Virus record (IMG/VR): IMGVR_UViG_3300021426_000003
Coordinates: 39,151-103,150 of that record
DNA from: a virus
Reading direction: 5' to 3' (one strand)
Length of the DNA stretch: 64,000 nucleotides
Below the pieces are notes generated by a model, which worked only from the letters and a program-made list of their open reading frames with translations, was not told where the DNA came from and did no database searches. Made by a program: the position numbers and the translations under genes. Shown piece by piece: positions 1 to 64,000 of the stretch (positions within the stretch are counted from its first letter, which is position 1; every line of letters starts with the position of its first letter).

Positions 1-261
1 ATTATCTACATTTCTTTCAAGTGCTCCCACTTGTGCATCAACAGCTGTAGTACCACTTTTTGTTGTTGATTCTATTAATTTTAAATTTTCTGCTACTTTC
101 GATAATTGTTCTTTTAAATCAGTTGCATCTTCTGCTATTTTGTCAAAACCTTGTGCTTTCTGACTGGCAGATTGTATTTCTTGAAGAGCTTCTCTCATTC
201 CTTTAACAAAATCCTTAGCATCGGATACAATTCTAATTACCATATTTTTACTATCTGCCAT
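1..261 (-). CDS. hypothetical coiled-coil protein, N-terminal part; the ORF runs off the window start and may be the start of a tape-measure or tail protein
   Basis: ATG at 259-261 (minus strand) preceded by a GGAGG RBS; the ORF stays open to position 1; A/Q/E/K-rich heptad-like sequence. Confidence 0.4.
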   Translation of the reverse strand, partial: MADSKNMVIRIVSDAKDFVKGMREALQEIQSASQKAQGFDKIAEDATDLKEQLSKVAENLKLIESTTKSGTTAVDAQVGALERNVDN

Positions 262-278
262 TATTATACCTCCTTAAA

Positions 279-758
279 TTATTTAAAATTTAAAATAGAA
301 TATGAACCAGATTTTGCATTGGCAATAGCATTACTCCCTATTCCTCCATCATTTGAGTCTATTGAATCAAATAAAATTTTTTGATAAGTCAACATATGTT
401 CTAAAATCCATGGAGGAGTAATTTCTATTGAAGGTTCACCATGAATACCCATCAATGAAATATTTAAAACATAATCATTAGAATCATGGTGTTTACCCAT
501 TTTATCTGGAAAAATTTCAACCCCTCCATAAAACCTAGTTCCATGAGGATTTTTATAATATTTTTTACCAGTATTATATAATGAATATTGACGTTTATAA
601 TCTTTGGGATCATAAGACGCATAAAATTGTTGTACGGAATAATTATACTCTTCAGTTAATGCATCTCTGACCTGTATTGCTATATTTTTGGCAATATTAT
701 TTCCATATTTCTGCACATCTTTTTCTAATTCTTTTGGTATTTCTAATTGAATAGACAT
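279..758 (-). CDS. hypothetical protein (tail module, possible assembly chaperone by position)
   Basis: 159-aa ORF, tightly packed with its neighbours in the minus-strand structural block. Confidence 0.45.
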   Translation of the reverse strand: MSIQLEIPKELEKDVQKYGNNIAKNIAIQVRDALTEEYNYSVQQFYASYDPKDYKRQYSLYNTGKKYYKNPHGTRFYGGVEIFPDKMGKHHDSNDYVLNISLMGIHGEPSIEITPPWILEHMLTYQKILFDSIDSNDGGIGSNAIANAKSGSYSILNFK

Positions 759-1337
759 TTATTTCACCTCTTTAAATTTGTCAATCAATTCATTCCAATC
801 AACCTCTTTACTAATCTGTTCAATTCCTCCTAAAAATTTATCAATCACTCCATGAATTATAGGAGCATATTTAAGAACCTGATTAGAAATAAAAGCATGA
901 GGTTCATAATAATTAGTCATCATATCATCACTCTTCATTTTTAATATACTATCCAAAGTTGTAATTAAATTCTCAGGCATTAATTGACAAACAGCTTCAA
1001 CCAATCCTGCTTTAGAAAGAAGATTAAATTCCTCCATCCATTTATCAGAATGAACAGTAATATTAGTATAATGATTAAAAATAGTATAAATATACATAAT
1101 ATATTTTTTACATGTATTAATTTTTACGTTGCCATTTTTGTCATAACAACTATTAGCAAGAATCTGGTCACATAATACTTCAACTACTTCAAAGTTAATA
1201 TAATCAACAAATTTAACAGCAGTTTTTAAATAAGATTCTTTAACAGTTGCCGTACTAAACTTAGTATATTTATTTACAAAATCCCTAACATCAATTTCAA
1301 TCGTATTTTTAATTTCCATATCAATTCTCCTTTTCAA
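759..1337 (-). CDS. hypothetical protein (tail module)
   Basis: 192-aa ORF abutting the 279-758 gene. Confidence 0.45.
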   Translation of the reverse strand: MKRRIDMEIKNTIEIDVRDFVNKYTKFSTATVKESYLKTAVKFVDYINFEVVEVLCDQILANSCYDKNGNVKINTCKKYIMYIYTIFNHYTNITVHSDKWMEEFNLLSKAGLVEAVCQLMPENLITTLDSILKMKSDDMMTNYYEPHAFISNQVLKYAPIIHGVIDKFLGGIEQISKEVDWNELIDKFKEVK

Positions 1338-1381
1338 TCAAAAAAATAGAAGAGAAGAGCACATTATTCTATTTACTCTTC

Positions 1382-1930
1382 CTAACGCCAATCACAATCG
1401 TTTACATACGCTTGTCCAATATTTATAGCATCAGCTTCATTATCATCTACATCTTTATTATATATGTCTTTTATTATTTTAATTGAAGCTGCTTTACAAT
1501 CATCTCTTTTACGAGCAGTAATTCCAACTAATTTTCTCCATTCAGATGGAGTGTATTCTACATAATACACATTAAATTCCCCAGTCTGAAAATTCATTGG
1601 AGTATCCATATTCAATTGTACACAATATGCCCATACACCACCAATTAATTTAACCAGTGTATTAATTGTAGACATATTTTGTCTTTTACCCGAACCCACA
1701 ATATCCTTTTCTATAACTAGAATATCTGGCTCATATTTATTAATAAGTTGAATTATATCTATATACATTATTAGTAATCTGTCTTCAGTTTCTTTTACAT
1801 GAGACCAATCTAAAACTCCCGATTCTTCATATATACCATTCCCAAATATAGCCCACCCCGTCTTTGTGGAACTCGTATCTAAAGATAGAAGAATAGTTTC
1901 TTTATTATGTTTGCCATATTCATTATTCAT
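1382..1930 (-). CDS. RuvC-like Holliday junction resolvase
   Basis: N-terminal LSLDTSSTKTGWAIF resembles the RuvC first-Asp motif; internal VIEKD acidic residue; C-terminal DDNEADAINIGQAYV resembles the RuvC D-x-ADA-x-AIA motif. Confidence 0.6.
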   Translation of the reverse strand: MNNEYGKHNKETILLSLDTSSTKTGWAIFGNGIYEESGVLDWSHVKETEDRLLIMYIDIIQLINKYEPDILVIEKDIVGSGKRQNMSTINTLVKLIGGVWAYCVQLNMDTPMNFQTGEFNVYYVEYTPSEWRKLVGITARKRDDCKAASIKIIKDIYNKDVDDNEADAINIGQAYVNDCDWR

Positions 1931-2172
1931 ACAGTATTTTCCTCTAAAGCATAATTAAGCCAAAGTTTATACGCTTCTTGTGTTTCTTCTTTTAAAAACA
2001 CCATAACAAGTACCGATTCTTCTTTTTTATTTACACTAGTATATATATCTATGGGATATATTTTATTACTTATATATAATTTGGCTTGCTTCATATTAAC
2101 TAATCTAACAACCTCATTCGCATTATATGGTCTAGGTTTTAGATTTGATTGAATATAATCTATATCTTTCAT
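1927..2172 (-). CDS. hypothetical small protein
   Basis: 81-aa ORF overlapping the upstream gene by 4 nt (coupled start). Confidence 0.4.
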   Translation of the reverse strand: MKDIDYIQSNLKPRPYNANEVVRLVNMKQAKLYISNKIYPIDIYTSVNKKEESVLVMVFLKEETQEAYKLWLNYALEENTV

Positions 2173-2284
2173 CCCTTTCCTCCTTTATAAAAATACAAAA
2201 AAAGGGCATAACTCACGAACAGTGAGTTACACCCTAGTATTTCATTTTTAAAAATCACTGTTCAATTAATACAATAAATACGAA

Positions 2285-2725
2285 TTACTTACCATGCTTA
2301 TGAGCAATAGCTTTAGGATATACCTTCTTTGATTCTGATTGAAGATTAGATTTAAAATTAGATACAGTATCATTTGCCATATCTTTTACAATATCTTTTT
2401 TTATTTCTTCATTTTTGATATTATCTTCAAACTTTACTTCGGTCTTATCTTCGGAATCAATTTCTTCCATAATTTCTTTATAGGCTTTACCATAACTTCC
2501 TTTATACTTCATATGTCTGGAAGTATCTTTGGTATCAATAATTTTTTTTGCGTCTTCTTTAGAAATTTTATTATAAATATAATCAGTTAATAAAGAAGTA
2601 ATGTCTTTACAATCTTCACTACAATAACTAAACATCCATACAGGCTTATCTTGAAAAGCGCTGCATGAATTACAGTACTCATATACTTTGCCACATAAAA
2701 TGCAGCTCCTATCATATCTTGCCAT
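2285..2725 (-). CDS. Cys-rich zinc-finger-like protein
   Basis: CILCGKVYEYCNSCSAF...CSEDC cysteine cluster near the N-terminus; K/E-rich C-terminus. Confidence 0.45.
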   Translation of the reverse strand: MARYDRSCILCGKVYEYCNSCSAFQDKPVWMFSYCSEDCKDITSLLTDYIYNKISKEDAKKIIDTKDTSRHMKYKGSYGKAYKEIMEEIDSEDKTEVKFEDNIKNEEIKKDIVKDMANDTVSNFKSNLQSESKKVYPKAIAHKHGK

Positions 2726-2785
2726 ATCTGTTTATCTCCTTTTTGAATGTTTATTTATTTATTATATATTATATACATATTAGGA

Positions 2786-3985
2786 TTATTTTATAATACC
2801 TAATTCTTTTCCTTTTCTAATATAACGTCTAACGGTATTAGTGCAAACATCTATCTTTTGAGCTATTTTAGAATAATCTATACAACCATTATTAAATAAT
2901 TCACATGCAGTTTTTAGTCTGTTACACTGAGCGTATTTATCTGCCTTTTCAATATCTATCTCTTTTAAAATAGTAGATAAATTAGATTCTTTTATTGAAT
3001 TAACTATATACCAATTTTCAGACAAACTACAATCTAATTCTATGTATTTATCTATTCCATTGCTTAAAGCCAATTGACGTTTTGTTTTATCAATTTTTCT
3101 TTGCAAATCAACTTTATACCAACCATCTTCATAATGTTGTCTACCATGTGTCTCTATAATCCAATTGTAATCTGGTAGATAAAAATCATATTTATATTTA
3201 CCACACCAATCATAATCACTTTTAGATAATTGGTATTTAAAACTGATTTTGTTTTGTTTTAAAATATAAACTAAAAACTTTTCAGGATAACTAAATCCAT
3301 CTGAACAATAAGGACATCCAAAACTCTGAAAATATAAATTATAAAAGGACATCTTCTTTTCATATCCACAAGTTGGACATTTCATTAAAGTGGATTTATT
3401 AGTCGTTTTTGTATGATTATATCCAAATTCTTTATCAACTAGATATACCATTAAATCAGGAGCAGTAGTACTAATATCATTAACACCTTTAATAACTTTT
3501 GTTCCTGCACAACAACTACAGCCTTTTTTATCTTTTAAATCTGTTTCGTTAATCCAAAAATCATCCATAGTACAATCATAACCACATACGTTACATTTAT
3601 ACTGATACCATTTATAATTACGTTCGTATCCTTTTTTAAAATCAGGATTATCTTTAGAATAATATTTAGCAGTGATTGTTATATCTGTTTTATACCCTTT
3701 TTTATCATATTGAATATTTTCTCCAATATGATATTTCCAATCTACTTCTTCATCAAATATTTTAGCAATTTTTCCTTTACGAATATATTTACCATAAACC
3801 ATTGTGGTTTTATTATTATATTTTATATACACTTTATCTCTACTTTCGTAATTTATGATTTCAAAAAAATCTTTTAACCCATCATATTCAAATGGAATTT
3901 TTAATCCAATTGCTTTACTCCAGTCATATATAATTCGTGTATCATTTTTCTTTGTTGGGATTTGTGATAAATCACATTTTCTCAT
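2786..3985 (-). CDS. putative homing endonuclease: two zinc ribbons, a Vsr/DUF559-like PD-(D/E)xK nuclease core and a C-terminal HTH
   Basis: CNVCGYDC..CSCC and CPTCGY..CPYC ribbons; DFYLPDYNWIIETHGRQH matches the DF-LP...IE-DG-H pattern of Vsr/DUF559-like endonucleases; C-terminal TNTVRRYIRKGKELGII is HTH-like; strong AAGGAGG RBS. Confidence 0.55.
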   Translation of the reverse strand: MRKCDLSQIPTKKNDTRIIYDWSKAIGLKIPFEYDGLKDFFEIINYESRDKVYIKYNNKTTMVYGKYIRKGKIAKIFDEEVDWKYHIGENIQYDKKGYKTDITITAKYYSKDNPDFKKGYERNYKWYQYKCNVCGYDCTMDDFWINETDLKDKKGCSCCAGTKVIKGVNDISTTAPDLMVYLVDKEFGYNHTKTTNKSTLMKCPTCGYEKKMSFYNLYFQSFGCPYCSDGFSYPEKFLVYILKQNKISFKYQLSKSDYDWCGKYKYDFYLPDYNWIIETHGRQHYEDGWYKVDLQRKIDKTKRQLALSNGIDKYIELDCSLSENWYIVNSIKESNLSTILKEIDIEKADKYAQCNRLKTACELFNNGCIDYSKIAQKIDVCTNTVRRYIRKGKELGIIK

Positions 3986-4014
3986 TTAATTATTCCTCCT
4001 TAAAATAATTTCTC

Positions 4015-4052
4015 CTAATTAATAAAAGAAGAGGGGTAGGAGTTCCCCTCTT
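4015..4052 (-). terminator. intrinsic terminator (minus strand)
   Basis: Perfect 8-bp stem AAGAGGGG/CCCCTCTT with an 8-nt loop, followed on the minus strand by CUUUUAUUAAUU. Confidence 0.55.
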
Positions 4053-4094
4053 ATCAATACAGTTCATGACGCTGTATCTATCTTTTAAGAAATA

Positions 4095-4122
4095 ATATGG
4101 TGCGTTTTGAGGCGCACCATAT
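4095..4122 (-). terminator. stem-loop, possible second terminator
   Basis: 10-bp stem ATATGGTGCG/CGCACCATAT with an 8-nt loop, followed on the minus strand by UAUUUCUU. Confidence 0.4.
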
Positions 4123-4639
4123 CTAATATTTAACATATATAATATATACATATTAATTATATATATTATTCATATAATGTCAAGAGATTAATCTTCCTCT
4201 GCATCTTCTGTAGCATAGTAAACCTGATACAGAGTCTTATCAACGGAACAGTACAATTATACCCTCGGTTTCCCGATATTTCTTAGGGGTTTAGAGCACA
4301 TCATCATCTTGTATTAATAAACAAGAGCAAGGCACTTCAGATAAAAGAATTTCACTTTTATCCTACAGACTTCATCATCTCATTAAGATGGTATGTCCTG
4401 CTCGTTTGACCTTCAAGAATATTACTATTCAAGCTTGGCACTGGATTGCCATTTTAAAGGTTTCCCAGTTAGCATAATTTCTAATCGTCATTTCCTACGA
4501 TTCCTAAACGTAAATTACACACCATATATTTATATGTTCACCTTGTTTAACGTGGACAACTTGTCCCGAATTTTATCCACCTGTAAATCACCTGTAAAAT
4601 CAATAGAGGTGTCATCACCACCCAGCGCAATAGTAGTCT

Positions 4640-5000
4640 CAGGACTAGGCTGGAAGGAAGGAAGCACAATATAAACCATTCTGTTACTTTCCCTGTGCAA
4701 AGGGTACTGACCATTTCTGGCGAGTAGGAGTTTCCACCTACTTCTCACGTTTCTTATTTAGATTATTGCGTGAGGTCGGACTATATATCATCCCTACTAA
4801 ATTAGGGCAACAGCTTCAATAATATAATTACTTATATCATCCTGTAGTCTCTGCGGATTCTTGATGTAATATCAAGTCTTTCCTCAGGATTACCCATCTC
4901 TGAGCTTCCCCTGATATAGCTGTTATTGACGTTCGTTTTTTAACGATACTGAACGTACATAGATTACTCTATGATAGCCATTTATGATTTCGTAATAACG
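4640..5000 (-). ncRNA. group I intron-like ribozyme core (boundaries approximate)
   Basis: On the minus strand: GCAGAGACUACAGG (R/P7-5'-like, rc of 4841-4854) and GAUAUAUAGUCCGACC (S/P7-3'-like, rc of 4775-4790) about 60 nt apart. UCAGGGGAAGCUCAGAGAUGG (rc of 4904-4924) is very similar to the Tetrahymena P5b segment UCAGGGGAAACUUUGAGAUGG. Several hairpins lie between; GC is elevated and there is no ORF. Confidence 0.5.
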
Positions 5001-5647
5001 TTTATAAATAAACGAAATCCCGAAGCTCTAAGCGTATCGGCTTCGCATGGATCAACACACAGACCCTTCATTGTAAGTTTAACAGTCTTAGGGAACTTAT
5101 CAGCGGAGTTCAGAATATAAACACCTTCGTTCACATTTCTATCAAACTTAACAACATACTGTTCCTCATTTGTATCTGTAGGAGCAGTAAGCTTTGTGCC
5201 AGCAAGACCAAATGCTGTAGCAGAAGCTGTAGCATCCTGAGTATAAGCCTTACCCATAGCACCATTAGTAGCAAGAGCATTAACAGTCAGTCTAGCACCA
5301 GCTGTATAACCAGTACCAAGGTCAACTGTTTCACCTCTCTTAACAGTGATAATCTTAGGCATCAGAATAGGAGCTTCAGTAGTAGCAAGTTTAGCATCAT
5401 TACCAGACTGAGCAGCCAGAACGTTAAGGTTCAGCATTGCGTTAGTAGCGGTAAATGTACCAGTCTTAGCTCTCCAGAATCTCTTAATCAGAGTACCATC
5501 TTTATCAGTTGTATCTTTGGACTCAGCAGAAATTTCGATAGAAGCATCGGAAAGCTGAGTAAGAACATACAGAGGTGTTCCATCGAACTTTTCAGCCATA
5601 GCCATTTGGATTCTATCAATAATCAAATCACCTAATTTAAAAGCCAT
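4982..5647 (-). CDS. putative major tail protein (abundant structural protein); the 3' end is possibly intron-derived
   Basis: 221-aa ORF with GC-richer, highly-expressed-style codon usage and strong RBS; lies upstream of chaperone-sized genes and the tape-measure-like start. The last ~12 codons switch to AU-rich sequence and run into the ribozyme-like region. Confidence 0.5.
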   Translation of the reverse strand: MAFKLGDLIIDRIQMAMAEKFDGTPLYVLTQLSDASIEISAESKDTTDKDGTLIKRFWRAKTGTFTATNAMLNLNVLAAQSGNDAKLATTEAPILMPKIITVKRGETVDLGTGYTAGARLTVNALATNGAMGKAYTQDATASATAFGLAGTKLTAPTDTNEEQYVVKFDRNVNEGVYILNSADKFPKTVKLTMKGLCVDPCEADTLRASGFRLFINVITKS

Positions 5648-5668
5648 GATAGTATTCTCCTTTCAAAT

Positions 5669-6481
5669 TTATTTTTTATTTGCGGGTTTTATATCTCTCA
5701 TGAAATCAAACTCTTCTTTATCAATTCCTTTTGTATCAATAAAACCACTATACATTCCTTTAAGTAGAGCAGTGGTAGATTCATAAACCTGAAGACGTTG
5801 TACACTTCTCATAAATTCATAAATACCAACTTCTCTTAATTCATTTTTTTTATATTTAAAACCAGCATGACAACAACAAGATTCAATCAATGGTAAAAAG
5901 GTAGAAGTAGTATCTTCTTTTTTAGCATTAGCTAAATTCATTCTATCTTCTTCAATAATCCATTTCTTAGTTGTTTTCCCTTTGGCTTTTTCAACTTTAG
6001 GAAAGATATTAAACATCGTTCTTATATATAGAGCAATGTTCTTATATATATCTTCATTTATTTCAATGTCTAATTCAGAATTCCAAAGAACCATTTCCTG
6101 TTTAGGTTCTGATTCTTCTTTATTATCAGATTCATCCTCATTTGGAATTTGTTTCATGTAAGCATCAAATGAAGATAAATCTAAATCCCCAAATAATATT
6201 TCTGTATTTTCAACTTTTAAAGTTTTAATTAATAATGAAAATAATTGAAAATCGGATATCTCATTCCAATCAATTCCCATGTCCCACAGTAATAATCTAT
6301 AAGATGTTGTATTTCCAATAAATACATTGAGCATTGACCAGAATTCAGATTCTCCAAATTTTTTATCATATTCTAATATTCCACCAATAGTAGGTTGGTA
6401 TACAAGAATTTTATCTGAGACTTGATATGGGTCACCAAAATATAACTGTAATAAACTAATATCAGAATTTGAAGGTGTCAT
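5669..6481 (-). CDS. hypothetical structural protein
   Basis: ORF 5669-6514; the internal ATG at 6479-6481 has a GGGGAG RBS and removes most of the overlap with the upstream gene. Confidence 0.45.
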   Translation of the reverse strand: MTPSNSDISLLQLYFGDPYQVSDKILVYQPTIGGILEYDKKFGESEFWSMLNVFIGNTTSYRLLLWDMGIDWNEISDFQLFSLLIKTLKVENTEILFGDLDLSSFDAYMKQIPNEDESDNKEESEPKQEMVLWNSELDIEINEDIYKNIALYIRTMFNIFPKVEKAKGKTTKKWIIEEDRMNLANAKKEDTTSTFLPLIESCCCHAGFKYKKNELREVGIYEFMRSVQRLQVYESTTALLKGMYSGFIDTKGIDKEEFDFMRDIKPANKK

Positions 6482-7076
6482 ATTTATTATTTCTCCCCAT
6501 ATGTTTATTAACAAGATTAGGAGTTTTAATTAAAAAACGCATTCTTCTACTATAATAATCAGCATCCAGTATATAAGGTCTATCTTCTTCAAGAACCACT
6601 TGGAATCCTAAAGCATTAGTCCAACATAACAAATCTCTGACTATATAGCCCAATAAATCAGTTCTTACAATTCCATATTCTGTTTCCATATCATCCTCAT
6701 GAACAACACACATAACTTCAATGTATTGTTTTTTAATAGTGTCATTATAATAATCAACACCATCATCTCTGATATCAAACATAACAAAATTTAAAACTTC
6801 TTTTTGCAAACCATTAAGTTTTAAAAAAGGAACAATTTGTTCATGTTTAATTTTTTCATTATATTCAATTATTTCCTGTCTTTTTTTTAATTCTTCTTCA
6901 GTTGGATTATCTACATCTGAATATTCATTCAATGGCTTAGGTTCTAAAACACCAAGCACATCTTTTAAATCTGGGTCTTCATTAAACATTTTTAATAGTT
7001 TATCTTTTTTATATATTATGTCATTGTTATTTCTATCATCTAAGTCCCTAGAAATTCCTTTTATATCCCTTTTCAT
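6462..7076 (-). CDS. hypothetical structural protein
   Basis: 204-aa ORF, start coupled to the stop of the upstream gene. Confidence 0.45.
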   Translation of the reverse strand: MKRDIKGISRDLDDRNNNDIIYKKDKLLKMFNEDPDLKDVLGVLEPKPLNEYSDVDNPTEEELKKRQEIIEYNEKIKHEQIVPFLKLNGLQKEVLNFVMFDIRDDGVDYYNDTIKKQYIEVMCVVHEDDMETEYGIVRTDLLGYIVRDLLCWTNALGFQVVLEEDRPYILDADYYSRRMRFLIKTPNLVNKHMGRNNKYDTFKF

Positions 7077-8290
7077 TTTTGAACCTCCAACTCAATAGAA
7101 GATACATAATCACCATTCGAGTCTTGAACGGATAAAATAAACTTTTCACCCACTAACTTATTAGTTTTAGCAGGTTTAATAGAAATAGTAGATTTATCTA
7201 TTTGACGCATTACAATTAAATCACATAAGTGTTTAATTTCTTCTTCTGATAATTCAGAAGTGCCATTATAATCAATACGCCATTCTGCATTTAAATCTTG
7301 AAGTTTACCTTTTAAGAAAAACTCAACATTAAAATAAGAAGTTTTTGCTATATGTAATATCTTGTCCTGCGCACGATTTCGTTGTAATACACCATCCTCA
7401 TCAATAATAGCAGACCACAAATAACTTCTTGCGGTATCATCTACATGAGATTCTTGTTTAGTAACAACTTCACCAGAACCGTTATAATAATTACAAAGCA
7501 TCAAATCTACATTATCTCTAGTTTCATCTAATTCATCCTGCTTTAAAGTTAATTTAATAACCCCTTGAGGTATTAAATCTTGAACTTTTGTAACAGAATA
7601 AACTTTTGGGTCAAGCATATTATGTGTAAGCATGAATCTATGCTCATGTTGAAGATAACGAGTATCACAAAGATTATAATCAGACAACTTATCTCCATAT
7701 AAAAGATAAGTATCTGGTAACCATGCGTTTGTAATATTATCCAAAGCCGTTGAATAATCCGCAGTCCAAACACCACTCGTATAACTATTAGCATTTCTAA
7801 TTGCTGACCATACATTTAATATTTTATTCTCACCATTCACTCTTGCTACCCATCTTAAATTCCAATTGCATTTAATAATATTATATCTAACAAACTCATT
7901 AGCATCATTTCTGCCAACTATCATCCATAATTTATTAACATCAAAATTTTCATCTTTAAAAGGGTCAGATGGTTCATAATCTTCAAAACCAATTTCATAA
8001 TCTTCATCATTAGGAATAAACACATATGTTCCAACAGGATAATGAATACGAGGTCTGAATTGAAGATAATAATCAACCGCATCTTTTAAAATTGATGGAG
8101 TAGCATGTTTAGAATATTTTGCATCTTCATAAATCCATCCTTCTTCTTTATCTAATATATATACTCGTTTATATCCTATATCCCCTGTAAAAGTAGCATT
8201 CATCACCATAGCAGAATTATACTGTCTAACCTGTGATAAATTCCTACCTTTGTTATTTAACATAGTTTGATACATATCAGAAGTAATCAA
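7073..8290 (-). CDS. hypothetical structural protein (405 aa)
   Basis: Long ORF in the head-tail joining/tail region with coupled start and stop. Confidence 0.5.
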   Translation of the reverse strand: MITSDMYQTMLNNKGRNLSQVRQYNSAMVMNATFTGDIGYKRVYILDKEEGWIYEDAKYSKHATPSILKDAVDYYLQFRPRIHYPVGTYVFIPNDEDYEIGFEDYEPSDPFKDENFDVNKLWMIVGRNDANEFVRYNIIKCNWNLRWVARVNGENKILNVWSAIRNANSYTSGVWTADYSTALDNITNAWLPDTYLLYGDKLSDYNLCDTRYLQHEHRFMLTHNMLDPKVYSVTKVQDLIPQGVIKLTLKQDELDETRDNVDLMLCNYYNGSGEVVTKQESHVDDTARSYLWSAIIDEDGVLQRNRAQDKILHIAKTSYFNVEFFLKGKLQDLNAEWRIDYNGTSELSEEEIKHLCDLIVMRQIDKSTISIKPAKTNKLVGEKFILSVQDSNGDYVSSIELEVQK

Positions 8291-8622
8291 TTAGATACCT
8301 CTTGTATTTTATCTACTAGCGAGTGGGCATCTAGGATACATTTTCTATAATTATGATAATTAAAAGGATTCTGCTTTGTTTCTCTATATGCTGTCTGCAA
8401 TAAACAAGTAATCTCTACAATCTGTGGAGGATAGAAGAGTAGTTCATTTAAACTGTCTATCTCTTGCATTAAAGAAACAAAATATTTATTAAAATCTACA
8501 TTAGGATATTCATTTATTTTTTTAGGGTCTTTATATAGAATTAACCAATGAATTTTACTATGTAGTTGTTTTTTAAATTGTTCAAACTGCTCATCACTAA
8601 AGTGACCATATAAATATTTCAT
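8287..8622 (-). CDS. hypothetical head-tail protein
   Basis: ORF 8287-8661; the ATG at 8620-8622 has a GAGGTGAG RBS and avoids overlap with the upstream gene. Confidence 0.45.
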   Translation of the reverse strand: MKYLYGHFSDEQFEQFKKQLHSKIHWLILYKDPKKINEYPNVDFNKYFVSLMQEIDSLNELLFYPPQIVEITCLLQTAYRETKQNPFNYHNYRKCILDAHSLVDKIQEVSN

Positions 8623-8623
8623 A

Positions 8624-9169
8624 TTACTCACCTCGCAGTCTTGAACTTTTAGATGTACCATTAATATATGAATTATTAGAATAACCTCTATCTCTAATTA
8701 AACTCCTTTGATGATTAATTAAATCATCACGAAGATTTCTTAATTCAGATAAATGAGTTTGTTGTGCATAAAATTTTTCATCCGAAGTACCAAAAAATTG
8801 AGCAATATTAGTCAAACTATATATCTTCGGTTCAAGCCAACAAAGTGCCATACCATAAGCAAGGACTTCAATGACAAATTGTTTATCACCAAAGTCCTCA
8901 TCTATTACATTATTTAATTCATATTCTATCATACCGTCTACATCTATTAATTCCCCTGTATCAGGGTCTTCATCTTGATAAGGGTCTGATAAAGTGACAG
9001 TCGAAAACAATCTATTAACATAAGGTTTCCCAATAGAAGAGTGCAGCCAACTACACAAAAGAGCCTCTCTATATTCATCACTTATATTCTTATCAAAGAT
9101 GTCATATCCTTCAATCTTTAAAAAGAATTGAGAATAAACTTCTTTATAGTTAATGGTCTGAAGAGGCAT
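8624..9169 (-). CDS. hypothetical head-tail connector-region protein
   Basis: 181-aa ORF downstream of the capsid gene. Confidence 0.45.
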   Translation of the reverse strand: MPLQTINYKEVYSQFFLKIEGYDIFDKNISDEYREALLCSWLHSSIGKPYVNRLFSTVTLSDPYQDEDPDTGELIDVDGMIEYELNNVIDEDFGDKQFVIEVLAYGMALCWLEPKIYSLTNIAQFFGTSDEKFYAQQTHLSELRNLRDDLINHQRSLIRDRGYSNNSYINGTSKSSRLRGE

Positions 9170-9180
9170 TGTGTACCTCC

Positions 9181-9804
9181 TTAATCATTGTTATACAATT
9201 CAGTCAGAAGCATTAGTTTTGTTCCAAAGTAATCATCCAAAGCTTTAATACGAGCAACACTATCAAAAGTCTTATTACTAATCTTTCCAGCTGCCATATT
9301 TTTAATAGTCTCTCTTACACCCACTGGCATATTATTTAAAGCTTCTTTCATTTGAGATGGAGTAAGTCTAAAGAACTCTTCAAAATCTTCAGGTGTATAC
9401 ATAGAATCATAAAAATCTTTCAGCTTAGTCTGTTCATTAATAAAGTCTTCATCCATAACCATAATAAATGGTTTAAAAATAATAGAACTTCTTGAACGAA
9501 CAGCCGCAATTAAATCTTTATATTCAATATATTCTTCAGCTCCAAGCGCCTCAAAAGTATAAATCTGACCAGTCTTAATTCCTTTTACAAAAGTCTTACC
9601 AGAAGCTACTGATTGACATAATACTAAATCATCAGGTTCAAACTTCTTTATATTCTTTTTAGATGTAACTGGAGCAGCTACTTCTTCTTCTTCGATTTCT
9701 GCCTCAGGCTTTTCACTAATTACTTCAGTATTTCCGTCTACAATTTCAACTGTTTTGGCTTTAGAAGCAAAAGCATTTGTTTTTTGAGTTGTTTTCTTTG
9801 TCAT
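9181..9804 (-). CDS. hypothetical head protein
   Basis: 207-aa ORF directly downstream of the putative capsid gene; acidic EEEEV tract. Confidence 0.45.
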   Translation of the reverse strand: MTKKTTQKTNAFASKAKTVEIVDGNTEVISEKPEAEIEEEEVAAPVTSKKNIKKFEPDDLVLCQSVASGKTFVKGIKTGQIYTFEALGAEEYIEYKDLIAAVRSRSSIIFKPFIMVMDEDFINEQTKLKDFYDSMYTPEDFEEFFRLTPSQMKEALNNMPVGVRETIKNMAAGKISNKTFDSVARIKALDDYFGTKLMLLTELYNND

Positions 9805-9834
9805 TTATCTTCTCCTTTTAATCAATTATATTTT

Positions 9835-10971
9835 TTATTCAAGTACCCATGCACCGAAATAAGCACCAATCTTAGTTGTAACGCCAAAGCTTCTTTGCAT
9901 CTCATACTTCATAACGTCATCAATACGACCATGCTCTTCACCACGCTCTGTGATTTCGTCAATAAGAGTCTCACCTTGGTCAACAACCCAGACGAACTTA
10001 TTATCAGAAGTCTTAGGCATGATAAGCAGAATCTTGTCATCAACCAGTCTCTTTGTAACATCATTATTATCAAATCTCTGAGGGATTTCAATAAGGTCTG
10101 TTGTTTCATAGAAACCAAGTCTGCCAAGACGAGCAACATCTTCCTTCTGAATTTCTGCTCTCCAATCAACTTCTGCAAGAGCATTCAGTTTCTTAAGAGC
10201 AGTACGAGTACCAAGAATATAAACGTCAGAATCATTCAGACCACCAACGTTTTCGATAATAGTATCAAGTTCATCTTTAACAAGAGCACCATTACCAATA
10301 AAATTCTTTTTCTTATCTTCAGCTACAGGAATCTGCTTATAAGCATCCATAACAGATTCATAAACCATATCTGTCAGTTTCTTTGTGAAAGCCTGACCCA
10401 GCTTAGTTACCAGTTTAGCCCAATCTTCCTGACCTACAAGATAACGAGCAATATCTGCACCAACAGCTGCACCATATGTGCTCATAGGAATAGTCGTGGA
10501 CTCACCAGCACCAAGTCTTTGTAATGAAAAGTCATGATGATGACCTGCGACTTTACTAACAGACAGAATGGTTTTATCCTCTGTATAGAACTCTACATCA
10601 TCACCAAGTGCGATATTACGGTAATCAACAAAATCATTAAAGAAATCATTCTCACGAAGACCAGTATTAACCTTCAGGTCAACAAGCTCTTCAATTACTT
10701 CAAAGAACTCTTCGCCATGACGATTAAGCGCTCTTTTAATATCTCTTTTTGTGGGAGTTTTATTAGTATCAAGACCAAGAACTGAGAAGACGATATTACG
10801 CATCTTGGCTTCAGCTTCTTTCTTATTTACTTTATTTCCTTCTTCATCACAAATATCCAGACCATCACTCAGGTCGAACATCAGATTCTTGACAGAATCC
10901 CATTCATAACCATTCTCTCCACCAGAAAAGAGGTTATTTAAATGAGTTGTACTAAATTTCATAATAGCCAT
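9835..10971 (-). CDS. putative major capsid protein
   Basis: 378-aa ORF with the highest-GC, highly-expressed-style codon usage in the block; positioned after the scaffold-like gene; no motif-level proof. Confidence 0.5.
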   Translation of the reverse strand: MAIMKFSTTHLNNLFSGGENGYEWDSVKNLMFDLSDGLDICDEEGNKVNKKEAEAKMRNIVFSVLGLDTNKTPTKRDIKRALNRHGEEFFEVIEELVDLKVNTGLRENDFFNDFVDYRNIALGDDVEFYTEDKTILSVSKVAGHHHDFSLQRLGAGESTTIPMSTYGAAVGADIARYLVGQEDWAKLVTKLGQAFTKKLTDMVYESVMDAYKQIPVAEDKKKNFIGNGALVKDELDTIIENVGGLNDSDVYILGTRTALKKLNALAEVDWRAEIQKEDVARLGRLGFYETTDLIEIPQRFDNNDVTKRLVDDKILLIMPKTSDNKFVWVVDQGETLIDEITERGEEHGRIDDVMKYEMQRSFGVTTKIGAYFGAWVLE

Positions 10972-10995
10972 TTTTCATTCCTCCTTTCTTCAAAA

Positions 10996-11475
10996 TTATG
11001 CACCAATTACAAGCTTGCCATCTGCATTGCAAGAAGTAATCTTTTTACCAACCGCAGGTTCACCTACGAAACATTCTTTAGAATATTCCATAATGTCACC
11101 ACGAATCAGAGTATAAGCTTTAGCTACAGTACCAGCAGGAAGGTAGAAATTCTTTTCATCAGCGAACCTCTTAGTAAAATCTTCTGCAATAATAACAGGC
11201 ATGTGGATAAACAGAACATCAGCATCAGCATCAACACTGTTAACCTCTACATACCAATTGCCATTAGTAGCTTGCTGTTTAATTTCAAGTTCAAATGTAG
11301 GAGCAGCAGCTTCAGCATAACGGTCAAGTTCCTGCCAAGCACCACGACCAACAATTTTTCCGTTAGGTGTATCTTTCTCCAAAGTAATGTTATAGATATG
11401 AGGAGAGCCAGCAGAAGCGGCTACTTTGGTCGGGAATGATACACCAAATGTTTCAATGGTATACTTAATTGCCAT
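10996..11475 (-). CDS. hypothetical head protein (decoration or scaffold-like by position)
   Basis: 159-aa ORF with a strong RBS between the scaffold-like and capsid genes. Confidence 0.45.
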   Translation of the reverse strand: MAIKYTIETFGVSFPTKVAASAGSPHIYNITLEKDTPNGKIVGRGAWQELDRYAEAAAPTFELEIKQQATNGNWYVEVNSVDADADVLFIHMPVIIAEDFTKRFADEKNFYLPAGTVAKAYTLIRGDIMEYSKECFVGEPAVGKKITSCNADGKLVIGA

Positions 11476-11503
11476 ATCTTCATTCTCCTTTCGATTATAT
11501 TAT

Positions 11504-13237
11504 TTACTTTTTACTAAACAGATTTCCGTAACGACTCTTAGGTTTTTTAGTATTTTGTGTTGGTAACCTAAACATATTCGTCTTTGTAGTCTCTGTTGTA
11601 TTCTTATTTTCAAAATTAATCTGATTTCCAGCTTTAACATATGCAAGAAGATATGCATCACACTTTTGCTGAACATCTTCAATTGTATAATTAAGATGGA
11701 GTTTATCATCATTAATTTCATTTACAAGATTATCATAATCTTCTGAATTTCCAGCTAATAAAGAAAATTCGGGCTTAGTTATAATAGTTTGTTTTTCAAC
11801 TTTAGCTTCGGCGTTATGATACTCATTTAATTCTTTTTCATATAAAGAATAATTGGTTTTCATTTTATCAACCTCAGCCTCTTCATCGGCTGTAAGATAT
11901 ACCGCTCTAACAGCTACTCTGTCTCCTGTAAGAGAATAAACTCCTTTACGAACTTTATAACTTTGTCTATAAGCAGTACCAGTCCAATAATCAACCATTA
12001 CAACACAATCATCATAAACAATACAAGAATAATAAGTTCCATCAGATTCAGAATATGTATCATTAACAAGAGTTGTTAATGCATATTGAATATCATTTAG
12101 ACTTGTTTTAAAATTCATATTATTTACGGAATATTCAATACTATATTCTTGTGTGTCTTCTGCATTCTCATTATCGTTTTCTTCTTGATTATCATCAGAA
12201 TCATCTTCTTGATTGTCATCTTCTTGATTATTATCTTCAGATTCATTTTCCTGATTATCTTCAAAATTTTCAGAATCATCTTCAGTCGAAGGAGTATTAT
12301 CCTCGCCACTAGATTCTCCAAACAGCTCTTCAAATTTTGTCTCTAATTCTTCGTCAGACATAGATTCATAATCAAAATCAATGTCTTCAGCAGTTTTACC
12401 ATACTTGGCAAGCAGCTCTTCAAATTTATTCATTTGACTTTCTCCTCCTTTCTCCAAAGATTGTATATTGAAAGATGCAAGTGTCTCATTTAATTTATTA
12501 ATAGCATCTAACAAATCATTATTTAAACTAAACATACTATTTTTTTCTTTGCTGAAGTCTGTTAGTTTTATATTACTTCCTTCCATACCTTCTTCCACAA
12601 TATTTCCCTCTGAGTCTTTTCCCAAAATAGTCACACCATTTAAATAGAAATCTTCAATTAATAGAAGTTTTTCTTTGGCATCATATGAAAGTTGGGTAAC
12701 ACTAATTTCAATACTTACAGCAGCCTGTCCCATTCTTTCTAAAATATCTTTCGCATTAGAATATTCTTCGTAAAGATAACCATCTACATTTACATAATAT
12801 TTTTTCTTTTTATCATCATATTCTAGAGAAGGGGAGCTTGATTCAGGAATAATACCAACCATACGTTCATCGTATACAGTATTTCCGTCTTCATCTTCAT
12901 GTATAGCGTGCCATCCAAACACCTCTTCCTCTTCCCCATCTTCATTGGTTATTTTATGAATATAAGCTAAAATAGGTTTATTCTTAAAAGTAGGAAGAGC
13001 TTTTTTCATAACCTTAGTAGTAATAGAAGAACCATTCCTATTACGGTCTGTATGACAAGCTTGTAAATGTACAGGCGCTAATCCTTCATATACATTTTCA
13101 TTTTCAAAAGATAAAGAACCTAATACTTGAACAACTATTTCAGTATCAGATTCTTTAGAATTGAAATTAACATTTTTATTTTGTTTTAGGAAGAAAGAAT
13201 ATAAATCATCAAATGTAAACAATTTCCTGTTTGGCAT
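11504..13237 (-). CDS. putative scaffold or prohead-associated protein with a long acidic D/E/N/Q tract
   Basis: 577 aa; EDNTPSTEDDSENFEDNQENESEDNNQEDDNQEDDSDDNQEENDNENAEDTQ tract; sits between the portal and the capsid gene. Confidence 0.45.
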   Translation of the reverse strand: MPNRKLFTFDDLYSFFLKQNKNVNFNSKESDTEIVVQVLGSLSFENENVYEGLAPVHLQACHTDRNRNGSSITTKVMKKALPTFKNKPILAYIHKITNEDGEEEEVFGWHAIHEDEDGNTVYDERMVGIIPESSSPSLEYDDKKKKYYVNVDGYLYEEYSNAKDILERMGQAAVSIEISVTQLSYDAKEKLLLIEDFYLNGVTILGKDSEGNIVEEGMEGSNIKLTDFSKEKNSMFSLNNDLLDAINKLNETLASFNIQSLEKGGESQMNKFEELLAKYGKTAEDIDFDYESMSDEELETKFEELFGESSGEDNTPSTEDDSENFEDNQENESEDNNQEDDNQEDDSDDNQEENDNENAEDTQEYSIEYSVNNMNFKTSLNDIQYALTTLVNDTYSESDGTYYSCIVYDDCVVMVDYWTGTAYRQSYKVRKGVYSLTGDRVAVRAVYLTADEEAEVDKMKTNYSLYEKELNEYHNAEAKVEKQTIITKPEFSLLAGNSEDYDNLVNEINDDKLHLNYTIEDVQQKCDAYLLAYVKAGNQINFENKNTTETTKTNMFRLPTQNTKKPKSRYGNLFSKK

Positions 13238-13260
13238 ATGATATCCATCCTTTCTATATA

Positions 13261-13440
13261 TTAAATAAACATCTGATTAGTATATTCTATATTATCTTTA
13301 TCATGATTAGAAAAATTAAATTCCTTATCATTAAGAAATACCCATTTACCCCCCTCTTTTGGAAGTTCGGTATATCCTTCTTTTTTTAATAATAACCAAA
13401 TTTCTTTATCAGATGTTTTGATAAAATTTTTTTTACTCAT
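13261..13440 (-). CDS. hypothetical small protein (59 aa)
   Basis: ATG at 13438-13440 with an AAGGAG RBS; fills the gap between the portal and the 577-aa gene; below the ORF-track cutoff. Confidence 0.35.
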   Translation of the reverse strand: MSKKNFIKTSDKEIWLLLKKEGYTELPKEGGKWVFLNDKEFNFSNHDKDNIEYTNQMFI

Positions 13441-13453
13441 TTAATTCTCCTTA

Positions 13454-15004
13454 TTATCCATTTGAACGGTCTCGTTTGTCACGACTAGCTTCTCCGCTGT
13501 CTGTAAGGTCTTCAGGGTCTTTTTTTAAATCTTCTCCACCTACATTACTTGTTGTATGGGAAGACTGAAGAGGAGAAGTAAATATATTTCCAAGTCCTAA
13601 TATATCTTCCTCAAAATGATTCAGTGCCAAAGTTTCTAATTCAGAAAAACCAGACAATGTATTTACAGCAAGTTTTGTCGGAAGAGAATAGGTGGCATTT
13701 TCTAAAAGCTCTTTTCTTAAATCTGGTTTAGTAAAATAAGATACTTCAAAGAATTTAACTCTACAAGGGCTACTAAGATAATAACCAAGAAATCTATTTA
13801 ACCATCCTTGCACTTGAGGCAGAAGAGAAGAGAGTGCCATCTTTGTATCTAATTTAGTTGCTGCTAACAAACCAGTAGTACCTTGAATAGCTTGAGAGTT
13901 AAGCAATTGAGCACCACCACTATTATTCAAAACGTTTTTTGTAGCATTAGATACTTTATTAATATCAGTTGTTTTATTGTCATCAAATGAAATTGTGTCC
14001 AATTTTCCTGGCACTATAGCAGCAGATGTATAATCTGGAATAGCATCTTCACACATTCTGTCAAAATATTTAATTATTAACTCGGGGTCTACTTTCCAAT
14101 CATCAACTTGTTTACCAAGCGTCTCCATGGATAAATAAATCATTTTATAAATATCTTGCTCATCTGCTATAGCTTGAACATTTTTTGTATCTTCTAATGA
14201 AATAATATCATTAAGCAAACCACTAAAAGGCGGGACAATAACCATCCAATCTTCAACGTTATGCTTAAAACATGCTGTATATTTTTCTGGCATTAACATC
14301 CAGCGATTATTAGTTGTATCTTTAAGATATTCCTTATACATAGTAGTAAAAGGCTCGCCCCAATAATCAAGCAAATCTCTGTTTGTGCCATTAAAATACA
14401 TCATATTAAAAGCATATGCAAAATCTCCATTTGTAAATTGTCCGACAATCTTACAATATTCTGGAGGTAATGGCATAATATATAATCCGTCATCATTATA
14501 ATAAGCCACACCATAAAACACATCTTGTGTAAAACAAGTTATAAATATTTTTAGAAAATTGGCTTGTAAACTCATATTATCTAACATAACAGCCGTATCA
14601 TAATAATTTTTTAAAATCTGTTTATCATTATTATTTTGAGTTAAAGAATAACTGGGTATTATACTTCTTGCTCCAAGTTCAAACATACAAGCATTATATA
14701 TAATAATCCTTCTATATGTTTGACTACGATAAAACATATACCATGAAAGATTTCTTAAATTATTTTCGTTACTTCCTATATTTCTTAAATAACTAAGTAA
14801 TTGCTCCTTATCAAAAGTGGCAATTGATTTTCTATAGTTTTTTGTTATATCTCCAAGTTGATGTAACGCATTAATAGCAGTTGTAAAATTATATTTTTGT
14901 TCATCTGAAAACTGCTCTTTAATTTTATTTAATTCTTGCAGATTTATTTGTTTATTTGATGCGCTATTCGCTGCATCGTATTCGGTTGTCTTTCTTCGAG
15001 CCAA
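13454..15004 (-). CDS. putative portal protein
   Basis: 516-aa ORF immediately downstream of the terminase large subunit; call is by position and size only. Confidence 0.5.
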   Translation of the reverse strand: MARRKTTEYDAANSASNKQINLQELNKIKEQFSDEQKYNFTTAINALHQLGDITKNYRKSIATFDKEQLLSYLRNIGSNENNLRNLSWYMFYRSQTYRRIIIYNACMFELGARSIIPSYSLTQNNNDKQILKNYYDTAVMLDNMSLQANFLKIFITCFTQDVFYGVAYYNDDGLYIMPLPPEYCKIVGQFTNGDFAYAFNMMYFNGTNRDLLDYWGEPFTTMYKEYLKDTTNNRWMLMPEKYTACFKHNVEDWMVIVPPFSGLLNDIISLEDTKNVQAIADEQDIYKMIYLSMETLGKQVDDWKVDPELIIKYFDRMCEDAIPDYTSAAIVPGKLDTISFDDNKTTDINKVSNATKNVLNNSGGAQLLNSQAIQGTTGLLAATKLDTKMALSSLLPQVQGWLNRFLGYYLSSPCRVKFFEVSYFTKPDLRKELLENATYSLPTKLAVNTLSGFSELETLALNHFEEDILGLGNIFTSPLQSSHTTSNVGGEDLKKDPEDLTDSGEASRDKRDRSNG

Positions 15005-15014
15005 AGCGCACCTC

Positions 15015-16775
15015 CTATAATGTTCTCATATTTAAACGTCCTTTTTTTATAGTTAATCTTTCTACTAAAGATTGAGTATCTTCATAATGGGGACGTAGTT
15101 GTAATTCTAATTGTGAAGCACACCAGTAATTATAAGCGATAGAAGAGTATCTATCCTTCCTACAACCTGATGGTTCAAATACGGTTATTTTATTGTTTTT
15201 AATATAATATTTTAATTTAACCAATTCATATACACCTAGCGTACATTGAGCATATGGCATTTTCATTCTGGCTTGTTCCATTGGGGTCATCTTTTTAAAT
15301 GATTTATATTCTTCAGCAATTACTTCATCTGCATTTTGTTCTGGAATTAAAAAATTAATTCTACCATTGTTAATGGCATTTCTTAACAATACACAAATTG
15401 TATTATTAAAATCAGCTGTTGCTTTTACTGACCACACCACCCTCAAGGCGTTAGGAACTTTACATCTAGCAGCCATTTCATCATTATTACAACAGCTTAA
15501 TGCTCCATATACTTCTCCTGTCTCTGGGTCATACTGGTCTTTAGCTATAAAATCTGCTATACCTAAACCTACTCCATTGGTATCAACTACTAAGTCGGTA
15601 CATTTGTACTTATAAAAATATCTCATTATTATTATTCCTAATTCATCAGTAGTTAATCCTTCAAAATTCTCTCCATAAACAAAATTAGATTGGTAAGTTG
15701 TAGTAGTAGTTCTTATAGCATCATTTATATAAATAGATGAAGCATCATTTTTCTTTTTGTTTGTTGATGCCATAAGTGCAATATCTACAGACATAATTCT
15801 TTTACCACCAGCAGGAGGATTGGGTATTGAAAATTTCTCATTATAATAATCTAAAGGATAAAGACAATGTTTAACTCTTCTTATTTTATTTAAAGAATCA
15901 AATTTAAATAATCCACCTTCAGTATCTCCATACCATAAACATTCATCTTCCATCGAAAAAGCAATTTCATTAAAATCTGCTTCAGACATTTGGTCTTCAA
16001 CTTGTCCTCTATCCAACAAATGCTCTCTAATAGATAATTGATATGGAAGTCCGCATATAAAGTATTTTTGTTTATCACTAAAAAAATTTGCAGTATAAGT
16101 TTGAGCTTTGGTATACGCCCATGAACTTTTAAAATATGCAGATGATAAATACAATTCTTTGTTTCGTTCTATTAAATGAGCATATTCTGGTTTATCCAAA
16201 TATTTAGGATGTCTAGGAGCTTTTAAAAATTCTCTTATAACACTATCAAGTATTTTTTTATCTACCATTCTAAACTCATCTACAACAATTATATTAGCTC
16301 TGGCAGAACGAGAGTTTTCAGTACTAGTTCTTGTTTTAATCCAAGACCCCCCTTTAAATCTAATAGTTGCATCATTTTGCCCTATTTTCATTTCTTCAAT
16401 ACAAGATTGAAGAATAGGAGAGTGTGGATATATTTCATCTTGAATTTTTAAAAGCACTTCATTTGCTTGTTTTAATGTTGCTGATGTTACTACAATTTTA
16501 CTATTAGGATATAAAATACATCTACACACACAAAACACCGCAGTTAACCAAGTTTTTCCAGCACCACGGGCAGCAATATACATAAAATAATTATAGTGCA
16601 TCATTGCCCAGATAAGAATTGCTTGAAACCATTTTAAATTTATATTTAATATATCTTTACAAAACCTTTGAGGATTAGCACGATAATAACCAGCTCTCCA
16701 AGCTATAGTCTCCATTATTTTCTGAGACTTTTCTTGCTCAAGTTCTTTTATATTTTTTTTATTTTCAACTACCAT
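15015..16775 (-). CDS. terL: terminase large subunit
   Basis: Walker A YIAARGAGKTWLTAVF and Walker B IIVVDEF in the N-terminal ATPase; 586 aa; followed by the portal gene. Confidence 0.8.
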   Translation of the reverse strand: MVVENKKNIKELEQEKSQKIMETIAWRAGYYRANPQRFCKDILNINLKWFQAILIWAMMHYNYFMYIAARGAGKTWLTAVFCVCRCILYPNSKIVVTSATLKQANEVLLKIQDEIYPHSPILQSCIEEMKIGQNDATIRFKGGSWIKTRTSTENSRSARANIIVVDEFRMVDKKILDSVIREFLKAPRHPKYLDKPEYAHLIERNKELYLSSAYFKSSWAYTKAQTYTANFFSDKQKYFICGLPYQLSIREHLLDRGQVEDQMSEADFNEIAFSMEDECLWYGDTEGGLFKFDSLNKIRRVKHCLYPLDYYNEKFSIPNPPAGGKRIMSVDIALMASTNKKKNDASSIYINDAIRTTTTTYQSNFVYGENFEGLTTDELGIIIMRYFYKYKCTDLVVDTNGVGLGIADFIAKDQYDPETGEVYGALSCCNNDEMAARCKVPNALRVVWSVKATADFNNTICVLLRNAINNGRINFLIPEQNADEVIAEEYKSFKKMTPMEQARMKMPYAQCTLGVYELVKLKYYIKNNKITVFEPSGCRKDRYSSIAYNYWCASQLELQLRPHYEDTQSLVERLTIKKGRLNMRTL

Positions 16776-17829
16776 TTAATTCACGGTCAGCTTCTTCTCC
16801 GAATATTTTATTAAACAGAGTTTCACTGTCAGCTCCTTCATCATATTGAGGTTTTGTAACAGTATATTTAGACATAAATTTTTCATATATTGTAGAAAAA
16901 GCATTTTTAATTCCCATCATTACAGCCATGTGACCTTTAAAGAAAACATCAACTAACATTCCAATATGGTCAATATCTTTAAATTCCCCTTCAGGTTCTG
17001 GAACGGGTTTTTCTTCTTCCCATTTTTCAATCAATTGGTCAAATGATAATTGACTGGTCAAACTATCTCCACTACTTTGATTAGGTTTAATACCCAAAGA
17101 GCCTAATAAATCTTGTAAAGATTTATCTAAATCTTTTGTGTCTCTATTAGCTTTAGTTGCTCTATCAATTTCTAATTGTTTAAAACAAACACGTTTAAAT
17201 AATTCTTCTTGAGCTTTATTATCACAAGGATATCTAGTTACCCAATCTTCATATTCTTTTTCAAGAAAATATAATTCTTCAGATGGATATTTACCAAACC
17301 GCTTACGACCAGTTTTTATTAATTCTTTAATTTCTTCATCATCTTCATCCGTTGATTCTGTATGAGTTCCAAAATCAGAATTAGCAAAAGTTTTATCTGT
17401 ATATTGTGGGAGAGAAGATAAAGCAACAATCATCTTTTGCCACGCTGTTTCTATTGTTCGTTCTCCTACATCTGCTTTAACAGCTTGTAACATTTTATTA
17501 TATAAAGCATCATCAAACGGTTTATCCATCATCCTTAAAACATTAATAGTCTTTTCACGATTGTCTTTATACGTTCCATCTTTTTTATTGTAATCAGTAG
17601 CAGCTTTCATAGTACATTTTTTACACATATGAAAATAACCACTAGCATTTGTTTTACTTTGATAAAAATTACTTTTAGACTGAAACGTATTACAACAATG
17701 ACAATAATAATAATCAAATTCAATTAAATGATTATAATCAGTAGCAAGTGTATTATATGCTTCTTTTACTTGCTTTACTGTCATTTTCTTTATTTCGTCT
17801 TCAGTCTTTGCTTGTTTCATAAAAGCCAT
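16765..17829 (-). CDS. putative terminase small subunit or packaging-associated protein
   Basis: 354-aa ORF overlapping the terL start by 11 nt; Cys cluster CHCCNTF...CKKC; assignment is positional. Confidence 0.4.
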   Translation of the reverse strand: MAFMKQAKTEDEIKKMTVKQVKEAYNTLATDYNHLIEFDYYYCHCCNTFQSKSNFYQSKTNASGYFHMCKKCTMKAATDYNKKDGTYKDNREKTINVLRMMDKPFDDALYNKMLQAVKADVGERTIETAWQKMIVALSSLPQYTDKTFANSDFGTHTESTDEDDEEIKELIKTGRKRFGKYPSEELYFLEKEYEDWVTRYPCDNKAQEELFKRVCFKQLEIDRATKANRDTKDLDKSLQDLLGSLGIKPNQSSGDSLTSQLSFDQLIEKWEEEKPVPEPEGEFKDIDHIGMLVDVFFKGHMAVMMGIKNAFSTIYEKFMSKYTVTKPQYDEGADSETLFNKIFGEEADRELNGS

Positions 17830-17866
17830 TTAATCCACTTCCTCCTTTTTAATCATTTTTTATTAA

Positions 17867-17939
17867 AGCTCCCAGACGGACTTGAACCATCAACCTATTG
17901 ATTACAAATCAATTGCGCTACCAATTGCGCCATAAGAGC
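17867..17939 (-). tRNA. tRNA-Thr (anticodon UGU)
   Basis: The reverse complement folds as a cloverleaf: acceptor GCTCTTA/TGGGAGC, D arm GCGC-AATTGGTA-GCGC, anticodon arm ATTGA-TTTGTAA-TCAAT, T arm GATGG-TTCAAGT-CCGTC. Confidence 0.7.
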
Positions 17940-17946
17940 AAAAGTA

Positions 17947-17992
17947 CATTAGGAAGTATAAATGACGTATCATGCCGTTTATACCTCCTAAT
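17947..17992 (-). terminator. long stem-loop, possible terminator or processing site
   Basis: About 15-bp stem (ATTAGGAAGTATAAA / TTTATACCTCCTAAT, one mismatch), followed on the minus strand by UACUUUUG; lies downstream of the metallophosphoesterase gene and upstream of tRNA-Thr. Confidence 0.4.
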
Positions 17993-18023
17993 CCCATATA
18001 ATCTAATTCGAAGCAACTCGAAT

Positions 18024-19235
18024 TTAATTTAATATAAACTTATAAGTTTCATTATGACCTTCATATTCATGGAAACCATAAATCATCACAGCGGCTTTAC
18101 TTCCTTTCATTATTGAATCGGCAAAAGGGTCACTGCCCACAAACGAAGGACTGACTAATACTTCCGTGTCATAAGTACATCCATCATTTCCTGTAATAAT
18201 TTTATGATTGTGTTGATGTCCTAAAACAATATAATCAATCATTTCATTCTTTTTAGAAGATATACTATTTAATAGGGTATTTATATCTTTAACCTGATGA
18301 CCATGCATAGCAATTATCTTATATTGTAAAATTTCAAATTCTTTATAATCACTTGCTTCTTCATCAACAAACACTTCTATATTTTTATTATTAGCAAGAC
18401 TGTCTTTAATATAATGTCCTATAATGTATTCCATATCTTCGCCCATAAGTTCACTGGCTTTTGTGCCAAGATATCTCATTTGAGAATGGTTCGAAGAAAT
18501 AATATGATAATAATACACATGAGTATATTTAGAAATATTATTTAAAAACTGACTCATTACCTGACTTACCTGAACAGTAGCTTTCACAACTGTTGAATCA
18601 TTTATTTTTAAATCATTCATATGAATACACCCTTGAATAAAATCACCAAGTCCAACAACATATAGAACTTTACAATCATGCTTCTTAATAAAATTAATAG
18701 TCTTCTCGGTTAAATCGACAAATCTAGCAATCATAATATCAGGTGAATATTCATTGTATTCAGTTTTAAAAGTAGCACCAGAATGTATGTCTGCAATAGT
18801 TAAAAGATATTGCTCTTCATCATCTTCGTATATTTGGGCTAAATCAGAGTCATACTCTATGTCAAAAACAGGAGATGGAAGAGTAGTAACCATATTACCA
18901 ATCTGTTCATAATATAATTCTTTTCTTGCTTGTATCCTGTCTATTTTATTTCTTTCAATATTTAAAGTCTGTAATTTAATACGTTCTTTTTTTAATTCAC
19001 TTATTTTTTTTTCTAAATCGTCATTATGTTCTTCAATAACCTTGGCTTGACTATCATTATATCCTTCAGAATATAATCTAAAATTTTTTCTATATTTAGA
19101 TTCAGTAAAAGTTGTACCAAGTATATTATTAATTATATCTGCGACATCTTGCCAACTCCCGATATTATCTTTTTCAGAACAAATACGATTAATTAAATCT
19201 TTATCAGATTCATTTTCTAATCGGTTATATTCCAT
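18024..19235 (-). CDS. calcineurin-like metallophosphoesterase with an N-terminal coiled coil
   Basis: Motifs DIHSG, GLGDFIQG, SNHS, AMHGHQ and LGHQHNH; the ATG at 19233-19235 has an AAAGGAG RBS. Confidence 0.7.
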   Translation of the reverse strand: MEYNRLENESDKDLINRICSEKDNIGSWQDVADIINNILGTTFTESKYRKNFRLYSEGYNDSQAKVIEEHNDDLEKKISELKKERIKLQTLNIERNKIDRIQARKELYYEQIGNMVTTLPSPVFDIEYDSDLAQIYEDDEEQYLLTIADIHSGATFKTEYNEYSPDIMIARFVDLTEKTINFIKKHDCKVLYVVGLGDFIQGCIHMNDLKINDSTVVKATVQVSQVMSQFLNNISKYTHVYYYHIISSNHSQMRYLGTKASELMGEDMEYIIGHYIKDSLANNKNIEVFVDEEASDYKEFEILQYKIIAMHGHQVKDINTLLNSISSKKNEMIDYIVLGHQHNHKIITGNDGCTYDTEVLVSPSFVGSDPFADSIMKGSKAAVMIYGFHEYEGHNETYKFILN

Positions 19236-19246
19236 ATTCACTCCTT

Positions 19247-19858
19247 TTAATAGATATAATCCATTGTACAATCTTCTCCAATTATCTTATCTACAACACC
19301 ATATTCTTTTGCTTTATTTCCAAAAAAGAAAAATTCAATATCATAATGAGCATCATAGAATTCTTCTGTCATTGAAGTAGAAGATAAAACATGATTTTTA
19401 TAACGATTATCAAGTTCTTCAATAAACTTCATAGTATCTTTAGCTTTGCTTGTGCTATTACTAATAGTTACATCTCCATCGTGCATTAAAAAGATTGTAT
19501 TGTTAAAACAAATTCTTTCATGACCTGCGATAAAAATATGAAAAGCTGCACTAGCTACTAATGACATACCAACTACTTTAATAGGAGTCATAGATGTTTT
19601 AATAATATCTACTAATTGCATAGCAATAATGCTATCTCCACCTCCACTATTAATATAAATAGTAATAGGTTTTCTATCTTTAGTAGAAAGCCCTTTATCA
19701 CATTGATTCCATTTAAGAATATAAATAATACAATTTTCAATTAAATTGTCAGAAATATCATCATTAAGAAGTAAAATTCGATTATCATAATAATCTCTAA
19801 TAACTTCATCATAAAAAGTACTATCACCAGTTGTATCAAGAATTGATTTTAAATCCAT
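19247..19858 (-). CDS. ClpP-family serine peptidase (possible prohead protease)
   Basis: IYINSGGGDS, VGMSLVASAAF and LMHDG resemble the ClpP/S14 Ser-His regions. Confidence 0.7.
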   Translation of the reverse strand: MDLKSILDTTGDSTFYDEVIRDYYDNRILLLNDDISDNLIENCIIYILKWNQCDKGLSTKDRKPITIYINSGGGDSIIAMQLVDIIKTSMTPIKVVGMSLVASAAFHIFIAGHERICFNNTIFLMHDGDVTISNSTSKAKDTMKFIEELDNRYKNHVLSSTSMTEEFYDAHYDIEFFFFGNKAKEYGVVDKIIGEDCTMDYIY

Positions 19859-19884
19859 ATTTATTTCTCCTTTTAATCCTTTAT

Positions 19885-19925
19885 TTTAAAATAATGGGGT
19901 TAAAAAATTTGACCTTTTTAACCCC
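19885..19925 (-). terminator. intrinsic terminator (minus strand)
   Basis: 11-bp stem GGGGTTAAAAA/TTTTTAACCCC with an 8-nt loop, followed on the minus strand by AUUAUUUUAAA. Confidence 0.55.
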
Positions 19926-19980
19926 AATAGTAATCATTTTAAATCCCTCAATGAGGAATAATACACCTTTAGGTGTAGAG

Positions 19981-20056
19981 CGATTTAGGAGGGATTTGAA
20001 CCCTCGCTCCCCAGCGTGACAGGCTGGTGCTTTAAACCGAACTAAGCTACTAAACC
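19981..20056 (-). tRNA. tRNA-Asp (anticodon GUC)
   Basis: The reverse complement GGTTTAGTAGCTTAGTTCGGTTTAAAGCACCAGCCTGTCACGCTGGGGAGCGAGGGTTCAAATCCCTCCTAAATCG folds as a cloverleaf with anticodon loop CTGTCAC and discriminator G. Confidence 0.7.
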
Positions 20057-20097
20057 ATAAAAAATGGGGAGATAGATATTCTATCTCCCCATATAAT

Positions 20098-20511
20098 TTA
20101 CTGACGTTTAAGCTCATCAATACAATGTTGTATTGTCGCTTTATCCTTAGATGTCGCATCTTGTAACATCATCTCAAGTTTATTAATCATTTGGTCTGTA
20201 GCTGTATGTCTACTGTAACCATTATCATAACCATAACTATTATTACGACCACCACGATTATTATAAGAATTATAATCATTATCATAATAACCATAAGACG
20301 GATTCATACGATAATTACTATAACCACCTCTATAAGAACCTTCTTCGTCATAACCCATACGTTCTTCTTTTTCACAAATATCCATAATATCTTTAATAAT
20401 ATCTACAACAGTATCTGCGATTTCAAGAGTAGTAGGATTAAGTTCTCCTTGAGCATTAATTTTTCTCACTTCATCACAAAGCATATTTTTTAAATTATCT
20501 AATTCTTTCAT
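20098..20511 (-). CDS. low-complexity Tyr/Gly/Asn-rich protein
   Basis: 137 aa with a central RGGYSNYRMNPSYGYYDNDYNSYNNRGGRNNSYGYDNGY tract between structured termini. Confidence 0.45.
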   Translation of the reverse strand: MKELDNLKNMLCDEVRKINAQGELNPTTLEIADTVVDIIKDIMDICEKEERMGYDEEGSYRGGYSNYRMNPSYGYYDNDYNSYNNRGGRNNSYGYDNGYSRHTATDQMINKLEMMLQDATSKDKATIQHCIDELKRQ

Positions 20512-20528
20512 ATCTACTACCTCCTTCC

Positions 20529-20960
20529 TTAAGCAGTTCTATCTACTGTCAGATTAGAATTCTGAACATTAATAGGAACACCGCTTGTATTTTCTACAGA
20601 GATAGTAAGACAGCAGCCAGCAGGAACTGTAATATTCGCAACACTGGTCACATTAAAATACGCCCCTAATGCAGTGGGAGTCACACGAGCACGACTTGTT
20701 TGAATAGCTTCTCCATCAATTGCAAGAGCGAGACTTATTTCTCCAGCCGCTCCAGAATCAGGAATAGCTATATTGCCATTAAATTCAACTTTATATCTTG
20801 CAAATTTGGCACAAGGGTTGTTAACGATACCTCTAAGAGTAAGGATTCCAGAACCATTCCTATGAATCACATAACCACGAGTACAAGGAATAGAATCTTC
20901 AAGTAATACATTTTGACCAGCTTCCACAAGCTGAATCGGATTGTATACATACTCAGCCAT
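20529..20960 (-). CDS. hypothetical beta-rich protein (fibre or C1q/TNF-like C-terminal domain possible)
   Basis: 143 aa, Gly/Asn/Val/Thr-rich with no charge clusters; strong AGGAGG RBS. Confidence 0.4.
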   Translation of the reverse strand: MAEYVYNPIQLVEAGQNVLLEDSIPCTRGYVIHRNGSGILTLRGIVNNPCAKFARYKVEFNGNIAIPDSGAAGEISLALAIDGEAIQTSRARVTPTALGAYFNVTSVANITVPAGCCLTISVENTSGVPINVQNSNLTVDRTA

Positions 20961-20974
20961 GATATCACCCCCAA

Positions 20975-21751
20975 TTATGCATTACATCCACAACCGCAGC
21001 CATAATTTGGCTGACAGCAATTAGGATTCTGGACGATCCATGCGGGTCTAGGCGTGGGCATGAGATATTGTTCTAATATATTTGTCTGGGCTGCATTATC
21101 AGCAAGAATCTGTGCTGTCTGTGCATTCTGAGACGCAAGTCTATCAGATGTGTTGATAGTAGAACGAAGAGCATCAATCTCATTCTGCATACCAGCAATA
21201 CGATTTTCATAATTCTGCTTAATACCATCCATTTCAAGCTGGCAAAGCTTATCCATAACAGCCTGTACTTTTGCATCTGTGTTAGCACGAGTGGCAGCTG
21301 CTTCAGCAGAAATCAGCTGTTTTGTTTCAGCTACTGCAAGCCTGTTATCACAACAACAATTTTGGAATGCCATTCCTACATCATTAAAGCTCTGCATTGT
21401 AGCCGCTTGATTGTTTGCCATTGTTTGAAGCAAATTTGTCTGAGCATTACAACGAGAAATTTCTGCATTTGCAAAACCATTAGAAACTGTACCGTTAAGA
21501 CCAGTAATACCATTCATAATTGCGGATTGGTCAAATCCTCTTTGAACATCATTGTTGATAACATATGGCATTGCACCACCGCCATTATTACCAAATCCAT
21601 TACCACCCCAATTACCCATCAGAGCGAATAAGAAAAGAACGATAATCCAAAAAGAACCATCACCCCAATTACCAAAACCGTTACCATTACCAGTCACCGC
21701 AGCAACATCTGCTGCACTAAGTCCACCATTGTTACCATCAGTTAATCCCAT
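20975..21751 (-). CDS. Gly/Asn-rich membrane-anchored coiled-coil protein with a C-terminal Cys cluster
   Basis: GNGNGFGNWGDG repeats; hydrophobic segment SFWIIVLFLFALMG; Q/A-rich coiled coil; C-terminus CCQPNYGCGCGCNA. Confidence 0.45.
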   Translation of the reverse strand: MGLTDGNNGGLSAADVAAVTGNGNGFGNWGDGSFWIIVLFLFALMGNWGGNGFGNNGGGAMPYVINNDVQRGFDQSAIMNGITGLNGTVSNGFANAEISRCNAQTNLLQTMANNQAATMQSFNDVGMAFQNCCCDNRLAVAETKQLISAEAAATRANTDAKVQAVMDKLCQLEMDGIKQNYENRIAGMQNEIDALRSTINTSDRLASQNAQTAQILADNAAQTNILEQYLMPTPRPAWIVQNPNCCQPNYGCGCGCNA

Positions 21752-21832
21752 AATTAATTACCTTCCTTTAATAACTAAATATAATATCAACGAGTTACTA
21801 TACATAAACTTTGCAAAGTGTTAGTACCGTTT

Positions 21833-22060
21833 TTATCTAAATAAACCACGCATTGATTGAGCCATTGATATAATCTGATTTAATTGCTGATTATTCATTG
21901 CTCCATTATTAACCATGTTTTGAAATCCAGCTTGAGGATTTTGAAGCATCTCTTGCGGATTATTAACATTTCTTGAAGCTAACCATTGCATTGGATTATT
22001 TTTAAATTTATTATATTCAGACATGATATACTGCATGTTCATGAACGGATTATTATTCAA
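21833..22060 (-). CDS. Asn/Gln/Met-rich small protein
   Basis: 75 aa, prion-like N/Q/M composition; overlaps the upstream gene by 4 nt. Confidence 0.35.
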   Translation of the reverse strand: MNNNPFMNMQYIMSEYNKFKNNPMQWLASRNVNNPQEMLQNPQAGFQNMVNNGAMNNQQLNQIISMAQSMRGLFR

Positions 22061-22521
22061 TGTTTTTCCTCCTCTCCAAATCGTCTATCAAATTCATCTG
22101 AAACAATTTTTCTTATATCTTCTAAAGAAAAGACAGGTTGAGTTACATCTATCTCTTCTACGAATACATATTTTCTTTTCTTATTAGGGGAAGACCCATC
22201 TAATAAAATAAATTCTTTCTCATTTTGATTATTTGGTTGAGTAGGATTTTGAGAAAAATTCTGTGTTGGCATATTATAATTACCATTCCAAAAGTTTTGA
22301 TTATTATTTTGTGGTATAAATTGAGGAGGAGAAGAGTGAATCATATTATTATTTGATTGTGAAATCATATTCTTTCCTCCATTCATATAACTATTATCAA
22401 TTGGAGTATTTTGTGGAACTCCTTGATAATTAGGATTAACATTATTAATCCCAACATTATTGTTATATGAATTATTTTGATTTAAATGTGTTTGATTTAT
22501 ATTATTTGAAGTCATATCCAT
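22057..22521 (-). CDS. Asn/Gln-rich protein
   Basis: 154 aa; about 40% N+Q in the first 100 residues; structured C-terminus. Confidence 0.45.
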   Translation of the reverse strand: MDMTSNNINQTHLNQNNSYNNNVGINNVNPNYQGVPQNTPIDNSYMNGGKNMISQSNNNMIHSSPPQFIPQNNNQNFWNGNYNMPTQNFSQNPTQPNNQNEKEFILLDGSSPNKKRKYVFVEEIDVTQPVFSLEDIRKIVSDEFDRRFGEEEKH

Positions 22522-22916
22522 TATTTATTAATTTCCTTTCTCCAATAATAAAGTGGGAAATCATTACCTGAATCCCACGTATCAAAATAATTACCATCTT
22601 CAATTGCAACCACATGCTGGTCAGTAGCCAGCAAATATATACCTTTTGGATTATCTATACAGAATTGTTTTACAGTATATCTTTTAGGATAAGTATCAGG
22701 AATAATATATCTTCTAAAACCTTTAGTAAATAAATAACCTCCCCAAACACTGTTTGAAGAGGGCATATCATGCATCATAAAACCTTGAACACATACTTCC
22801 ATATATGTTCTTTCCCAGTCTTGGTCGGTAACTTTAGATATTGCTCTAACAACACAATCACCGACTAATTTATTTTCAGGATTAGAATTATATTCTACAT
22901 ACATATTATTCTCCAT
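22521..22916 (-). CDS. hypothetical protein with a Cys...His dyad (possible papain/CHAP-like hydrolase)
   Basis: LVGDCVVRAIS ... ATDQHVVAIEDGNYFDTWDSG arrangement; 131 aa. Confidence 0.35.
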   Translation of the reverse strand: MENNMYVEYNSNPENKLVGDCVVRAISKVTDQDWERTYMEVCVQGFMMHDMPSSNSVWGGYLFTKGFRRYIIPDTYPKRYTVKQFCIDNPKGIYLLATDQHVVAIEDGNYFDTWDSGNDFPLYYWRKEINK

Positions 22917-23028
22917 TCTTTTTATAATTAAAAAAGGATAGAGCTAATTAAAAATAAATATAAGAAATCCCCATCACGTAATTAAACATGACAGGGATAA
23001 CTCGCTATTTTATATATTTAATTTTATA

Positions 23029-23313
23029 TTACTTGATATTAGCAAGGAGGTCTTTAACAGCCTTACCAAAACGAACAGAAGCTTTCTTCTTTGCAGGAAT
23101 ATTAATTACTTCACCAGTCATAGGGTTTCTACCAGTTCGTGGAGCAGTATCCTTTACAGAAAAAATAACACCGTCAAAAAGCTTTACGTCATCCTGAGTC
23201 TCAAGAGCTTCATAAAAAACTTCCTGAACAATATCAAAAATTCTCATAGCTTCCTTGTGAGTAATATCAGCTCTACCAGCAATTTCTTTTGTCAGTTCTT
23301 TCTTTGTAATCAT
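23029..23313 (-). CDS. hup: HU/IHF-family DNA-binding protein
   Basis: 94 aa; MITKKELTKEIA...GRNPMTGEVINIPAKKKASVRFGKAVKDL matches the HU fold signature (arm with GRNP-TGE and R-PxF-like tail). Confidence 0.85.
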   Translation of the reverse strand: MITKKELTKEIAGRADITHKEAMRIFDIVQEVFYEALETQDDVKLFDGVIFSVKDTAPRTGRNPMTGEVINIPAKKKASVRFGKAVKDLLANIK

Positions 23314-23319
23314 AATCTT

Positions 23320-23531
23320 TTTTCTCCTTTAATCTTTTTAATCCTATAATCATTTATATATTTATATATAAATAATTATTATATTTATAACTCTATATAT
23401 TATTATATATTATATTAATAATTATATATTATATATAATAATTATATTCCAATACTTAGAAAATATATTTATTATAAAAAAACCTAATAAAATAAGGATA
23501 TTTTAATAATATAATTTATTTATTGATTTTA
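23320..23531. promoter_or_regulatory. AT-rich repetitive intergenic region (ATTATATATTATAT-type repeats); promoter or origin-like
   Basis: More than 200 bp of nearly pure A/T with short direct repeats, between the 893-aa gene and the HU gene. Confidence 0.4.
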
Positions 23532-26213
23532 TTAAATATTATTTACTTCTTTGTTTTTGATATTTTTTGAGAAACATTCTAAAAACTGCTTTGAATTTAA
23601 TTCATATAAAGTCTTTAATAATAATGGTCTATTTTTATTTAAGTTTGTTTTTATTGGTCTACCTTTATGTTTTACTTTAGAAGATGTATTAAAAGCCCTA
23701 TTGATTAAATAAGACATTAATCCTAAATACTTTTTAGTAAAAGTTATTTGTTTTATATCTTCAATTAATTGGTCAAAATCAGAATTGAGTAATAAATAAT
23801 CTTCTTCATTTTCAGTGTCATCAATTTCATTATTTTTATTATAATTAAAAATCCTCAATGAATATTTATTTATTAGTTCTTCAACTTTTCTACTCTTAGT
23901 TTTACTAATATCTAATTCATAAGTATTTAAAAATTTATCTATAGAATAAGTAGAAGAATTAGTACTTATTCTTGGATTAATATTCATATTATACAAAGAA
24001 TTCATTGGACATTTTATTTCTGAATTATACATTGAATTTCTTCTTTCAATCTGTTTATCAGTTAATTCAGATAACTTAACACCATTACGTTTATCATTTT
24101 TCTTTTTAATTGCTTTCCAGAAAATAGGATACCCATTCGTATTAATATTCATATCACGTTGAATTCTGTCTATTTCTTCTGAAATATTTATATTATATGT
24201 ACGTTTACTATTGTCAATTGCAGCCTGAGCTATAACTGATAATATACATACATAATCTGTAAATTTTTTGTCTAAATAAGAATAAGAATATGATAATGCC
24301 AATTGCGCTAAATTTGAAGAACCACCTATATCCCCCTGACTAGCAGCCAATTTATTATCTATTTTAGCAAAATCTTCTAATGAATTTGTATAAATATTTT
24401 TTTCTTTAGGAATATTATTTACAATCGTGGGATAATTTTGAATACAATATTTAGCATGAACTACGATATCTGATTGATTTGTTGTATATATTGAATCGCT
24501 ATCCTGATCACTACCATTGTTTCTATCTTGAAAATCTGTACCAATCATATTAATAGCTATACAATTTTTTCCAATATTAAAATATTTTTCCAATCTCCAA
24601 TCATAATGATTATGTAAATATCCTAAATTATTACGACTATTAAAAGGATTTCTAAATTCTGCAAGATATTCATTATCTTCAAATCTTTCCGTATAACATT
24701 GTATACATCCGTCTTCGTGTTCAAATGTTGGGTCAGATTCTGGGTCTTCTCCAACAGTATATAATAACATCGCAAAAGGAGAACCGACTATTGTAAGATT
24801 ATCTCCATTATTAATTATTCTCCCCATTTTAGCATTGGCTATATAGCTTTGAATTATTCTATCTCGTCTATCTTTAAAATAAGAGCATTGTTCAAATTCA
24901 GAATCCTGTTTAATTAATGCAATCAATACTTCAAAATCATTTGAAAAATTTGCATTTCTTTTTAAATAGTCTAAAAAAACATTTATATTGTTTTTTAATT
25001 GATAAATATAATCCTTGGTACATTGAACCGCACCTTCGATAGTGTTTATATCTAAAGCATTCACCATCTGATAAGACTGATATTGAACATTGCCAAGCTT
25101 ACTTGGATGAGCAGTTTTAACAATTCCAAACCAATTATCGTTATCCTGTTTAACTCGCTTGCACCAATACTCATAAGTAATACCATTAAATTTTATCCAC
25201 TTAATAGCGTTATCTGTAGTTACCATTTTAATATCAGTAACTTTATGTTCATTACCCCACATGTCTTTAATCACTGCATTTTCATATTCATCTCCATAAT
25301 AATCTTTAAACCATTGTTGAAGATAACAATCAAAAGCAGCCGCTTTAAACATATGTTGTCTCAAAAGAATATAACCATTTCCCCATGTTGGAAATAAACT
25401 ATGGTCAATTAATGCTTGTCCATCAAATAAAACATTGCCCAATTTATAATTCTCTTTTTTAACAGCTTGACAATGACCTTTATCATCAAGTTCTATACTA
25501 ATTGCGCTTCCTAAAAAAGATGATTCAACATCTTTTAATATTAATATATCCTTTGGGTCAATCTTAACTTTCCCGACAATAGAAGAAGCAACCAATGAAG
25601 AATAAGCTCCGATTTCAACAATGGGAGCATTTTCTTTTGGGAGCTGAATTCCCATATATAAATAATCCCTTGCAATATCATAAAGTTCCTCACGAATAAA
25701 CATACATGAGCCAGTTTTGGCTTTACCAGTAGAGCGGAAGAGCATTTTATAATGTATCTTTTCTGTATCAGTTATTTTGCCTTTTTTACTATATACATTA
25801 TAAAAAATATCTACTCCCTGAGTATAATAAAGAATTCTAAGCTGGTCTTTTGTATATCTTACAAATTTATCTTTATTATCTTCGGCTTTAGATTTTAAAG
25901 AATTTAAAAAATCAATCTTTTGTTGTTTTTGCTCTTCAGATATTTTTTTATCTTTTTCATATGATTTAATTCGTTTATTTAAATGAGCAATTTCTTCTTC
26001 ATAAGTACGGCTACCATATTTAAAAGTAATACAAATTATATCTCTAGTTGATTCACCCTTATAAACATCCAATCCATGCGCTACCATATAATCTTTAAAA
26101 AGGCTGTTAATCAACATAGCTTCAGTAATATCATATCTATCACGCACTCCTATATTTTTTTCCATAATTGAGCCAGCTGCAAAATTATTAATGCGTAATC
26201 CAAACTCTGACAT
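23532..26213 (-). CDS. large hypothetical protein (893 aa)
   Basis: Uninterrupted ORF with a strong RBS; no Walker A or polymerase motifs recognised; last gene of the desulfurase/radical-SAM transcription unit. Confidence 0.55.
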   Translation of the reverse strand: MSEFGLRINNFAAGSIMEKNIGVRDRYDITEAMLINSLFKDYMVAHGLDVYKGESTRDIICITFKYGSRTYEEEIAHLNKRIKSYEKDKKISEEQKQQKIDFLNSLKSKAEDNKDKFVRYTKDQLRILYYTQGVDIFYNVYSKKGKITDTEKIHYKMLFRSTGKAKTGSCMFIREELYDIARDYLYMGIQLPKENAPIVEIGAYSSLVASSIVGKVKIDPKDILILKDVESSFLGSAISIELDDKGHCQAVKKENYKLGNVLFDGQALIDHSLFPTWGNGYILLRQHMFKAAAFDCYLQQWFKDYYGDEYENAVIKDMWGNEHKVTDIKMVTTDNAIKWIKFNGITYEYWCKRVKQDNDNWFGIVKTAHPSKLGNVQYQSYQMVNALDINTIEGAVQCTKDYIYQLKNNINVFLDYLKRNANFSNDFEVLIALIKQDSEFEQCSYFKDRRDRIIQSYIANAKMGRIINNGDNLTIVGSPFAMLLYTVGEDPESDPTFEHEDGCIQCYTERFEDNEYLAEFRNPFNSRNNLGYLHNHYDWRLEKYFNIGKNCIAINMIGTDFQDRNNGSDQDSDSIYTTNQSDIVVHAKYCIQNYPTIVNNIPKEKNIYTNSLEDFAKIDNKLAASQGDIGGSSNLAQLALSYSYSYLDKKFTDYVCILSVIAQAAIDNSKRTYNINISEEIDRIQRDMNINTNGYPIFWKAIKKKNDKRNGVKLSELTDKQIERRNSMYNSEIKCPMNSLYNMNINPRISTNSSTYSIDKFLNTYELDISKTKSRKVEELINKYSLRIFNYNKNNEIDDTENEEDYLLLNSDFDQLIEDIKQITFTKKYLGLMSYLINRAFNTSSKVKHKGRPIKTNLNKNRPLLLKTLYELNSKQFLECFSKNIKNKEVNNI

Positions 26214-26226
26214 AAATCACCATCCT

Positions 26227-27387
26227 TTATTTTTTATCATCCATATGAAGCTCCTTCAAAATCTTAACATTCTTAACTAATGACTCAATTAAATTTTCAA
26301 CATCTTTTTCTGTAGTATATTCATCAAAACTTATTCTAATAGTAGAACGAGCTTCATCATCTGTAAGACCAATTGCCTTTAAAACTCTGCTAGGAACATT
26401 TTCTCCAGAGGAACAAGCGCTTCCAGCAGATACAATAACCCCATCCAAATCCATAAGAGTAATTAATTCTTGAGCAGGAATATTCGGAATCGTCAAACTA
26501 ATAATATGTGGAGAACAATATTCACCATTTTGCTTAATCCCCTCAATTATTTTATTACCATCAATAAGACCAAGTTTTTTCTTAATCGACCAACTCGTAT
26601 CAGCAATATTTTTTAATCTAAGAGCTTTTGTTTTTTTAATTTCTTCAAGACGATTTCCCATTGCAGTAATTAAATAACTTGGTTCAGTTCCTGCACGAAG
26701 ATTATTCTCTTGATGTCCACCTGTTAATAATGGCTGTAATTTAATTCCTTCTTTTACATATAAAAATCCACAGCCTCTAACACCACCAAATTTATGAAAA
26801 CTGGCAGATAACATATCAATACCCATACCTTGAACATCTATATCCCTATATTCAATAGCTTGTGTAGCATCCACTAATAGACGTCCTCTATACTGATGAA
26901 CCAATTTTGAAATCTCATAAATATTTTCAGTAGAACCAATTTCATTATTAACATATGAAACACACATAAGTTTTGGGTTAGTAAAAGTATAATTTGTTTC
27001 AATATACTTTAATACTGCTTCAAACTTATCTAAATTAATTTGCCCTCCAGAAGATACGGGTACATAATAATTTCCAACGCAATAAGACCAACCCATAGTT
27101 TTATAAATAGAAGGGTGGTCAATAGCAGAACACATTACAATATCCCAATTACTTCTCATAACAAGATTATTACTTTCGGTTGCACCCGATGTAAAAATAA
27201 TTTCTTCGGGCTTACAATTAATATAATCAGCAACTTGTCTTCTTGCATGTTCAATTTGCAATTTTACTTTTCTGGATTCTTCAGAAGTGGAAGAGGGATT
27301 ATACCAGTAATCCCTCATACCTGTTTCTATATCTTTAATAACTTGTTTTGTCGGCTTAGTAGTAGCCGCACAATCAAAATATGCCAT
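26227..27387 (-). CDS. cysteine desulfurase (class V aminotransferase, IscS/NifS-like)
   Basis: PLP-lysine context SASFHKFGG and active-site loop VSAGSACSSGENVPSRVLKAIG (compare IscS [21 protein letters not shown]). Confidence 0.85.
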   Translation of the reverse strand: MAYFDCAATTKPTKQVIKDIETGMRDYWYNPSSTSEESRKVKLQIEHARRQVADYINCKPEEIIFTSGATESNNLVMRSNWDIVMCSAIDHPSIYKTMGWSYCVGNYYVPVSSGGQINLDKFEAVLKYIETNYTFTNPKLMCVSYVNNEIGSTENIYEISKLVHQYRGRLLVDATQAIEYRDIDVQGMGIDMLSASFHKFGGVRGCGFLYVKEGIKLQPLLTGGHQENNLRAGTEPSYLITAMGNRLEEIKKTKALRLKNIADTSWSIKKKLGLIDGNKIIEGIKQNGEYCSPHIISLTIPNIPAQELITLMDLDGVIVSAGSACSSGENVPSRVLKAIGLTDDEARSTIRISFDEYTTEKDVENLIESLVKNVKILKELHMDDKK

Positions 27388-27399
27388 AATTAATTCTCC

Positions 27400-27597
27400 T
27401 TAGTATAAAGGATTATAATCGTTTATATTTAAAATTTCACTATCGTAAATATAATCCTGTATTGCAATTTCTACTCGCTGATGCAAATCTTCAGAAATAT
27501 CCTCTAAATCAACGCATGATTTTGGTTTAACAGCTTCACACAAATCCATAACTAATATTTCAAAATTTAAACCATCACTAAATGAAATCTTACTCAA
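27400..27597 (-). CDS. hypothetical small acidic protein
   Basis: 65 aa, translationally coupled between the radical-SAM and desulfurase genes. Confidence 0.35.
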   Translation of the reverse strand: MSKISFSDGLNFEILVMDLCEAVKPKSCVDLEDISEDLHQRVEIAIQDYIYDSEILNINDYNPLY

Positions 27598-28499
27598 TCT
27601 TTTTCCACTTCCTCTCTAATAATTTCAAACATCTCGTCAATAGTCTTGTCCCCAATAGGATATGTAATAGGGGACAAACTACTTCTTGCAAATACACCCT
27701 TAACTAAATCAATAAAAAAAGTTACAGTCCCATCGTCACCACCATAAAACATATTCCATTCTTTATCGCTAAGTCTGTCTTTGATATGTAACTGCTCAAT
27801 GGCAAGATTATCAAAACTCACAATCTTAAACCCATTGATAACCTCATCAAGTCCACCTTCAAGATATTTCATCTGAGTAATGATAGGTATAAACATACCA
27901 TCATAATATTTTTTACCCCTACCAGTTTTCTTATATCCAAGAATTAGGATTTTTAAACCATGCCCCATAAGATACTGAATATCTTCCCAAGGTGTAATTC
28001 CAGCAATAACATGAATTATAGCGTTTGGATATTCTTTTACTTTTTCAATAAACCCTTCCTGCCTTGGATCTGTAAGAGAAATACCAATCCCTTTAATATA
28101 TCCCTGCCTAATCCACACATTCATCTGTTTTCTTACATCATCGTCCATAAAATGATTCTGATTAATAGTCACATTGCAGATGATATGATGATGATTCATA
28201 AGGTATAAGAACGTGCTAAAATCGGGATGAACAGGCTTCTGAAGATTAATTGCAATTTCCGTGTAAGGACGCATTGAGCCAAAGAAACGCCAACCTAAAA
28301 TCTGACCATGTCTACCAGTGGGAGAACATCCGTAATAACACCACTCACATCCATTATCGCAACACTGTGAAACTTGCACATCCATAGATTCTGGGAAGTC
28401 AAACTTGAACTCATCATCCATTGTGAAGTGTTCTTTTGTACCATCTTCATAAATAGTTGTGTATGTATTACCATTCTTATATGTAGCTATTCTTTTCAT
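27594..28499 (-). CDS. radical SAM protein (QueE-like CX3CX2C cluster)
   Basis: VSQCCDNGCEWCYYG contains C-x3-C-x2-C with an aromatic residue before the third Cys, as in B. subtilis-type QueE CDYSCSWCD; 301 aa. Confidence 0.6.
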   Translation of the reverse strand: MKRIATYKNGNTYTTIYEDGTKEHFTMDDEFKFDFPESMDVQVSQCCDNGCEWCYYGCSPTGRHGQILGWRFFGSMRPYTEIAINLQKPVHPDFSTFLYLMNHHHIICNVTINQNHFMDDDVRKQMNVWIRQGYIKGIGISLTDPRQEGFIEKVKEYPNAIIHVIAGITPWEDIQYLMGHGLKILILGYKKTGRGKKYYDGMFIPIITQMKYLEGGLDEVINGFKIVSFDNLAIEQLHIKDRLSDKEWNMFYGGDDGTVTFFIDLVKGVFARSSLSPITYPIGDKTIDEMFEIIREEVEKD

Positions 28500-28508
28500 T
28501 ATTACCTC

Positions 28509-28997
28509 TCAATCACAATCTGTATGCAACCATAAATAAGGGTTAAAAATAAAATTGATTAATTGTTCTGTATCATATAAATTAATAATACAGTTTTCAG
28601 TATCATATTTACCATAAGGTATTGATTGATGGTCTAAATAATCACCAGCCATTTCATCCCCATCAAACATGGTTTTATCAATCCATATTCCTTTACAACC
28701 ATTCCCTACATAATTCACAAAAGATGTATTAAATCTTTTCCATGAAGACCCTTTAAATAAATCTTCAAGATTACAACCATAATAGATATACATCCAAGTA
28801 ACTATATAGGTCAGTTTTTCACGCTGACCTTTATAGTCCTTTTCATCTTTTCCATAATATTTTGTAAGGCTAACATGGACATATCCGTCATCTGCAATTT
28901 TCAATTTAGATTTATGCATATGTTTTTGAGATATCTGAAGAGTATGAATACTAGAACTGTTTGTTTCAAATGTCTCAAATCTAATTTGTCTCTTCAT
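28509..28997 (-). CDS. ETNSSS-family paralog A (hypothetical)
   Basis: N-terminus MKRQIRFETFETNSSSIHTL shared with two upstream paralogs. Confidence 0.5.
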   Translation of the reverse strand: MKRQIRFETFETNSSSIHTLQISQKHMHKSKLKIADDGYVHVSLTKYYGKDEKDYKGQREKLTYIVTWMYIYYGCNLEDLFKGSSWKRFNTSFVNYVGNGCKGIWIDKTMFDGDEMAGDYLDHQSIPYGKYDTENCIINLYDTEQLINFIFNPYLWLHTDCD

Positions 28998-29008
28998 AAT
29001 TTCTCCAA

Positions 29009-29320
29009 TTATCCATCATAACCATAAATAGAAACTGCAACCACTTCATCACCATGTTCTGTTGTATATTCTGTAGTTTCTATGTCATAATAATTTCCAT
29101 AAGGGCTTTCACAAGGGTTATCCCAAAAGTCATCTGAATATTTTTCATATTCTTTACTTTCATTTTTATTAACCCATGTGTCATTCATCCAATCCCATAC
29201 CCAATCAGGGTCATTCCATTTCCTGTTCCAATCTTCATATTCTTTTTTAGTCATAATAGTAAGAGTATTTACAGAACTTGAATTAGTTTCCCATACGCTT
29301 GTTCTAATCTGTTTTTTCAT
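29009..29320 (-). CDS. ETNSSS-family paralog B (hypothetical, acidic and Trp-rich)
   Basis: ATG at 29318-29320 with a GAGGAG RBS gives MKKQIRTSVWETNSSSVNTL...; the rest is D/E/W-rich. Confidence 0.5.
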   Translation of the reverse strand: MKKQIRTSVWETNSSSVNTLTIMTKKEYEDWNRKWNDPDWVWDWMNDTWVNKNESKEYEKYSDDFWDNPCESPYGNYYDIETTEYTTEHGDEVVAVSIYGYDG

Positions 29321-30137
29321 TTTCGCTCTCCTCATAAAGGAAATAATCGAAACTTCCCCTTTTGGGAAATTGTAATACAATAGAATCTTTATTAATTAAT
29401 CCACACTTAAACATATCAGAAAGGGTACTATATTCATCCCCCGTTATAATCACAACAACATCTTTCCTAACAAGATAATCTTCTAATGACAGATTATTAT
29501 CTTTTAAAAATCTTTTAAGTAATCCCGCAGATTGATGGTCTATTCCTCCAAACTTTGGTACATCAAACCAAGCTTCTTCAATAGGTCTACCATCTATATC
29601 TACATTTTTATACATACCCCTAACCAAATCGTCTTCAGATGAATCTTTCCGTTCATCTTTATCTACATAAATAAGTTTCTGATAAGGCACTTCTTCAACT
29701 TCATCAAGATTATCTCCACCACCTACATAGACTTCAAAAGGTCTATCATCCCATCTGTCCCATTCAATATCGTCACATCCAATAAGACGAATGAGCAAAG
29801 GTTTAAACATCTCATCAAATGTCTTCTCGCTTTCAAGATAAGACTTAATACTGTAATTATTCCCACAATACTCTGCTACAGCATAAGCAAGTTTATCTGT
29901 AAATGTCACAAGAACATTGAAAGGAGAGCGTCCAAACTCATTATCCCAAGGGTCAATCTTTACAACTTCCTTTTCATCATTTTTATGATGTTCTTTGTAC
30001 CAATCCTCATTAAGATAAAATTCATTACGAATTTCTTCCTGTGTCATTCGAATGTTTGAATTTTTCTTTGTAACCACTAAGCTATGCATCGATGAACTGT
30101 TAGTTTCGAAACAACCTTTTCTAACTTGATATTTCAT
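29304..30137 (-). CDS. ETNSSS-family paralog C (hypothetical, acidic)
   Basis: N-terminus MKYQVRKGCFETNSSSMHSL; 277 aa, D/E-rich. Confidence 0.5.
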   Translation of the reverse strand: MKYQVRKGCFETNSSSMHSLVVTKKNSNIRMTQEEIRNEFYLNEDWYKEHHKNDEKEVVKIDPWDNEFGRSPFNVLVTFTDKLAYAVAEYCGNNYSIKSYLESEKTFDEMFKPLLIRLIGCDDIEWDRWDDRPFEVYVGGGDNLDEVEEVPYQKLIYVDKDERKDSSEDDLVRGMYKNVDIDGRPIEEAWFDVPKFGGIDHQSAGLLKRFLKDNNLSLEDYLVRKDVVVIITGDEYSTLSDMFKCGLINKDSIVLQFPKRGSFDYFLYEESENEKTD

Positions 30138-30140
30138 TTT

Positions 30141-30467
30141 TTACCTCGTTAATAATTCAATGGTTTTTGAAATAGGAGATACACGCCAGCTCACTAAGTC
30201 AACAACCATATAAGGAGTTATAACAATTCCTAAAACTAATATGACTCCAATTACAAGAATTAATATTATTCCTCGCCAACTATCCAAATTAAACCATCTT
30301 TTTTTTGAACCTATAACAAGAATAACAACCGCTAATACTAAAGCAGTAATCCAAAACGCCAGACCAATCTTGTCCATTGTTGTATAATATCTACAAAGTT
30401 CATCTACCAAATAGTTTGCTGTTACTCCAAATTTCTCACAAAGTTTTTCAATAGCCTGTTCCCCCAT
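30141..30467 (-). CDS. small membrane protein (2 TM helices)
   Basis: Hydrophobic segments LAFWITALVLAVVILVIG and GIILILVIGVILVLGIVI. Confidence 0.45.
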   Translation of the reverse strand: MGEQAIEKLCEKFGVTANYLVDELCRYYTTMDKIGLAFWITALVLAVVILVIGSKKRWFNLDSWRGIILILVIGVILVLGIVITPYMVVDLVSWRVSPISKTIELLTR

Positions 30468-30688
30468 TAATCAATTCCTCCGTTCTTATATATACAATCT
30501 TCAATTTTATCTGTAAAACTAACTGGAAATTCTTTGTTAATAGTTATAGTTGGAAACTCATTGTCATCGAAACAAATCTCAACATTCAGGGTGGTATCGT
30601 ATTTTGTATTACCAACAATATCTTCCGCATTATTCTCAATGTCTTTGCAAGCCTGTTTTAATAATTCAATTCTTAGTTCTTTATTCAT
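30467..30688 (-). CDS. hypothetical small protein
   Basis: 73-aa ORF coupled to the downstream gene. Confidence 0.35.
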   Translation of the reverse strand: MNKELRIELLKQACKDIENNAEDIVGNTKYDTTLNVEICFDDNEFPTITINKEFPVSFTDKIEDCIYKNGGID

Positions 30689-30698
30689 TTATTCTTCC

Positions 30699-31493
30699 TT
30701 AAATATGGCAATCAACAATAGTACAGATTAAATCACTATCAAGATTTGGTTTAATAAATCTATCATAAAATTCCAAATCCCATTTAAGTTCATCTTCAGG
30801 TTCTCCATCTGTACAAGCCCACCAGCCCATATTAGATGGAGCATGCCATTTTCCATCAGGGGTTATAACTGCAAAAAAAGTAATCATTTCTTTAGTTTTT
30901 ATATAAGTATCTGCGTCTCTATATCTTCTCTTATACCAATCTGGATTCCAGAAAAAATATTCATCTTTTTTTTCTCCATCTTTAAGTTCGTCTTTTTCAA
31001 CATTGATTTCCCACCAACGTCTTAATTTTTCTTTTTCAATAGGAGATGAAGGAATAAACCATTGAATATATTTAAGAGGAGCAACATTTACATATCTCAT
31101 ATAATGAAAATCTTCACGTAAATTTTTTATATCAATATCAGTGCAATATTTCCTCTTAATTTCATCAACAGCATTTAATCTACCTTCATCAGTCAACATT
31201 AATTCGCCATCAAATCTGCCACCAATCTGATACCAGTCCCATTTAGAGTTTGGGTTATATGTAGAGTACAAATCACCATTAATATCAATAAGTCCACAGT
31301 CATTAGCAAAAATTTTAAGAAGTTCTTTATTACTACGATGTTTATATCCATATTCTTCCTTTGCCTTTTTAATGGCTTCATCATACTCATATTTTAAATA
31401 AGGCTCTACTTCAAGATTTTCATCATAAGGAGCAAGAAGTCCTTCAATGTCTTGATTTTCTTTATGAATTACTAATACCGCATAATGACTCAT
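30699..31493 (-). CDS. hypothetical protein (264 aa, Trp-rich)
   Basis: ORF with coupled arrangement to the SPFH gene. Confidence 0.45.
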   Translation of the reverse strand: MSHYAVLVIHKENQDIEGLLAPYDENLEVEPYLKYEYDEAIKKAKEEYGYKHRSNKELLKIFANDCGLIDINGDLYSTYNPNSKWDWYQIGGRFDGELMLTDEGRLNAVDEIKRKYCTDIDIKNLREDFHYMRYVNVAPLKYIQWFIPSSPIEKEKLRRWWEINVEKDELKDGEKKDEYFFWNPDWYKRRYRDADTYIKTKEMITFFAVITPDGKWHAPSNMGWWACTDGEPEDELKWDLEFYDRFIKPNLDSDLICTIVDCHI

Positions 31494-31496
31494 ATT

Positions 31497-32480
31497 TTAT
31501 TCCTCTTTACTTTCTTTAGGAGATGAATTTATATCAAGCATTGGGACAGAATTCCCTCCAACTACAGAAGGTCTCCAATTCCCAATAGATTCAGCTTGGA
31601 CTCTTTCAACATCAATTCGTTTTAATTCAATAAGTTCTGGTGTTAAAGATTCTGCTATTTTTCTATTAGATTCAGCTTCAGCCTCTGCTGCAATTCGTTC
31701 TCTTTCAGCCGCAGCTTCTGCTTCTTGCTTTTTTCTTGCAATTTCTGCATCAGATTTAATCTTTGCTTCTTTTGTTTCAGCTTCAGCATCTGCAAGTTTC
31801 TTTTCATTTATATATTTAGCATTTTCTGCTTCAAGTTTAGCGAGGTCTCTTTTTTCAAGAGCGGCGTTATACTCTTCGCTAAAATCCATATTGCCAATAT
31901 TAACAGAATTAACTGTAAGGACTGATTCTTTATAATACTTATTAATTTCTTCCTGCAAATATTTAAGTGTGAGAGGTTCAATATAACTTCTATTTGTCAC
32001 TTGGTCATTAGGAAGTTCTACGGCAGCACGTTTAATAGCAGTACTAATAATACTTCCTTTTAAAAGTCTATAATCCCATTCTTCAACATTAGACCAAATC
32101 CAAGCTGCTTTTTCTGAATTAATTTGAAAACTAATTCTAATGTTTTCCGCATATACAGGGGTTCTTTCAGAACTTTCTCCCCAAATCTTATCTTCATATT
32201 TTGTATCCTGTTGTTTACAATTTATTTTATCTACATGATAAATAATAGGAATAGAAAAATATTGCCCAGAAGGAAGTACTTCTCCCGAAATCTGACCATA
32301 TGTTGTTTTAATTCCTACATACCCACTTGGGACAATAACAATTGAAAATCCCCAAATAAACAATACAGCTCCTAAAACAAATCCTATAACTCCAAATGCT
32401 TTTCCTTCATCAATTATTACCAACCACGCAACAGATATTCCTAAAATAATCAGACCAATAATCACCAACAATAATTTCAT
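31497..32480 (-). CDS. SPFH/band-7 (stomatin/prohibitin/HflKC-like) membrane protein
   Basis: N-terminal TM segment, band-7-like core, and a C-terminal Ala/Glu/Lys coiled coil (EAEAAAERERIAAEAEAESNRKIAES). Confidence 0.7.
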   Translation of the reverse strand: MKLLLVIIGLIILGISVAWLVIIDEGKAFGVIGFVLGAVLFIWGFSIVIVPSGYVGIKTTYGQISGEVLPSGQYFSIPIIYHVDKINCKQQDTKYEDKIWGESSERTPVYAENIRISFQINSEKAAWIWSNVEEWDYRLLKGSIISTAIKRAAVELPNDQVTNRSYIEPLTLKYLQEEINKYYKESVLTVNSVNIGNMDFSEEYNAALEKRDLAKLEAENAKYINEKKLADAEAETKEAKIKSDAEIARKKQEAEAAAERERIAAEAEAESNRKIAESLTPELIELKRIDVERVQAESIGNWRPSVVGGNSVPMLDINSSPKESKEE

Positions 32481-32512
32481 ATTAAATCCTCCTTTTGTAT
32501 ATTATATGTAAT

Positions 32513-33043
32513 TTATCTATTAATCACATTAAAATGACAATGTTCCAATATATCTAATGCTTTTTCATGCCATTCTGGAGTAGACCCAGCACAGCAAGCT
32601 GCATCAATAGTGATAGGAATATTAGGGAATGCTGCTTTCAATGTCATAGCATTTGCTAATATACAGAAGTCAGTGTCAAGTCCTACTATTTCTACTTCTG
32701 TAATATCTTTAACTAAAGATCCGTCAGGGTAAGGGTATCCAAAAGTTTCTTTTTCTATATAAAAAATATTATCACGACTTAAATAACTGGATATTAAATT
32801 TAAAATATCTTCATGTATTTGCCATCCTTTTGTTTTATAAAGACAATGTTTAATAGGAAGATGTTTTCCTTCTTCTGTTTCTAAGTAATCAGTATGATGA
32901 GTATCTTGAGTTAAAACAATAAAATCAAAATTGACATTTTTAATTTTTTCTACTACCTTAGGTACAATAGCTTGAGCTTCGGGGCTACCTAATACTCCAT
33001 CAATAAAATCATTCTGCATATCAATTACAACTAAAAGCTTCAA
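32513..33043 (-). CDS. pncA: isochorismatase-family cysteine hydrolase (nicotinamidase/pyrazinamidase-like)
   Basis: VVIDMQNDF N-terminal motif and VGLDTDFCILA catalytic-Cys context typical of PncA/isochorismatase. Confidence 0.7.
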   Translation of the reverse strand: MKLLVVIDMQNDFIDGVLGSPEAQAIVPKVVEKIKNVNFDFIVLTQDTHHTDYLETEEGKHLPIKHCLYKTKGWQIHEDILNLISSYLSRDNIFYIEKETFGYPYPDGSLVKDITEVEIVGLDTDFCILANAMTLKAAFPNIPITIDAACCAGSTPEWHEKALDILEHCHFNVINR

Positions 33044-33085
33044 ATAAATACCTCCATATATATTATATACATGTTAGCATTAATA

Positions 33086-33325
33086 TTAAAGATTGTCAAG
33101 GTCTATTGGAGTAGCAGGAGATTTACCCCATTTCATCCAATATTCTGAACACTGTGATAGAGTACAATTCTTGTCTTTTGTTCTTTCAAAGTTTTCACAC
33201 AGGTCACAACCAGTTCGATGAACAATAAAAAATGCGAGTTCTGCATCATTCATTTTTCGTACCATATCAAAATTGGTTTCTTGAATTGGAATAATTGTAT
33301 GTTTGTCTTTTTTAAATTTCTTCAT
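33086..33325 (-). CDS. hypothetical small protein
   Basis: 79-aa ORF with CDLCENF...CTLSQC cysteines. Confidence 0.35.
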   Translation of the reverse strand: MKKFKKDKHTIIPIQETNFDMVRKMNDAELAFFIVHRTGCDLCENFERTKDKNCTLSQCSEYWMKWGKSPATPIDLDNL

Positions 33326-33507
33326 TCGTTCACCTCTTTATTTAACCATACGATAGTAGCTTCTACGGCATCTTCAAATATAAACCATTCAATTCCTGAT
33401 GGGTCTGCGTATACATCATTACCATCTATATCTTGTCTTACAAAAGTAACAAGATATTCTGCCAAATCATAATCATCTAAATTAAATAAGTAGTCTTTAT
33501 TTATCAT
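33322..33507 (-). CDS. hypothetical small protein
   Basis: 61-aa ORF, coupled overlaps. Confidence 0.3.
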   Translation of the reverse strand: MINKDYLFNLDDYDLAEYLVTFVRQDIDGNDVYADPSGIEWFIFEDAVEATIVWLNKEVNE

Positions 33508-33709
33508 TTCTTTTCCTCCGTTTACTAAGCTTAAGATATTGTCTAATATCAGTTTCTTTTAATGCTAATATTTTTTTAGATTTATTTTTATCATAAATCC
33601 TAACTGCTTGAATCTTATCAATCATTGTGTTATCAAGATTTACCGAATTGTTATTCATTGGGGCAGTACCGATTAAATCAATCCGTATCTTTACCTGTTT
33701 CTTCTCCAT
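33497..33709 (-). CDS. hypothetical small basic protein
   Basis: 70-aa ORF, K/R-rich C-terminus. Confidence 0.3.
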   Translation of the reverse strand: MEKKQVKIRIDLIGTAPMNNNSVNLDNTMIDKIQAVRIYDKNKSKKILALKETDIRQYLKLSKRRKRNDK

Positions 33710-33917
33710 TTAAATACTCCTGTTCTTTTTGTTCTAATTGAAGCTGTTTCTTCCTATATTTATGTAGCCTGTTTGCCAAGCACCAATCACACCCCCCATG
33801 ACATCTGCATGAGGGGTCGATTGCTTTAGAGCCACGATATTCTTTCCTATACTCTTTATGATGTTGAATTCCTTTATCTAAACTCATTTTTTCTTTCATG
33901 CTCCAATTGCAAATCAA
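33678..33917 (-). CDS. hypothetical Cys-rich small protein
   Basis: CRCHGGCDWC cluster; 79 aa. Confidence 0.35.
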   Translation of the reverse strand: MICNWSMKEKMSLDKGIQHHKEYRKEYRGSKAIDPSCRCHGGCDWCLANRLHKYRKKQLQLEQKEQEYLNGEETGKDTD

Positions 33918-34152
33918 AAGCGTAGAAAAACAGTGTTCTTATATCTTCTGATATTTTTAATAATTTGTTATATTTTGTTTCATAAAGAGCATAATTATTA
34001 TCGCTTATATTTGTAATCTTAAAACGCCAAAAAGAAGAAGCATCACATCTCCAATCTATTTTTGCTGTTTTTTCTTTAGGTTCATACCATTGCATTTTAT
34101 TCTCCTGTATTAAATATAATTGTGCCATCTTTAAGCTCACTATTAGAAACAA
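33874..34152 (-). CDS. hypothetical small protein
   Basis: 92-aa ORF in the compact small-gene array. Confidence 0.3.
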   Translation of the reverse strand: MFLIVSLKMAQLYLIQENKMQWYEPKEKTAKIDWRCDASSFWRFKITNISDNNYALYETKYNKLLKISEDIRTLFFYAFDLQLEHERKNEFR

Positions 34153-34420
34153 TTTTAATTAAATAATCATATATATATTTATTATCTGCTGTTGAAGTCA
34201 AAGGATTAATCTCTGATTCAATTGGAGTATTAAATAATCTAAATAACCAATTATATGTATTATCATTCATATTAATCGATTGGATAAAAATACTATTTTT
34301 TTCACAATCATTAATTGATTGAAGAATCTTTTTTGCAAGACTGGGTACATATCCAGAACAAAAATAATAAGATGCAGGACAGTGAATATTTTCATTAAAA
34401 GTAATTGATGTATTATTCAT
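34097..34420 (-). CDS. hypothetical protein
   Basis: 107-aa ORF with a strong GGAG RBS. Confidence 0.35.
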   Translation of the reverse strand: MNNTSITFNENIHCPASYYFCSGYVPSLAKKILQSINDCEKNSIFIQSINMNDNTYNWLFRLFNTPIESEINPLTSTADNKYIYDYLIKIVSNSELKDGTIIFNTGE

Positions 34421-34440
34421 ATATAATATCTCCTTATTAA

Positions 34441-34761
34441 TTATTCATCTTCATCTTCATCTTCGTAATCTTCATCTTCATCCATGAACATACTGTATTC
34501 TTTTTTTGTAGGAACTATATCTTCTGTACCATCTTTCTTTTTTCTTACTCTGAATATTACTGTTGATTTATCTTCGGGGAAAACCAGAAGGTCTAATGCG
34601 TTTACTGGTTCTTTTGGCTGCTTACCCAGACGAAAAGGATAAAGAGCACAATCTGTGTCTAAACATTTCTTTACTTCTTTGGTTGTAATTGAACACTGTC
34701 TGCATTTAGCAATAATTGCTGTTCTGTAAGTAAGTTTCTTAAAAGGTTTTGTTTCTGTCAT
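34441..34761 (-). CDS. hypothetical protein with a poly-acidic C-terminus
   Basis: 106 aa ending DEDEDYEDEDEDE; starts MTETK with the same first 19 nt as the next gene. Confidence 0.4.
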   Translation of the reverse strand: MTETKPFKKLTYRTAIIAKCRQCSITTKEVKKCLDTDCALYPFRLGKQPKEPVNALDLLVFPEDKSTVIFRVRKKKDGTEDIVPTKKEYSMFMDEDEDYEDEDEDE

Positions 34762-34768
34762 TTTTATA

Positions 34769-35293
34769 TTACTCCTCTTCAGTGTATGCTTTTATTTCTG
34801 TAACTTCGCAATAACCATTATCTTCAAAATCTAAATCCATTACTAAACCAAAAGAATCATATTGGTCATTTTCATTAATAACACAATATACATTTGTTAC
34901 CATATATTTATTTTCTAAAGGTATATCATTTATAGTATTGATTTTTACAAATTTTATAATATATTCAAAATCATTTCTGTTAAAAAATTCATTTTGTTTG
35001 AATAATTTTATTAATTCATCATATGCAATTTTGAAGGTAGGATATTTTTTTGCTTCTTTAAGTGTTCCAACTTCATTAGGAGCAGAACATATTTTATTTC
35101 CGAAACAATCTATTTTACTTGTTGTATTATTACCATCATAAAAACCATCATCTCTCCATTTTTCATTATAATCAAGAATTATATATTTGTATTTTCCACC
35201 TTCTTGAGGAGGTTCATCAAGCCATTCTTCAATAAAACCAAATACATAAAAACTCTGCATGTTTTGTTTTTTTAAAAGTTTTGTTTCTGTCAT
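34769..35293 (-). CDS. hypothetical protein
   Basis: 174 aa; start MTETK duplicated; coupled to the nucleotidyltransferase gene. Confidence 0.45.
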   Translation of the reverse strand: MTETKLLKKQNMQSFYVFGFIEEWLDEPPQEGGKYKYIILDYNEKWRDDGFYDGNNTTSKIDCFGNKICSAPNEVGTLKEAKKYPTFKIAYDELIKLFKQNEFFNRNDFEYIIKFVKINTINDIPLENKYMVTNVYCVINENDQYDSFGLVMDLDFEDNGYCEVTEIKAYTEEE

Positions 35294-36324
35294 TAAACTA
35301 CTCCTTCCTGATATAATACAGTTAAATTGGCATCATATAAAAAATCATTAATTCGTTTATAATCAGGGTTATCTGGAAGAGGAGAGTGGTCTTTTAAATA
35401 ATTTAATTTATTTTCCATCTCATCAACAATATCATAAAACTCTTTAGTAGGTTGTTTATCATCATCCAAATACTTACCATTTCTAATATCCATTAGGAAA
35501 TCATGTTCTTTTTTTCTATATGTAATAATCTTACCGTCTTCAAGAATATCAAAGCACATAAGATATAATCTAATAAGATGCATCATATGTTTGCTTAACT
35601 TATCATGCTCAATGGCTTTTGAATTACGTCTTCCAATTTTAGAATAATCTTTAACAATATTCTGCATCTCTGACCACATAGATTTATAATCCCTAAGTGG
35701 ATAATGTTTTAAATTTATATCCATAAAAATTTCTGTATCATAATCTTCTTGGATAGCTTTATCAATATAAAGCTTAATAGAATCTTCTGGATAATTAAAA
35801 TATTTATCTGGATAAGAATATCTTGCATTTTCAATACTTGCTAAAATATGTTTTTCTCTTTGCTCCTGTTCTACTGTACGAACAGCTTTATTAGATAATC
35901 TTCGAAGTTGTGCAGTAGCATAACCACCGAATGAATGGGCAGCTCTTTTAGATAGAAACATATCTTTATTTTTAATAAGCTCTTGACCAATATAACCTGT
36001 ATATAAATACTGCCAAGGTTCAAGACCTAAAATTTCAATTGTATTAGGATTACAATTGGAAAGAAGATTAACAATCTTTTCAAGAGAATAAACAGTTGTA
36101 TCAGTAGCTTCATTAACAACCTGTTCAAAACCTTTTCTTGTAAGAATATCTTCTGAATTATGAGTAGCCACACCTCTGATATCCAAATCACTGTTTTCAG
36201 TATTAGTGCCATAAGCATAGCTGCCACCAAGTCCTAATAGAATAATATTGTTGCCCAATGGTTTTTCTTTTAAAAAACTGTATTCAGAAGAAGCAATTTT
36301 ATTTTTAATTTCTTCAATTGTCAT
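35293..36324 (-). CDS. Pol-beta-superfamily nucleotidyltransferase
   Basis: GLGGSYAYGTNTENSDLDIRGV matches the hG[GS]-x9-13-Dh[DE]h NTase signature; 343 aa with a helical C-terminal domain. Confidence 0.6.
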   Translation of the reverse strand: MTIEEIKNKIASSEYSFLKEKPLGNNIILLGLGGSYAYGTNTENSDLDIRGVATHNSEDILTRKGFEQVVNEATDTTVYSLEKIVNLLSNCNPNTIEILGLEPWQYLYTGYIGQELIKNKDMFLSKRAAHSFGGYATAQLRRLSNKAVRTVEQEQREKHILASIENARYSYPDKYFNYPEDSIKLYIDKAIQEDYDTEIFMDINLKHYPLRDYKSMWSEMQNIVKDYSKIGRRNSKAIEHDKLSKHMMHLIRLYLMCFDILEDGKIITYRKKEHDFLMDIRNGKYLDDDKQPTKEFYDIVDEMENKLNYLKDHSPLPDNPDYKRINDFLYDANLTVLYQEGVV

Positions 36325-36444
36325 TTAAATACATCCTCCGCATTCTCCATAACGCCAATCCTGTGAATTGATTGCTGTATAAATTTCTTTTTGAATAATA
36401 AGGTCTGTTGAAATTTTATTTAACCATTCTTTATTTTCTTTAAT

Positions 36445-36657
36445 TCATTCATCACAGAATAAACCCTCTTCATATGAATCCCATACTTCCTGCCAGTTTA
36501 CAAAATGCCAAGACCTATATGTATTATATGTATTCATTGGTTCATTTCTTAATTCGTTTGGAATTAAATAAGAAACATCTTTATTATTTACTTTTAAAAT
36601 CCATCGACCCGAACAAAGATTAGGATAATCACCTGTCCATTTAGCTTCTACTTTCAT
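36445..36657 (-). CDS. hypothetical small Trp-rich protein
   Basis: 70-aa ORF. Confidence 0.35.
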   Translation of the reverse strand: MKVEAKWTGDYPNLCSGRWILKVNNKDVSYLIPNELRNEPMNTYNTYRSWHFVNWQEVWDSYEEGLFCDE

Positions 36658-36878
36658 CTTGTAACCTTTCTTATAACTATTTGATTATCTATATCAATAT
36701 TGGCTTCACATGTAGTATCTAAACAATCTTTTCTACAATGAGAGTATAATGGTAATCTATCTTCTTTAGGAAGAATAATATTTAAAATTATATCCCTTTC
36801 ATTTGGACATGAGTTTAAATAATACATCTTATCTTTAACTTGTTTTGCAATTTTTCTTCTTAATTTCTTTTTATCCAA
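36654..36878 (-). CDS. hypothetical small Cys-containing protein
   Basis: 74-aa ORF, coupled. Confidence 0.35.
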   Translation of the reverse strand: MDKKKLRRKIAKQVKDKMYYLNSCPNERDIILNIILPKEDRLPLYSHCRKDCLDTTCEANIDIDNQIVIRKVTR

Positions 36879-37332
36879 TTGTTGTAAACCTCCAAAGGTA
36901 TCTATAAATTTTAGAAATTATATTATTTAATTCTTCCTTTGTATTTTTATATATAAACAATTTATCTATTTCCTCTTTATACCAAGGATGAAGAGAAGAA
37001 TAATTTTCTTCTGGAATCATACCTATAATTGGTTTATTTAATGTATATGCATACATCATTTCCTGAGCAGTACCAATAGAAGAGAATGAATTAAAATTAA
37101 TTATTATTATATCTGAGTGTTTAATCCAATAGAGGTCATATTTCATTGCTTCTTTTTCGTATAATTGGTCTGAGTTATTTGAAGGTGTATATAAATATGT
37201 TGGGTCTATAAAAATAAAACCATTACCTTCGTGTACATTTTCCAATTTAAATCCTGTTCTCCAATAAGAAGCTTCTTCTTCTGTTAAACCTGTCATTCCT
37301 CCACTAAGAAAGACTTTTAATTTATCTGACAT
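36871..37332 (-). CDS. nucleoside 2-deoxyribosyltransferase-like protein
   Basis: VFLSGG ... SIGTAQEMMYAYTLNKPIIG matches the SGT-x-E-x-G-x-A-x-x-KP signature of the NDT/DNPH1 family. Confidence 0.55.
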   Translation of the reverse strand: MSDKLKVFLSGGMTGLTEEEASYWRTGFKLENVHEGNGFIFIDPTYLYTPSNNSDQLYEKEAMKYDLYWIKHSDIIIINFNSFSSIGTAQEMMYAYTLNKPIIGMIPEENYSSLHPWYKEEIDKLFIYKNTKEELNNIISKIYRYLWRFTTIG

Positions 37333-37489
37333 ATTTATTTGTTCCCTTTCTTTTACAAAAATCTACACAGTCATATTTAATTGAATAATAAATTAAATAA
37401 AAGAGAGCAGTAATAAAATATTTCGATATTTTTGTTTGCAGAGCAAAGTCTGAATAATTTTTATAAAGTACTGTATATTTATATCCCAT

Positions 37490-37855
37490 TTAAACCTCCT
37501 CTGGATATTCTTGATATTGGACTGTAAATAATTTTGTTGTTGATGGCTCTTCATGATATTCAAATGTGAATTGAGTATCATATAAAAATGATTGTACATT
37601 GTTAATTACAATTTCTTTTTTATTTATTTCAATATTATATTTACATATATCATCATGAGTAAAAGACAAGTATGCATTACGATGAGTAAATGTACAATCA
37701 TGAAAAATTATTTCTGAATAATGTGTCCTGTGGTTTTTATCAATAAAGGGAATATTATAAAAAATAATCATATAATGCTGAACATTTTTTTTTGATTTAC
37801 GAGTTGAAATAATTTTAATTTTAGTTGCTTTGGGAAGTAAGTTAGTATTTATCAT
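37490..37855 (-). CDS. hypothetical protein
   Basis: 121-aa ORF; the overlapping 37393-37599 ORF is less likely. Confidence 0.35.
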   Translation of the reverse strand: MINTNLLPKATKIKIISTRKSKKNVQHYMIIFYNIPFIDKNHRTHYSEIIFHDCTFTHRNAYLSFTHDDICKYNIEINKKEIVINNVQSFLYDTQFTFEYHEEPSTTKLFTVQYQEYPEEV

Positions 37856-37867
37856 ATTAATCCTTTT

Positions 37868-38158
37868 TTAAAAACAAATATAAATAATGAAAGTTACTAC
37901 TACTGAAACAAGAAACAGGATATAAAAAAATACTCTAATTTTTTCTATAGCCTGAAAGAGAGCAGTGAGTTCTTCCTTATAATAATAATGTTCTGAATAT
38001 GATGGGGAGTTTGTATTAATTTCCCAAATACTAAGATTAATATAAGAAAAAATTTCTGCTATAGCTAGGATAAGCAATGTTGTTATGGTGGATAAAAATT
38101 TTAAGTTCATGTGTACCCCCTCCTGAGGTATGTGATTTGTGGTGCGGTTGGTTAACAT
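37868..38158 (-). CDS. small membrane protein
   Basis: 96 aa with two hydrophobic helices; last gene of the minus-strand block. Confidence 0.4.
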   Translation of the reverse strand: MLTNRTTNHIPQEGVHMNLKFLSTITTLLILAIAEIFSYINLSIWEINTNSPSYSEHYYYKEELTALFQAIEKIRVFFYILFLVSVVVTFIIYICF

Positions 38159-38227
38159 TTATAAACATGTAAATAATATACATGATTTAATTATATGGGT
38201 TTAATCGGAAAAGTCAAGAGGATAGGA

Positions 38228-38312
38228 AAGAATATAGTAAAGAATATAGTAAGAAGAATATAAAATATTTAATGTGGATAAAGTGGATAGAGTGGATAAG
38301 TTTGTGGATAAG
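38228..38312. promoter_or_regulatory. origin-like element: tandem 12-bp repeats plus four DnaA-box-like 9-mers
   Basis: AAGAATATAGTAA twice (38228-38252); TGTGGATAA (38274-38282 and 38304-38312, the exact reverse complement of TTATCCACA) plus GTGGATAG and GTGGATAAG, all in one orientation about 10 bp apart. Confidence 0.5.
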
Positions 38313-38697
38313 TTAGAGAAATTTAAAAGAATTTTAAAGAAATTGACGAAAAGATAGGCGAGAATTGGGAGATGGGGGATTGAGTGATTAAATATGTAAA
38401 AATAATTAGTGTTGTGTGGTTTAAGGGGCGACCCGGTCGCTAAAAAAATCCTTTATTTATCAGGTTTTTCCTACCCCGGTACGGATCATTTTTACTCCTC
38501 AATTTTGACTTCCAAAAATCCGTATTTTTGGCACTTTTCGAGGATCGCTGCGCTGGAAAAAACGAACAGATGTACGAATTTGCCTCAAAATCCCAATTTT
38601 GCCACTATGCGACCAGCTCGTTCGAGTGGCACGGACGGGCACACACACAGACATGCCACACAAGCCACGGCGCTAAAGCGCAGAGAGGAGAAAAATC

Positions 38698-39270
38698 ATG
38701 GCAAACAAGAACACAGGCAACACACAGGTACAGGCAATCGCAATCGCACAGGCAATGGCAATCACGCAAGCTATGCTTGCGTTGGATGCGTATCGGACAT
38801 CGCTCCTCGCGTATGCAGATGCGGACGCACATGAGGATCGTGAGCGCATGAGCATGTACGCATCACTCGGCAAGGGCGAGCGCAAGGCAGTGTGGAACGC
38901 ACTTGTGAAAGCGGGCTTTCCCGTAGGGAAAGCTGTGCTTCCCAAGACCGAAGCAGCAGCGCCTGCGCCCAAGCAGTCACAGACTCCTACGGAACGTGCT
39001 GGTGAGGTGTGCATGTGGGTACGTGATGGCGCATACGTGAGCACTGCCACCGCAGGTGGCAAGTTCGTTGGTCGCAGTGGAATCCGCAAGATTCTCAACG
39101 CTCGCATCCGTAAGGCGGGTGGCACATACGACAAGGCGCACAAGGCGTACAAGTTCCCGAACGAGCAGAACGCCATTGACTTCGTCAATGCTACATCCGC
39201 TACGGTCACGGACGAGCAGTTCCGTGAGTACATGGGCACACTGGAGCGCAAGCACAATGAGAAGGCGTAA
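38698..39270 (+). CDS. hypothetical protein encoded by a GC-rich foreign cassette (190 aa, Ala/Lys-rich)
   Basis: AGAGGAGAAAAATCATG RBS; about 60% GC versus about 30% in the flanks; followed by a strong terminator; upstream TTGACT with a TCCAAAAAT/ATTTTTGGA palindrome. Confidence 0.55.
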   Translation: MANKNTGNTQVQAIAIAQAMAITQAMLALDAYRTSLLAYADADAHEDRERMSMYASLGKGERKAVWNALVKAGFPVGKAVLPKTEAAAPAPKQSQTPTERAGEVCMWVRDGAYVSTATAGGKFVGRSGIRKILNARIRKAGGTYDKAHKAYKFPNEQNAIDFVNATSATVTDEQFREYMGTLERKHNEKA

Positions 39271-39284
39271 GCCTTCTCGAGGTT

Positions 39285-39322
39285 CACAGTCGGGCTTCGG
39301 CTCGGCTGTGATCCTTTTTTTT
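39285..39322 (+). terminator. intrinsic terminator with a UUCG tetraloop
   Basis: 11-bp stem CACAGTCGGGC/GCTCGGCTGTG (two G-U pairs) with a TTCG loop, then ATCC and T8. Confidence 0.7.
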
Positions 39323-40340
39323 GTGCCTTTGAGCCCCTTGTTGATCATATGCTTATCGAAATTTTGTATAAGCATGTGATGAATAAGGGCTTCAAAAAAA
39401 CGCCCTATATGCATATACGAATCAGATAATATCGCATATGTCTGGTGTTGCAAGTCACCAATCATTTCTACTTGCGTTTTTCAAAATCGGGTCGGTCAGT
39501 ACTCGTTAACCACTGACAAAGAATAAAACCGTTATAATCGAAGGCTTTTATGTCAGCTACCTACACCGTAACGGTTACATATTGCAAAATGTATTGTGTT
39601 ATAACAATGCTCAATCAAAAAAAGAGCCAAGGACACAAATATGTCTCCAATATTTGTGATTGCAAAAACATGCACAATTCAACTTTAGAAATCTTAAGTG
39701 CCTTAAAGGTAGGTGATAGATTGCTAAGTGTATGAATATCCTGCTCAAAGAAAGGAGGTGAGAGCGATATAACACAATCCATAACATTGCAAGTTGACGA
39801 TTGGTCGGAATCAATCAATCCCTTTAGGATTTGTCCTTGTGAATGTTATTCTTGCCGTATGTACTTCCGTTAGAGAGGCATGGGTCAAAAGACTGGCGAT
39901 TAGTCGAAGGTGACAAGGGAGTAGGAGCTCCACTCGGTTATAGTCCTTCCGCAAGATAGTCAGAATGGCTTGGCACAACTTACCAAGGCTGACTGATAAA
40001 GGGGCGGTACTACAAAAGTGACCGAGAATAAAAAATAACAGGCGACTGGACAAACCTGTTATCAAACTGGCATCTGTTGAGACTAAAACTAAAAATTAGA
40101 CTCAACTGCGTATACTTAGTAACTCGCAAGGGTAAGTACCTTGGGGAGCAAAGACGCACAGTAAGGAATAAGTCCACTAAACAATTGATTTATTCGGCAG
40201 ATGAATAAAGATATATGTAATAAAAACATATATATAATAAAACACCTAATGAATAATAAAATTGCTCTTATGGCTTGTGTGTCTTTCTTGTCAAGGGGAT
40301 AGAGTAGCGGTTGCAATAAGTACATACAAGTACATTGTTG

Positions 40341-40365
40341 ACTTGTCCAATATACTTGTCCAATG
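40341..40365. promoter_or_regulatory. tandem 11-bp direct repeats (operator-like) next to a TTGACT -35-like hexamer
   Basis: ACTTGTCCAAT at 40341-40351 and again at 40355-40365; AAGTACAT is also duplicated just upstream. Confidence 0.4.
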
Positions 40366-40717
40366 TATGTATTGCGTCAACTCAGTATATCGTGAGGATG
40401 TCAGCGGTAGTGTTAAGTGGTGCATTAATATTAATTAATTATTCCACTTGCGAAGGTCTATTGACTGACACGAGGTCGCAGGAAGTACCTGCATAAATCC
40501 TAAATCACACTTATTCAGGTTGTGATTGTAGAACGAGCAATTGATTAACAGTCAATTGTCTATTGTGGCTTAACTACCCACATTAACGAGTAGGTGCAAC
40601 TCCTACCACAACCTCTTAACTATTAATAATGATTGCAATTCTCGTTATAAATCGAGGTGCTAACATCCAACTTATGACGTAGTCCCAATCATCAACAACC
40701 ATGAAAGGAGTAACACA

Positions 40718-41149
40718 ATGAACAAAAAAGACAGAGCACTCGTAAACAGGGCAGAGCATGAAGATATGGATTATATCACACCTATTAGGTCTTTAGACGT
40801 CCTTATTTTTAGGAATTTATCTAAAAAGGCTTTTGGTATCCAATTCTGCAATCGCAGAGCGACCAAAGATGCCTTAGTATTTGACCTTACTGGAAGCCCT
40901 GCGGATATCCGTAAGGGTATTAAGTATGTTGAATATTTAGGTATTACACCTGTGTATGATAACCGCCCTATTATGAGAGAGGGCAGGACATACAACCTGT
41001 TTGTTGACGAAGGTGAATGGGTGGTGACACGAGTTGATATTGATGAAGAAACATTGACAGAATCGTATACATGCGTACATGAAATGGCTCTTCTCGAAAA
41101 TTACGACGATGACTTCATCTGTGAAGAAGCAATATGTGAAGTACTCTGA
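40718..41149 (+). CDS. hypothetical protein (first gene of the plus-strand early block)
   Basis: AAAGGAG RBS; 143 aa; GC about 40%. Confidence 0.5.
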   Translation: MNKKDRALVNRAEHEDMDYITPIRSLDVLIFRNLSKKAFGIQFCNRRATKDALVFDLTGSPADIRKGIKYVEYLGITPVYDNRPIMREGRTYNLFVDEGEWVVTRVDIDEETLTESYTCVHEMALLENYDDDFICEEAICEVL

Positions 41150-41164
41150 AAGGAAATAAATAAA

Positions 41165-41353
41165 ATGTATGATATGATTAACGGTTTTTACCTTGAAACT
41201 GGATATGGATTTAATCCTCATACCAGTACAGTAACAGAAATAAAAAAAGTTGACGAGTTCGGCAGATTTGTTATGGGAGCAATGGTATATAGAGGCGAAT
41301 GGGAAGACTGTATTAAATATGCTGAAACCCACGAAAGTCCTTTAAATAAATAA
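41165..41353 (+). CDS. hypothetical small protein
   Basis: 62-aa ORF after the AAGGAAATAAAT module. Confidence 0.4.
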   Translation: MYDMINGFYLETGYGFNPHTSTVTEIKKVDEFGRFVMGAMVYRGEWEDCIKYAETHESPLNK

Positions 41354-41711
41354 TTATAAAATACAACGAAAGGAAATAAATGCCTATGGAAAATGACTGT
41401 AACTCGTTGTCACATGCAAACTGTTCTAGTCTCACATCCCCAAGCATCATTCTTTAATGGGTAGACAAAGCGTAGGAACATTTATTATTCCTGCGCTTCA
41501 ATGTACCTATTAATAGCTCAAATAGGGAAATAAATCCCAGAAAGGAGAGATATGAATTATAGTCCTATTCCCAATCCCGAAACTAATTTGGACTGGTTCA
41601 ACATCAAGGGAACTCAAGTTGGTTAATAATATATATAAATATATTAATCGACTCAATAAGGCAAATAAATTTGACCCTCAAAAAAGGAAACAAATCTCAG
41701 AAAGGAGCAAT

Positions 41712-41882
41712 ATGAACAAAGAAACAGTAGAAAGAATCAATAAGGCAAATGAAATTGCACAGTTCTTTGAAGAATGTGCAAAGATTTCTCGCAAAGAGGG
41801 AAATATTAAACTTGCCCTTATTCAAGAACGCAGAGCGAAAGAACACAGACAGAACGCTATGCGCTATGCGAAAGACAAATAA
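41712..41882 (+). CDS. hypothetical small basic protein
   Basis: ATG at 41712 with a CAGAAAGGAG RBS; the longer track ORF (41619) would need a TTG start. Confidence 0.4.
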   Translation: MNKETVERINKANEIAQFFEECAKISRKEGNIKLALIQERRAKEHRQNAMRYAKDK

Positions 41883-41909
41883 ATAAAGGAAACAGAAAGG
41901 AGTAACACT

Positions 41910-42155
41910 ATGGCTAAAGCAAATTCAGATTACATCGAAATCTACCACATTACTGGTATGAAGAATCTTCAGAAAGCATACAAGTATATAATGGAATACT
42001 GTGTAAGTAACGATGAAGGTAAGGTCTCTTACAGAAGCGAATTCTCTGCAAGAGAAACCGCTTTCACCGAGTACTACATTGCAGTTTACTGCAACGTAGT
42101 ACGCCACATGCGTCTGTGCGAGTATTTAGAAAATATTTGCGCAGACTGGAATTGA
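41910..42155 (+). CDS. hypothetical protein
   Basis: AAAGGAG RBS; 81 aa. Confidence 0.5.
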   Translation: MAKANSDYIEIYHITGMKNLQKAYKYIMEYCVSNDEGKVSYRSEFSARETAFTEYYIAVYCNVVRHMRLCEYLENICADWN

Positions 42156-42264
42156 CTTAGTGGACAGATAGGGGAGCAGAGAAACAATTCTCCGCTCTCC
42201 GATTGTGTCTATTAAGGCACGATTAACTATTAACCACTAACAGAAATAAAAGAAAGGAATAATT

Positions 42265-42486
42265 ATGATTAAAGTACAGACATTTCCCTCAATCGCTCCC
42301 ATGTGGATTCTTGTTACATATGACGAGAAAGGAAACAAAAAGTGTGAAGACCATTGTGTTGACCGTCTTCATTTAATTGGTACAGCATACTCTTACAACA
42401 GAGTACGTCCTGACCAGACATATGTAATCAAAGCAGACCTTCCCGAAGTATACAATTCTTTTGCAGAATATGAAGTCATTGCTTAA
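42265..42486 (+). CDS. hypothetical small protein
   Basis: AAAGGAA RBS; 73 aa. Confidence 0.45.
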   Translation: MIKVQTFPSIAPMWILVTYDEKGNKKCEDHCVDRLHLIGTAYSYNRVRPDQTYVIKADLPEVYNSFAEYEVIA

Positions 42487-42619
42487 TTAGTCCCCAGATA
42501 GGGATGTGTAGTAGGCAAATAAAATAAATAGCCAGATAACTATGCATCCCGATTGTGAGGGTTAAATTAATTACTCACTTGTAACTATCAATAAAGCAAA
42601 CAAAAAAAGGAGGTAAACC

Positions 42620-43600
42620 ATGAGTCCCGAAACAGAAAGAAAGCTCATGAAAGAAGCTCGAACTTTCTCCGATGCAGGAAATTTCTGGGCATGGGCTTAC
42701 ACCGATTACGGGCTTTCTACTACAGAAGCAGATGTAATTTGGCGTAACGCTAATTGGAAATTCAAATATCTCATTTGCGAATCTCGCAAGGGATATGAGA
42801 ATAGAATGTTCATCCGAGATGTAAGCAACACTTGGGATGATGGTCTTAAAAAGAAAGGGTGGTGGAATACCTTTACCCTATCTACTCGTCCTGTTACAGA
42901 AGGACTTTGGCTCTGCAACGTAGACCATTATAGGATTGACAGCAACGGATACATGAATCTAATCGTTAATCCGTTAGTCGAAATGCCAGAAGTGAAATTC
43001 CAGTTCAGCGCATGGGAAAAGAGCGAAGGAACATGGAATTCTCCTGCTTTTCATCTTATGTTTAATGGTAACAGAAAATGGTTACCCGAATATAAGTTCC
43101 CTCAATTCAAACAGGGAAATATAAAAGAATTTGTTTCTCGTTTTCCTCGTTACACATATGAAGATTATTATGGATATGAATACATGTGTGACCTTCTTTT
43201 AATGGATTACATTAAAGGAGATATTTCTCTTGAAGAGATTGAATCTGCTTTAAATGAACCCACAGACCATGAGAAGTTCGTTAGACAAATTCAATTAGCA
43301 GTGGCAAAAGGGAAAACAAAAGAGATGTTCCCTAATCATCCTTTGTTTGCAGAAAAAATCTGTCGTTCCGAAAACAGTGCTTCTCATCTTTTAGGTGATG
43401 AATACATTGGTTTTAGAGAAATAAAAGATTATGTAGAAAGAAATCTGCGTAGTTATGAACAACTGGTTAAAGAAGAAAAAATGAATGCCATTGATTCTTC
43501 TGATGACCTTGACAAAATTGAAGCTGTTCTTGCTTACAGAAAAGAAGTCAAGAAAACTGAAAAATTGGCAAAGAGAAATAAAAGAAAGGAAGGTAAATAA
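42620..43600 (+). CDS. hypothetical protein (326 aa)
   Basis: AAAAGGAGG RBS; long ORF. Confidence 0.55.
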   Translation: MSPETERKLMKEARTFSDAGNFWAWAYTDYGLSTTEADVIWRNANWKFKYLICESRKGYENRMFIRDVSNTWDDGLKKKGWWNTFTLSTRPVTEGLWLCNVDHYRIDSNGYMNLIVNPLVEMPEVKFQFSAWEKSEGTWNSPAFHLMFNGNRKWLPEYKFPQFKQGNIKEFVSRFPRYTYEDYYGYEYMCDLLLMDYIKGDISLEEIESALNEPTDHEKFVRQIQLAVAKGKTKEMFPNHPLFAEKICRSENSASHLLGDEYIGFREIKDYVERNLRSYEQLVKEEKMNAIDSSDDLDKIEAVLAYRKEVKKTEKLAKRNKRKEGK

Positions 43601-43716
43601 TGGAAATTATTGTAGATATGGCTACAAACGCAGTTCCGTTCTGCATTGTAATCGCCTATTTTTTAACAGGCATTTACTTGTTAATAAGCTGGAGCAGAGA
43701 GGATAAAGAAAAATGA
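43600..43716 (+). CDS. small single-TM peptide (38 aa)
   Basis: ATG overlaps the upstream stop (TAATGG) and has an AAGGAAGG RBS; hydrophobic core VPFCIVIAYFLTGIYLLI. Confidence 0.35.
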   Translation: MEIIVDMATNAVPFCIVIAYFLTGIYLLISWSREDKEK

Positions 43717-44021
43717 AAAATAAAGATAAAATTTACCTCATTTGTCTCTGTCTCATCTGTATGGCAATCATTATTTTAGGTTGTCACTATGAAGCAACCT
43801 ATGTAGCAAAATGTAAAGTAATTTCTAAAACAGAAACAACTCTGGAAGTAGAGAATCTTCACAACCATGTATGTTATGAATGTGAAGCAACAGAAACAGA
43901 AACAATTCATATTGATGAAATACTTTGTTGTAAATTCACCAACGAATGCACTGAGTCCGACCCATATGATGACCATTGGGTTAATTTTGGAGAGCACAGT
44001 TTCTTGTGCTTCGTTTGGTAA
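43713..44021 (+). CDS. membrane-anchored Cys-rich small protein
   Basis: N-terminal TM (IYLICLCLICMAIIILG) and 8 Cys in the ectodomain. Confidence 0.45.
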   Translation: MKNKDKIYLICLCLICMAIIILGCHYEATYVAKCKVISKTETTLEVENLHNHVCYECEATETETIHIDEILCCKFTNECTESDPYDDHWVNFGEHSFLCFVW

Positions 44022-44048
44022 TAAGTTAAACAGAAAGGAGAACTAATC

Positions 44049-44231
44049 ATGTATAAATTCGTTTACACCCGTTGCAACAGAGAAACGGGTGAGGTTCAGA
44101 AACTGGTAGAAGCCCGCTACCACAACTATGAAACCTGTATAAGGGAAGAATATTATTATTATTCCCATCTTGACCATAACAAGTATAGTGGTCATGCAAC
44201 TATTTCATATATCAGCAATATCAGCAGATAA
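44049..44231 (+). CDS. hypothetical small protein
   Basis: AAAGGAG RBS; 60 aa. Confidence 0.4.
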   Translation: MYKFVYTRCNRETGEVQKLVEARYHNYETCIREEYYYYSHLDHNKYSGHATISYISNISR

Positions 44232-44246
44232 GAAAGGAGAAACAAA

Positions 44247-44570
44247 ATGTCACTCTACTTCGACCTTCAGAAACATTTCATTAGCAACTATCACAAGGGA
44301 ATTTATCCCGACATGGAAACCGCTAGACTTGCTTTTGAAGCATATTGGAAAACATTAGAAATATATGCGTGGGAAGCATATAAGACATTACAGGACAAAT
44401 ACGGAAAGGGAAGTGGAATTGTTTCTGTTCCCACCGTTCTTGAAACAATCAAATTTATAACAGAAGCAAATGATGAATATATTATGGAAGTCTATCAGGT
44501 AATGATTATGCCCAAGACAGAATACCATGAATATATTACAGAGAAGCAAGGAGGAGGTGTTGTATTATGA
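44247..44570 (+). CDS. hypothetical protein
   Basis: AAAGGAG RBS; 107 aa. Confidence 0.5.
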   Translation: MSLYFDLQKHFISNYHKGIYPDMETARLAFEAYWKTLEIYAWEAYKTLQDKYGKGSGIVSVPTVLETIKFITEANDEYIMEVYQVMIMPKTEYHEYITEKQGGGVVL

Positions 44571-44749
44571 CAGAAGAATTAAAAAGGGAAATCATTTCCA
44601 AACTTCAATCTGAAATTTCAACGGACGAAGAGATTGAATCTCTTCATCTGCCCTATGACGATGACCATAGTTATGCATATGGTCAGAGGGCAGGACTGGA
44701 ACATGCAATAGAAATCATTGAAAGCGTTTTCAATGATTTTGGTTATTAA
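44567..44749 (+). CDS. hypothetical small acidic protein
   Basis: ATGA overlap with the upstream gene; 60 aa. Confidence 0.4.
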   Translation: MTEELKREIISKLQSEISTDEEIESLHLPYDDDHSYAYGQRAGLEHAIEIIESVFNDFGY

Positions 44750-44769
44750 GAAAAGAAAGGAGCAACACT

Positions 44770-44907
44770 ATGACAACAAAAGAATTCGCAATCGCAAAGG
44801 TAAACGAATACACAATCCTTAAGAAAGCGGCACTTGCGGTTGAAGATTATTTCCTCGCAGAATACTACGACACTTTAATCAAGGAAACTCTTGCAGAGAT
44901 TAAATAA
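44770..44907 (+). CDS. hypothetical small protein (45 aa)
   Basis: AAAGGAG RBS; below the ORF-track cutoff. Confidence 0.35.
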   Translation: MTTKEFAIAKVNEYTILKKAALAVEDYFLAEYYDTLIKETLAEIK

Positions 44908-45010
44908 TCTCTAATAGGGAAAATAGGGAAATAAATAAAAATTAAATATTGAAAAAACTAAATATAGGTAAATAAAATAAAGCAAAGTTTTAAGAAAGGA
45001 AGTAACTATC

Positions 45011-45640
45011 ATGACTAACAACACAATCACAATCAACTCCGCAATCGACATGAACTCTCTTATGTCTCTTCTTAAAGATAATAAAGCAACCATTATCATC
45101 ATCAATAATAATGGTACACCTATGAATATGAGTAATGTGTTTGACACTACAGCAACGGAAGTAAAGAAAGGACGTACTTTTGACCCGCATAAGTATTATG
45201 CAGGAAATGTTAGAAAAATTCTCAGTAATCATGACATTCAGATTAAGGCTGGTAAAGGGTGCAAAAGAGGTCACATCAGCGCAGGAGCATTTGACGAACT
45301 GGTCAATCAGCTTGAGACAAAGGAAGTAACACTTAGAAGAGTTAAATTCCTTTTCAATGCTCTTGACGAAGCAGGGTATAAAGAAGAGGGGAGAGGTCTT
45401 AAAAAGGATGTACTGTTTGAAACCTTGAGTTACATCAAGGAAAATAATCTTGCGGTAACCTACAAAGGAAAAGGAGAGAACAGTCACTCAAGAGGAAATG
45501 CCCAAAAAGAAAGATATGAACTCGACAACCTTGTAGAAAGGTTGGTAAAGATTCCCTTTACCAATGACTTTGCAGAGAAGTTCGCCACCTGTTTGAGAGA
45601 GGGAGATGAAGTTGTACATGCAACCTTCAAACTTGCATAA
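45011..45640 (+). CDS. hypothetical protein (209 aa)
   Basis: AAAGGAAG RBS; preceded by the AGGGAAAATAGGGAAATAAAT module. Confidence 0.5.
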   Translation: MTNNTITINSAIDMNSLMSLLKDNKATIIIINNNGTPMNMSNVFDTTATEVKKGRTFDPHKYYAGNVRKILSNHDIQIKAGKGCKRGHISAGAFDELVNQLETKEVTLRRVKFLFNALDEAGYKEEGRGLKKDVLFETLSYIKENNLAVTYKGKGENSHSRGNAQKERYELDNLVERLVKIPFTNDFAEKFATCLREGDEVVHATFKLA

Positions 45641-45684
45641 GATGATACATATAAATAGTATATAGTATACGGAGGGAAATAATT

Positions 45685-48063
45685 ATGTTTAGAATTGGAG
45701 ATTTAGTGGTCGGAAACTTTGATAATGGTTATTTGTTTACAAATGAAAGATCAGTATCAGTTGTAATAGATATATACGATGAAGACCGTATGAGAATAGT
45801 CACGCTTGAAGGTAATAATCTTAACGGTAATTCAACAAGAGATATGAGAGTAGTAGAAAATATTGAAGAATATCTCTCACCTTCATCCACTCATTCAGAA
45901 GAACCAGACATTAATAGAGTATATATATTCTCTGTTGGGCAGGAAAGATTCCATTTAATAAATTCCCTTGAAGAGTGGGAAGAGATAAAAAGAGAAAGAA
46001 ATATTATAATACATTGTAATCCTTATTACAATGAGATTGTAAATTATTTTAATTTGAAAGGAGATATAACTATGAACACTACAACCACAACCGCAGCAAC
46101 AGAAATCGAAGCACCTTCTGCAATCGACCTGACAGGTAAATATAATATTACACCTGAACAGGAAGAGTATATTACTTCCAAAATGAAAGAACTTTATGAT
46201 GAATATGACCATATCAATACTGAGCAAGGAATTAAAACTCAGTGGGAAGAGTACAAGGAAAATAAATCTCCTGTTCTCGCATTCCTGTCCAATCATCCTA
46301 ACTTTGACCCTGAAGTTATGGGTATTGTTCTTGAAGGTTCTTATGAAAGGAAGAAAGATAGTAAGGCAATTGAAGCTTTTTGTAATTGGTGTAGAAATGC
46401 AATACGTGATTGGGGTCTGAAAAGACAGTATAGGTACTACTGCTGTACTGTTAACGAGCTTGATGATGCAAAAGACAGGTTAGCATCAATCTGTAACTAT
46501 GTCGAAGATATTATTTATTGTACAAAATCAGGTTATCTTAATACTGTTACTGTAAATGGTTTATCATATAAAGAATTAGAAAGAGAAAAGAAAAGGGTCT
46601 ATTATCTTTGGAGATATGCTAAAGATAATTCTATTTACAGTGATGGGATTTACTTTGATGCGAGTACCAATGATTATAATAAATATAATAATGCCTATAA
46701 ATTTATTAATTTACTTGAGGCATATGAAGGAAACATTGCCGATGAAGAATTTGCTGAAAAAGCAAATAAATTAGCATCACCGTTTAACTTTGAAAAGAAC
46801 GGTAAAACAATCGGTCTCGGAGCTGTCAAAGGGAAAAAGATTTCCCGTATTGTACAGGAATTCTTCAAGAATTATGGTTTGAATAAAATCATTGATAAAA
46901 GAACCGAGACGTTCCGTGATGATAATGGAAATCTCCACACAAGAACTAAAGATTATGGTTGGAATAGTCAGTATGGAAAATACGCAGATGCCGTTAATCC
47001 TCTCACAATTAAGAGATGGACAATTATTTCCGCAAACTTCCTTGACTATCTTACTATGAGCTTTGGTAATACATGGCAGTCTTGTCATACTATTGATAAG
47101 ACAAATAAAAGAGGAATTGATTCCGCTCATAATTACAGCGGCATGTACTGCTCTGGTACTTTGTCGTATGCACTTGATGGTAACTCTATCATCATGTATA
47201 CGGTAGATGAAAAGTACAAAGGGAAAGAATTCTGGAATCAGCCTAAGATTAACAGATGTATGTTCCACATCGGAGAAGATAAAATTGTTCAGGGCAGACT
47301 CTATCCCGATGGTCGTGACGGTGGAGATAACTCCCTTTCTGCACAATTCCGTAATATTGTACAGAAAGTAATTGCAGATTGTGCAAAGGAAGCAAATCTC
47401 TGGAAATTGGTAAAAGGATGTAATACGTGCTATGACGTAACAGAAACTTATGGCACACATTACAAAGATTATCTCCATTATGATGATTGTACAGTGTCTT
47501 ACCTCAAGAGAAACGGAATCAAGAAAAATACAAAAATGATTCCTATCGGTCATAATCCAATTTGTCCTTATTGTGGTGAAGAACACCATGGTGAAGAACA
47601 GCTTGTTTGTTCAGATTGCTTAGACAAAGCAACCTGTTATAGTTGTGGATGCGTAATAAGTGAAGAAGATAGAATTTATGATGAAGATTCAGAGCATTAC
47701 TTCTGTTGTGAATCGTGTGCCGCAGATTATGGTGTTCAGTATTGTGAAAATGTGGAAGCTTATCATTCTGAAGATATATATTATGATAATTATGCTGAAG
47801 AATGGTTTTATGATTACGATGAATATGACTGTGTCCACTTTACATATCGTGGAGAAGATTATCATTATCTCGATGAAGAAAATGCCGAATTTGATGGGTT
47901 TCATTGTGTGAACGGAGATTGGTATCACGAAGATGATGGTGAAATTGTCCAGTGTACTAATTGTGATGAATGGATTCATATTAATGATGCAATTGAAATT
48001 AATGGAGAATACTATTGTTCTGATTGTACTCCAGAAGAAGAAACAGAAGACGAAATCGCATAA
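45685..48063 (+). CDS. large hypothetical protein with C-terminal tandem Cys-rich (zinc-ribbon-like) repeats
   Basis: 792 aa; the C-terminal ~200 aa has repeated C-x2-C ... C-x2-C units embedded in D/E/Y-rich sequence (CPYCGEE..CSDC, CYSCGC..CCESC, CTNCDEW..CSDC). Confidence 0.55.
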   Translation: MFRIGDLVVGNFDNGYLFTNERSVSVVIDIYDEDRMRIVTLEGNNLNGNSTRDMRVVENIEEYLSPSSTHSEEPDINRVYIFSVGQERFHLINSLEEWEEIKRERNIIIHCNPYYNEIVNYFNLKGDITMNTTTTTAATEIEAPSAIDLTGKYNITPEQEEYITSKMKELYDEYDHINTEQGIKTQWEEYKENKSPVLAFLSNHPNFDPEVMGIVLEGSYERKKDSKAIEAFCNWCRNAIRDWGLKRQYRYYCCTVNELDDAKDRLASICNYVEDIIYCTKSGYLNTVTVNGLSYKELEREKKRVYYLWRYAKDNSIYSDGIYFDASTNDYNKYNNAYKFINLLEAYEGNIADEEFAEKANKLASPFNFEKNGKTIGLGAVKGKKISRIVQEFFKNYGLNKIIDKRTETFRDDNGNLHTRTKDYGWNSQYGKYADAVNPLTIKRWTIISANFLDYLTMSFGNTWQSCHTIDKTNKRGIDSAHNYSGMYCSGTLSYALDGNSIIMYTVDEKYKGKEFWNQPKINRCMFHIGEDKIVQGRLYPDGRDGGDNSLSAQFRNIVQKVIADCAKEANLWKLVKGCNTCYDVTETYGTHYKDYLHYDDCTVSYLKRNGIKKNTKMIPIGHNPICPYCGEEHHGEEQLVCSDCLDKATCYSCGCVISEEDRIYDEDSEHYFCCESCAADYGVQYCENVEAYHSEDIYYDNYAEEWFYDYDEYDCVHFTYRGEDYHYLDEENAEFDGFHCVNGDWYHEDDGEIVQCTNCDEWIHINDAIEINGEYYCSDCTPEEETEDEIA

Positions 48064-48099
48064 GGTAAATAAGTATATAAAATAAAAAGGAGATATAGT

Positions 48100-49188
48100 A
48101 TGAACACTGTTACAAATACAAATGCAGCTACAAATGATTTTTATTCTTTCTCAAAAGATTTTACAAAAAAAGTTGAAGAATTCCCTTACAAGGGAACTCT
48201 TAATAAAACAGCTTTTCCAGAATTTATCAAAATATGTAAACTGTCTGCTAAGTCATTGAAACAATATCTTAGTGGATTGATGAAAGAGATTTATCCCGAT
48301 AACACTTTTATTGGTGATGGATATATTTATTGCAGAGGAGAAATTCCTGTATTACTTACCGCTCATATGGATACAGTTCATAAGAAACTTGTAAAAGATT
48401 TTTATGAAGATGTCCAAGTCGGTATCAATGGAAATACAACCCATACAATCAGTTCTCCTCAAGGAATTGGCGGAGATGATAGGTGTGGTGTATATGGGAT
48501 TTTACAAATCCTTGAAGCAGGATATAGACCATACATTCTTTTTTGTGAAGAGGAAGAAATTGGTGGAGTTGGTTCTGATAAATTCTGTGCTACAAAATAC
48601 ATTGATGAATTGTCTAAATTAAAATTCTTAATTGAATTGGACAGAGCCAACGCAAATGATTTGGTATTTTATGAAAACGCAAATCAAGATTGGATTGAAT
48701 GGGTAGAAGATGAAACAAATTGGAAAATGGCTTGGGGAAGTTTTTCTGATATATCTAATTTGTCTCCAGCTTGTGGAATCTCTTCCGTAAATCTTAGTTG
48801 TGGATATTATAAAGCACATACAGTTTATGAATATGTAATTGTAGAAGAAATGCTTGAAATGATAGAAATGGTTAAACATCTTCTTGACGCTTCTGAAAAA
48901 GTAGAACAGTTTGAATATATAGAAGAAACATACTCTTGGAACAAAGATAGATATTATGGTTTAGGATATGGATATGATTATAACTATGGTACTTATGGTA
49001 CATATAGAAATTATGCTGGTGAAGATTATGATAGTTATATTTTAGAAGTGGAATTTATAAATCCACTTACTAATAATAACGAAATTGTTTCTGTTTCTGG
49101 TACAACAGAAGCAGAATGTTGGATGAAATTCTTTCAACAGAATTCAGATATTTGTTTTAATAATGTATTAGATTATGATTTAATATAA
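48100..49188 (+). CDS. M20/M28/M42-type zinc metallopeptidase-like protein
   Basis: LLTAHMDTVH, GGDDRCG, CEEEEIGG and a later YYKAHTV His follow the H-D ... D ... EE ... H metal-ligand order of these families. Confidence 0.5.
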   Translation: MNTVTNTNAATNDFYSFSKDFTKKVEEFPYKGTLNKTAFPEFIKICKLSAKSLKQYLSGLMKEIYPDNTFIGDGYIYCRGEIPVLLTAHMDTVHKKLVKDFYEDVQVGINGNTTHTISSPQGIGGDDRCGVYGILQILEAGYRPYILFCEEEEIGGVGSDKFCATKYIDELSKLKFLIELDRANANDLVFYENANQDWIEWVEDETNWKMAWGSFSDISNLSPACGISSVNLSCGYYKAHTVYEYVIVEEMLEMIEMVKHLLDASEKVEQFEYIEETYSWNKDRYYGLGYGYDYNYGTYGTYRNYAGEDYDSYILEVEFINPLTNNNEIVSVSGTTEAECWMKFFQQNSDICFNNVLDYDLI

Positions 49189-49202
49189 AGAAAGGAGATA
49201 TT

Positions 49203-49385
49203 ATGATTAAACTTCCCAGATTCGCATATGAATATGCGAATTATAAAAGAGCACAAATAAGAGAGATGGATTCTCGCAATGTGTATAGACCCATGTTTCT
49301 GATGGATATTGATAACATCGTCAAGAACATGGAAAGAGGTTTGATTACAATTAATGAGGGTATGGAAAGATTAGCTACTCTCTAA
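49203..49385 (+). CDS. hypothetical small protein
   Basis: AAAGGAG RBS; 60 aa. Confidence 0.4.
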   Translation: MIKLPRFAYEYANYKRAQIREMDSRNVYRPMFLMDIDNIVKNMERGLITINEGMERLATL

Positions 49386-49469
49386 ATTAAATATTGACAA
49401 TTGAATATGGAACATGTAAATAATATATATAACATTAAATAAATTAAATAAAAGAAAGGAATCAAAATC

Positions 49470-50528
49470 ATGGCAAACATCATTACTCTTAGCAACGTAA
49501 GCACTCCCGTTTTCAATCCTGCAACAGAAACAGTTATTGATGCTGATTTCAGACCTGTCAATCCTGTGATTTCTGAATCGATTGAACAGGTTAGTTCTTT
49601 GTTTCCGACTTCCAGTTGGAGCGCATGGAATGAAAGAACTCTTCCTTGGGAAGGTGTAGGAGTTGACCTGTCTCATACTCTGAACACAGATCAGGTTTGG
49701 GATTTGTCGGGTCTCAATTATGGATTTGAAGTAGTTGACTTGTTTGACCCTTACGGAAATAAAATTCCGCTGATTGGAGTTCTTAGAGATGACAATCATT
49801 ATTTCCTTGGAAGTGGAACAAAAAGATTTGTCCCCATCGGAAATGAGCGCACAAGGGAACTGTGTGATATTCTGTTTCAGATGGGATTCCAGTATGAAAA
49901 TGCTGGTTGCTTCGATGGTGGCAAGGTAACTTATGTTTCCATGAAGTGGAAGACAAATACTATTGCAGGAGAAAAGATGGACTACTATGTAGTAGTTATT
50001 AACTCTTTCGATGGAACAAAACCGTTTGGAGTATATCTTACTCCTGTTCGAATCTCCTGTAAGAACACTATGAACCTTGCTATTAAAAAGGCAGTTAGAT
50101 TTTGGAAACTTAGACACACTACAAACGCTCATATCCGTTTGGATGAAGTTAGAGAAGGTCTTAACCTTCTTGGGAATTACGTCGGAGCATTCGAAAAAGA
50201 AGTGGACAGAATGAAACTTCTGACTTGTGACAAGGATAAAGTTAGATCCTTTGTGGATATGCTCTTCCCCATCAGTGAAGATATGAAGCCCAGAGCAATT
50301 ACTTCAGCTGAAAACATGAGAAAAGAATTACTTTATAGATATGAATATGACCCTAGTCTTAATGGAATGGAAGATTGTTGGTATAGAGTAGTGTGTATGA
50401 CAACTGATTTCATTGACCATCATGACCCCCTTAGAAAGACCTCTACATGGAGAGAAAAGAGATTCGCTAATAACATTGGTGGAAATGACCTTCTCAACAA
50501 GACATATGATTTTATCAACTCCCTTTAA
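49470..50528 (+). CDS. hypothetical protein, possibly DUF932-like phage/plasmid protein
   Basis: 352 aa; INSFDGTKPFGVYLTPVRISCKNTM resembles, from memory, the NSHDGS / R-x-VC-x-N core of DUF932. Confidence 0.4.
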   Translation: MANIITLSNVSTPVFNPATETVIDADFRPVNPVISESIEQVSSLFPTSSWSAWNERTLPWEGVGVDLSHTLNTDQVWDLSGLNYGFEVVDLFDPYGNKIPLIGVLRDDNHYFLGSGTKRFVPIGNERTRELCDILFQMGFQYENAGCFDGGKVTYVSMKWKTNTIAGEKMDYYVVVINSFDGTKPFGVYLTPVRISCKNTMNLAIKKAVRFWKLRHTTNAHIRLDEVREGLNLLGNYVGAFEKEVDRMKLLTCDKDKVRSFVDMLFPISEDMKPRAITSAENMRKELLYRYEYDPSLNGMEDCWYRVVCMTTDFIDHHDPLRKTSTWREKRFANNIGGNDLLNKTYDFINSL

Positions 50529-50720
50529 AAGAAACAAAAAAACAAGCAAATAATATAATAGCTGACCTAACGGCTTGACGGGGAGAAAGGAACATATACT
50601 GATTGGGATAATATGAATCGTAATAAGGATGATGACGAACCAAATTGTATCAAGATTGTTCTTGGTAGACAAATTGGTACAATGCATGATGATTATTGAT
50701 AAGGAGGGAGATGAAGAGAA

Positions 50721-50912
50721 ATGACAGAAGAATATATTGACATTGAATGGGATAATGCTCAAAACGCTAATGAGAAAGAATGCGTTTATAAATGTCAAAT
50801 GTATAATGGTGGAACAATATATAAATTATATAAACCATCTGTTGCAAATTTAGTGAAGAAAAGAACTGGTTTAAAAATTGAAAAAATTGAAGAAAAAGGA
50901 GAAGAGAAATGA
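50721..50912 (+). CDS. hypothetical small protein
   Basis: AAGGAGGGAG RBS; 63 aa. Confidence 0.4.
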   Translation: MTEEYIDIEWDNAQNANEKECVYKCQMYNGGTIYKLYKPSVANLVKKRTGLKIEKIEEKGEEK

Positions 50913-51433
50913 CAACTAATATTAAAAGTGTAATCTGGTCTAACTATGACCTTCACCTTGAGGACTGGGAAGACTTCCTTAATGAAGTATATCCCGAAGT
51001 AACAGATGAATATGAAAAATATAATATAATAGCAGATGAAAATAACAGATATTTAAAAGACGAAATTGATAATCTTGATTACCCCTTGCCTACGGAAATC
51101 ATTATTATCGGCAATCTTAGCTTATGGAATGGAAGAGTCCCTTGTGCATACAAAGAAACTAAATGCAGAAATTTAAAAGATTGTCTTCGATTCGAAGATA
51201 GTTGTGATTATGCAGCTTGGTATATAGATGATAAGAATAATCTTCGTGGTAAACAATCTCATCATGACGGAACAAATTATTATCTGTATAGGATGTGGAA
51301 AGAAAATCTTTCTGATACACAGAAAGAAAACTTTCTCAATAAGATTTTTAATAAACAGGTAACAAGTAAAGACATTACAAGATACACAAAAAGTCTTGGC
51401 AAGATTGTTTGTGATATTTATGGAATTAAATAG
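50909..51433 (+). CDS. hypothetical protein
   Basis: ATGA-coupled; 174 aa. Confidence 0.5.
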   Translation: MTTNIKSVIWSNYDLHLEDWEDFLNEVYPEVTDEYEKYNIIADENNRYLKDEIDNLDYPLPTEIIIIGNLSLWNGRVPCAYKETKCRNLKDCLRFEDSCDYAAWYIDDKNNLRGKQSHHDGTNYYLYRMWKENLSDTQKENFLNKIFNKQVTSKDITRYTKSLGKIVCDIYGIK

Positions 51434-51448
51434 AAAGGAGTAAATAAT

Positions 51449-51751
51449 ATGCCGAGATTAACAAAGCATTCAATTACTCGTCTTGAGCAAAGATGTGGAG
51501 TAAGCAAAAAGAATGCCCCGACAGTAGCAAAACGAGCATTTAAAAGAGGAATCACCCATGCCGAAACACACGGCAATTTACATCGATTCCTTGATACGCT
51601 TTATCTCTCACAAAAGAAAGGAACGAACATGAGGATTTACGGTAATGCAGTATATGTCTTCAAAGAAGATGTTCTCATTACTGTAATCAATATCCCTAAA
51701 AACCTTATGGAAGATGTAAATAAAATTAAAGAAGAAAAGAATATCAAATAA
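51449..51751 (+). CDS. hypothetical protein (possible DUF4258/RelE-fold-like)
   Basis: N-terminal TKHSITRLEQRCGVS resembles the H-A-x-x-R-x-x-E-R-G-I/V-S start of DUF4258 proteins; weak. Confidence 0.4.
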   Translation: MPRLTKHSITRLEQRCGVSKKNAPTVAKRAFKRGITHAETHGNLHRFLDTLYLSQKKGTNMRIYGNAVYVFKEDVLITVINIPKNLMEDVNKIKEEKNIK

Positions 51752-51778
51752 CAATTAATAAACAGAAGGAGAAATAAA

Positions 51779-52015
51779 ATGAAATATCCAGTAATGGTAA
51801 CAGAAACGTTTAGTAAATATATTATTGTTGAAGCAGATAATGAAAAAGAAGCAATTGAAAAATGTTGGGATGAGTATTATGACAAAAGATTTTCAGGAGA
51901 AAAAAGCCCAGTATATTTTGAATATCTTGATAGAGGAGATACAGAATTTATTAATGTTTCAGAGAAAAAAAGAGAAGCAATTATGAAATATGAAAATAGT
52001 TATGAACATCTATAA
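51779..52015 (+). CDS. hypothetical small protein
   Basis: GAAGGAG RBS; 78 aa. Confidence 0.45.
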   Translation: MKYPVMVTETFSKYIIVEADNEKEAIEKCWDEYYDKRFSGEKSPVYFEYLDRGDTEFINVSEKKREAIMKYENSYEHL

Positions 52016-52041
52016 ATAAAAATATAAAAAGGAGATATCAA

Positions 52042-52248
52042 ATGAAGAAAGTAAGAACAGGCAGAACAGGAACGCAGACAATGAAAGAAAAAGAAATGGA
52101 ATTGAGGAAAGCAAAAAGGGATGCGATTAAAGCCGCTTTTGAACTTGGATATATGAGTATGTTCAAAGGAGTTGAGAAAGAAATCAATGAGGCTAAATCA
52201 ATTGCAGAAGTAACTAGAATTATGACCACTTGTAGGAGAGCGAGTTAA
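52042..52248 (+). CDS. hypothetical small basic protein
   Basis: AAAGGAG RBS; 68 aa. Confidence 0.4.
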   Translation: MKKVRTGRTGTQTMKEKEMELRKAKRDAIKAAFELGYMSMFKGVEKEINEAKSIAEVTRIMTTCRRAS

Positions 52249-52407
52249 ATGAAAATAGGAAATTCAATTTGTCCTTGTATTAAATGTGAAAGAAAAGGTT
52301 GTGGTTCATATCATGACCAGTGTATCAAATATAGAAAATACAAAGAAGAAAGAATTAAAATAAAAAACCAGCTAAGGAAAAAAAATATCTATACTATAAA
52401 TAAATGA
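52249..52407 (+). CDS. small zinc-ribbon protein (52 aa)
   Basis: CPCIKCERKGCGSYHDQC; the ATG abuts the upstream stop. Confidence 0.3.
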   Translation: MKIGNSICPCIKCERKGCGSYHDQCIKYRKYKEERIKIKNQLRKKNIYTINK

Positions 52408-52418
52408 AAGGAAAAACA

Positions 52419-52955
52419 ATGACAAAACTTGACGAACTCATGGAACTAAACAAATCTATTGATGTAATTATTAATTCTGCAATGGAAGAGAATAAAAAAA
52501 TTGAAGCTGAAATTGCAGCAACAAAAATTGAACTGTGGAATAGAATGTGGGGTGATATTGAAGCATGGTATAGGAAAGGATATATTGATGTTATTAAAGA
52601 TAATGGATTAATACTTGAAATTCCATACGGATACTATGATAGAACTATTTGGACTTACAATATTAAATTATATAAACATTTTTATAAAACACCTTGTGTA
52701 TATTTAGATATAAGTGGTGGACATACAGAAATAAAAAGATGTTATTCATCTATGATTAATGATACAAGTTGGAGTAAATATATTACTGCATTGCTTCTTA
52801 ATTGGGGAAAGACAAAAGATAAAATTGAACAGGAACTAACAGATTTAGTTGCAAAAAGTATCAAAGAAAAAACTAAAAAAACAGAAGATAAAATAAATTA
52901 TATTAATTCATTAGCCGAAGCATTAAAAAATATTTCAGAAGAAAAAGACAAATGA
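52419..52955 (+). CDS. hypothetical protein
   Basis: ATG at 52419 with an AAAGGAAAAACA RBS (the track start at 52404 lies inside the RBS). Confidence 0.5.
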   Translation: MTKLDELMELNKSIDVIINSAMEENKKIEAEIAATKIELWNRMWGDIEAWYRKGYIDVIKDNGLILEIPYGYYDRTIWTYNIKLYKHFYKTPCVYLDISGGHTEIKRCYSSMINDTSWSKYITALLLNWGKTKDKIEQELTDLVAKSIKEKTKKTEDKINYINSLAEALKNISEEKDK

Positions 52956-53533
52956 AAATAATAGAAACATGGAATTATGGTGATGCTGAAGAAGGTATTT
53001 ATTTTAAATTAAAATTAAAAGAAAATGAATATCTCGATGTTAAACGTTTTGAAGATGGATATGCTTATGTCTTATATGATGCAGTCTATAGAATAGATGA
53101 AAATAAAGAAGAAGATTTATTTAGAAATTGCACACAAGAAGAATATGACTTAGCACTTAAATTGGTTGATGAATATTATGATAATAATTTAAAAAGGAGA
53201 ACAAGGAAAATGAAAGTAAAAGAGCTTATTAAACAGCTTAAAGAATTCAATCCCGAAGCAAGAGTATTTGCCGATAGTTACGAAGGTAAAGGAGTTGATG
53301 AAATCCTTTGTTCATTCTCATTTGTAGATAACGGAGATGTAATTCTCGAACACGCTGACCAGTTTGATATGAAATGTGAAATTGGTCAGATGTTGGATGA
53401 TTATTTAGAAGAAGATGCTTATAGAGAAATGTGTGACAGAGGATATACACCTGATGTAGTAAGTAAATACTATGATGAATATACAGGTGAATGCATGAAG
53501 AAATACTGTGATGAACATGGTATTGAATATTAA
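52952..53533 (+). CDS. hypothetical acidic protein
   Basis: ATGA-coupled; 193 aa. Confidence 0.5.
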   Translation: MKIIETWNYGDAEEGIYFKLKLKENEYLDVKRFEDGYAYVLYDAVYRIDENKEEDLFRNCTQEEYDLALKLVDEYYDNNLKRRTRKMKVKELIKQLKEFNPEARVFADSYEGKGVDEILCSFSFVDNGDVILEHADQFDMKCEIGQMLDDYLEEDAYREMCDRGYTPDVVSKYYDEYTGECMKKYCDEHGIEY

Positions 53534-53548
53534 GAAAGGAGATTTATA

Positions 53549-53752
53549 ATGAACAAAACATATTATGTAACTATAAAAATTTCTGGAGAATACATTGCAG
53601 AAGTTAATGCCACATCTTTTGAAGAAGCAAAAGAAAAAGCGATTAATGCTTATTATGATGCTGACTTTGGTAGTTTAACAGATATCAATGCAGATGAAGT
53701 ATATTCTGCATATACAGAAGATGAAGATATGTTTGAAGAACATTATTATTAA
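53549..53752 (+). CDS. hypothetical small acidic protein
   Basis: AAAGGAG RBS; 67 aa. Confidence 0.4.
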   Translation: MNKTYYVTIKISGEYIAEVNATSFEEAKEKAINAYYDADFGSLTDINADEVYSAYTEDEDMFEEHYY

Positions 53753-53888
53753 ACATAACATGTAAATAAAAAATCGAATAAAAATAAAAAGTTATTTTGA
53801 GGGCTGGATACTTCTTCCAGTCCTCTTTGTTATTAAAAAAAATAATGGAAAATCCATATAAATTTCACGAAAAAAAGGAGATAAAGCT

Positions 53889-54641
53889 ATGGCAATCATC
53901 AAAGATGTAAACGCAAACGCAGAGAACAAACTTCCCATGTACACTGGTTACCTTGATGAAAACACTCATATTCATATCATTGATGGCAACAGTGAAATGG
54001 GTAAGGGAATTTATCATTACTCAACACTGGCAGGAAGTACAGGTTTGGTCAAGAAAGATGGAACTGTAATCACTGATATTGAGGGAACATGTGGTCATCA
54101 TTGTGAAAAGTGTGAATCAATTTGTTATGCAAGAAATTACTCCAAGAGAAATCATAGAGGAGTTATGCCAGCTTATATTGACAATACACTTCTTCTTCGT
54201 GGTAACAGAGACCAGTTCTTCAGAGAATTGGAAGATTTCTTTCACTACAATATGGTCTCATGTTTTAGACCTCATGTAAGCGGAGAATTTATTGACTATG
54301 ACCACTTTAAAAGAATGTGTGAATTCTGTGCAAAGCATAAGGATACTAAGTTCTATTGTTACACGGAGGCAGAAGAATATCTTGACAGGGCAGAAGATGA
54401 AGGAATTGTTCCTGATAACTTTATCGTTTGGATTTCCTGCTGTGATAAGGTAAGAGAATCAAATCCTAGAAATCATAGGTTGGCATACATAGAGGATGGT
54501 AAAAATCCTAATCCCGATTTTAAAGATTATTTTCACTGTCCTAAAATTAATAAACAGGGAAATAAAACAGGAGTAACTTGTTCGATGTGTAAAGTCTGTC
54601 CTAATGGAAACAAGAAAGTTGTTGTTATGTATAAACACTAA
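53889..54641 (+). CDS. CX3CX2C-motif protein, possibly phage Gp37/Gp68 (DUF5131)-like
   Basis: GTCGHHCEKCESIC contains C-x3-C-x2-C; size about 250 aa and phage context fit the Gp37/Gp68 family as I recall it; further Cys pairs lie downstream. Confidence 0.45.
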   Translation: MAIIKDVNANAENKLPMYTGYLDENTHIHIIDGNSEMGKGIYHYSTLAGSTGLVKKDGTVITDIEGTCGHHCEKCESICYARNYSKRNHRGVMPAYIDNTLLLRGNRDQFFRELEDFFHYNMVSCFRPHVSGEFIDYDHFKRMCEFCAKHKDTKFYCYTEAEEYLDRAEDEGIVPDNFIVWISCCDKVRESNPRNHRLAYIEDGKNPNPDFKDYFHCPKINKQGNKTGVTCSMCKVCPNGNKKVVVMYKH

Positions 54642-54663
54642 AAAATAAAAGGAGTAAAAGCAA

Positions 54664-54999
54664 ATGATTTATAAATATGAATTTCAGTCAAATTTTAATG
54701 ATGAAATAATTAATGAGTACATGAATAAGGAAAATGTAGACGAATGGGGATGCGCATTAGTTACAATTAATGATAAATATGGAGCAGAATATAATCTGTG
54801 CATAGATGATAAAGATAACGAGTCGGCTATTTATTTCCAAGAGATTGATGAACTTGGTTTTTGGCAGACAGATTATAGTGGTTGTAAACATTATGAAATT
54901 GATTTCAACAATCCAAATTGGAAAGAAGATTTGGAAAAGGAAATGAAAAATTATTTATTGAAAGAATTAAAAGAAAATGAGGATATATATCCTTTATAA
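54664..54999 (+). CDS. hypothetical protein
   Basis: AAAAGGAG RBS; 111 aa. Confidence 0.45.
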   Translation: MIYKYEFQSNFNDEIINEYMNKENVDEWGCALVTINDKYGAEYNLCIDDKDNESAIYFQEIDELGFWQTDYSGCKHYEIDFNNPNWKEDLEKEMKNYLLKELKENEDIYPL

Positions 55000-55153
55000 A
55001 AGAGTACCTTAAATCTGCTATATATAAATAGATATAAATAATATATATAAATATATGTATATAATTAATAATAATATATAAGTATATATAATATATATTA
55101 TATATATCTATTCCCGCCCCACCACCCCTACATTATACACAAAAAAATAAAAT

Positions 55154-55235
55154 TTGTCAACCAATAAATATTCGCAAATATGATATTTGCGTATTTATTC
55201 ATAATAGATGGAATTAATTCCCAAGAATTAATTCC
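55154..55235. promoter_or_regulatory. regulatory region with TTGTCA and two different perfect palindromes (operator-like)
   Basis: CGCAAATAT-G-ATATTTGCG (55173-55191) and GGAATTAATTCC (55210-55221) repeated as GAATTAATTCC (55225-55235); lies upstream of the 55297 gene after a ~100 bp ATATATA-type repeat tract. Confidence 0.45.
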
Positions 55236-55296
55236 ATTATAAACCAGTAATTTAAATATGTAAATAATATAGACAAATAAAAAGGAGGAATCTATA

Positions 55297-55812
55297 ATGA
55301 AAACAGGAATTGGTTATAAATTATTCGAGATGAACTCCGAAGGAAAATTGTTTCCACTATTCATTGGCAAGACAAAAGAAACCGAATTAAACAAATGGTT
55401 ACATGCAGAATATATTCCAACTAAAGGATTTGCTTGCAGAGGTGGTTGGCATATTGGAACTATTCCTTCCGCACCTTGGTTAATATCTGCTGATGGAACA
55501 TATAAATCTCAGCGTTCTAAATACTGGAAAAGAGTATGGTGTGAAGTTCAGTATAATGCAAATCATAATTATGACGAAGAAGTAAATCTTCTTCCTAAAA
55601 AATGTTTTGTAGATAAATGCCCCGAAAACGGTTTTTATTTCTTCAAAGAAACAGGAAACAGAATCTGGGTTATTACATCTGATATAAAAGTAAATAAAAT
55701 ACTCACAGAAACTGAAAGGAAACAAATTCTTGAAGCTGAAGGATTTGATGAAGCTAAAGAATTTGAACCTTATAGATTAGCAATGATGAAACGTATGAAG
55801 AAAGGAGCTTAA
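55297..55812 (+). CDS. hypothetical protein
   Basis: AAAAGGAGG RBS; 171 aa. Confidence 0.5.
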   Translation: MKTGIGYKLFEMNSEGKLFPLFIGKTKETELNKWLHAEYIPTKGFACRGGWHIGTIPSAPWLISADGTYKSQRSKYWKRVWCEVQYNANHNYDEEVNLLPKKCFVDKCPENGFYFFKETGNRIWVITSDIKVNKILTETERKQILEAEGFDEAKEFEPYRLAMMKRMKKGA

Positions 55813-55813
55813 C

Positions 55814-56134
55814 ATGAAGAAATTTAATTATGTAATTTATCAGGTCAGAGTAGAAAGTGATTTCGCTTTTATGAGATGGGAATGGTCTAAAAATCATAAT
55901 TGGTCATTTAGACCCTATCGTTCCGTATGGAACGGAACTGAAGAAGCGAAAGATGATTATGATTTACTTAATCGTCTTTTTGAAATCTTCAACCTTAATC
56001 ATCCCGAAGGATATAGAGCACATTCAATGAGTGTAAGCGATGTTGTAAGAATTAATGATGGAAATGAAATTAAATATTATTATTGTGATTCTTTCGGTTG
56101 GGTAGATATTACAGAAGAAGTGAAAGGAGAATAA
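55814..56134 (+). CDS. hypothetical protein
   Basis: GAAAGGAG RBS; 106 aa. Confidence 0.45.
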   Translation: MKKFNYVIYQVRVESDFAFMRWEWSKNHNWSFRPYRSVWNGTEEAKDDYDLLNRLFEIFNLNHPEGYRAHSMSVSDVVRINDGNEIKYYYCDSFGWVDITEEVKGE

Positions 56135-56136
56135 TT

Positions 56137-56553
56137 ATGGAATTTATTTGGAAAATGACAGAAGAGAACTGGAAAAACATGAAACATGATATGAATATAA
56201 ATAATTACAACAACTGGTCAAAAGATTATGACTTTTATGGTCAAATGTTTGTTGGTGATTATTGTATTGAATTTAAAGTTGTTGAAGGTGATGCTTTTAC
56301 TGAGATATACCAATTATTTATTGATAATAATTATGCATATGAAATGACAGGTAACAGATATACAACAATTGATGGAACACCTTATGATTTAGTCAGTGCT
56401 CAGATTGATATTCCCAAAGCAGATAATTTTGAAGGATTTAAAATACTTTGTGAAAAAGATTTTATTTCTAAAATTAACATTTATTTTTATAAAGAATTTG
56501 CTGATAAAAAATGTGAATGGATGGGTAATGAAATTCATATGAATGATTATTAA
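56137..56553 (+). CDS. hypothetical protein
   Basis: ATG at 56137 with a GAAAGGAG RBS (shorter than the track ORF). Confidence 0.45.
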   Translation: MEFIWKMTEENWKNMKHDMNINNYNNWSKDYDFYGQMFVGDYCIEFKVVEGDAFTEIYQLFIDNNYAYEMTGNRYTTIDGTPYDLVSAQIDIPKADNFEGFKILCEKDFISKINIYFYKEFADKKCEWMGNEIHMNDY

Positions 56554-56571
56554 AAAGATGAGGAAAATAAA

Positions 56572-56862
56572 ATGAAGGTAAGAAAAAAAGAAGAAATCGT
56601 TGAATTAAAAAATAAAGTAGAAGATTTTTATGAATGGGCATGTGAATTGCCTACTTATGAAAACAGAGAAGGAAGAGCAGCTCAAGCTCATGCAATACTC
56701 TCAGTACTAGATTGGGTACTTGGAGATGATGAAGATATACAAGCTTATACAATTGATGCAGGAGATGATTTCACAAATTGTATTGATACATGGGAAGATT
56801 TTTATAGAATGCTCACAAGAGAAAAACAAATGAATGAAGACGAAGAGGAGGAGGATGAATAA
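56572..56862 (+). CDS. hypothetical acidic protein
   Basis: 96 aa ending EDEEEEDE. Confidence 0.45.
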   Translation: MKVRKKEEIVELKNKVEDFYEWACELPTYENREGRAAQAHAILSVLDWVLGDDEDIQAYTIDAGDDFTNCIDTWEDFYRMLTREKQMNEDEEEEDE

Positions 56863-57372
56863 ATGGCAACAATCAAAATTAGAAAAAGATATGAAGACAA
56901 TGGTTATGTCGTTTACGCACCAGAAGATGAAATGACATTCTGTAATATATGTGGTAAACCTGTTCTTCGTGGTATGACAACAGATGATGGAGACTGCCAT
57001 GTTCATGAAGATTGTTTTGAAAAGTATATGGATGATAAATATGGCAAAGGTAAATGGAAAGGTGTTGATGAATTTCCAGATTATGAATTTCCTGATGACG
57101 ACGGATATGGTGGTTATTATGTTTATCTTGATGAAGATAACGAATGGATAGGAACAGGTATTTATTATACAGAATGGGAAGATGAATTTGATGTTGAATG
57201 GTCTTATGATAGAGTTCCTAAAAATACATATAATTTTTATGTAAATAGAGATGATAATGGAAATATTAAATTTATTATTGCTTTTAATGGATTGGATAAT
57301 GAGGGAAATAATACATATATTACATTTGAAAATCCTACTGAAGACGAAATTAAATGGGAGGTAATAGAATGA
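56863..57372 (+). CDS. hypothetical protein with a CxxC...C..H zinc-binding-like N-terminus
   Basis: GAGGAGGAGG RBS; CNICGKP...DCHVHEDC. Confidence 0.5.
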   Translation: MATIKIRKRYEDNGYVVYAPEDEMTFCNICGKPVLRGMTTDDGDCHVHEDCFEKYMDDKYGKGKWKGVDEFPDYEFPDDDGYGGYYVYLDEDNEWIGTGIYYTEWEDEFDVEWSYDRVPKNTYNFYVNRDDNGNIKFIIAFNGLDNEGNNTYITFENPTEDEIKWEVIE

Positions 57373-57662
57373 ATTATAAAGAATTAATGCATACCAAGAC
57401 ATATGATGAAATGACTGAAGAAGAACTTGCTTTTTGTATCGCAACAGAAATTGATTATTACAGAAATAAGGTAAATGAATTAAGAGGAGAGGATGTTCCA
57501 GAATATAAAATTAGTGCTTATATTTACGACTTATGGCAAGACTATTTAATTGCTGATGACGTTGAATTAGCTGAAGCATACAATATCTCAGATGAAGATT
57601 GGGCAAAAGGACTTGATTATTGGTGGTATGTTATGGACGAACCAAATCCTTTAAAAGATTAA
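57369..57662 (+). CDS. hypothetical protein
   Basis: ATG at 57369 with a GGGAGG RBS. Confidence 0.45.
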   Translation: MNYKELMHTKTYDEMTEEELAFCIATEIDYYRNKVNELRGEDVPEYKISAYIYDLWQDYLIADDVELAEAYNISDEDWAKGLDYWWYVMDEPNPLKD

Positions 57663-57680
57663 ATAGAAAGGAATAAGGAA

Positions 57681-57908
57681 ATGGATTATAAATACAGAGT
57701 AGATTTTTATTATTGGAACTGTGAATCTGGTTTTAGTCATGTGGAAACGATTGAAAATACTAATACATTTAGTAAGGCAAAAGAGTATGTAAATAATATT
57801 GATATGGATTATTTTATTGAAATTCCATATGATGCAATCTGGGTTAAGATTGTAGATAATGAAAATGATTATGTACTGGATGACTATTGGTGGGATTTAG
57901 AAAATTAA
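57681..57908 (+). CDS. hypothetical small protein
   Basis: AAAGGAA RBS; 75 aa. Confidence 0.4.
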   Translation: MDYKYRVDFYYWNCESGFSHVETIENTNTFSKAKEYVNNIDMDYFIEIPYDAIWVKIVDNENDYVLDDYWWDLEN

Positions 57909-57921
57909 AAAGGAGAATAAT

Positions 57922-58194
57922 ATGATTAATAAAGAAATAGAATTCAAAATTTCATATAATGCAATGATGAATATGATTGATGCATATGCTAATGTAAAAG
58001 CATTTTGTTTAGATAGAGAAGAAGAATGTGCAAATGAAGAAGAATATTGGGATTTAGAAGATAGTCCTAATTATAATTATTATCGTGGTAAAGCTGAAAT
58101 GGCAGAAAATTGGTTAAGAGTGTGTGGAGTAAGTCCAGAATCTAACATTGTTCAAGATAAAATTAATAGTTATTTACAGTACAAGGAGGATTAA
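57922..58194 (+). CDS. hypothetical protein
   Basis: AAAAGGAG RBS; 90 aa. Confidence 0.45.
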   Translation: MINKEIEFKISYNAMMNMIDAYANVKAFCLDREEECANEEEYWDLEDSPNYNYYRGKAEMAENWLRVCGVSPESNIVQDKINSYLQYKED

Positions 58195-58197
58195 ATT

Positions 58198-58506
58198 ATG
58201 GCAAGAAAAGCAAAAAGAAATTATAACAAAGGTGTTTACAGATTGCTTTATGTATATCCCGATAAAACAAAATTTGATTTAGTTCTTACACATTCTGTTG
58301 ATGGCGACCCTAACGGAAAAGGATTGAATGCAGATTTTGTTTTTGCTGAAAATATTAATTGGGAACAGCTTAAGGAAGAAATTAAAAAGAATAAAATAAC
58401 CAGAGCAATTTGGTTTTCTAATCGTGAAGATGGTTATGCGATGCCGAAAGATGTAATAAGTGGTAAACATGCAGGTGTAATTATTGTTGCTGATGATATT
58501 TGGTAA
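58198..58506 (+). CDS. hypothetical protein
   Basis: CAAGGAGG RBS; 102 aa. Confidence 0.45.
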   Translation: MARKAKRNYNKGVYRLLYVYPDKTKFDLVLTHSVDGDPNGKGLNADFVFAENINWEQLKEEIKKNKITRAIWFSNREDGYAMPKDVISGKHAGVIIVADDIW

Positions 58507-58520
58507 AGGAGGAAAATAAT

Positions 58521-58778
58521 ATGAATAGAATAGAAGATAAAAGAAATGTATTTAACTTGATTTTTAAAGATAATAATTATGAAGATTGGTATATTACTTT
58601 ACATACAACAGAATTAAAAACCGAAGAAGAAATCATGTCTTTGATTAATTATTACAGTGAAATAAATGATAGAAACTATATAGATTATTCACCAGTAAAT
58701 ATCATGGATGATTTATGTGAAGACAATGAAGGATGGTATTGGACAGATATGGAATATGTTGAAATTAATGCATGGTAA
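58521..58778 (+). CDS. hypothetical protein
   Basis: ATG at 58521 with an AAAGGAGG RBS. Confidence 0.45.
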   Translation: MNRIEDKRNVFNLIFKDNNYEDWYITLHTTELKTEEEIMSLINYYSEINDRNYIDYSPVNIMDDLCEDNEGWYWTDMEYVEINAW

Positions 58779-58790
58779 AGGAGGAGAGAA

Positions 58791-58976
58791 ATGGATAAAT
58801 ACAATGATATTATCAATTTGAAATTTACTAAGGCAGAAGGTGTTACACTTGGGCAGATTTTAATGGAAGCAATTAGTAAAAGAACTTATGAACCCGACAA
58901 CGTAAATGTCGAATGGTTGTGGGCTATAATGGAAATGCTTTCTGAAAAAATGCAGGAACACGAGGAGGATGAATAA
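58791..58976 (+). CDS. hypothetical small protein
   Basis: AAAGGAGGAG RBS; 61 aa. Confidence 0.4.
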   Translation: MDKYNDIINLKFTKAEGVTLGQILMEAISKRTYEPDNVNVEWLWAIMEMLSEKMQEHEEDE

Positions 58977-59245
58977 TGACTTTATATTTAATTACTTATG
59001 ATTTAGATAATACACAATTCTTAGTTAATGCAAATGATGAAAGAGATGCCATTGAATTGGCTATAGAGCAAAATTTTTCGGAAAAATTCTTAGGAAGTTA
59101 TGATGATGAATCAGATGCAATTGAAATGAAAAAGATTACAAACTATACAATTGAATTTATTGGTGATTTTGAATCACTTTGTGAAATTATTAAAAGAGAA
59201 GATTGGTTAGGAAATACACCCAATGTAATGATTTTTAGAGGCTGA
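58976..59245 (+). CDS. hypothetical protein
   Basis: ATG overlaps the upstream stop; GAGGAGG RBS. Confidence 0.45.
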   Translation: MTLYLITYDLDNTQFLVNANDERDAIELAIEQNFSEKFLGSYDDESDAIEMKKITNYTIEFIGDFESLCEIIKREDWLGNTPNVMIFRG

Positions 59246-59265
59246 AGATAAAAGGAGAACATAAT

Positions 59266-59655
59266 ATGAATACACTTACAAGAACAAGAGAAGAAGCAAT
59301 TGATATTCTAATTGGCAATGAAATCTTTGATAAAGAAACAATTAATGAACATAATAAGGCAAGTGAATTTTATATTAAACATCTTATGGAAGGATGGGAC
59401 ATCTGCGATATTGATAGGATGGCTCATCTTAATACATTATTTGGTTATGATATTGGAGTATATAACTGGAGTGAAATAGATTCTGAATTGTGGGGAAATG
59501 AAAAGTATCAAGATGAAACAGGATGCGGTGTAGAAATTATGGAACTTAGTTATAAAGATAAAGAATTTATTCGGAATGTGTGTAAAGAAATTGGTCTTGA
59601 TTTGTCATTTGATAAATGGAGAACAGAAGATTTCAACTGTTACGAATATTATTGA
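59266..59655 (+). CDS. hypothetical protein
   Basis: AAAAGGAG RBS; 129 aa. Confidence 0.5.
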   Translation: MNTLTRTREEAIDILIGNEIFDKETINEHNKASEFYIKHLMEGWDICDIDRMAHLNTLFGYDIGVYNWSEIDSELWGNEKYQDETGCGVEIMELSYKDKEFIRNVCKEIGLDLSFDKWRTEDFNCYEYY

Positions 59656-59670
59656 TTGGAGGTAAACGAA

Positions 59671-60234
59671 ATGAAATACGCAGAAATCAATAGAAGATTT
59701 ACAGACAAAGTAAATGAATACTTAGCAAATGGTTATATAATTAATTCGGCTACAATGTCTGGTTCTCAAGGAGAAGTTGCTAAAATTGATTTAACTAATG
59801 ATAATGAAATTATTCGTATTATGATTGATGAATGTTGGGAAAATCATCATGCATATAATGGATATGAAATTATTGTAGGAAGAGCGGTTAATGCAGAAGA
59901 TAAAATTAATTCATATGGTTCTTTTAGGACAATTTGGAGTAAAGACCTTATTAAAGTTTATTCCGAAAAATTTTATCATGCTGACCATCATAAATATAAA
60001 GATTGGTTTGTTACAAAAGAAGAAGCAAAAAATAATTCTAAAATAAGAGAAGAAAGAATTAAAATGCGTAGATGTTCATTTAAATCGTTACCAGATAAAG
60101 CAAAAGATATCGCTCTTAAGTTTGTAAGAAAACAGCCTAAATGTTCACGAGCCAGAAAAGAAAGTATACGAATTGATAAAGTTAATAATAAATATTTTAT
60201 TTATTATAGAAACAACTGTTGGGAACTTAAATAA
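59671..60234 (+). CDS. hypothetical protein
   Basis: ATG at 59671 with a TTGGAGG RBS. Confidence 0.5.
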   Translation: MKYAEINRRFTDKVNEYLANGYIINSATMSGSQGEVAKIDLTNDNEIIRIMIDECWENHHAYNGYEIIVGRAVNAEDKINSYGSFRTIWSKDLIKVYSEKFYHADHHKYKDWFVTKEEAKNNSKIREERIKMRRCSFKSLPDKAKDIALKFVRKQPKCSRARKESIRIDKVNNKYFIYYRNNCWELK

Positions 60235-60251
60235 AAACGGAGGTAAGCGAA

Positions 60252-60461
60252 ATGAAAAAATCTTTACAAAATACAATTGAAAAAGCTAGAACCTATAGCA
60301 AGAACTTTCCTGATACTATTGTATATGTGGTAGATAAATATCGTTGTAAGCCTAAGATGTATACAATAGGATGGTTGGCTATGCACGCTATTAATTGTGA
60401 AGGTTATTACCCTGTAGCAACTTTTAAAAATGGTAAGAGACATGATATTAAAGAAGATTAA
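60252..60461 (+). CDS. hypothetical small protein
   Basis: ACGGAGG RBS; 69 aa. Confidence 0.4.
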   Translation: MKKSLQNTIEKARTYSKNFPDTIVYVVDKYRCKPKMYTIGWLAMHAINCEGYYPVATFKNGKRHDIKED

Positions 60462-60473
60462 GAAGGAAATAAA

Positions 60474-60668
60474 ATGAACGAAATTAAAAATGGAATAACA
60501 ACAAGACTTGGAGTAATTGAAGTAGAAGATTTTGAAAAGATTGTCAAAATATTTGGATTTGAACATCCAGTGGTTACAGCTGTATGGAATACAATGGAAG
60601 CTAATCCTAATAATCAAGAAGAATTTGAAATTATTTATCATAGACATGTAGCTGGTAAATATAATTAA
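60474..60668 (+). CDS. hypothetical small protein
   Basis: GAAGGAA RBS; 64 aa. Confidence 0.4.
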   Translation: MNEIKNGITTRLGVIEVEDFEKIVKIFGFEHPVVTAVWNTMEANPNNQEEFEIIYHRHVAGKYN

Positions 60669-60696
60669 ATAAATTAAAAGAAAAGGAGATTTAAAA

Positions 60697-61116
60697 ATGG
60701 AAGACAATAGAAATGAAATGCTGTATATTACCACATATGCCGATGATACTGGACTGTTTAGTGAAAGAGAATGTGATTTTGATAATAGTGTTGGATTTAA
60801 AGTACCTAGATGGATAATTGAAGAATGGCTTAAAGTCGGTGAAGCGGTTGGATTTGATGATTATGATTCTTTTGAAGATTGGTATAATAATTATATCCAT
60901 GATGAATTGATTGGATTTTATGATTTCTGTATTATTAAAGGATTTGTACCGAATATTTTGAATTCAGATAAGGAAGTAGAAAATAAAGTGTTTTATGAAG
61001 ATGATGAGGGAAATAAACAGATTGTATTTGAAGGGACATATGATGAATGCAGGAGATTTGGTAAGATGCAGAATTGGAGTTGTCTTGGACATGATTTGCA
61101 GTTGGAAATTGAATAA
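60697..61116 (+). CDS. hypothetical acidic protein
   Basis: AAAAGGAG RBS; 139 aa. Confidence 0.5.
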   Translation: MEDNRNEMLYITTYADDTGLFSERECDFDNSVGFKVPRWIIEEWLKVGEAVGFDDYDSFEDWYNNYIHDELIGFYDFCIIKGFVPNILNSDKEVENKVFYEDDEGNKQIVFEGTYDECRRFGKMQNWSCLGHDLQLEIE

Positions 61117-61214
61117 AATTAATTGTATTTATAATGGTTGTATTTAACAGATATAAATAGTATAATAAAATAGAAGGTAAATAATATATAATTTATAGAT
61201 TTATGGAGGAATAA

Positions 61215-62081
61215 TTGAAAAGTTGGAAAAATAGAAGAAATACATATTGGATATTTATAGCGACAGTTTTTGGTCTTATGTTTCCAAGTAATCAAACGAA
61301 CCATTATAAAAATCTTATTGGTCTTGCTTTTTGTTGGATGTTATATTTATTTTGCTTTATTCGTAATAACCAAGAGGTTGAAGAACAGGAACAAAGAGAA
61401 AGAGAAGAACATCAGAAGCGTGTTAAATTAGAACTTATAAAAAAAGAAAAAGAAGAAATCAAAAAACAAAAAGAAAAGAAGTGGTTTTATGAACATACAG
61501 AATGTCCAAAGATAATTAGTTATATAATGGATAAATATAATAGAGATTGGGAACAAGATTTATATCCAAGAAATGCAAGATATCATATTAATGATATAAA
61601 AAGAAAAATAAAAGCTGAAATAGATAATGAAAAAAGAACAATTCGTAATAATGAAATTACAATAGAACAATTAAAAACATTAAAAGAGATGCATAGTACG
61701 CAATATGAAAAGAATAAGATTGATGATAAAATTGATAGGTGTCAGTGGTGTATTAATAGGTGCAAAGAAAATATTAAAACCATCCCCCAAAAATATGAAT
61801 ATAGAATCACTTTTTATCAAGATGATATAGAACGATACAAAGACCAATGTCGAAAACATGAACAAAAAGCAAACGAATTACTTCAGAATTCCCCAGAAGA
61901 GATAATAAAGGCAATTGATTGTCACTTACATAAGATTGAGGAGGTTAAACAGAGATCTTTAAAGAGTCGTTATGATGATAGAGATATATGGGTAAAACGT
62001 GAAGAAGAGAAATTGCCTTATCTATTACAAGCAAAGTTAGACGCTATAGATAAAATTAAAGAAATGGAGAAAGTACAATGA
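61215..62081 (+). CDS. membrane-anchored coiled-coil protein (TTG start)
   Basis: TTG at 61215 five nt after GGAGG; N-terminal TM segments then an E/K/Q-rich coiled coil; an alternative internal ATG at 61278 lacks an RBS. Confidence 0.45.
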   Translation: MKSWKNRRNTYWIFIATVFGLMFPSNQTNHYKNLIGLAFCWMLYLFCFIRNNQEVEEQEQREREEHQKRVKLELIKKEKEEIKKQKEKKWFYEHTECPKIISYIMDKYNRDWEQDLYPRNARYHINDIKRKIKAEIDNEKRTIRNNEITIEQLKTLKEMHSTQYEKNKIDDKIDRCQWCINRCKENIKTIPQKYEYRITFYQDDIERYKDQCRKHEQKANELLQNSPEEIIKAIDCHLHKIEEVKQRSLKSRYDDRDIWVKREEEKLPYLLQAKLDAIDKIKEMEKVQ

Positions 62082-62632
62082 AAATTAAAGAATATAAATT
62101 AATATCTAAAGAAAAAAATGGAACTTTTCCTCAATTAGAATGTATTGTAGAGCATGAAGTAATATATGATGATGTTTATTTACAATTTTATAATGATAAT
62201 TATGAATTTGAATATATGTTTTTTGGAGACACTTTAAAGCTTCAAAATAATTATACCGAATTCTATTATGTAATGTCATATGATGAATTAAATAATCCAA
62301 TCGGTATTATACAGATATCTTCTGGAGGAAGAGATAAAACAGTAATTCCACTTGAAATTGTTTTTAGTTTTTTATTATTAACAGGAGGAAAATCTTTTAT
62401 TACTATTCATAATCATCCTAATAATAATTCAGATAAATCATATGAAGATATATCAAGTGATAATATTATAAAAAATTTAGCAGAAATGTTGAAAATTGAT
62501 TATAAAAAAGGATTAATTATAACAAAAGAAATAATGGAGGAGTTACATCAAAAAATGTACACATTTATGAAAGAATCAATAAATGATGATGATTTACCAA
62601 CATATGAAGAATGGATAACAATGGAGGAGTAA
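62078..62632 (+). CDS. RadC-like JAB/MPN-domain protein
   Basis: ITIHNHPNNNSDKSYED fits the JAMM H-x-H-x7-S-x2-D motif. Confidence 0.65.
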   Translation: MKIKEYKLISKEKNGTFPQLECIVEHEVIYDDVYLQFYNDNYEFEYMFFGDTLKLQNNYTEFYYVMSYDELNNPIGIIQISSGGRDKTVIPLEIVFSFLLLTGGKSFITIHNHPNNNSDKSYEDISSDNIIKNLAEMLKIDYKKGLIITKEIMEELHQKMYTFMKESINDDDLPTYEEWITMEE

Positions 62633-62634
62633 TA

Positions 62635-63627
62635 ATGAGTGGCAGAAATGATCATGAAATTAGAACAAATAATAATATTGAATGTATATTGAAAGAAAAA
62701 CCAGATAGTTTAAAAAAATATTATTTAAAAATACGGACAACTAAAGAACCATTAACTTGTCTTGAATATATAAGAAAAATTAGTTCTTTTTTTGATTATG
62801 TAAATAAAGATGTAAATAATATTACAGTAAAAGATATCGATGATTATATGAATTCCATTTATTATATTAAAAATAACAAAAATGAACAAAAAAGGTCATC
62901 CAGCTCTTATAGGCAATCAGTTTATTCTGCATTAAATTCCTTTTTTGGATATTTGTATTCAAGAGGCGAAATTGAAAAAAATCCAATGCTTGAAATTGAA
63001 CGTCCAAAAAGTACAGACCATGTTATTAGAAAAGCTTTAGATATAAATGATTTTAATAATATTTTAACTGTTATAAAAAAAGGAGTTGGTTCAGATAGAG
63101 CAAAAGCCAAACAAAAAAGATGGGTTGAAAGAGATTTGCTCATTATGTATTTATTTATGAATACAGGGATGAGAAAAACTGCTTTAAGTGAAATCAATAT
63201 TGAAGATATTGATTTTGAATCTAAAACTCTAACAGTAATTGATAAAAGAAACAAAAAACTAGAGTATAATATAACTAATGAATTGGAAGTTATAATTAAA
63301 AATTGGCTTATAAAAAGAGAAAAAATATTAAATGGTAAACAGTTAAATGCTTTATTTATTTCTGATAAAATGAATCGAATTAGTGAAAGAGCTATATATA
63401 ATTTAGTACAAAAATATTCAGAAGGTGCATTAGGATATGCAATTAGTCCTCATAAATTAAGAGCATCTTTTGTTACTATTTTTTATCAAGCCAGTGGTTG
63501 TGATATAAAAGCGACATGCGAAGCTGTTGGGCATTCTAATATTTCAACAACAAGCTTATATATCGTTAATAAAAATAATTCAAGAAAAAATGCTGCTAAT
63601 TATATGTCATCAAATTTAAAAATTTGA
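62635..63627 (+). CDS. tyrosine site-specific recombinase (XerD/phage-integrase family)
   Basis: C-terminal HKLRASFVTIFYQASGCDIKATCEAVGHSNISTTSLYI matches the H-x-LRH ... LGH-x-x-x-x-T-x-x-Y catalytic box; the ATG at 62635 has a GGAGG RBS. Confidence 0.8.
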   Translation: MSGRNDHEIRTNNNIECILKEKPDSLKKYYLKIRTTKEPLTCLEYIRKISSFFDYVNKDVNNITVKDIDDYMNSIYYIKNNKNEQKRSSSSYRQSVYSALNSFFGYLYSRGEIEKNPMLEIERPKSTDHVIRKALDINDFNNILTVIKKGVGSDRAKAKQKRWVERDLLIMYLFMNTGMRKTALSEINIEDIDFESKTLTVIDKRNKKLEYNITNELEVIIKNWLIKREKILNGKQLNALFISDKMNRISERAIYNLVQKYSEGALGYAISPHKLRASFVTIFYQASGCDIKATCEAVGHSNISTTSLYIVNKNNSRKNAANYMSSNLKI

Positions 63628-63652
63628 TTCAATAAAAAGGGAACTAATTTAA

Positions 63653-63886
63653 ATGACAACTTTTACAACACAATACAGAATAAGATATATAGTACCAACT
63701 ACTAATGATAATAAAGAAATAAGGTCTATTATTTGTAATAATAGATATGAAGTTCAAATTAATATTAATAAGATTATTACTATGAAAGATAAGGGATACA
63801 GTTTTATAGGACTTGATGATAGAATTATTAGTTCTAATAATCTTATTAATGATAATTATGGTTGGAATAAAATATTTAATTTTTAA
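63653..63886 (+). CDS. hypothetical small protein
   Basis: 77-aa ORF with a weak RBS. Confidence 0.35.
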   Translation: MTTFTTQYRIRYIVPTTNDNKEIRSIICNNRYEVQININKIITMKDKGYSFIGLDDRIISSNNLINDNYGWNKIFNF

Positions 63887-63909
63887 TATTAAAAAGGAGA
63901 CTAAAACAA

Positions 63910-64000
63910 ATGACAAAGACAGAACTTATTAAAAATGAAATGATTAAGGCACTTAAAGCACATGATAAGGAAACAAAAGAATCTCTCTCAATGTTACTTC
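63910..64000 (+). CDS. GatB/YqeY-domain-like protein, N-terminal fragment (runs off window)
   Basis: AAAAGGAG RBS; MTKTELIKNEMIKALKAHDKETKESLSMLL resembles the YqeY N-terminus (L-x-x-D-M-K-x-A-M-K-x-K-D-K-x-x-L-S-x-L-R-M). Confidence 0.45.
   Translation, partial: MTKTELIKNEMIKALKAHDKETKESLSMLL

Follow-up and report, generated by a model that had tools for sequence, protein, structure and literature searches.

Near its 3' end, the tail-tube gene of an uncultured phage is interrupted by two different group I introns, neither of which contains an ORF, and the explanation given below, with its splicing mechanism, is very probably correct. The gene lies on the minus strand of the 64-kb stretch of DNA that was analysed (the window) and consists of three exons and two introns, see Table 1. 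This analysis establishes where exactly exons and introns meet, that the reading frame is restored, the secondary structure of both ribozymes, with covariation, the homology to introns of known split phage genes, and the tail-tube fold. From the sequence, we infer that both introns are spliced.

Table 1. Features of the tail-tube gene and its downstream region; all are on the minus strand, and positions are those of the window.
Feature	Position	Remarks
Exon 1	5647..5024	codons 1-208, ending ...CEADTLRA; final base U 5024; from homologue alignment, junction set by intron-less locus L005
Intron 1	5023..4677	347 nt, ORF-less group I, IA-like
P1 5' strand	5027..5024	AGCU, inside exon 1
Internal guide	4985..4976	AUAAAU-GGCU
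P2	4973..4958	
P2.1	4956..4929	
P3	4925..4919 with 4814..4808	
P4	4914..4909 with 4889..4884	
P5	4905..4892	
P6/P6a	4883..4855	
P7	4849..4845 with 4783..4779	GACUA with UAGUC, strands 62 nt apart
Hairpin between P7 and P3' (P7.1/7.2 position)	4841..4818	10 bp
P8	4807..4792	
P9	4774..4744	
P9.1	4742..4723	
P9.1a	4721..4710	
P9.2	4704..4691	
Terminal G	4677	
Exon 2	4676..4575	34 codons, VYIVLPSFQPSPETTIALGGDDTSIDFTGDLQVD; 102 nt, a multiple of 3; from protein alignment and L005
Intron 2	4574..4254	321 nt, ORF-less group I; precisely missing from L005
P1	4580..4575 with 4557..4552	GUGGAU (in exon 2) with guide GUCCAC, 6 bp
P3, two parts	4545..4541 and 4474..4471, with 4336..4328	CAAGG and UGCU, with AGUGCCUUG
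P2	4536..4523	
P2.1	4502..4483	
P4	4468..4464 with 4445..4441	
P6/P6a	4439..4409	
P7	4403..4399 with 4298..4294	GAGCA with UGCUC
P7.1	4390..4376	
P7.2	4362..4340	
P8	4325..4308	
P9/P9a	4289..4262	
Terminal G	4254	
Exon 3	4253..4188	YCSVDKTLYQVYYATEDAEED, stop at 4190..4188
TTGACA-16-TATAAT, perfect match	4183..4156	post-gene signal
Terminator-like hairpin	4123..4094	also in relatives lacking the endonuclease gene; aligned to L042/L005
Inserted cassette	4083..2761	absent from close relatives L042 and L005
Second terminator-like hairpin	4052..4029	in cassette
Homing-endonuclease-like ORF	3985..2786	399 aa, free-standing, with RBS; in cassette

The gene structure can be read from an intron-less homologue, a comparison that the first-pass annotation had proposed as a check. 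L005, a metagenomic relative with 98% protein identity, lacks both insertions and encodes exactly the predicted spliced product of 263 aa, reading ...TLRA/VYIV...LQVD/YCSV...EED and then the stop across the junctions (slashes). All 168 nucleotides of exons 2 and 3 agree with L005 (102/102 and 66/66, respectively). Removal of the introns restores the host reading frame exactly, and the joined exons give the L005 sequence, which no alternative exon boundary reproduces. Homologues of about 260 aa span all three exons, with exon 3 encoding the C-terminus conserved in the full-length homologues. About 40 of the 120 best protein clusters end directly after EADTLRA and are annotated as proteins of 208-221 aa, which is what gene calls on intron-bearing alleles should give.

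In the window, the corresponding 221-aa ORF (5647..4982) continues for 13 codons (SGFRLFINVITKS, then a stop) beyond the point where the homologues diverge, ending at an in-frame UAA in intron 1 (4984..4982); intron 2 has an in-frame stop at 4532..4530. The first-pass annotation had read the end of this ORF as translation running into a group I intron directly behind it, and both parts of that reading hold, the intron being borne out by full-length Rfam alignment, fold, covariation and the intron-less allele. The downstream exon that it proposed also exists and is conserved coding sequence, but the ORF in which it was placed (4748..4530) is a composite: it opens with 24 codons that belong to the 3' end of intron 1 and closes with 14 codons and a stop from the 5' end of intron 2, and only the part between them is exon 2. 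The extent it gave (4530-5010) takes in intron 1 and exon 2 but only the first 45 nt of intron 2, so that the real feature is larger, and its single-intron anatomy missed the second intron, exon 3 and the free-standing endonuclease gene.

By its fold, the gene is a major tail (tail-tube) gene, as had been supposed: the structure model, of moderate confidence (pLDDT 69.5), predicts the tail-tube/Hcp beta-sandwich of phage tail-tube proteins. Exon 1 matches the profile phrog_2729 ('virion structural protein') and database relatives of the protein carry PF27173. A Pfam search of the protein assigned no family, a PDB sequence search with the spliced protein gave nothing useful, and tblastn of the spliced protein against 50,697 GenBank phage records gave no match.

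Both introns contain the conserved P3-P4-P5-P6-P7-P8 core in canonical order, together with the P3/P7 pseudoknot and P9. At both 5' splice sites the U of the upstream exon stands opposite a G of the internal guide, and both introns end in the omega G. The extra helices of subgroup IA between P7 and the 3' strand of P3 are present as one hairpin in intron 1 and two in intron 2, and all of them covary.

For intron 1, a search of a 381-nt stretch aligns the Rfam model Intron_gpI over its full length (model positions 1-253, 30.3 bits, E 4.7e-6). RNAalifold recovers the helices, and folding of the single sequence gives z = -3.97. Among eight homologues at the same site, 99.5% of the 78 pairs are kept and 15 pairs show compensatory changes, against 0-2 in slid controls and a mean of 6.9 in shuffled ones. 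P1 is short (4 bp) and covaries with the exon, being AGCU/GGCU in the window and L012 and CGCU/GGCG in L004, L007 and L010, and P10 covaries as well (GUUUAU/AUAAAU vs GUUUAC/GUAAAU). The core helices P3, P4, P6, P7 and P9 are unvarying among the same-site homologues, so their only backing comes from the Rfam alignment and from an intron in the tape-measure gene of Thomasclavelia phage TR-TP1, whose core is 76% identical to that of intron 1. An initial P1 candidate (CGAAGC/GCUUCG) and CUCAG/CUGAG as P5 were dropped, since the covariance-model alignment and the covarying guide fit better. The three strings quoted earlier as group I elements lie on the minus strand where they had been placed (GCAGAGACUACAGG at 4854..4841, GAUAUAUAGUCCGACC at 4789..4774, UCAGGGGAAGCUCAGAGAUGG at 4914..4894), but UCAGGGGAAGCUCAGAGAUGG, then read as a P5b-like segment, is put by the covariance-model alignment at P4/J4-5/P5 (the classical 'P' element).

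The Rfam match to intron 2 is partial, covering P4-P6 only (18.3 bits, E 0.017, short stretch searched). Its structure keeps 94.4% of 54 pairs, with 24 compensatory pairs against 1-9 in controls, counts that come from five sequences, in three of which ORFs or long loops were removed by hand. P7 exists in four versions (GAGCA/UGCUC, GACUA/UAGUC, GACCA/UGGUC and GGUCA/UGACC), three of its five pairs are changed on both sides, and analogous P1 helices are found in CB457P1 (CCAGAU/GUCUGG) and CB457P2 (UUGGAU/GUCCAA). In the window, P3 has a weak inner part, UGCU/AGUG with two G.U pairs, where relatives have GUGCU/AGCGC. The only same-site relative, L042, is 99.4% identical and uninformative for the structure. 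When IMG/VR was scanned for the exact pattern of the P4-P5 region, the matches were L042 and a spurious one in GC-rich coding sequence (L041), and no covariation data were gained. In pieces, intron 2 resembles introns that 259 phage records have in known split genes, and over its last 43-51 nt it shares 90-98% identity with the ends of introns in DNA-polymerase genes of Herelleviridae. Relatives of the two introns in annotated split genes are found in the tape-measure gene of TR-TP1, the DNA-polymerase genes of Semele, AVP and BSP10, yonO of phi3T and genes of Enterocloster phages.

Both Rfam scores are below the gathering score of RF00028 (50 bits) and were obtained on short stretches only. 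At the gathering score, the whole window gives two tRNAs and no intron, and a scan of 2600-5800 (3.2 kb) at E<=10 gives no intron match, since the speed filters removed the intron. The model is also known to under-represent phage introns (PMC11878797). Taken as grounds for rejecting the intron, as in the first-pass annotation, the absence of a covariance-model hit is too strict: there is none at the gathering score or in scans of 3 kb or more although the intron is real, and the 381-nt stretch gives the full-length match below threshold. No further intron copies were detected in the window by blastn of six intron sequences and motif scans, where weak 30-nt AT-rich matches near 37.6-37.8 kb lie within an ORF and were judged to be chance, or by Rfam in the four largest intergenic gaps (33.0-33.9, 36.3-36.9, 39.45-40.72 and 41.33-42.62 kb).

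We suggest that the primary transcript carries exon 1, intron 1, exon 2, intron 2 and exon 3 in this order, and that each intron would fold as a group I ribozyme. In P1, the guide would pair with the last bases of the preceding exon, with a U.G wobble marking the splice site; in intron 1 it would also pair with the first bases of the following exon (P10). An exogenous guanosine in P7 would attack the 5' splice site and the freed exon would then attack the bond 3' of the terminal G, joining 5024 to 4676 and 4575 to 4253 into an mRNA for the 263-aa protein. The stop codons 13-14 codons into each intron may keep ribosomes off the ribozyme core. An unspliced transcript could be translated only into the 221-aa protein, without the conserved 55 residues at the C-terminus.

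It could be argued that the insertions are decayed, splicing-dead relics and that only the truncated 221-aa protein is made, or that the gene is a pseudogene, as the Rfam scores are below threshold, P1 of intron 1 is short and the inner P3 of intron 2 is weakened. This is very unlikely, given that both downstream exons are intact, keep the frame and match the intron-less allele at every nucleotide, and that many positions in the C-terminal 55 residues are invariant across the family (including S215, F216, Q217, P220, E221, Y243 and C244). The core helices and both splice-site rules are all kept and the peripheral helices change by compensatory substitutions, which argues for selection on the RNA fold. 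Intron 1 furthermore persists in at least 9 independent metagenomic loci, and a tail-tube gene is expected to be essential. A different kind of element has still less in its favour, the bare fact of gene interruption being nothing specific, and its probability is close to nil. Group I helices, guide sequences and a terminal G are present. An intein is excluded by stop codons in every frame, and a group II intron is contradicted by inserts of 321-347 nt without a reverse transcriptase, domain V/VI or a match to Rfam group II models in the 64-kb and 3.2-kb scans. Translational bypass, as in T4 gene 60, is at odds with inserts far longer than known bypass gaps, a MITE or IS element with inserts that are explained without any need of terminal inverted repeats, and an assembly chimera with the same structures in independent assemblies from several samples.

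The spread of the introns is or was most likely driven by a putative free-standing Vsr/EDxHD-like endonuclease encoded about 100 nt downstream of the tail-tube gene, as its co-occurrence with them suggests. The 399-aa ORF has zinc-finger repeats, a predicted Vsr/I-Bth0305I-like nuclease domain, in which D267, E278, G281, Q283 and H284 are invariant, and a C-terminal HTH. Pfam returned weak zinc-finger and HTH matches only, and PDB sequence searches with the endonuclease and its profile returned nothing useful. I-Bth0305I (PDB 3r3p) is an EDxHD homing endonuclease in a group I intron of Bacillus thuringiensis phage 0305phi8-36; the 399-aa enzyme is 18% identical to it with no sequence-level match and, unlike it, is free-standing with N-terminal zinc-finger repeats and the C-terminal HTH. 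L012, L013, L014 and L016 have the gene in the position that it takes in the window, and intron 1 is present in all five. Homologues occur at four of the other intron-1 loci and at none of about 27 intron-less loci, counts that are not phylogenetically independent.

One possibility for the candidate endonuclease is collaborative homing, with cleavage of intron-less alleles at the intron-1 site or close to it; the alternative is that it cuts the empty intergenic site, with the nearby introns being dragged along by co-conversion. In its stronger form, the second alternative holds that the enzyme is unrelated to the intron sites and homes intergenically like T4 Seg/Mob, the introns hitch-hiking by co-conversion or vertical inheritance. 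We regard this as a serious possibility, somewhat short of an even chance. The cassette is a clean intergenic insertion, introns occur without it (intron 1 without any endonuclease gene in L007, L009 and L010, intron 2 in L042), in L004 a different gene, of HNH type, sits at this intergenic position, and the 12 synonymous changes between the window and L005 in the 41 nt preceding intron 1 look like a conversion tract. The restriction of the endonuclease to loci with intron 1 speaks against it, being the pattern expected if the intron shields its carrier from self-cleavage, as does a relative of the enzyme (25% identity) in TR-TP1, which is encoded within the intron resembling intron 1.

Across the relatives, at least four group I intron insertion sites fall within about 110 nt (the L033 site, the intron-1 site, that of the second intron of L004 and the intron-2 site), and at least two unrelated free-standing endonuclease genes (Vsr/EDxHD-like and HNH) alternate at the same intergenic spot. 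It can tentatively be speculated, as a proposal of rather low probability, that the 3' 170 nt of the tail-tube gene are a contested landing zone, with the intron-1 site of intron-less alleles as the target of the Vsr-like enzyme, some 0.7-1 kb from the gene of that enzyme, and with intron 1 as the immunity element. If so, this would be collaborative homing by an enzyme of a new family, taking place in a virion gene and carrying a second, unrelated intron along. Precedents are the psbA intron of cyanophage S-PM2, which is ORF-less and has the free-standing F-CphI beside it, and the nrdB intron of T4 with mobE (PMC3984707, PMC6083498, PMC2790892). As in those systems, the endonuclease here occurs only together with the intron. 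Collaborative homing is however defined by an endonuclease target that coincides with the intron insertion site, where the link here is co-occurrence, and the present case differs in its Vsr/EDxHD-like enzyme (F-CphI is EndoVII-like and MobE an HNH enzyme) and in combining two introns with at least two alternative endonuclease genes.

This kind of phage gene interruption is already known, the closest precedent being orf142 of phage Twort, a tail-tube gene with three group I introns. Both cases have several ORF-less group I introns of IA type, with extra helices between P7 and P3', in one tail-tube gene of a phage of Gram-positive hosts, with short exons between them. Twort is however a myovirus with a 142-aa tube protein, while the 263-aa protein here is of siphovirus type without detectable sequence relation, and there are two introns instead of three. 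Splicing has been shown for Twort, together with exon skipping, and is predicted here. As exon 2 has 102 nt, Twort-like skipping would preserve the frame and could yield another isoform of the tube protein. Intron 2 shares P2, a split P3, P4, P6, P7, P7.2, P8 and P9 with Herelleviridae and SPbeta-like introns (DNA polymerase of SPO1, Bastille, BSP10, AVP and Semele; yonO of phi3T; PMC11878797, PMC3984707). Those lie in DNA-metabolism genes, mostly with an HNH gene in a loop, whereas intron 2 is ORF-less and in a virion gene. Bastillevirinae introns colonise only nucleotide/DNA metabolism genes and terminases (PMC11878797).

Gene callers truncate this tail-tube protein; about a third of the closest database relatives end just after the intron-1 site, so that homology- and structure-based annotation of this uncultured lineage is systematically wrong at the tail-tube gene. 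Genuine group I introns of phages are overlooked by standard Rfam screens: their scores do not reach the gathering score, and long scans filter them out. Comparison with intron-less alleles finds such introns with certainty. After Twort orf142, this is the second example of a tail-tube gene with several group I introns. With two ORF-less introns, a free-standing Vsr-like endonuclease and alleles with every combination, it is a compact natural system that could serve to test how ORF-less introns cooperate with free-standing endonucleases.

[quoted passage not shown] Among 37 related IMG/VR loci compared, the metagenomic locus L005 carries an uninterrupted gene whose protein is 98% identical to that of the window. 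The joined exons total 792 nt, i.e., 263 codons and a stop, and L005 matches exons 2 and 3 at 168/168 positions. Sliding either boundary by one base loses the L005 sequence, and the intron boundaries are therefore exact, see the table.

The first-pass annotation had proposed a group I intron-like core at 4530-5010, behind a 221-aa ORF (5647..4982) and with a second ORF (4748..4530) as possible downstream exon. Both ORFs are present as described, and so are the cited strings on the minus strand, GCAGAGACUACAGG at 4854..4841, GAUAUAUAGUCCGACC at 4789..4774 and UCAGGGGAAGCUCAGAGAUGG at 4914..4894; the observation is thus correct. However, it covers only part of a larger feature with three exons and two introns, and the third exon was missed. 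In the suggested comparison of the predicted spliced ORF with intron-less homologues, both the uninterrupted proteins and L005 match the joined exons.

A tblastn search of 50,697 GenBank phage records gave no match to the tail-tube protein, which has about 800 metagenome relatives, on contigs up to about 220 kb; thus, the phage belongs to an uncultured lineage. Relatives of the introns in Thomasclavelia, Enterocloster, Bacillus and Lactobacillus phages point to hosts among the Firmicutes.

Coordinates of the tail-tube gene segments and of associated insertions in the window and related loci
Feature	Position	Strand	Description
Exon 1	5647..5024	minus	First segment of homologue protein
Intron 1	5023..4677	minus	347 nt, boundaries from L005
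Exon 2	4676..4575	minus	Second segment; 102 nt, multiple of three
Intron 2	4574..4254	minus	321 nt, boundaries from L005
Exon 3	4253..4188	minus	Third segment, YCSVDKTLYQVYYATEDAEED and stop
Endonuclease cassette	about 4083..2761	minus	1.3 kb, about 100 nt past tail-tube stop codon
Insertion in related locus L033	6635..6958		About 325 nt, 7 nt upstream of intron-1 site, in a 56% identity homologue
Second group I-like intron of related locus L004	7073..7485 (IMG/VR contig 3300026549_000041)		Four codons upstream of intron-2 site
Alternative endonuclease gene of L004	7698..8981		Free-standing; 427 aa, two DUF4379 zinc fingers and a true HNH domain (PF01844, above threshold)

The last base of both upstream exons is U, and that of both inserts is G. 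In intron 1, the guide AUAAAU-GGCU (4985..4976) forms P1 with the exon-1 end AGCU, with a U.G at the splice site, and also pairs with the exon-2 start GUUUAU as P10. Across eight same-site homologues both helices covary: P1 is AGCU/GGCU in the window and L012 but CGCU/GGCG in L004, L007 and L010, while P10 is either GUUUAU/AUAAAU or GUUUAC/GUAAAU. In the proposed Rfam check, Intron_gpI found no match to intron 1 in a scan of the whole window or of 3.2 kb; on a 381-nt stretch it matched intron 1 over positions 1-253 in an alignment that spans the whole model and assigns P3 to P9, but the 30.3 bits (E 4.7e-6) fall short of the gathering score, 50. Run on the eight homologues, RNAalifold independently recovered P2, P2.1, P3, P4, P5, P6, P6a, P8 and P9, together with a hairpin between P7 and P3' and three P9 extensions. 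Once the P7 pseudoknot is included, pairing holds in 99.5% of 624 cells, and 15 pairs are changed on both sides (slid controls 0-2, shuffle mean 6.9). Folded as a single sequence, intron 1 gives z = -3.97. Among the eight homologues the core helices do not vary. A related intron in the tape-measure gene of Thomasclavelia phage TR-TP1 is 76% identical to intron 1 over the core, with P7 GACUG/CAGUC against GACUA/UAGUC in intron 1, and P9 CUCACA/UGUGAG against CUCACG/CGUGAG.

The intron 2 guide, GUCCAC (4557..4552), pairs with the final six bases of exon 2, GUGGAU, and the Rfam match to this intron is limited to P4-P6 (18.3 bits, E 0.017). Overlapping pieces of intron 2 resemble sequences in 259 GenBank phage records. 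In every record inspected, the matching sequence separates the two parts of a split gene: the DNA polymerase gene in Aerococcus phage AVP, Bacillus phage BSP10 and Lactobacillus phage Semele, yonO in phi3T, and genes in Enterocloster phages CB457P1, CB457P2 and CB473P3. Over its final 43-51 nt, which run to the terminal G, intron 2 shares 90-98% identity with the 3' ends of Herelleviridae polymerase introns. In a five-sequence alignment of intron 2 with four of these relatives, three of which had ORFs or long loops removed by hand, 94.4% of 270 cells are paired and 24 of the 54 pairs are changed on both sides (slid controls 1-9, shuffle mean 10.3). P7 is always paired, in four versions: GAGCA/UGCUC (window), GACUA/UAGUC, GACCA/UGGUC and GGUCA/UGACC. 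In intron 2 and its relatives among known phage introns (L043, L045, L046 and L047), about 65 nt holding P2 and P2.1 interrupt the 5' strand of P3, and its 3' strand is unbroken (in the window, 4545..4541 and 4474..4471 with 4336..4328). Full covariation is seen in the outer half of P3 (CAAGG/CCUUG, GAUGG/CCAUC, GUCAG/CUGAC, AUCGG/CCGAU), and in the window the inner half, UGCU/AGUG, is weaker.

Like subgroup IA introns, the two introns carry hairpins between P7 and P3', and each has an in-frame stop 13-14 codons past the 5' splice site. Such early stops are described as common in phage introns and are thought to shield the ribozyme core from ribosomes (PMC3984707, section 11). Skipping, by joining the 5' site of one intron to the 3' site of a later one, has been reported for Twort orf142. 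As the length of exon 2 is a multiple of three, skipping it here, with exon 1 joined directly to exon 3, would keep the frame; no obvious P10 pairing is seen between the intron 1 guide and exon 3.

Across relatives, at least four intron insertion sites lie inside a stretch of about 110 nt in the tail-tube gene. In L033 the exon ends in ...ACGGU and the insert in ...AAAUCG. L004, a close relative carrying intron 1, has an exon 1 identical to that of L005; its second intron contains CAACGACUAUCC and GAAGAUAUAGUCUAUUC, and with the best P1 (GGAGU/GCUCC) and a candidate 3' splice site, splicing would add four residues (VIFK) compared with intron-less proteins. L004 and L042 are the two ends of one 143-kb contig, IMGVR_UViG_3300026549_000041, on which the tail-tube region apparently occurs as two alleles. 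The L004 end has the second intron and an HNH gene; the L042 end resembles the window in having intron 2 but lacks an endonuclease gene. This suggests that a mixed population was assembled into a terminally redundant contig.

The cassette, with its predicted 399-aa free-standing endonuclease, putatively Vsr/EDxHD-like, is missing from L042 and L005, both otherwise collinear with the window. The predicted protein is related (25% identity, E 6e-10) to TR-TP1 gp30, which is encoded within the intron whose core resembles intron 1. L012, L013, L014 and L016 have homologues of 55% identity at the same place between genes; by raw locus counts, shared ancestry included, intron 1 is present in 4/4 of these loci, and no homologue occurs in about 27 intron-less loci. 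The HNH gene of L004 sits at this same spot, alongside intron 1 and the different second intron. Intron 1 also exists without any endonuclease gene in L007, L009 and L010, as does intron 2 in L042. Exon 1 differs from L005 at 32/624 nt, and its last 41 nt (5064..5024, minus) contain 12 synonymous differences from both L005 and L004, against 0 in the 168 nt of exons 2 and 3. Such clustering has the look of a co-conversion tract, or of selection acting on P1 or the endonuclease target. Taken together, these facts fit collaborative homing, in which a free-standing endonuclease acts with an ORF-less intron (described in PMC3984707, section 12; PMC6083498; PMC2790892). An endonuclease that homes into the intergenic site, with the introns dragged along, fits equally well.

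In the same intergenic region, 5 nt past the tail-tube stop codon, is a perfect sigma-70 consensus (TTGACA, 16 nt, TATAAT; 4183..4156, minus). It comes before the terminator hairpin of the gene itself (4123..4094), which is an unusual arrangement, and relatives without the endonuclease gene have different sequence at this place. Elsewhere in the window, a 354-aa ORF (17829..16765, minus) that immediately precedes the terminase large-subunit gene matches endonuclease VII weakly (phrog_1035, E 1e-4) and may be another free-standing homing endonuclease. The block of structural and packaging genes also contains two tRNA genes (20056..19981 and 17939..17867, minus; 68.2 and 67.0 bits).

Protein-coding phage genes with group I introns have long been known. 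Among them Twort orf142 comes closest as a precedent: it holds three introns and proved to encode the tail tube, according to the Discussion of PMC11878797. Of some interest here is that the introns lie in a virion gene and in an uncultured lineage, that the two of them score below the Rfam threshold, that at least four insertion sites crowd into about 110 nt of the relatives' tail-tube genes, and that two unrelated endonuclease genes take turns downstream of this gene.

Follow-up and report, generated by a model that had tools for sequence, protein, structure and literature searches.

Phage proteins with a common N-terminal arm are encoded beside a distinct branch of radical-SAM enzymes

Glycyl-radical systems combine a radical-SAM (rSAM) activase with one or more clients encoded beside it, and a short terminal motif of the clients enters the activase. 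Known examples are PFL with PFL-AE, the phage and bacterial NrdD/NrdG pairs, and the small "spare-part" protein GrcA/YfiD. Small proteins of the GrcA/YfiD type have only the terminal motif in common with the large enzyme, and one activase serves several clients. The rSAM enzyme anSME/AtsB also has many clients, which are folded hydrolases; the residue that it modifies is the Ser or Cys of a short, conserved motif near their N-terminus. Time and again, phage rSAM enzymes have proved to carry out unusual chemistry, both in hypermodifying DNA and in the metabolism of nucleotides. Here we describe a viral locus in which one rSAM gene stands beside several proteins with a short N-terminal motif in common.

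The window analysed here is a 64,000-nucleotide stretch of viral DNA (positions 39,151 to 103,150 of IMG/VR record IMGVR_UViG_3300021426_000003). It encodes three arm proteins in tandem, directly upstream of a 301-aa rSAM gene and all on the minus strand. The type A protein (277 aa; 29304..30137) comprises the N-terminal arm and the long form of a body with a predicted novel fold; the type C protein (103 aa; 29009..29320) joins the arm to a small acidic, aromatic-rich body; and the type B protein (162 aa; 28509..28997) carries the arm and a short form of the type A body. The rSAM gene, which has a CX3CX2C motif and belongs to an unnamed branch, occupies 27594..28499. The same 277-, 103-, 162- and 301-aa products are predicted in the public annotation of an identical contig. 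The module genes either overlap or lie 9–11 nt apart, with the type C start overlapping the type A stop by 17 nt, and a Shine-Dalgarno site is present at each of them. We place the start of the 103-aa protein at its ATG; an extension from a TTG to 29380 is unlikely.

Two further minus-strand genes follow the rSAM gene. An acidic 65-aa ORF (27400..27597), which overlaps the rSAM stop by 4 nt and is called in public assemblies, has no tblastn homolog in the 80 numbered loci L001–L080; it is a lineage-specific ORF and a doubtful member of the module. A NifS/IscS-type cysteine desulfurase (26227..27387; TIGR03402, E = 5e-73, below the curated cut-off) adjoins the module only in L001 and L003–L009; it is a lineage-specific accessory that probably supplies sulfur for the rSAM Fe-S cluster. 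The NifS gene, isochorismatase and RNA-repair genes were considered as parts of the core module and rejected as lineage-specific by neighbour clustering.

The three protein starts in the window follow the consensus M-K-x-Q-[IV]-R-x3-[FW]-E-T-N-S-S-S, with M1, K2, Q4, R6, E11–S16 and L20 invariant among them. The arm of the type A protein (residues 1–22) is encoded at 30072..30137 with ETNSSS at 30090–30107, that of type C at 29255..29320 with ETNSSS at 29273–29290, and that of type B at 28932..28997 with ETNSSS at 28950–28967, all on the minus strand. ETNSSS occurs exactly three times in the six-frame translation of the window, against 0.0057 occurrences expected from composition, which bears out the sequence-only reading of three tandem genes with a shared N-terminus beside an rSAM gene. 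The first ~20 residues, described there as almost identical, are in fact 55–65% identical.

Across the family the arm reads M-K-x-x-[IV]-R-x-G-x-[FW]-E-T-N-S-S-S-x-H-[ST], with the core R-x4-E-T-N-S-S-S-x-H; H18 is replaced by N in the type C protein of the window lineage. The motif Glu lies at residue 10–11 from Met1 in 131 of 143 representatives. Among 365 distinct arms, selected as HMM matches and thus biased towards conservation, N-S-S is invariant and R (359/365), E (363/365) and H (362/365) are nearly so; P0285 and P0288 carry a Glu-to-Ala variant, FATNSSS. The conservation acts at the protein level: among 219 occurrences of the motif, all six Ser codons turn up at every one of the three Ser positions, and over their first 60 nt the window genes are only 55–60% identical. 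The same two observations rule out an RNA-level or gene-conversion origin of the common 5′ ends. The E-T-N-S-S segment also fits the bacterial N-glycosylation sequon D/E-x-N-x-S/T, but the module is not linked to a glycosyltransferase gene and its proteins are located in the cytoplasm, so glycosylation seems improbable.

Behind the arm, the 277-aa type A protein carries the motifs FGRSPF, DK-x2-YA, G-x-IDHQS and (D/T)GDEY, and the 162-aa type B protein YGKD, EKLTY, LDHQS and a C-terminal TDCD. Profile alignment (hhalign) of the A and B bodies with the N-terminus removed (P = 93.5%, E = 2.3e-7) brings the DH and terminal DxD motifs into register and identifies the 277-aa and 162-aa bodies as remote homologs; the match required a broad type A profile, and a narrow profile of the 277-aa clade aligned with type B bodies over the DHQS motif only. 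The sequence-only reading had the bodies diverging completely, which holds for the 103-aa protein but not for this pair. Type B orthologs are found in L003, L004–L007, L008–L009, L012, L022, L031 and L040, and the gene is missing from L001, a 90%-identical relative. The superfamily alignment has R6, E11, N13, S14–S16, H18, G49, K61, Y64 and the final D as invariants; the bodies contribute a polar constellation of G, K-x2-Y, D-H and D-x-D. A Toprim assignment, which calls for a conserved E after strand 1, a DxD after a later strand and the Toprim fold, was tried and rejected. Sequence and fold searches with the arm proteins gave no significant match to any curated protein family or solved structure, and the A/B body is accordingly predicted from its model to have a novel fold. 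In some phages the globular domain is present in single copy, but it is not a known domain.

The type C protein aligns with the other two types over residues 1–29 only (hhalign P = 99.2%, E = 3.6e-19). As this is all that it has in common with them, the arm is, on these alignments, a portable module carried by unrelated bodies. Clustering groups the type C body with 64 proteins, drawn from 63 loci of which one is in a Lak megaphage, and makes the 103-aa protein a member of a separate, conserved, acidic small family.

The rSAM protein matches phrog_16999, annotated as "Fe-S oxidoreductase" (E = 2.4e-26). PF04055 (Radical_SAM) matches 9 of 21 diverse homologs (best E = 2.5e-10), the window protein itself being unmatched. 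In the cluster motif C47-x3-C51-x2-C54 the three cysteines are invariant or nearly so, and no other Cys is conserved; together the CX3CX2C motif and the profile matches assign the adjacent gene to the radical SAM superfamily. Some homologs contain an intein at the third Cys of the motif, which suggests that the cluster site is functionally critical. Conserved elements elsewhere are an N-terminal hairpin (Y-x-NGN...DGTK), LLGYK-x2-GRG and FDNLA-x2-QL. At E ≤1e-5 the branch numbers 1870 homologs. NCBIfam matches are weak and scattered: NrdG2/NrdG models match at most 4 of 21 homologs (E ~1e-5), on par with MoaA, viperin and others.

An rSAM homolog (35–97% identity) adjoins the arm genes in 134 of 142 loci, the exceptions including loci that end at a contig end. 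The rSAM link drawn in the sequence-only reading is thus real and nearly universal, in viral or phage loci (80/82) and in genome loci (54/60) alike. Neighbour clustering of the 82 viral or phage loci recovered the arm family in 82, the rSAM family in 80 and the next most frequent family in 24, so that no third family is consistently linked. The number of arm proteins per locus ranges from 1 to 4 and differs between related phages. Arm bodies are fused to the rSAM enzyme in P0165, P0273, P0279, P0282, P0285 and P0288, and P0275 carries type C at the rSAM C-terminus with the arm internal.

The arm superfamily comprises 564 clusters at 50% identity, and a motif scan of viral sequences returned at least 600 stretches with the motif, of which 211 among those listed encode a relative. 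The loci span Lak megaphages, Microcystis phage Ma-LMM01 and gut and rumen phages, and the host range extends from gut Firmicutes, through the hosts of Prevotella megaphages, to a cyanobacterium that forms blooms. One locus, L085, lies on a ~110-kb element of Eubacterium plexicaudatum ASF492. Among 50,697 phage records, neither megablast with the region nor tblastn with the 277-aa protein gave a match; the Lak and Ma-LMM01 members were found only through ORFs adjoining rSAM matches. The genomic context of the module is one of replication and nucleotide metabolism.

Ma-LMM01 provides a homologous module in a cultivated phage: gp130 (phrog_28997, hypothetical) is an arm homolog and gp128 ("Fe-S oxidoreductase", phrog_16999) the rSAM homolog. 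The genes gp130, gp129 and gp128 are expressed together in the middle class, and a single promoter has been mapped, upstream of gp130 (PMC5780444 Table S3). The two modules consist of true homologs in the same gene order, co-transcribed as middle genes in Ma-LMM01. Unlike the window, Ma-LMM01 has a single arm protein, a type D member whose last residues are YKGN, and its arm and rSAM genes are separated by an unrelated 112-aa gene.

We consider it probable that the arm proteins are dedicated partners or clients whose arm engages one specific, uncharacterised rSAM branch. One rSAM enzyme and 1–4 arm proteins would form a self-contained module expressed in mid-infection, in which the arm would bind the rSAM enzyme physically, probably by pairing with its N-terminal β-hairpin and presenting the N-S-S(-S)-x-H loop at the SAM/[4Fe-4S] site. 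In a monomer model of pLDDT 90, residues 1–10 reach only 59, although R6 and F10 within them show a conservation of at least 90%; such conservation in a low-confidence segment suggests an intermolecular role.

Within this explanation we lean, tentatively and by analogy, towards a maturase/client relationship. 5′-deoxyadenosyl-radical chemistry would modify or activate a residue of the N-S-S loop, turning the DH/DxD bodies into active enzymes. The module would then resemble a glycyl-radical enzyme with its activase and a small GrcA, type C taking the place of the small motif-only client. Unlike glycyl-radical clients with their RVxG[FWY]-type motif, the arm has no invariant Gly (its logo is invariant for R, E, N, S, S, S and H), which excludes a classical glycyl radical. 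It differs from the anSME/sulfatase system as well: the arm proteins lack (C/S)-x-P-x-R, their body does not have the alkaline-phosphatase fold, and a SPASM domain with its auxiliary clusters is absent from the window rSAM. The absence of the auxiliary clusters, RRE and SPASM typical of protein- and peptide-modifying rSAM enzymes speaks against the partner/client explanation.

It is possible, rather than likely, that the rSAM enzyme is a protein maturase of a new kind, with the arm as its substrate, and gives rise to a new protein-derived cofactor system. The enzyme would install a modification, a protein-based radical or a cofactor on an arm Ser or Asn, and the modified residue would be the catalytic group of an enzyme family with a new fold; type C proteins, small and acidic, would carry the modified arm autonomously. 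Such a system would be specific to large phages in mid-infection and might serve, for example, nucleotide or nucleic-acid chemistry. The alternative sub-mechanism, a non-covalent subunit, is on the doubtful side too. Here the arm would complete or gate the rSAM active site and the body would bind the real substrate, perhaps a nucleotide or nucleic acid. A fusion of enzyme and substrate would be unusual, so the fusions favour this subunit reading, or a pathway reading, over the client reading.

In the pathway reading, which we regard as unlikely, the arm proteins and the rSAM enzyme are independent enzymes. The arm proteins would catalyse a step preceding or following that of the rSAM enzyme on a common substrate (a small molecule, nucleotide or nucleic acid), and ETNSSS would be an intrinsic catalytic or ligand loop (for metal or phosphate) in an arm that makes no contact with the rSAM. 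Consecutive pathway enzymes are typically encoded in tight operons or as fusions, the bodies have an active-site-like set of K, Y, DH and DxD, and both the genomic context and the middle-class expression in Ma-LMM01 are consistent with it. In the monomer model ETNSSS (residues 11–20) has a pLDDT of ~80 and lies beside the first strand; the loop may thus belong to the body itself. Against this, type C combines the arm with an unrelated body without the DH/DxD set, and some type A members without DH retain the arm. The tandem-body proteins P0233, P0238 and P0265 have one arm each only, and in P0238 it is the body lacking an arm that has DH/DxD intact. The conserved R6 and F10, moreover, fall in a segment that the monomer model leaves unpacked.

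The sequence-only reading proposed the layout of RiPP precursors, in which the rSAM would recognise a leader and modify variable bodies from which bioactive products are released. The resemblance to rSAM RiPP maturases (NHLP/Nif11-type, PqqE/PqqA, sactipeptide and ranthipeptide systems) lies in an N-terminal recognition module followed by different C-terminal parts, and in several paralogs per rSAM in variable copy number. What survives is the portable N-terminal module of ~25 residues. The bodies, unlike hypervariable cores, are conserved folded domains of 70–250 residues: the 277-aa orthologs have 77 invariant columns along their whole length and a mean column identity of 77%, the type B and type C bodies are likewise conserved between distant phages, and the structure model of the 277-aa protein reaches a pLDDT of 89.8. 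The reactive-looking, invariant polar residues sit in the "leader" itself, and fusions occur in both orders. Pfam searches of 21 rSAM homologs detected only PF04055 and Fer4_12, with no RRE, SPASM, twitch or auxiliary-cluster domain, in keeping with the mere three conserved cysteines; across the 82 loci no protease, transporter (or exporter) or immunity gene is conserved nearby. With a lytic-phage middle operon as the setting, we judge RiPP-like precursors very improbable.

We give equally little credence to type C as a DNA mimic, a decoy against restriction or other defences whose association with the rSAM gene would be incidental; DNA mimicry was also raised in the sequence-only reading. Composition agrees with it: nearly all 46 distinct type C sequences have a pI of 4.2–5.3, 16–24% D+E and 13–21% W+Y+F (the exception being one apparently frameshifted ORF in L076), and the middle region varies in length. 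In the window the pI is 4.26 for the 103-aa protein, 4.65 for the 277-aa protein and 6.05 for the 162-aa protein. But type C conservation is not a charge pattern; it is concentrated in the arm and in a C-terminal, β-hairpin-like motif (G[DE]-x-VVA-x-G/S-x-YGYDG). Searches of Pfam, PADLOC and PHROG gave no anti-defence match. The linkage of arm-bearing type C in 63 loci, the fusion to the rSAM C-terminus in P0275 and the co-transcription of the homologous Ma-LMM01 module in the middle class, where a stand-alone function would be early, count against a decoy as well.

Least probable of all is a capsid-targeting propeptide that loads proteins into the prohead, like the T4 internal-protein CTS, which is cleaved after h-x-E: unrelated proteins here do have a common N-terminus at a fixed distance from Met1 and a [VC]-F-E tripeptide before TNSSS, but the strongest conservation (N-S-S-S-x-H) follows the putative cleavage site, the arm is internal in P0275, the Ma-LMM01 homolog is middle rather than late, and the obligate linkage and fusion to an arm-less, non-structural rSAM enzyme would be left unexplained.

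The literature on the motif, on phage radical-SAM enzymes, on Lak megaphages and on Ma-LMM01 yielded no description of the arm family. The arm superfamily and its distinct rSAM branch look like a previously undescribed two-part enzyme system, a compact module of two gene families that is expressed during infection in the cultivated Ma-LMM01. The extremely constrained 8-residue loop offers a precise, testable handle on the proposed engagement of the rSAM enzyme by the arm. If either sub-mechanism, client or subunit, is true, the module would represent a new rSAM partner/client system or a new protein-derived modification, and would annotate thousands of "hypothetical" phage genes.

Three ORFs lie head to tail on the minus strand of the window and encode proteins of 277 aa (29304-30137), 103 aa (29009-29320, counted from the ATG at 29320) and 162 aa (28509-28997). 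Immediately downstream of the three comes the gene for a 301-aa C-x3-C-x2-C protein (the radical-SAM protein, rSAM; minus strand, 27594-28499). Each of the three ORFs is preceded by a correctly spaced Shine-Dalgarno site; the 277-aa and 103-aa genes share 17 nt, and 9-11 nt separate the remaining neighbors. On a public 108-kb contig with an identical rSAM, gene prediction carried out independently gives the same series of 277, 103, 162, 301, 65, 386 and 893 aa. The window is phage DNA, encoding a large terminase (15015-16775) and a portal (13454-14737). The hexapeptide ETNSSS, the center of a shared N-terminal motif (R-x4-E-T-N-S-S-S-x-H, denoted as the arm), is found in the six-frame translation at these three N-termini and nowhere else (three occurrences, 0.006 expected). 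The analysis confirms the three tandem paralogs with a common N-terminus upstream of a radical-SAM gene that the sequence-only reading had described. Between the three window arms, identity is 55-65% for protein and 55-60% for DNA, and all six Ser codons are used at each Ser position (219 motif instances). The DNA identity and codon usage rule out recent duplication or gene conversion as the source of the shared arms and show that selection acts on the protein.

The arm is a portable, extremely constrained N-terminal element. Its E is residue 10-11 in 131 and residue 9-12 in 140 of 143 representatives. An arm HMM, whose selection biases towards conservation, recovered 365 distinct arms in which N-S-S is invariant and R(-5) (359/365), E (363/365), H(+7) (362/365) and the third S (360/365) are nearly so; P0285 and P0288 carry an E-to-A variant (FATNSSS). 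In a monomer model (pLDDT 90), residues 1-10 form a coil of pLDDT 59 and residues 11-20 reach about 80, although R6 and F10 within the coil are at least 90% conserved. Three proteins with tandem bodies (P0233, P0238, P0265) have a single arm, on the first body, and in P0238 it is the armless second body that has the intact DH/DxD; the two-body protein P0235 keeps both arms. The E-T-N-S-S of the arm (e.g. 30090-30107) also fits the extended bacterial N-glycosylation sequon D/E-x-N-x-S/T, probably by coincidence, as there is no linked glycosyltransferase and the arm proteins lack signal peptides.

A collection of 5.8 billion proteins contains 412 relatives of the 277-aa protein, and a profile search of 1.84 billion representatives returned 564 clusters at E <= 1e-3, mostly of 160-290 aa, whose matching regions form one N-terminal and one C-terminal block. 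Diverse members share the motif order arm, FG(R-x-PF), K-x2-Y helix, G-x-[IV]-D-H-(Q-S) and, at the C-terminus, a hydrophobic strand that closes with D-x-D, and in the clade of the 277-aa protein invariant columns run along the full length. The window arm proteins belong to this large family of globular proteins and are no peptides. It is very improbable that they are RiPP precursors.

We removed the first 24 residues of all arm-bearing ORFs from 82 phage loci and the window and clustered the remainder. One group (92 proteins, 64 loci) holds the 277-aa and 162-aa proteins and comprises four alignable types with distinct C-terminal signatures: A (long, ...DGDEY..., the 277-aa protein), B (about 150-165 aa, ending T-D-C-D, the 162-aa protein, which has orthologs at nine or more other loci), D (ending Y-K-G-N, gp130 of Microcystis phage Ma-LMM01 and one Lak protein) and E (ending D-N-D-N-H). 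Comparing body-only profiles aligned type B with a broad type A profile (P 93.5%, E 2.3e-7); a narrow type A profile found the DHQS motif alone in type B bodies. The second group (64 proteins, 63 loci) holds the 103-aa protein and represents a distinct conserved family, type C (95-147 aa, pI 4.2-5.3), with the arm, C-x2-[ED]-[YF]-x2-W-x2-G, an acidic stretch that varies in length and a C-terminal ...T-x2-G-[DE]-x-V-V-A-F-G-x-Y-G-Y-D-G. Type C aligns with the other types over residues 1-29 only (profile-profile, P 99.2%, E 3.6e-19), which makes the arm a portable module carried by two or more unrelated bodies. The earlier description of one head on different bodies holds for the 103-aa protein and fails for the 277-aa and 162-aa proteins, whose bodies align.

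We found no Pfam, NCBIfam or PADLOC match for the arm proteins and none in PDB profile searches; the only matching PHROG is phrog_28997 ("unknown function"), the Ma-LMM01 gp130 family. Of the memberships in known families tried, only that of the neighbor in the radical SAM superfamily held. The arm proteins constitute a new superfamily with a fold unmatched among solved structures; our searches returned no sequence or structural relative, and the literature searched contained no instance of the motif and no account of the family or of any such system.

The rSAM matches phrog_16999 ("Fe-S oxidoreductase") and belongs to a family of 1870 matches in which C47, C51 and C54 are invariant or nearly so and an N-terminal hairpin (Y-x-N-G-N...D-G-T-K) and further motifs are conserved. 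PF04055 (Radical_SAM) is matched by 9 of 21 diverse homologs (best E 2.5e-10) and not by the window rSAM itself; NCBIfam matches of the homologs are weak and scattered (MoaA, NrdG2, viperin and others, each at most 4/21), and PDB profile matches are restricted to the cluster loop. No SPASM, twitch or RRE domain was seen in the family. One homolog (P0271, 649 aa) has an intein exactly before the third Cys of CX3CX2C. At locus L048, the rSAM is divided between two ORFs about 960 nt apart, one (9260-9748) containing the N-extein and the N-part of an intein and the other (10711-11625) the C-part (...VSN/CHE, boundary before C) and the C-extein; either a split intein or an embedded or frameshifted endonuclease gene within the intein could account for this arrangement.

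Arm proteins and this specific rSAM form a two-family module. An rSAM homolog immediately adjoins one to four arm genes in 77 of 80 viral contigs fetched via the arm motif; Ma-LMM01 and Lak-B5, found in reverse via rSAM, also carry adjoining arm genes. The same linkage holds in 54 of 60 GTDB-genome loci; most of these come from Firmicutes or Bacteroidales MAGs of the gut and rumen, with isolates (e.g. Eubacterium plexicaudatum ASF492) in addition. All-against-all clustering of 1715 neighboring ORFs left these two families as the only universal ones (arm 82/82, rSAM 80/82; next family 24/82). Copy number varies from one to four arms per viral or phage locus (one, 4 loci; two, 57; three, 12; four, 9). 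L001, a relative at 90% identity, has types A and C without B, L002 has type A only and L004-7 have types A and B. Fusions occur in both orders, with arm-body + rSAM read directly in P0165, P0273, P0279, P0282, P0285 and P0288 and rSAM + type C in P0275.

Other neighbors are less constant. A NifS/IscS-type cysteine desulfurase (minus strand, 26227-27387; TIGR03402, E 5e-73, which falls short of the curated cut-off) is the second gene downstream from rSAM, is kept beside the module only in the window clade (L001, L003-L009) and may supply sulfur for the Fe-S cluster. An 893-aa ORF (minus, 23532-26213) without a Pfam match hits phrog_8308 alone (unknown function, E 3e-77); it is found again downstream of the module in L001, L002, L004, L005, L007 and L011. 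Homologs of an isochorismatase/nicotinamidase-like gene (minus, 32513-33043; PF00857, E 4e-17) are found no more than 6 kb from the module in 14/82 loci from several clades; a functional link, e.g. to NAD metabolism, would be hypothetical. Near the module, the minus strand also encodes a Band-7/SPFH membrane protein (31497-32480), an RlaP-family nucleotidyltransferase (RNA-repair pathway pol-beta family, 35293-36324), a nucleoside 2-deoxyribosyltransferase/DUF4406-like protein (36871-37332) and, next to the packaging genes, tRNA-Thr (TGT, 17867-17939) and tRNA-Asp (GTC, 19980-20056). The rSAM stop codon lies in a 4-nt overlap with a 65-aa acidic ORF (minus, 27400-27597, pI 4.05), which public assemblies also call and which L001 and all other loci lack. 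In the L013 clade, RNA-ligase-like and kinase+HD genes, in place of the Band-7/SPFH, RlaP-family and DUF4406-like genes, flank the module. A GC-rich island (about 38000-40000, GC 0.44 vs about 0.30 elsewhere) contains an Ala-rich 190-aa ORF (38698-39270) and coincides with the coding-strand switch and the cumulative GC-skew minimum.

A homologous module is transcribed during infection. The Ma-LMM01 genes gp128 (rSAM), gp129 and gp130 (arm protein) all fall in subclass B5 of the infection transcriptome, with no expression at 0 and 1 h and high expression at 3 and 6 h (PMC5780444, Table S3). The only mapped middle promoter is upstream of gp130 (PMC5780444). Replication and nucleotide-metabolism genes belong to the same expression class. 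Immediately upstream of gp130, gp131 (L081:3058-3858), class-II aminoacyl-tRNA-synthetase-like and annotated "histidyl tRNA synthetase", shares this middle class.

The arm probably engages rSAM. We infer that it couples these proteins to rSAM: no other feature is shared by all partners, one copy per polypeptide suffices, its distance from the N-terminus is fixed, the monomer model gives no role to its most N-terminal conserved residues, and the conserved rSAM hairpin could pair with it. Chemical modification of the N-S-S-S-x-H loop by rSAM is a reasonable possibility, short of an even chance; several clients per enzyme, small polar invariant residues and a small protein sharing the motif alone favor it, and it resembles glycyl-radical enzyme, activase and GrcA, or anSME and sulfatases. 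That the arm is instead a non-covalent subunit element is somewhat less likely, and that arm proteins and rSAM are independent enzymes of one pathway is unlikely; the many fusions and the lack of auxiliary clusters speak for either. DNA mimicry and capsid targeting are both highly improbable. The general logic of an rSAM with dedicated protein partners sharing a recognition motif has precedents; the module itself we rate as undescribed, and as new at both the protein-family and the system level.

Follow-up and report, generated by a model that had tools for sequence, protein, structure and literature searches.

Nicotinamidase, RlaP-family nucleotidyltransferase and NDT/DNPH1-fold genes are probably independent occupants of a leftward gene block in a gut or rumen phage

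Nicotinamide is a product of NAD-cleaving enzymes, including the NADase effectors of bacterial defense. NARP1, composed of Adps and Namat (Osterman et al., bioRxiv 10.1101/2024.02.11.579819), has in common with the locus described here the theme of recycling NAD-cleavage products, and the auxiliary NAD genes already described from NAD-jumbo phages include pncA, pncB, nadD, and nadE (PMC11662467). The gut-phage pncA/Preiss–Handler genes of that report match our locus in enzyme family and active site and likewise belong to gut or rumen phages; by contrast, PncA here forms a single-gene cassette, unaccompanied anywhere in the window (the whole stretch analyzed, ~64 kb) by PncB, NadD, NadE, Adps, or Namat, and its phage, at ~145 kb, is not a jumbo phage. 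A second enzyme of the locus belongs to the RlaP nucleotidyltransferases, a family that includes T4 NrdC.11 and whose characterized members act in RNA repair by adding one or two NMPs at 3'-OH ends of RNA (PMC12776372). The third shares the fold of DNPH1/Rcl and the nucleoside 2-deoxyribosyltransferases (NDTs; PF05014, DUF4406).

The window is phage DNA, as indicated by portal and large terminase genes at 13454–16775, two tRNAs, and a GC content of ~0.30. Its source is a large, low-GC gut or rumen phage whose genome size of ~145 kb was inferred from the contigs of relatives, and the window covers less than half of that genome. ORF calling placed the three enzyme genes on the minus strand within 4.8 kb, at 32513–33043 (PncA), 35293–36324 (nucleotidyltransferase), and 36871–37332 (NDT-like protein), exactly where an earlier note on this DNA had located them. 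That note had read them as a single NAD/nucleotide counter-defense combination; its family assignments held at the superfamily level for all three enzymes by Pfam, PHROG, and structure matches. The substrates discussed below are those suggested by enzyme family and by active-site residues. The region lies at the promoter end of a long leftward gene block, which is made up of a conserved small-gene backbone and slots where accessory genes swap in and out; in relatives, Dam methylases, an HNH gene, or different ORFs occupy the same slots. The strand switch at ~38.2 kb is visible in both the GC skew and the ORF map, and a promoter scan put the block's best promoter-like site between the divergent genes (38190–38217, minus strand; TTGACT-N16-TATAAT, 11/12).

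The gene at 32513–33043 (minus strand, TTG start) encodes a 176-aa PncA-type hydrolase of the isochorismatase family (PF00857, E = 4.1e-17; 63 bits, cut-off 27). Among PDB structures it best matches Pyrococcus PncA (1IM5), to which its catalytic residues (D8/K98/C127) and metal ligands (D47/H49/H66) both align; all six are invariant across 37 homologs, and the nicotinamidase assignment made previously is thus well supported. Also invariant in the family are an extra CAG motif near the C terminus (C151-A152-G153) and His159, and the window protein scored 20.8 bits against the NCBIfam PncA equivalog model (cut-off 174), placing it by sequence in a divergent subfamily. The 'nicotinamidase' of phage Phass-1 (OQ749652) is 39% identical to it. 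The enzyme would hydrolyze nicotinamide via a thioester at Cys127, yielding nicotinate and ammonia, with Asp47, His49, and His66 forming the metal centre. The dN/dS values were 0.10 to 0.32.

PncA occupies a cassette of ~561 bp (32495–33055, minus strand), with a short ATATAATATA-like repeat at its flanks. Alignment with the window showed that the cassette is missing as a clean indel in the PncA-less relatives L111, L099, and L101. It sits between a conserved sigma-70-like promoter sequence (33062–33099, minus strand; TTGACA-N17-TAACAT overlapping TTAATA-N16-TATAAT in the promoter scan) and the ribosome-binding site of the next gene. In the same three relatives, the promoter sequence is kept directly upstream of the ribosome-binding site of the SPFH gene. 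The predicted promoter would therefore drive PncA and SPFH in the window and SPFH alone in the PncA-less relatives. The SPFH/Band 7 membrane protein itself (327 aa; 31497–32480, minus strand; PF01145, 2.9e-10; phrog_200), downstream of the PncA slot, is context and lies outside any enzyme set.

PncA homologs elsewhere keep different company. Among 80 other PncA-bearing phage loci, PncA was the first gene of an Adps-Namat operon in 62, with 55 of these operons complete through NadE and 7 ended by the contig edge. Of the 72 IMG/VR loci extending 5 kb or more downstream, 71 had it at the head of a nicotinate-directed NAD operon, continuing as either Adps-Namat-NadE or DUF5662-PncB-NadD-NadE. The proposed link to NAD is accordingly supported for the PncA family, whose homologs head NARP1-like or Preiss–Handler operons, and for neither the nucleotidyltransferase nor the NDT-like protein. 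Most of the operons read PncA-Adps-Namat-NadE and have no NadD, and their PncA-linked Namat, followed by NadE, carries Ala or Ser at the nicotinamide-binding position occupied by Asp215 in the published Namat (structure 9W5X, PMC12774641). Together, these two features suggest an undescribed deamido variant of NARP1. This candidate, located outside the window, is the main by-product of the analysis.

In the window, tblastn detected no homolog of Adps, Namat, PncB, NadD, NadE, RtcB, macrodomain proteins, or ATP-dependent ligases, and Pfam screens of 86 further ORFs revealed no such NAD-partner, RtcB, macrodomain, or ligase family; both components of NARP1 are thus missing. Because the window is without phage partner enzymes, nicotinate would go to the Preiss–Handler enzymes of the host (PncB, NadD, and NadE), which we infer would rebuild NAD+ from it. 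That PncA feeds the host pathway is, in our view, its most likely role here. The partners (Adps/Namat/NadE or PncB/NadD/NadE) might instead be encoded by the phage outside the 64-kb window, giving a complete but dispersed nicotinate branch in which the host is not needed. Such partners accompany PncA in nearly all the loci just described, and most of the genome lies beyond the window. In addition, an SPFH gene also occurs ~7 kb downstream of PncA in operon loci of the L004 type, which hints at common neighborhood ancestry. However, in other phages the partners directly adjoin PncA, none was found in the lineage loci fetched (each ~20 kb around the region), and this lineage gains and loses PncA as a single gene; we therefore regard dispersed partners as fairly unlikely.

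The solitary position of PncA, its low equivalog score, and its extra CAG and His159 invariants could also point away from NAD rebuilding altogether. The protein might hydrolyze a different amide, or it might remove nicotinamide for another reason, such as freeing NAD-consuming enzymes of the phage or host from product inhibition, or starving a nicotinamide-dependent host route. We consider this unlikely, given the full nicotinamidase triad and metal site and the near-universal association of the family with nicotinate-consuming NAD enzymes.

The 343-aa product of the gene at 35293–36324 (minus strand) is a Pol-beta nucleotidyltransferase of the RlaP family (PF10127, E = 7.1e-22; 78.7 bits, cut-off 23), with a full-length match to the PHROG 388 'nucleotidyltransferase' (phrog_388, 4e-52). 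The motif GGSxAYGx5SDLDxRG and the TDT motif are invariant over homologs at 46 to 97% identity. The closest known enzymes are the RlaP nucleotidyltransferases, among them PfRlaP, PaRlaP, and T4 NrdC.11 (PMC12776372); the window protein retains both the catalytic motif of Pol-beta enzymes and the third carboxylate. Large phages commonly carry the family (264 phage records), and the same activity is predicted for its phage branch. Because the characterized RlaP enzymes extend damaged 3' ends of RNA with NMPs, we assign this protein to RNA repair and not to NAD or signaling chemistry. By family, it would add one or two NMPs to a damaged RNA 3'-OH, after which a ligase, either that of the host or one encoded by the phage outside the window, would restore the cleaved tRNA; the likely role is to counter host ribotoxins. 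In the window, it has no adjoining gene for an RNA ligase, RtcA, or PNK. The gene was present in 10 of 14 lineage genomes and missing from 4, and it behaves as an accessory cassette. Compared with L112, dS was 0.31 for this gene and 0.68 to 0.87 for its neighbors, consistent with a separate, more recent exchange. The dN/dS values were 0.06 to 0.21.

The 153-aa NDT/DNPH1-fold protein (36871–37332, minus strand) matched DUF4406 (25 bits, cut-off 22) and fell slightly below the cut-off for Nuc_deoxyrib_tr (26.6 against 28.8 bits), which 70 of 84 family members match. Its AF2 model (pLDDT 92) gave DNPH1/Rcl, NDT, and MilB as the top Foldseek matches (probability 1.0, TM 0.6–0.72). In common with these enzymes it has a Glu nucleophile and an Asp66/Ser85/Glu91 pattern, whereas it is only 13 to 20% identical to the solved DNPH1/NDT-type structures and has the family-specific invariants W24, H115, and W117. 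W24 and E91 are invariant across the family (892 representative clusters). Ser85 is as in DNPH1, where NDTs carry Asp, and Phe8 replaces the catalytic Tyr of NDT and DNPH1, which is also the consensus of the wider family; this change could alter the chemistry. From its sequence and model, the protein is probably an N-glycosidase, most likely acting on a nucleoside 5'-monophosphate with Glu91 as the nucleophile. It is encoded by a backbone gene of the lineage, with dN/dS values of 0.29 to 0.47.

The 'tiny ORFs' noted earlier between the enzymes proved to be real genes, most with 50 to 96% protein identity in related phages. All lie on the minus strand. A 74-aa ORF (36654–36878; 65–100% identity in relatives) had no Pfam or PHROG match. 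The 174-aa ORF at 34769–35293, whose start overlaps the nucleotidyltransferase stop, matched no family in the libraries scanned; it does not depend on the nucleotidyltransferase, since L116, which lacks the latter, carries a 94%-identical copy. The 106-aa ORF at 34441–34761, whose product carries a Cys-rich motif at the N terminus and ends in an acidic tail, is kept in all relatives (49–100% identity) and lies between the NDT-like gene and PncA in L033. Six further small ORFs (61–107 aa; 33086–34420) are mostly 55 to 100% identical in relatives; two had no family match in four libraries, and the other four had none in Pfam. Finally, a 70-aa ORF (36445–36657; phrog_20678, 3.9e-15) is a truncated copy of a 110-aa gene of the 'PM0253' family, PF27390 by its homologs. 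A TGG-to-TGA nonsense codon at 36445–36447 ends it; L087 and L111 encode W there and run 40 codons further. This fresh mutation raises the idea that the three enzyme genes, too, are decaying passengers without current function. Their catalytic residues, however, are intact and invariant, and all three are under purifying selection (dN/dS 0.06–0.47); the idea is already disfavored and, in our estimate, extremely improbable.

Whether the enzymes form one unit was judged from 14 collinear lineage genomes, counting the window (L087 being of the same type). Both the nucleotidyltransferase and PncA were present in 3 (window, L112, and L113), the nucleotidyltransferase alone in 7 (L084, L090, L099, L101, L111, L114, and L115), PncA alone in 2 (L083 and L085), and neither in 2 (L100 and L116). 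No association between the two was detected (Fisher p = 0.58; 14 genomes give little power). The table was anchored on the NDT-like gene and does not bear on that gene's own independence, which is addressed only by L110, anchored on a backbone gene and lacking all three enzyme genes, and by the PncA-anchored set, in which an NDT-like gene lay within 10 kb of PncA in just 2 of 80 loci. These observations bear on the proposal that the nicotinamidase, nucleotidyltransferase, and NDT-like protein are a new joint counter-defense set, distinct from NARP1/NARP2, that might, for example, combine nicotinamide salvage with remodeling or destruction of nucleotide immune signals. Their common strand, short span, and proximity to the block's best promoter-like site would fit such a set, as would the ties of the PncA family to NAD rebuilding and the relation of the NDT fold to N-glycosidases able in principle to cleave NMN or NAD. 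In 8 of the 80 loci, an RlaP homolog lay no more than 10 kb from PncA, and 15 PncA-Adps-Namat operons had RtcB embedded in them; genes for RNA repair and for NAD metabolism therefore share neighborhoods. Against this, the independent assortment of the nucleotidyltransferase and PncA already weakens the proposal, the PncA indel is a clean single-gene event, characterized RlaP enzymes work on RNA 3' ends, and none of the three proteins had a PADLOC match. We consider a joint set very unlikely.

The grouping of the three genes is not beyond chance, and they do not co-vary among relatives. Since they are gained and lost independently, they are separate accessory genes and not one NAD counter-defense module. 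We thus favor, with reasonable though not high confidence, the reading that they are independent occupants of the leftward gene block, comprising a PncA nicotinamidase, an RlaP RNA-repair enzyme, and an N-glycosidase-like protein of the NDT/DNPH1 fold, which probably share early expression and not a pathway.

The three minus-strand enzyme genes that the earlier note had joined into one NAD/nucleotide counter-defence cluster are present exactly at the positions that it gave: a nicotinamidase gene (PncA; 32513-33043), a Pol-beta nucleotidyltransferase gene (NTase, RlaP; 35293-36324), and a gene for a protein resembling nucleoside 2-deoxyribosyltransferase (NDT-like protein; 36871-37332), with family matches to PF00857, PF10127, and DUF4406, respectively. 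They belong to a large phage of low GC (~0.30) with portal protein and large terminase genes at 13454-16775 and two tRNAs in the window, and its genes point leftward up to ~38.2 kb and rightward past this position. For 32000-38000, megablast found no match among 50,697 phage records, and DNA-level similarity to any cultured GenBank phage was not found; close relatives come from gut and rumen metagenomes, on contigs of 132-151 kb. A PADLOC scan gave no meaningful match for any gene of the region. The small ORFs among the three enzyme genes are conserved, most of them at 50-96% identity in relatives, and are therefore genes and not noise. Stop-codon recoding as their source was weighed because Phass-1, an annotated gut phage, belongs to a code-15 clade, and it was rejected on the conservation of the ORFs, the lack of a suppressor tRNA, and the stop-codon usage (TAA 77, TGA 23, TAG 4). 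Upstream of the NTase gene, a PF27390 "PM0253"-like gene has a TGA at 36445-36447 (minus strand) that shortens its product from 110 to 70 aa, and two relatives, L087 (whose copy is 97% identical) and L111, read TGG (Trp) at this codon. The TGA either arose by a recent nonsense mutation or is an error of sequencing; recoding of TGA as Trp was rejected, since TGA is often used as a stop in this phage and TGG stands in the 97% identical relative.

To the right of the block, short direct repeats occur in the divergent intergenic region 38220-38335, with two or three copies of AAGAATATAGTA and four of GTGGATAA/G. They resemble iterons or operator sites, and the best leftward promoter-like site, 38217-38190, adjoins this region. 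The following segment, 38580-39790, has a GC of 0.49 in a phage of GC 0.30 and contains a plus-strand ORF of 190 aa without a family match (38698-39270), after which stands a strong terminator (39284-39311). L087, which is otherwise 96-98% identical, has a different 1.2-kb segment in this place, and the 174-aa ORF of that segment has only a C-terminal motif in common with the 190-aa ORF; the window segment has the look of a rapidly evolving gene at the head of the rightward arm. In the arm itself (39550-63886), DUF932, YodL, RadC, DpnD/PcfM, GP88, and tyrosine recombinase ORFs form a set typical of the leading regions of conjugative elements, and a relative, L115, has a weak ParB_N-domain match nearby. 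A plasmid-like or temperate lifestyle is possible for this phage. At 26227-28499, a gene for a class-V aminotransferase (PF00266, 7.7e-53; cysteine desulfurase-like) is found close to one assigned by PHROG as "Fe-S oxidoreductase", and this pair is kept in all relatives and in three distant NDT-bearing loci (L105, L106, and L127).

We compared 14 distinct collinear relatives, anchored on the NDT-like gene, over ~10 kb downstream in each. All four combinations of the other two genes were found: both NTase and PncA in three (the window, with L087 of the same type; L112; L113), NTase without PncA in seven (L084, L090, L099, L101, L111, L114, and L115), PncA without NTase in two (L083 and L085), and neither gene in two (L100 and L116). 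The two genes showed no detectable association (Fisher test, p = 0.58), and the same slots in other relatives are occupied by two Dam methylase genes, an HNH gene, or unrelated ORFs. Base-level alignment showed that the PncA gene is a clean indel of ~561 bp (window ~32495-33055). On one side of it is a conserved promoter-like sequence (33099-33062), and on the other is the ribosome-binding site of the downstream SPFH membrane-protein gene; these two elements directly adjoin each other in L111, L099, and L101. Identity of the NTase is 89-97% among relatives in which the NDT-like and PncA proteins share only 54-75%, and its synonymous divergence from L112 is 0.31, against 0.68-0.87 for its neighbors. 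These results indicate that the NTase gene has been exchanged separately. In addition, the 174-aa ORF that overlaps the NTase stop codon was found in L116 without the NTase gene. All three enzyme genes are missing from L110, which was anchored on a backbone gene; the unbiased, backbone-anchored sample of the lineage from IMG/VR comprised two loci only. Of 80 other phages in a PncA-anchored set, 8 have the NTase gene within 10 kb and 2 have the NDT-like gene. The proposal of a single module is thus not borne out; the best reading is that the three enzymes are independent accessory genes in a promoter-proximal, highly exchangeable part of the leftward block.

The NTase matched PF10127 (7.1e-22; 78.7 bits against a cut-off of 23) and, over its full length, phrog_388 (4e-52), and it has homologues in 264 phage records; a PDB sequence search gave a marginal match to MntA only. 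The Pol-beta signature GGSxAYGx5SDLDxRG and the downstream TDT carboxylate are invariant among homologues of 46-97% identity, as are the corresponding residues of the G-[GS]-x9-13-D-x-D motif (G33-S34...D46-L-D48) and the third carboxylate, D74, and dN/dS values were 0.06-0.21. According to a 2025 preprint, two bacterial RlaP enzymes add one or two NMPs onto the 3'-OH of damaged RNA and contribute to restoring cleaved tRNA, an addition shown only for the Pseudomonas enzymes, and T4 NrdC.11 is a member of the same family (PMC12776372). By analogy, the window NTase is predicted to act in RNA repair, not in NAD metabolism or nucleotide signalling. No homologue of RtcB and no other RNA ligase was found in the window. 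Around the RlaP homologue of C. difficile phage AR1086-1 lie amidoligase-like, DUF1653, and pentapeptide-repeat genes; no RNA ligase or PNK adjoins it, and kptA is 5 kb away. Of the link to NAD drawn in the earlier note, only the part concerning the nicotinamidase stands, whose homologues head NAD operons in other phages.

The NDT-like protein passed the cut-off for DUF4406 (25 bits; cut-off 22), and its score for PF05014 (Nuc_deoxyrib_tr) was 26.6 bits, under the cut-off of 28.8. Neither tblastn against phage records nor a first IMG/VR scan found a relative of this protein, and relatives were drawn from the protein database and metagenome contigs. The family comprises 892 representative clusters at E<=1e-3, mostly stand-alone proteins of ~140 aa, and among 84 members PF05014 was matched by 70, Nuc_deoxyri_tr2 (PF15891) by 58, and DUF4406 by 36. 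In these 84 sequences, W24 and E91 are invariant and G11, R25, P44, S85, G87, T88, H115, and W117 are nearly so. The family profile found the NDT structure 7M5H at 6.6e-7, followed by YtoQ, MilB, and DNPH1. An AF2 model (pLDDT 92, pTM 0.88) gave DNPH1/Rcl, NDT, and MilB as the top Foldseek matches (E ~1e-6, probability 1.0) and also resembled phage proteins annotated as NDT. E91 stands at the nucleophile position, aligned to the Glu of 7M5H and presumably to that of DNPH1. S85 occupies a position where NDTs have Asp in the 7M5H profile alignment and where DNPH1 presumably has Ser, which serves as a lead. This difference points to a nucleoside 5'-monophosphate as the putative substrate. In this lineage, an invariant Phe8 is found where a Tyr is the consensus of the wider family; in both NDT and DNPH1, the Tyr of the N-terminal strand beta-1 is catalytic. 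In locus L128 (6001-12429), from another phage, a distant member (37% identical) has as neighbors genes for a dUTPase, for a thymidylate synthase, and for a homologue of adenylosuccinate synthetase that may be PurZ-like; these neighbors hint at a role of the family in the deoxynucleotide pool.

The window PncA is an isochorismatase-domain protein (PF00857; E = 4.1e-17, 63.2 bits against a cut-off of 27, residues 3-174), and its closest solved structure is that of Pyrococcus horikoshii PncA (1IM5). D8, K98, and C127 aligned to the catalytic Asp-Lys-Cys of 1IM5, and D47, H49, and H66 to its metal ligands in the DxH...HC motif; with the residue roles established for PncA structures, the metal-binding Asp-His-His sets nicotinamidases apart from other hydrolases of the isochorismatase family. 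All six residues are invariant in 37 homologues of 42-86% identity, and dN/dS against relatives was 0.10-0.32. The score against the curated PncA equivalog model NCBIfam NF008623 was only 20.8 bits (cut-off 174), which places the protein in a divergent subfamily carried by phages. At E<=1e-10, the window PncA is matched by more than 2,300 database clusters, many of which come from contigs of 140-153 kb.

When the window and the lineage loci were searched by tblastn for Adps, Namat, PncB, NadD, NadE, DUF5662, RtcB, macrodomain, and ligase genes, none was found. A further 86 ORFs of the window, screened against Pfam, matched eight families only (HU, ClpP, DUF932, tyrosine recombinase, YodL, GP88, RadC, and DpnD/PcfM), with no NAD-partner or ligase family among them. 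In the 64 kb that are visible, PncA is therefore on its own. The window accordingly differs from each of the named systems. NARP1, composed of the PRPS-like Adps and the Nampt-like Namat, is absent from the window and lineage loci in tblastn with Phass-1 queries; no ORF screened in the window matched the NAPRTase or Pribosyltran families, and that neither an NAPRTase-family nor a cytidylyltransferase-like match was found sets it apart from NARP2 (Nampt and Nmnat). NARP3 is a PnuC-like transporter with a NadR-like enzyme (PMC13464706), and the families of the 86 ORFs include neither PnuC nor NadR. The PncB, NadD, and NadE genes of the phage Preiss-Handler cluster are likewise absent beside PncA in the window and lineage loci (tblastn with L035 queries, including DUF5662). 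The window PncA most likely converts nicotinamide to nicotinate and feeds the Preiss-Handler enzymes of the host. To our knowledge, this conversion is the one recycling step that many bacteria lack, and NadD and NadE are near-universal.

Homologues of PncA were found at 336 IMG/VR loci, and in the best 80 of these PncA nearly always heads an NAD operon. Two types of operon were recognized among these 80. The first, PncA-Adps-Namat-(139-aa ORF)-NadE, was complete at 55 loci and cut by contig ends at seven more; examples are L001 (10001-14439) and L004 (10001-16763), with L003-L082 being in general of this type, and annotated Phass-1 has the same arrangement. The Phass-1 "Nampt" matched the crystal structure 9W5X at 2.6e-105 and true Nampt at ~1e-43, and 9W5X is confirmed as Namat (PMC12774641). 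The second, PncA-DUF5662-PncB-NadD-NadE, is a full Preiss-Handler set and was found at 10 loci, with six partial variants; examples are L035 (9950-13645) and L049 (9995-12312), and the uncharacterized DUF5662 gene is always between PncA and PncB. Phage pncA, pncB, nadD, and nadE are described as auxiliary genes of gut jumbo phages (PMC11662467). A PncA gene alone with at least 5 kb downstream was seen at one of the 80 loci only, L047. Additional genes accompany the Adps-Namat type: an RtcB-like RNA ligase gene between Adps and Namat at 15 loci (1.7e-16 to 4DWR; L004 11366-12571) and a macrodomain gene before NadE at 28 (L004 14279-14731), of which only the macrodomain is a published accessory of NARP1 (the phosphatase accessory). 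At 15 loci, NadE is followed by a 424-aa ORF in which a KxNG ligase motif was recognized by eye (L004 15489-16763).

Asp215 of Namat (numbering of SpbetaL1 Namat) hydrogen-bonds nicotinamide (PMC12774641). The equivalent residue is Ala or Ser in all 57 proteins examined, namely, the 56 PncA-adjacent Namat-like proteins from the best 80 of the 336 loci and that of Phass-1: Ala in 36 and Phass-1, Ser in 20, and Asp or Glu in none. The TRD motif is kept in these variants, as are one or more of the aromatic residues in the ADPR-PP selectivity clamp. By contrast, canonical two-gene Adps-Namat pairs have Asp or Glu at this position in 8 of 8 cases (Staphylococcus, Bacillus, Mycobacterium, Bacteroides, Listeria, Vibrio ICP1, E. 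coli, and Pseudomonas phages), and no PncA or NadE gene was found within 4-5 kb of these pairs. Both operon types end in NadE, whereas NadD is present in the PncB type and never in the Adps-Namat type. Reportedly, replacement of the equivalent Asp219 of human Nampt with Ser allows the use of nicotinate. The Ala/Ser pattern could instead mark a single old clade without a functional switch; the residue change, the contrast with the canonical pairs, and the occurrence of NadE without NadD together suggest that the PncA-linked Adps-Namat operons are a candidate deamido-NARP1, in which deamido-NAD would be made from nicotinate. In such a pathway, PncA would convert the nicotinamide released by NADase defences to nicotinate, Adps would convert ADPR to ADPR-PP, the Namat variant would join nicotinate and ADPR-PP directly to deamido-NAD, making NadD unnecessary, and NadE would amidate deamido-NAD to NAD+. 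PncA, NadE, and nicotinic acid are not mentioned in the NARP1 (bioRxiv version), Namat, Adps, RyDEP, and aRES papers, nor in the available part of the NARP3 paper.

By its association with NARP1-type operons, a counter-defence role of the window PncA against NADase systems is plausible. It would retain only the PncA step, with host PncB, NadD, and NadE doing the rest, and could thus serve as a one-gene counter to NAD-depleting immunity. That this lone PncA is the minimal form of a nicotinate branch, so far undescribed, of NAD+ reconstitution by phages is a tentative proposal, which we consider somewhat improbable on balance.

The outcome for the window is mainly one of tidying up: the apparent NAD/nucleotide cluster consists of three separately exchanged accessory genes of known kinds, and genes that lie close together in the early region of a phage should therefore not be taken for a pathway. 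The interesting lead is in the related loci. The useful part of it is the nicotinamidase, whose family appears to mark nicotinate-directed rebuilding of NAD+ in gut phages. If the Namat variants with Ala or Ser in place of Asp215 make deamido-NAD, NARP1 would have a second chemical branch, and a single phage gene like the window PncA could reconnect the nicotinamide released by NADases to the host pathway.
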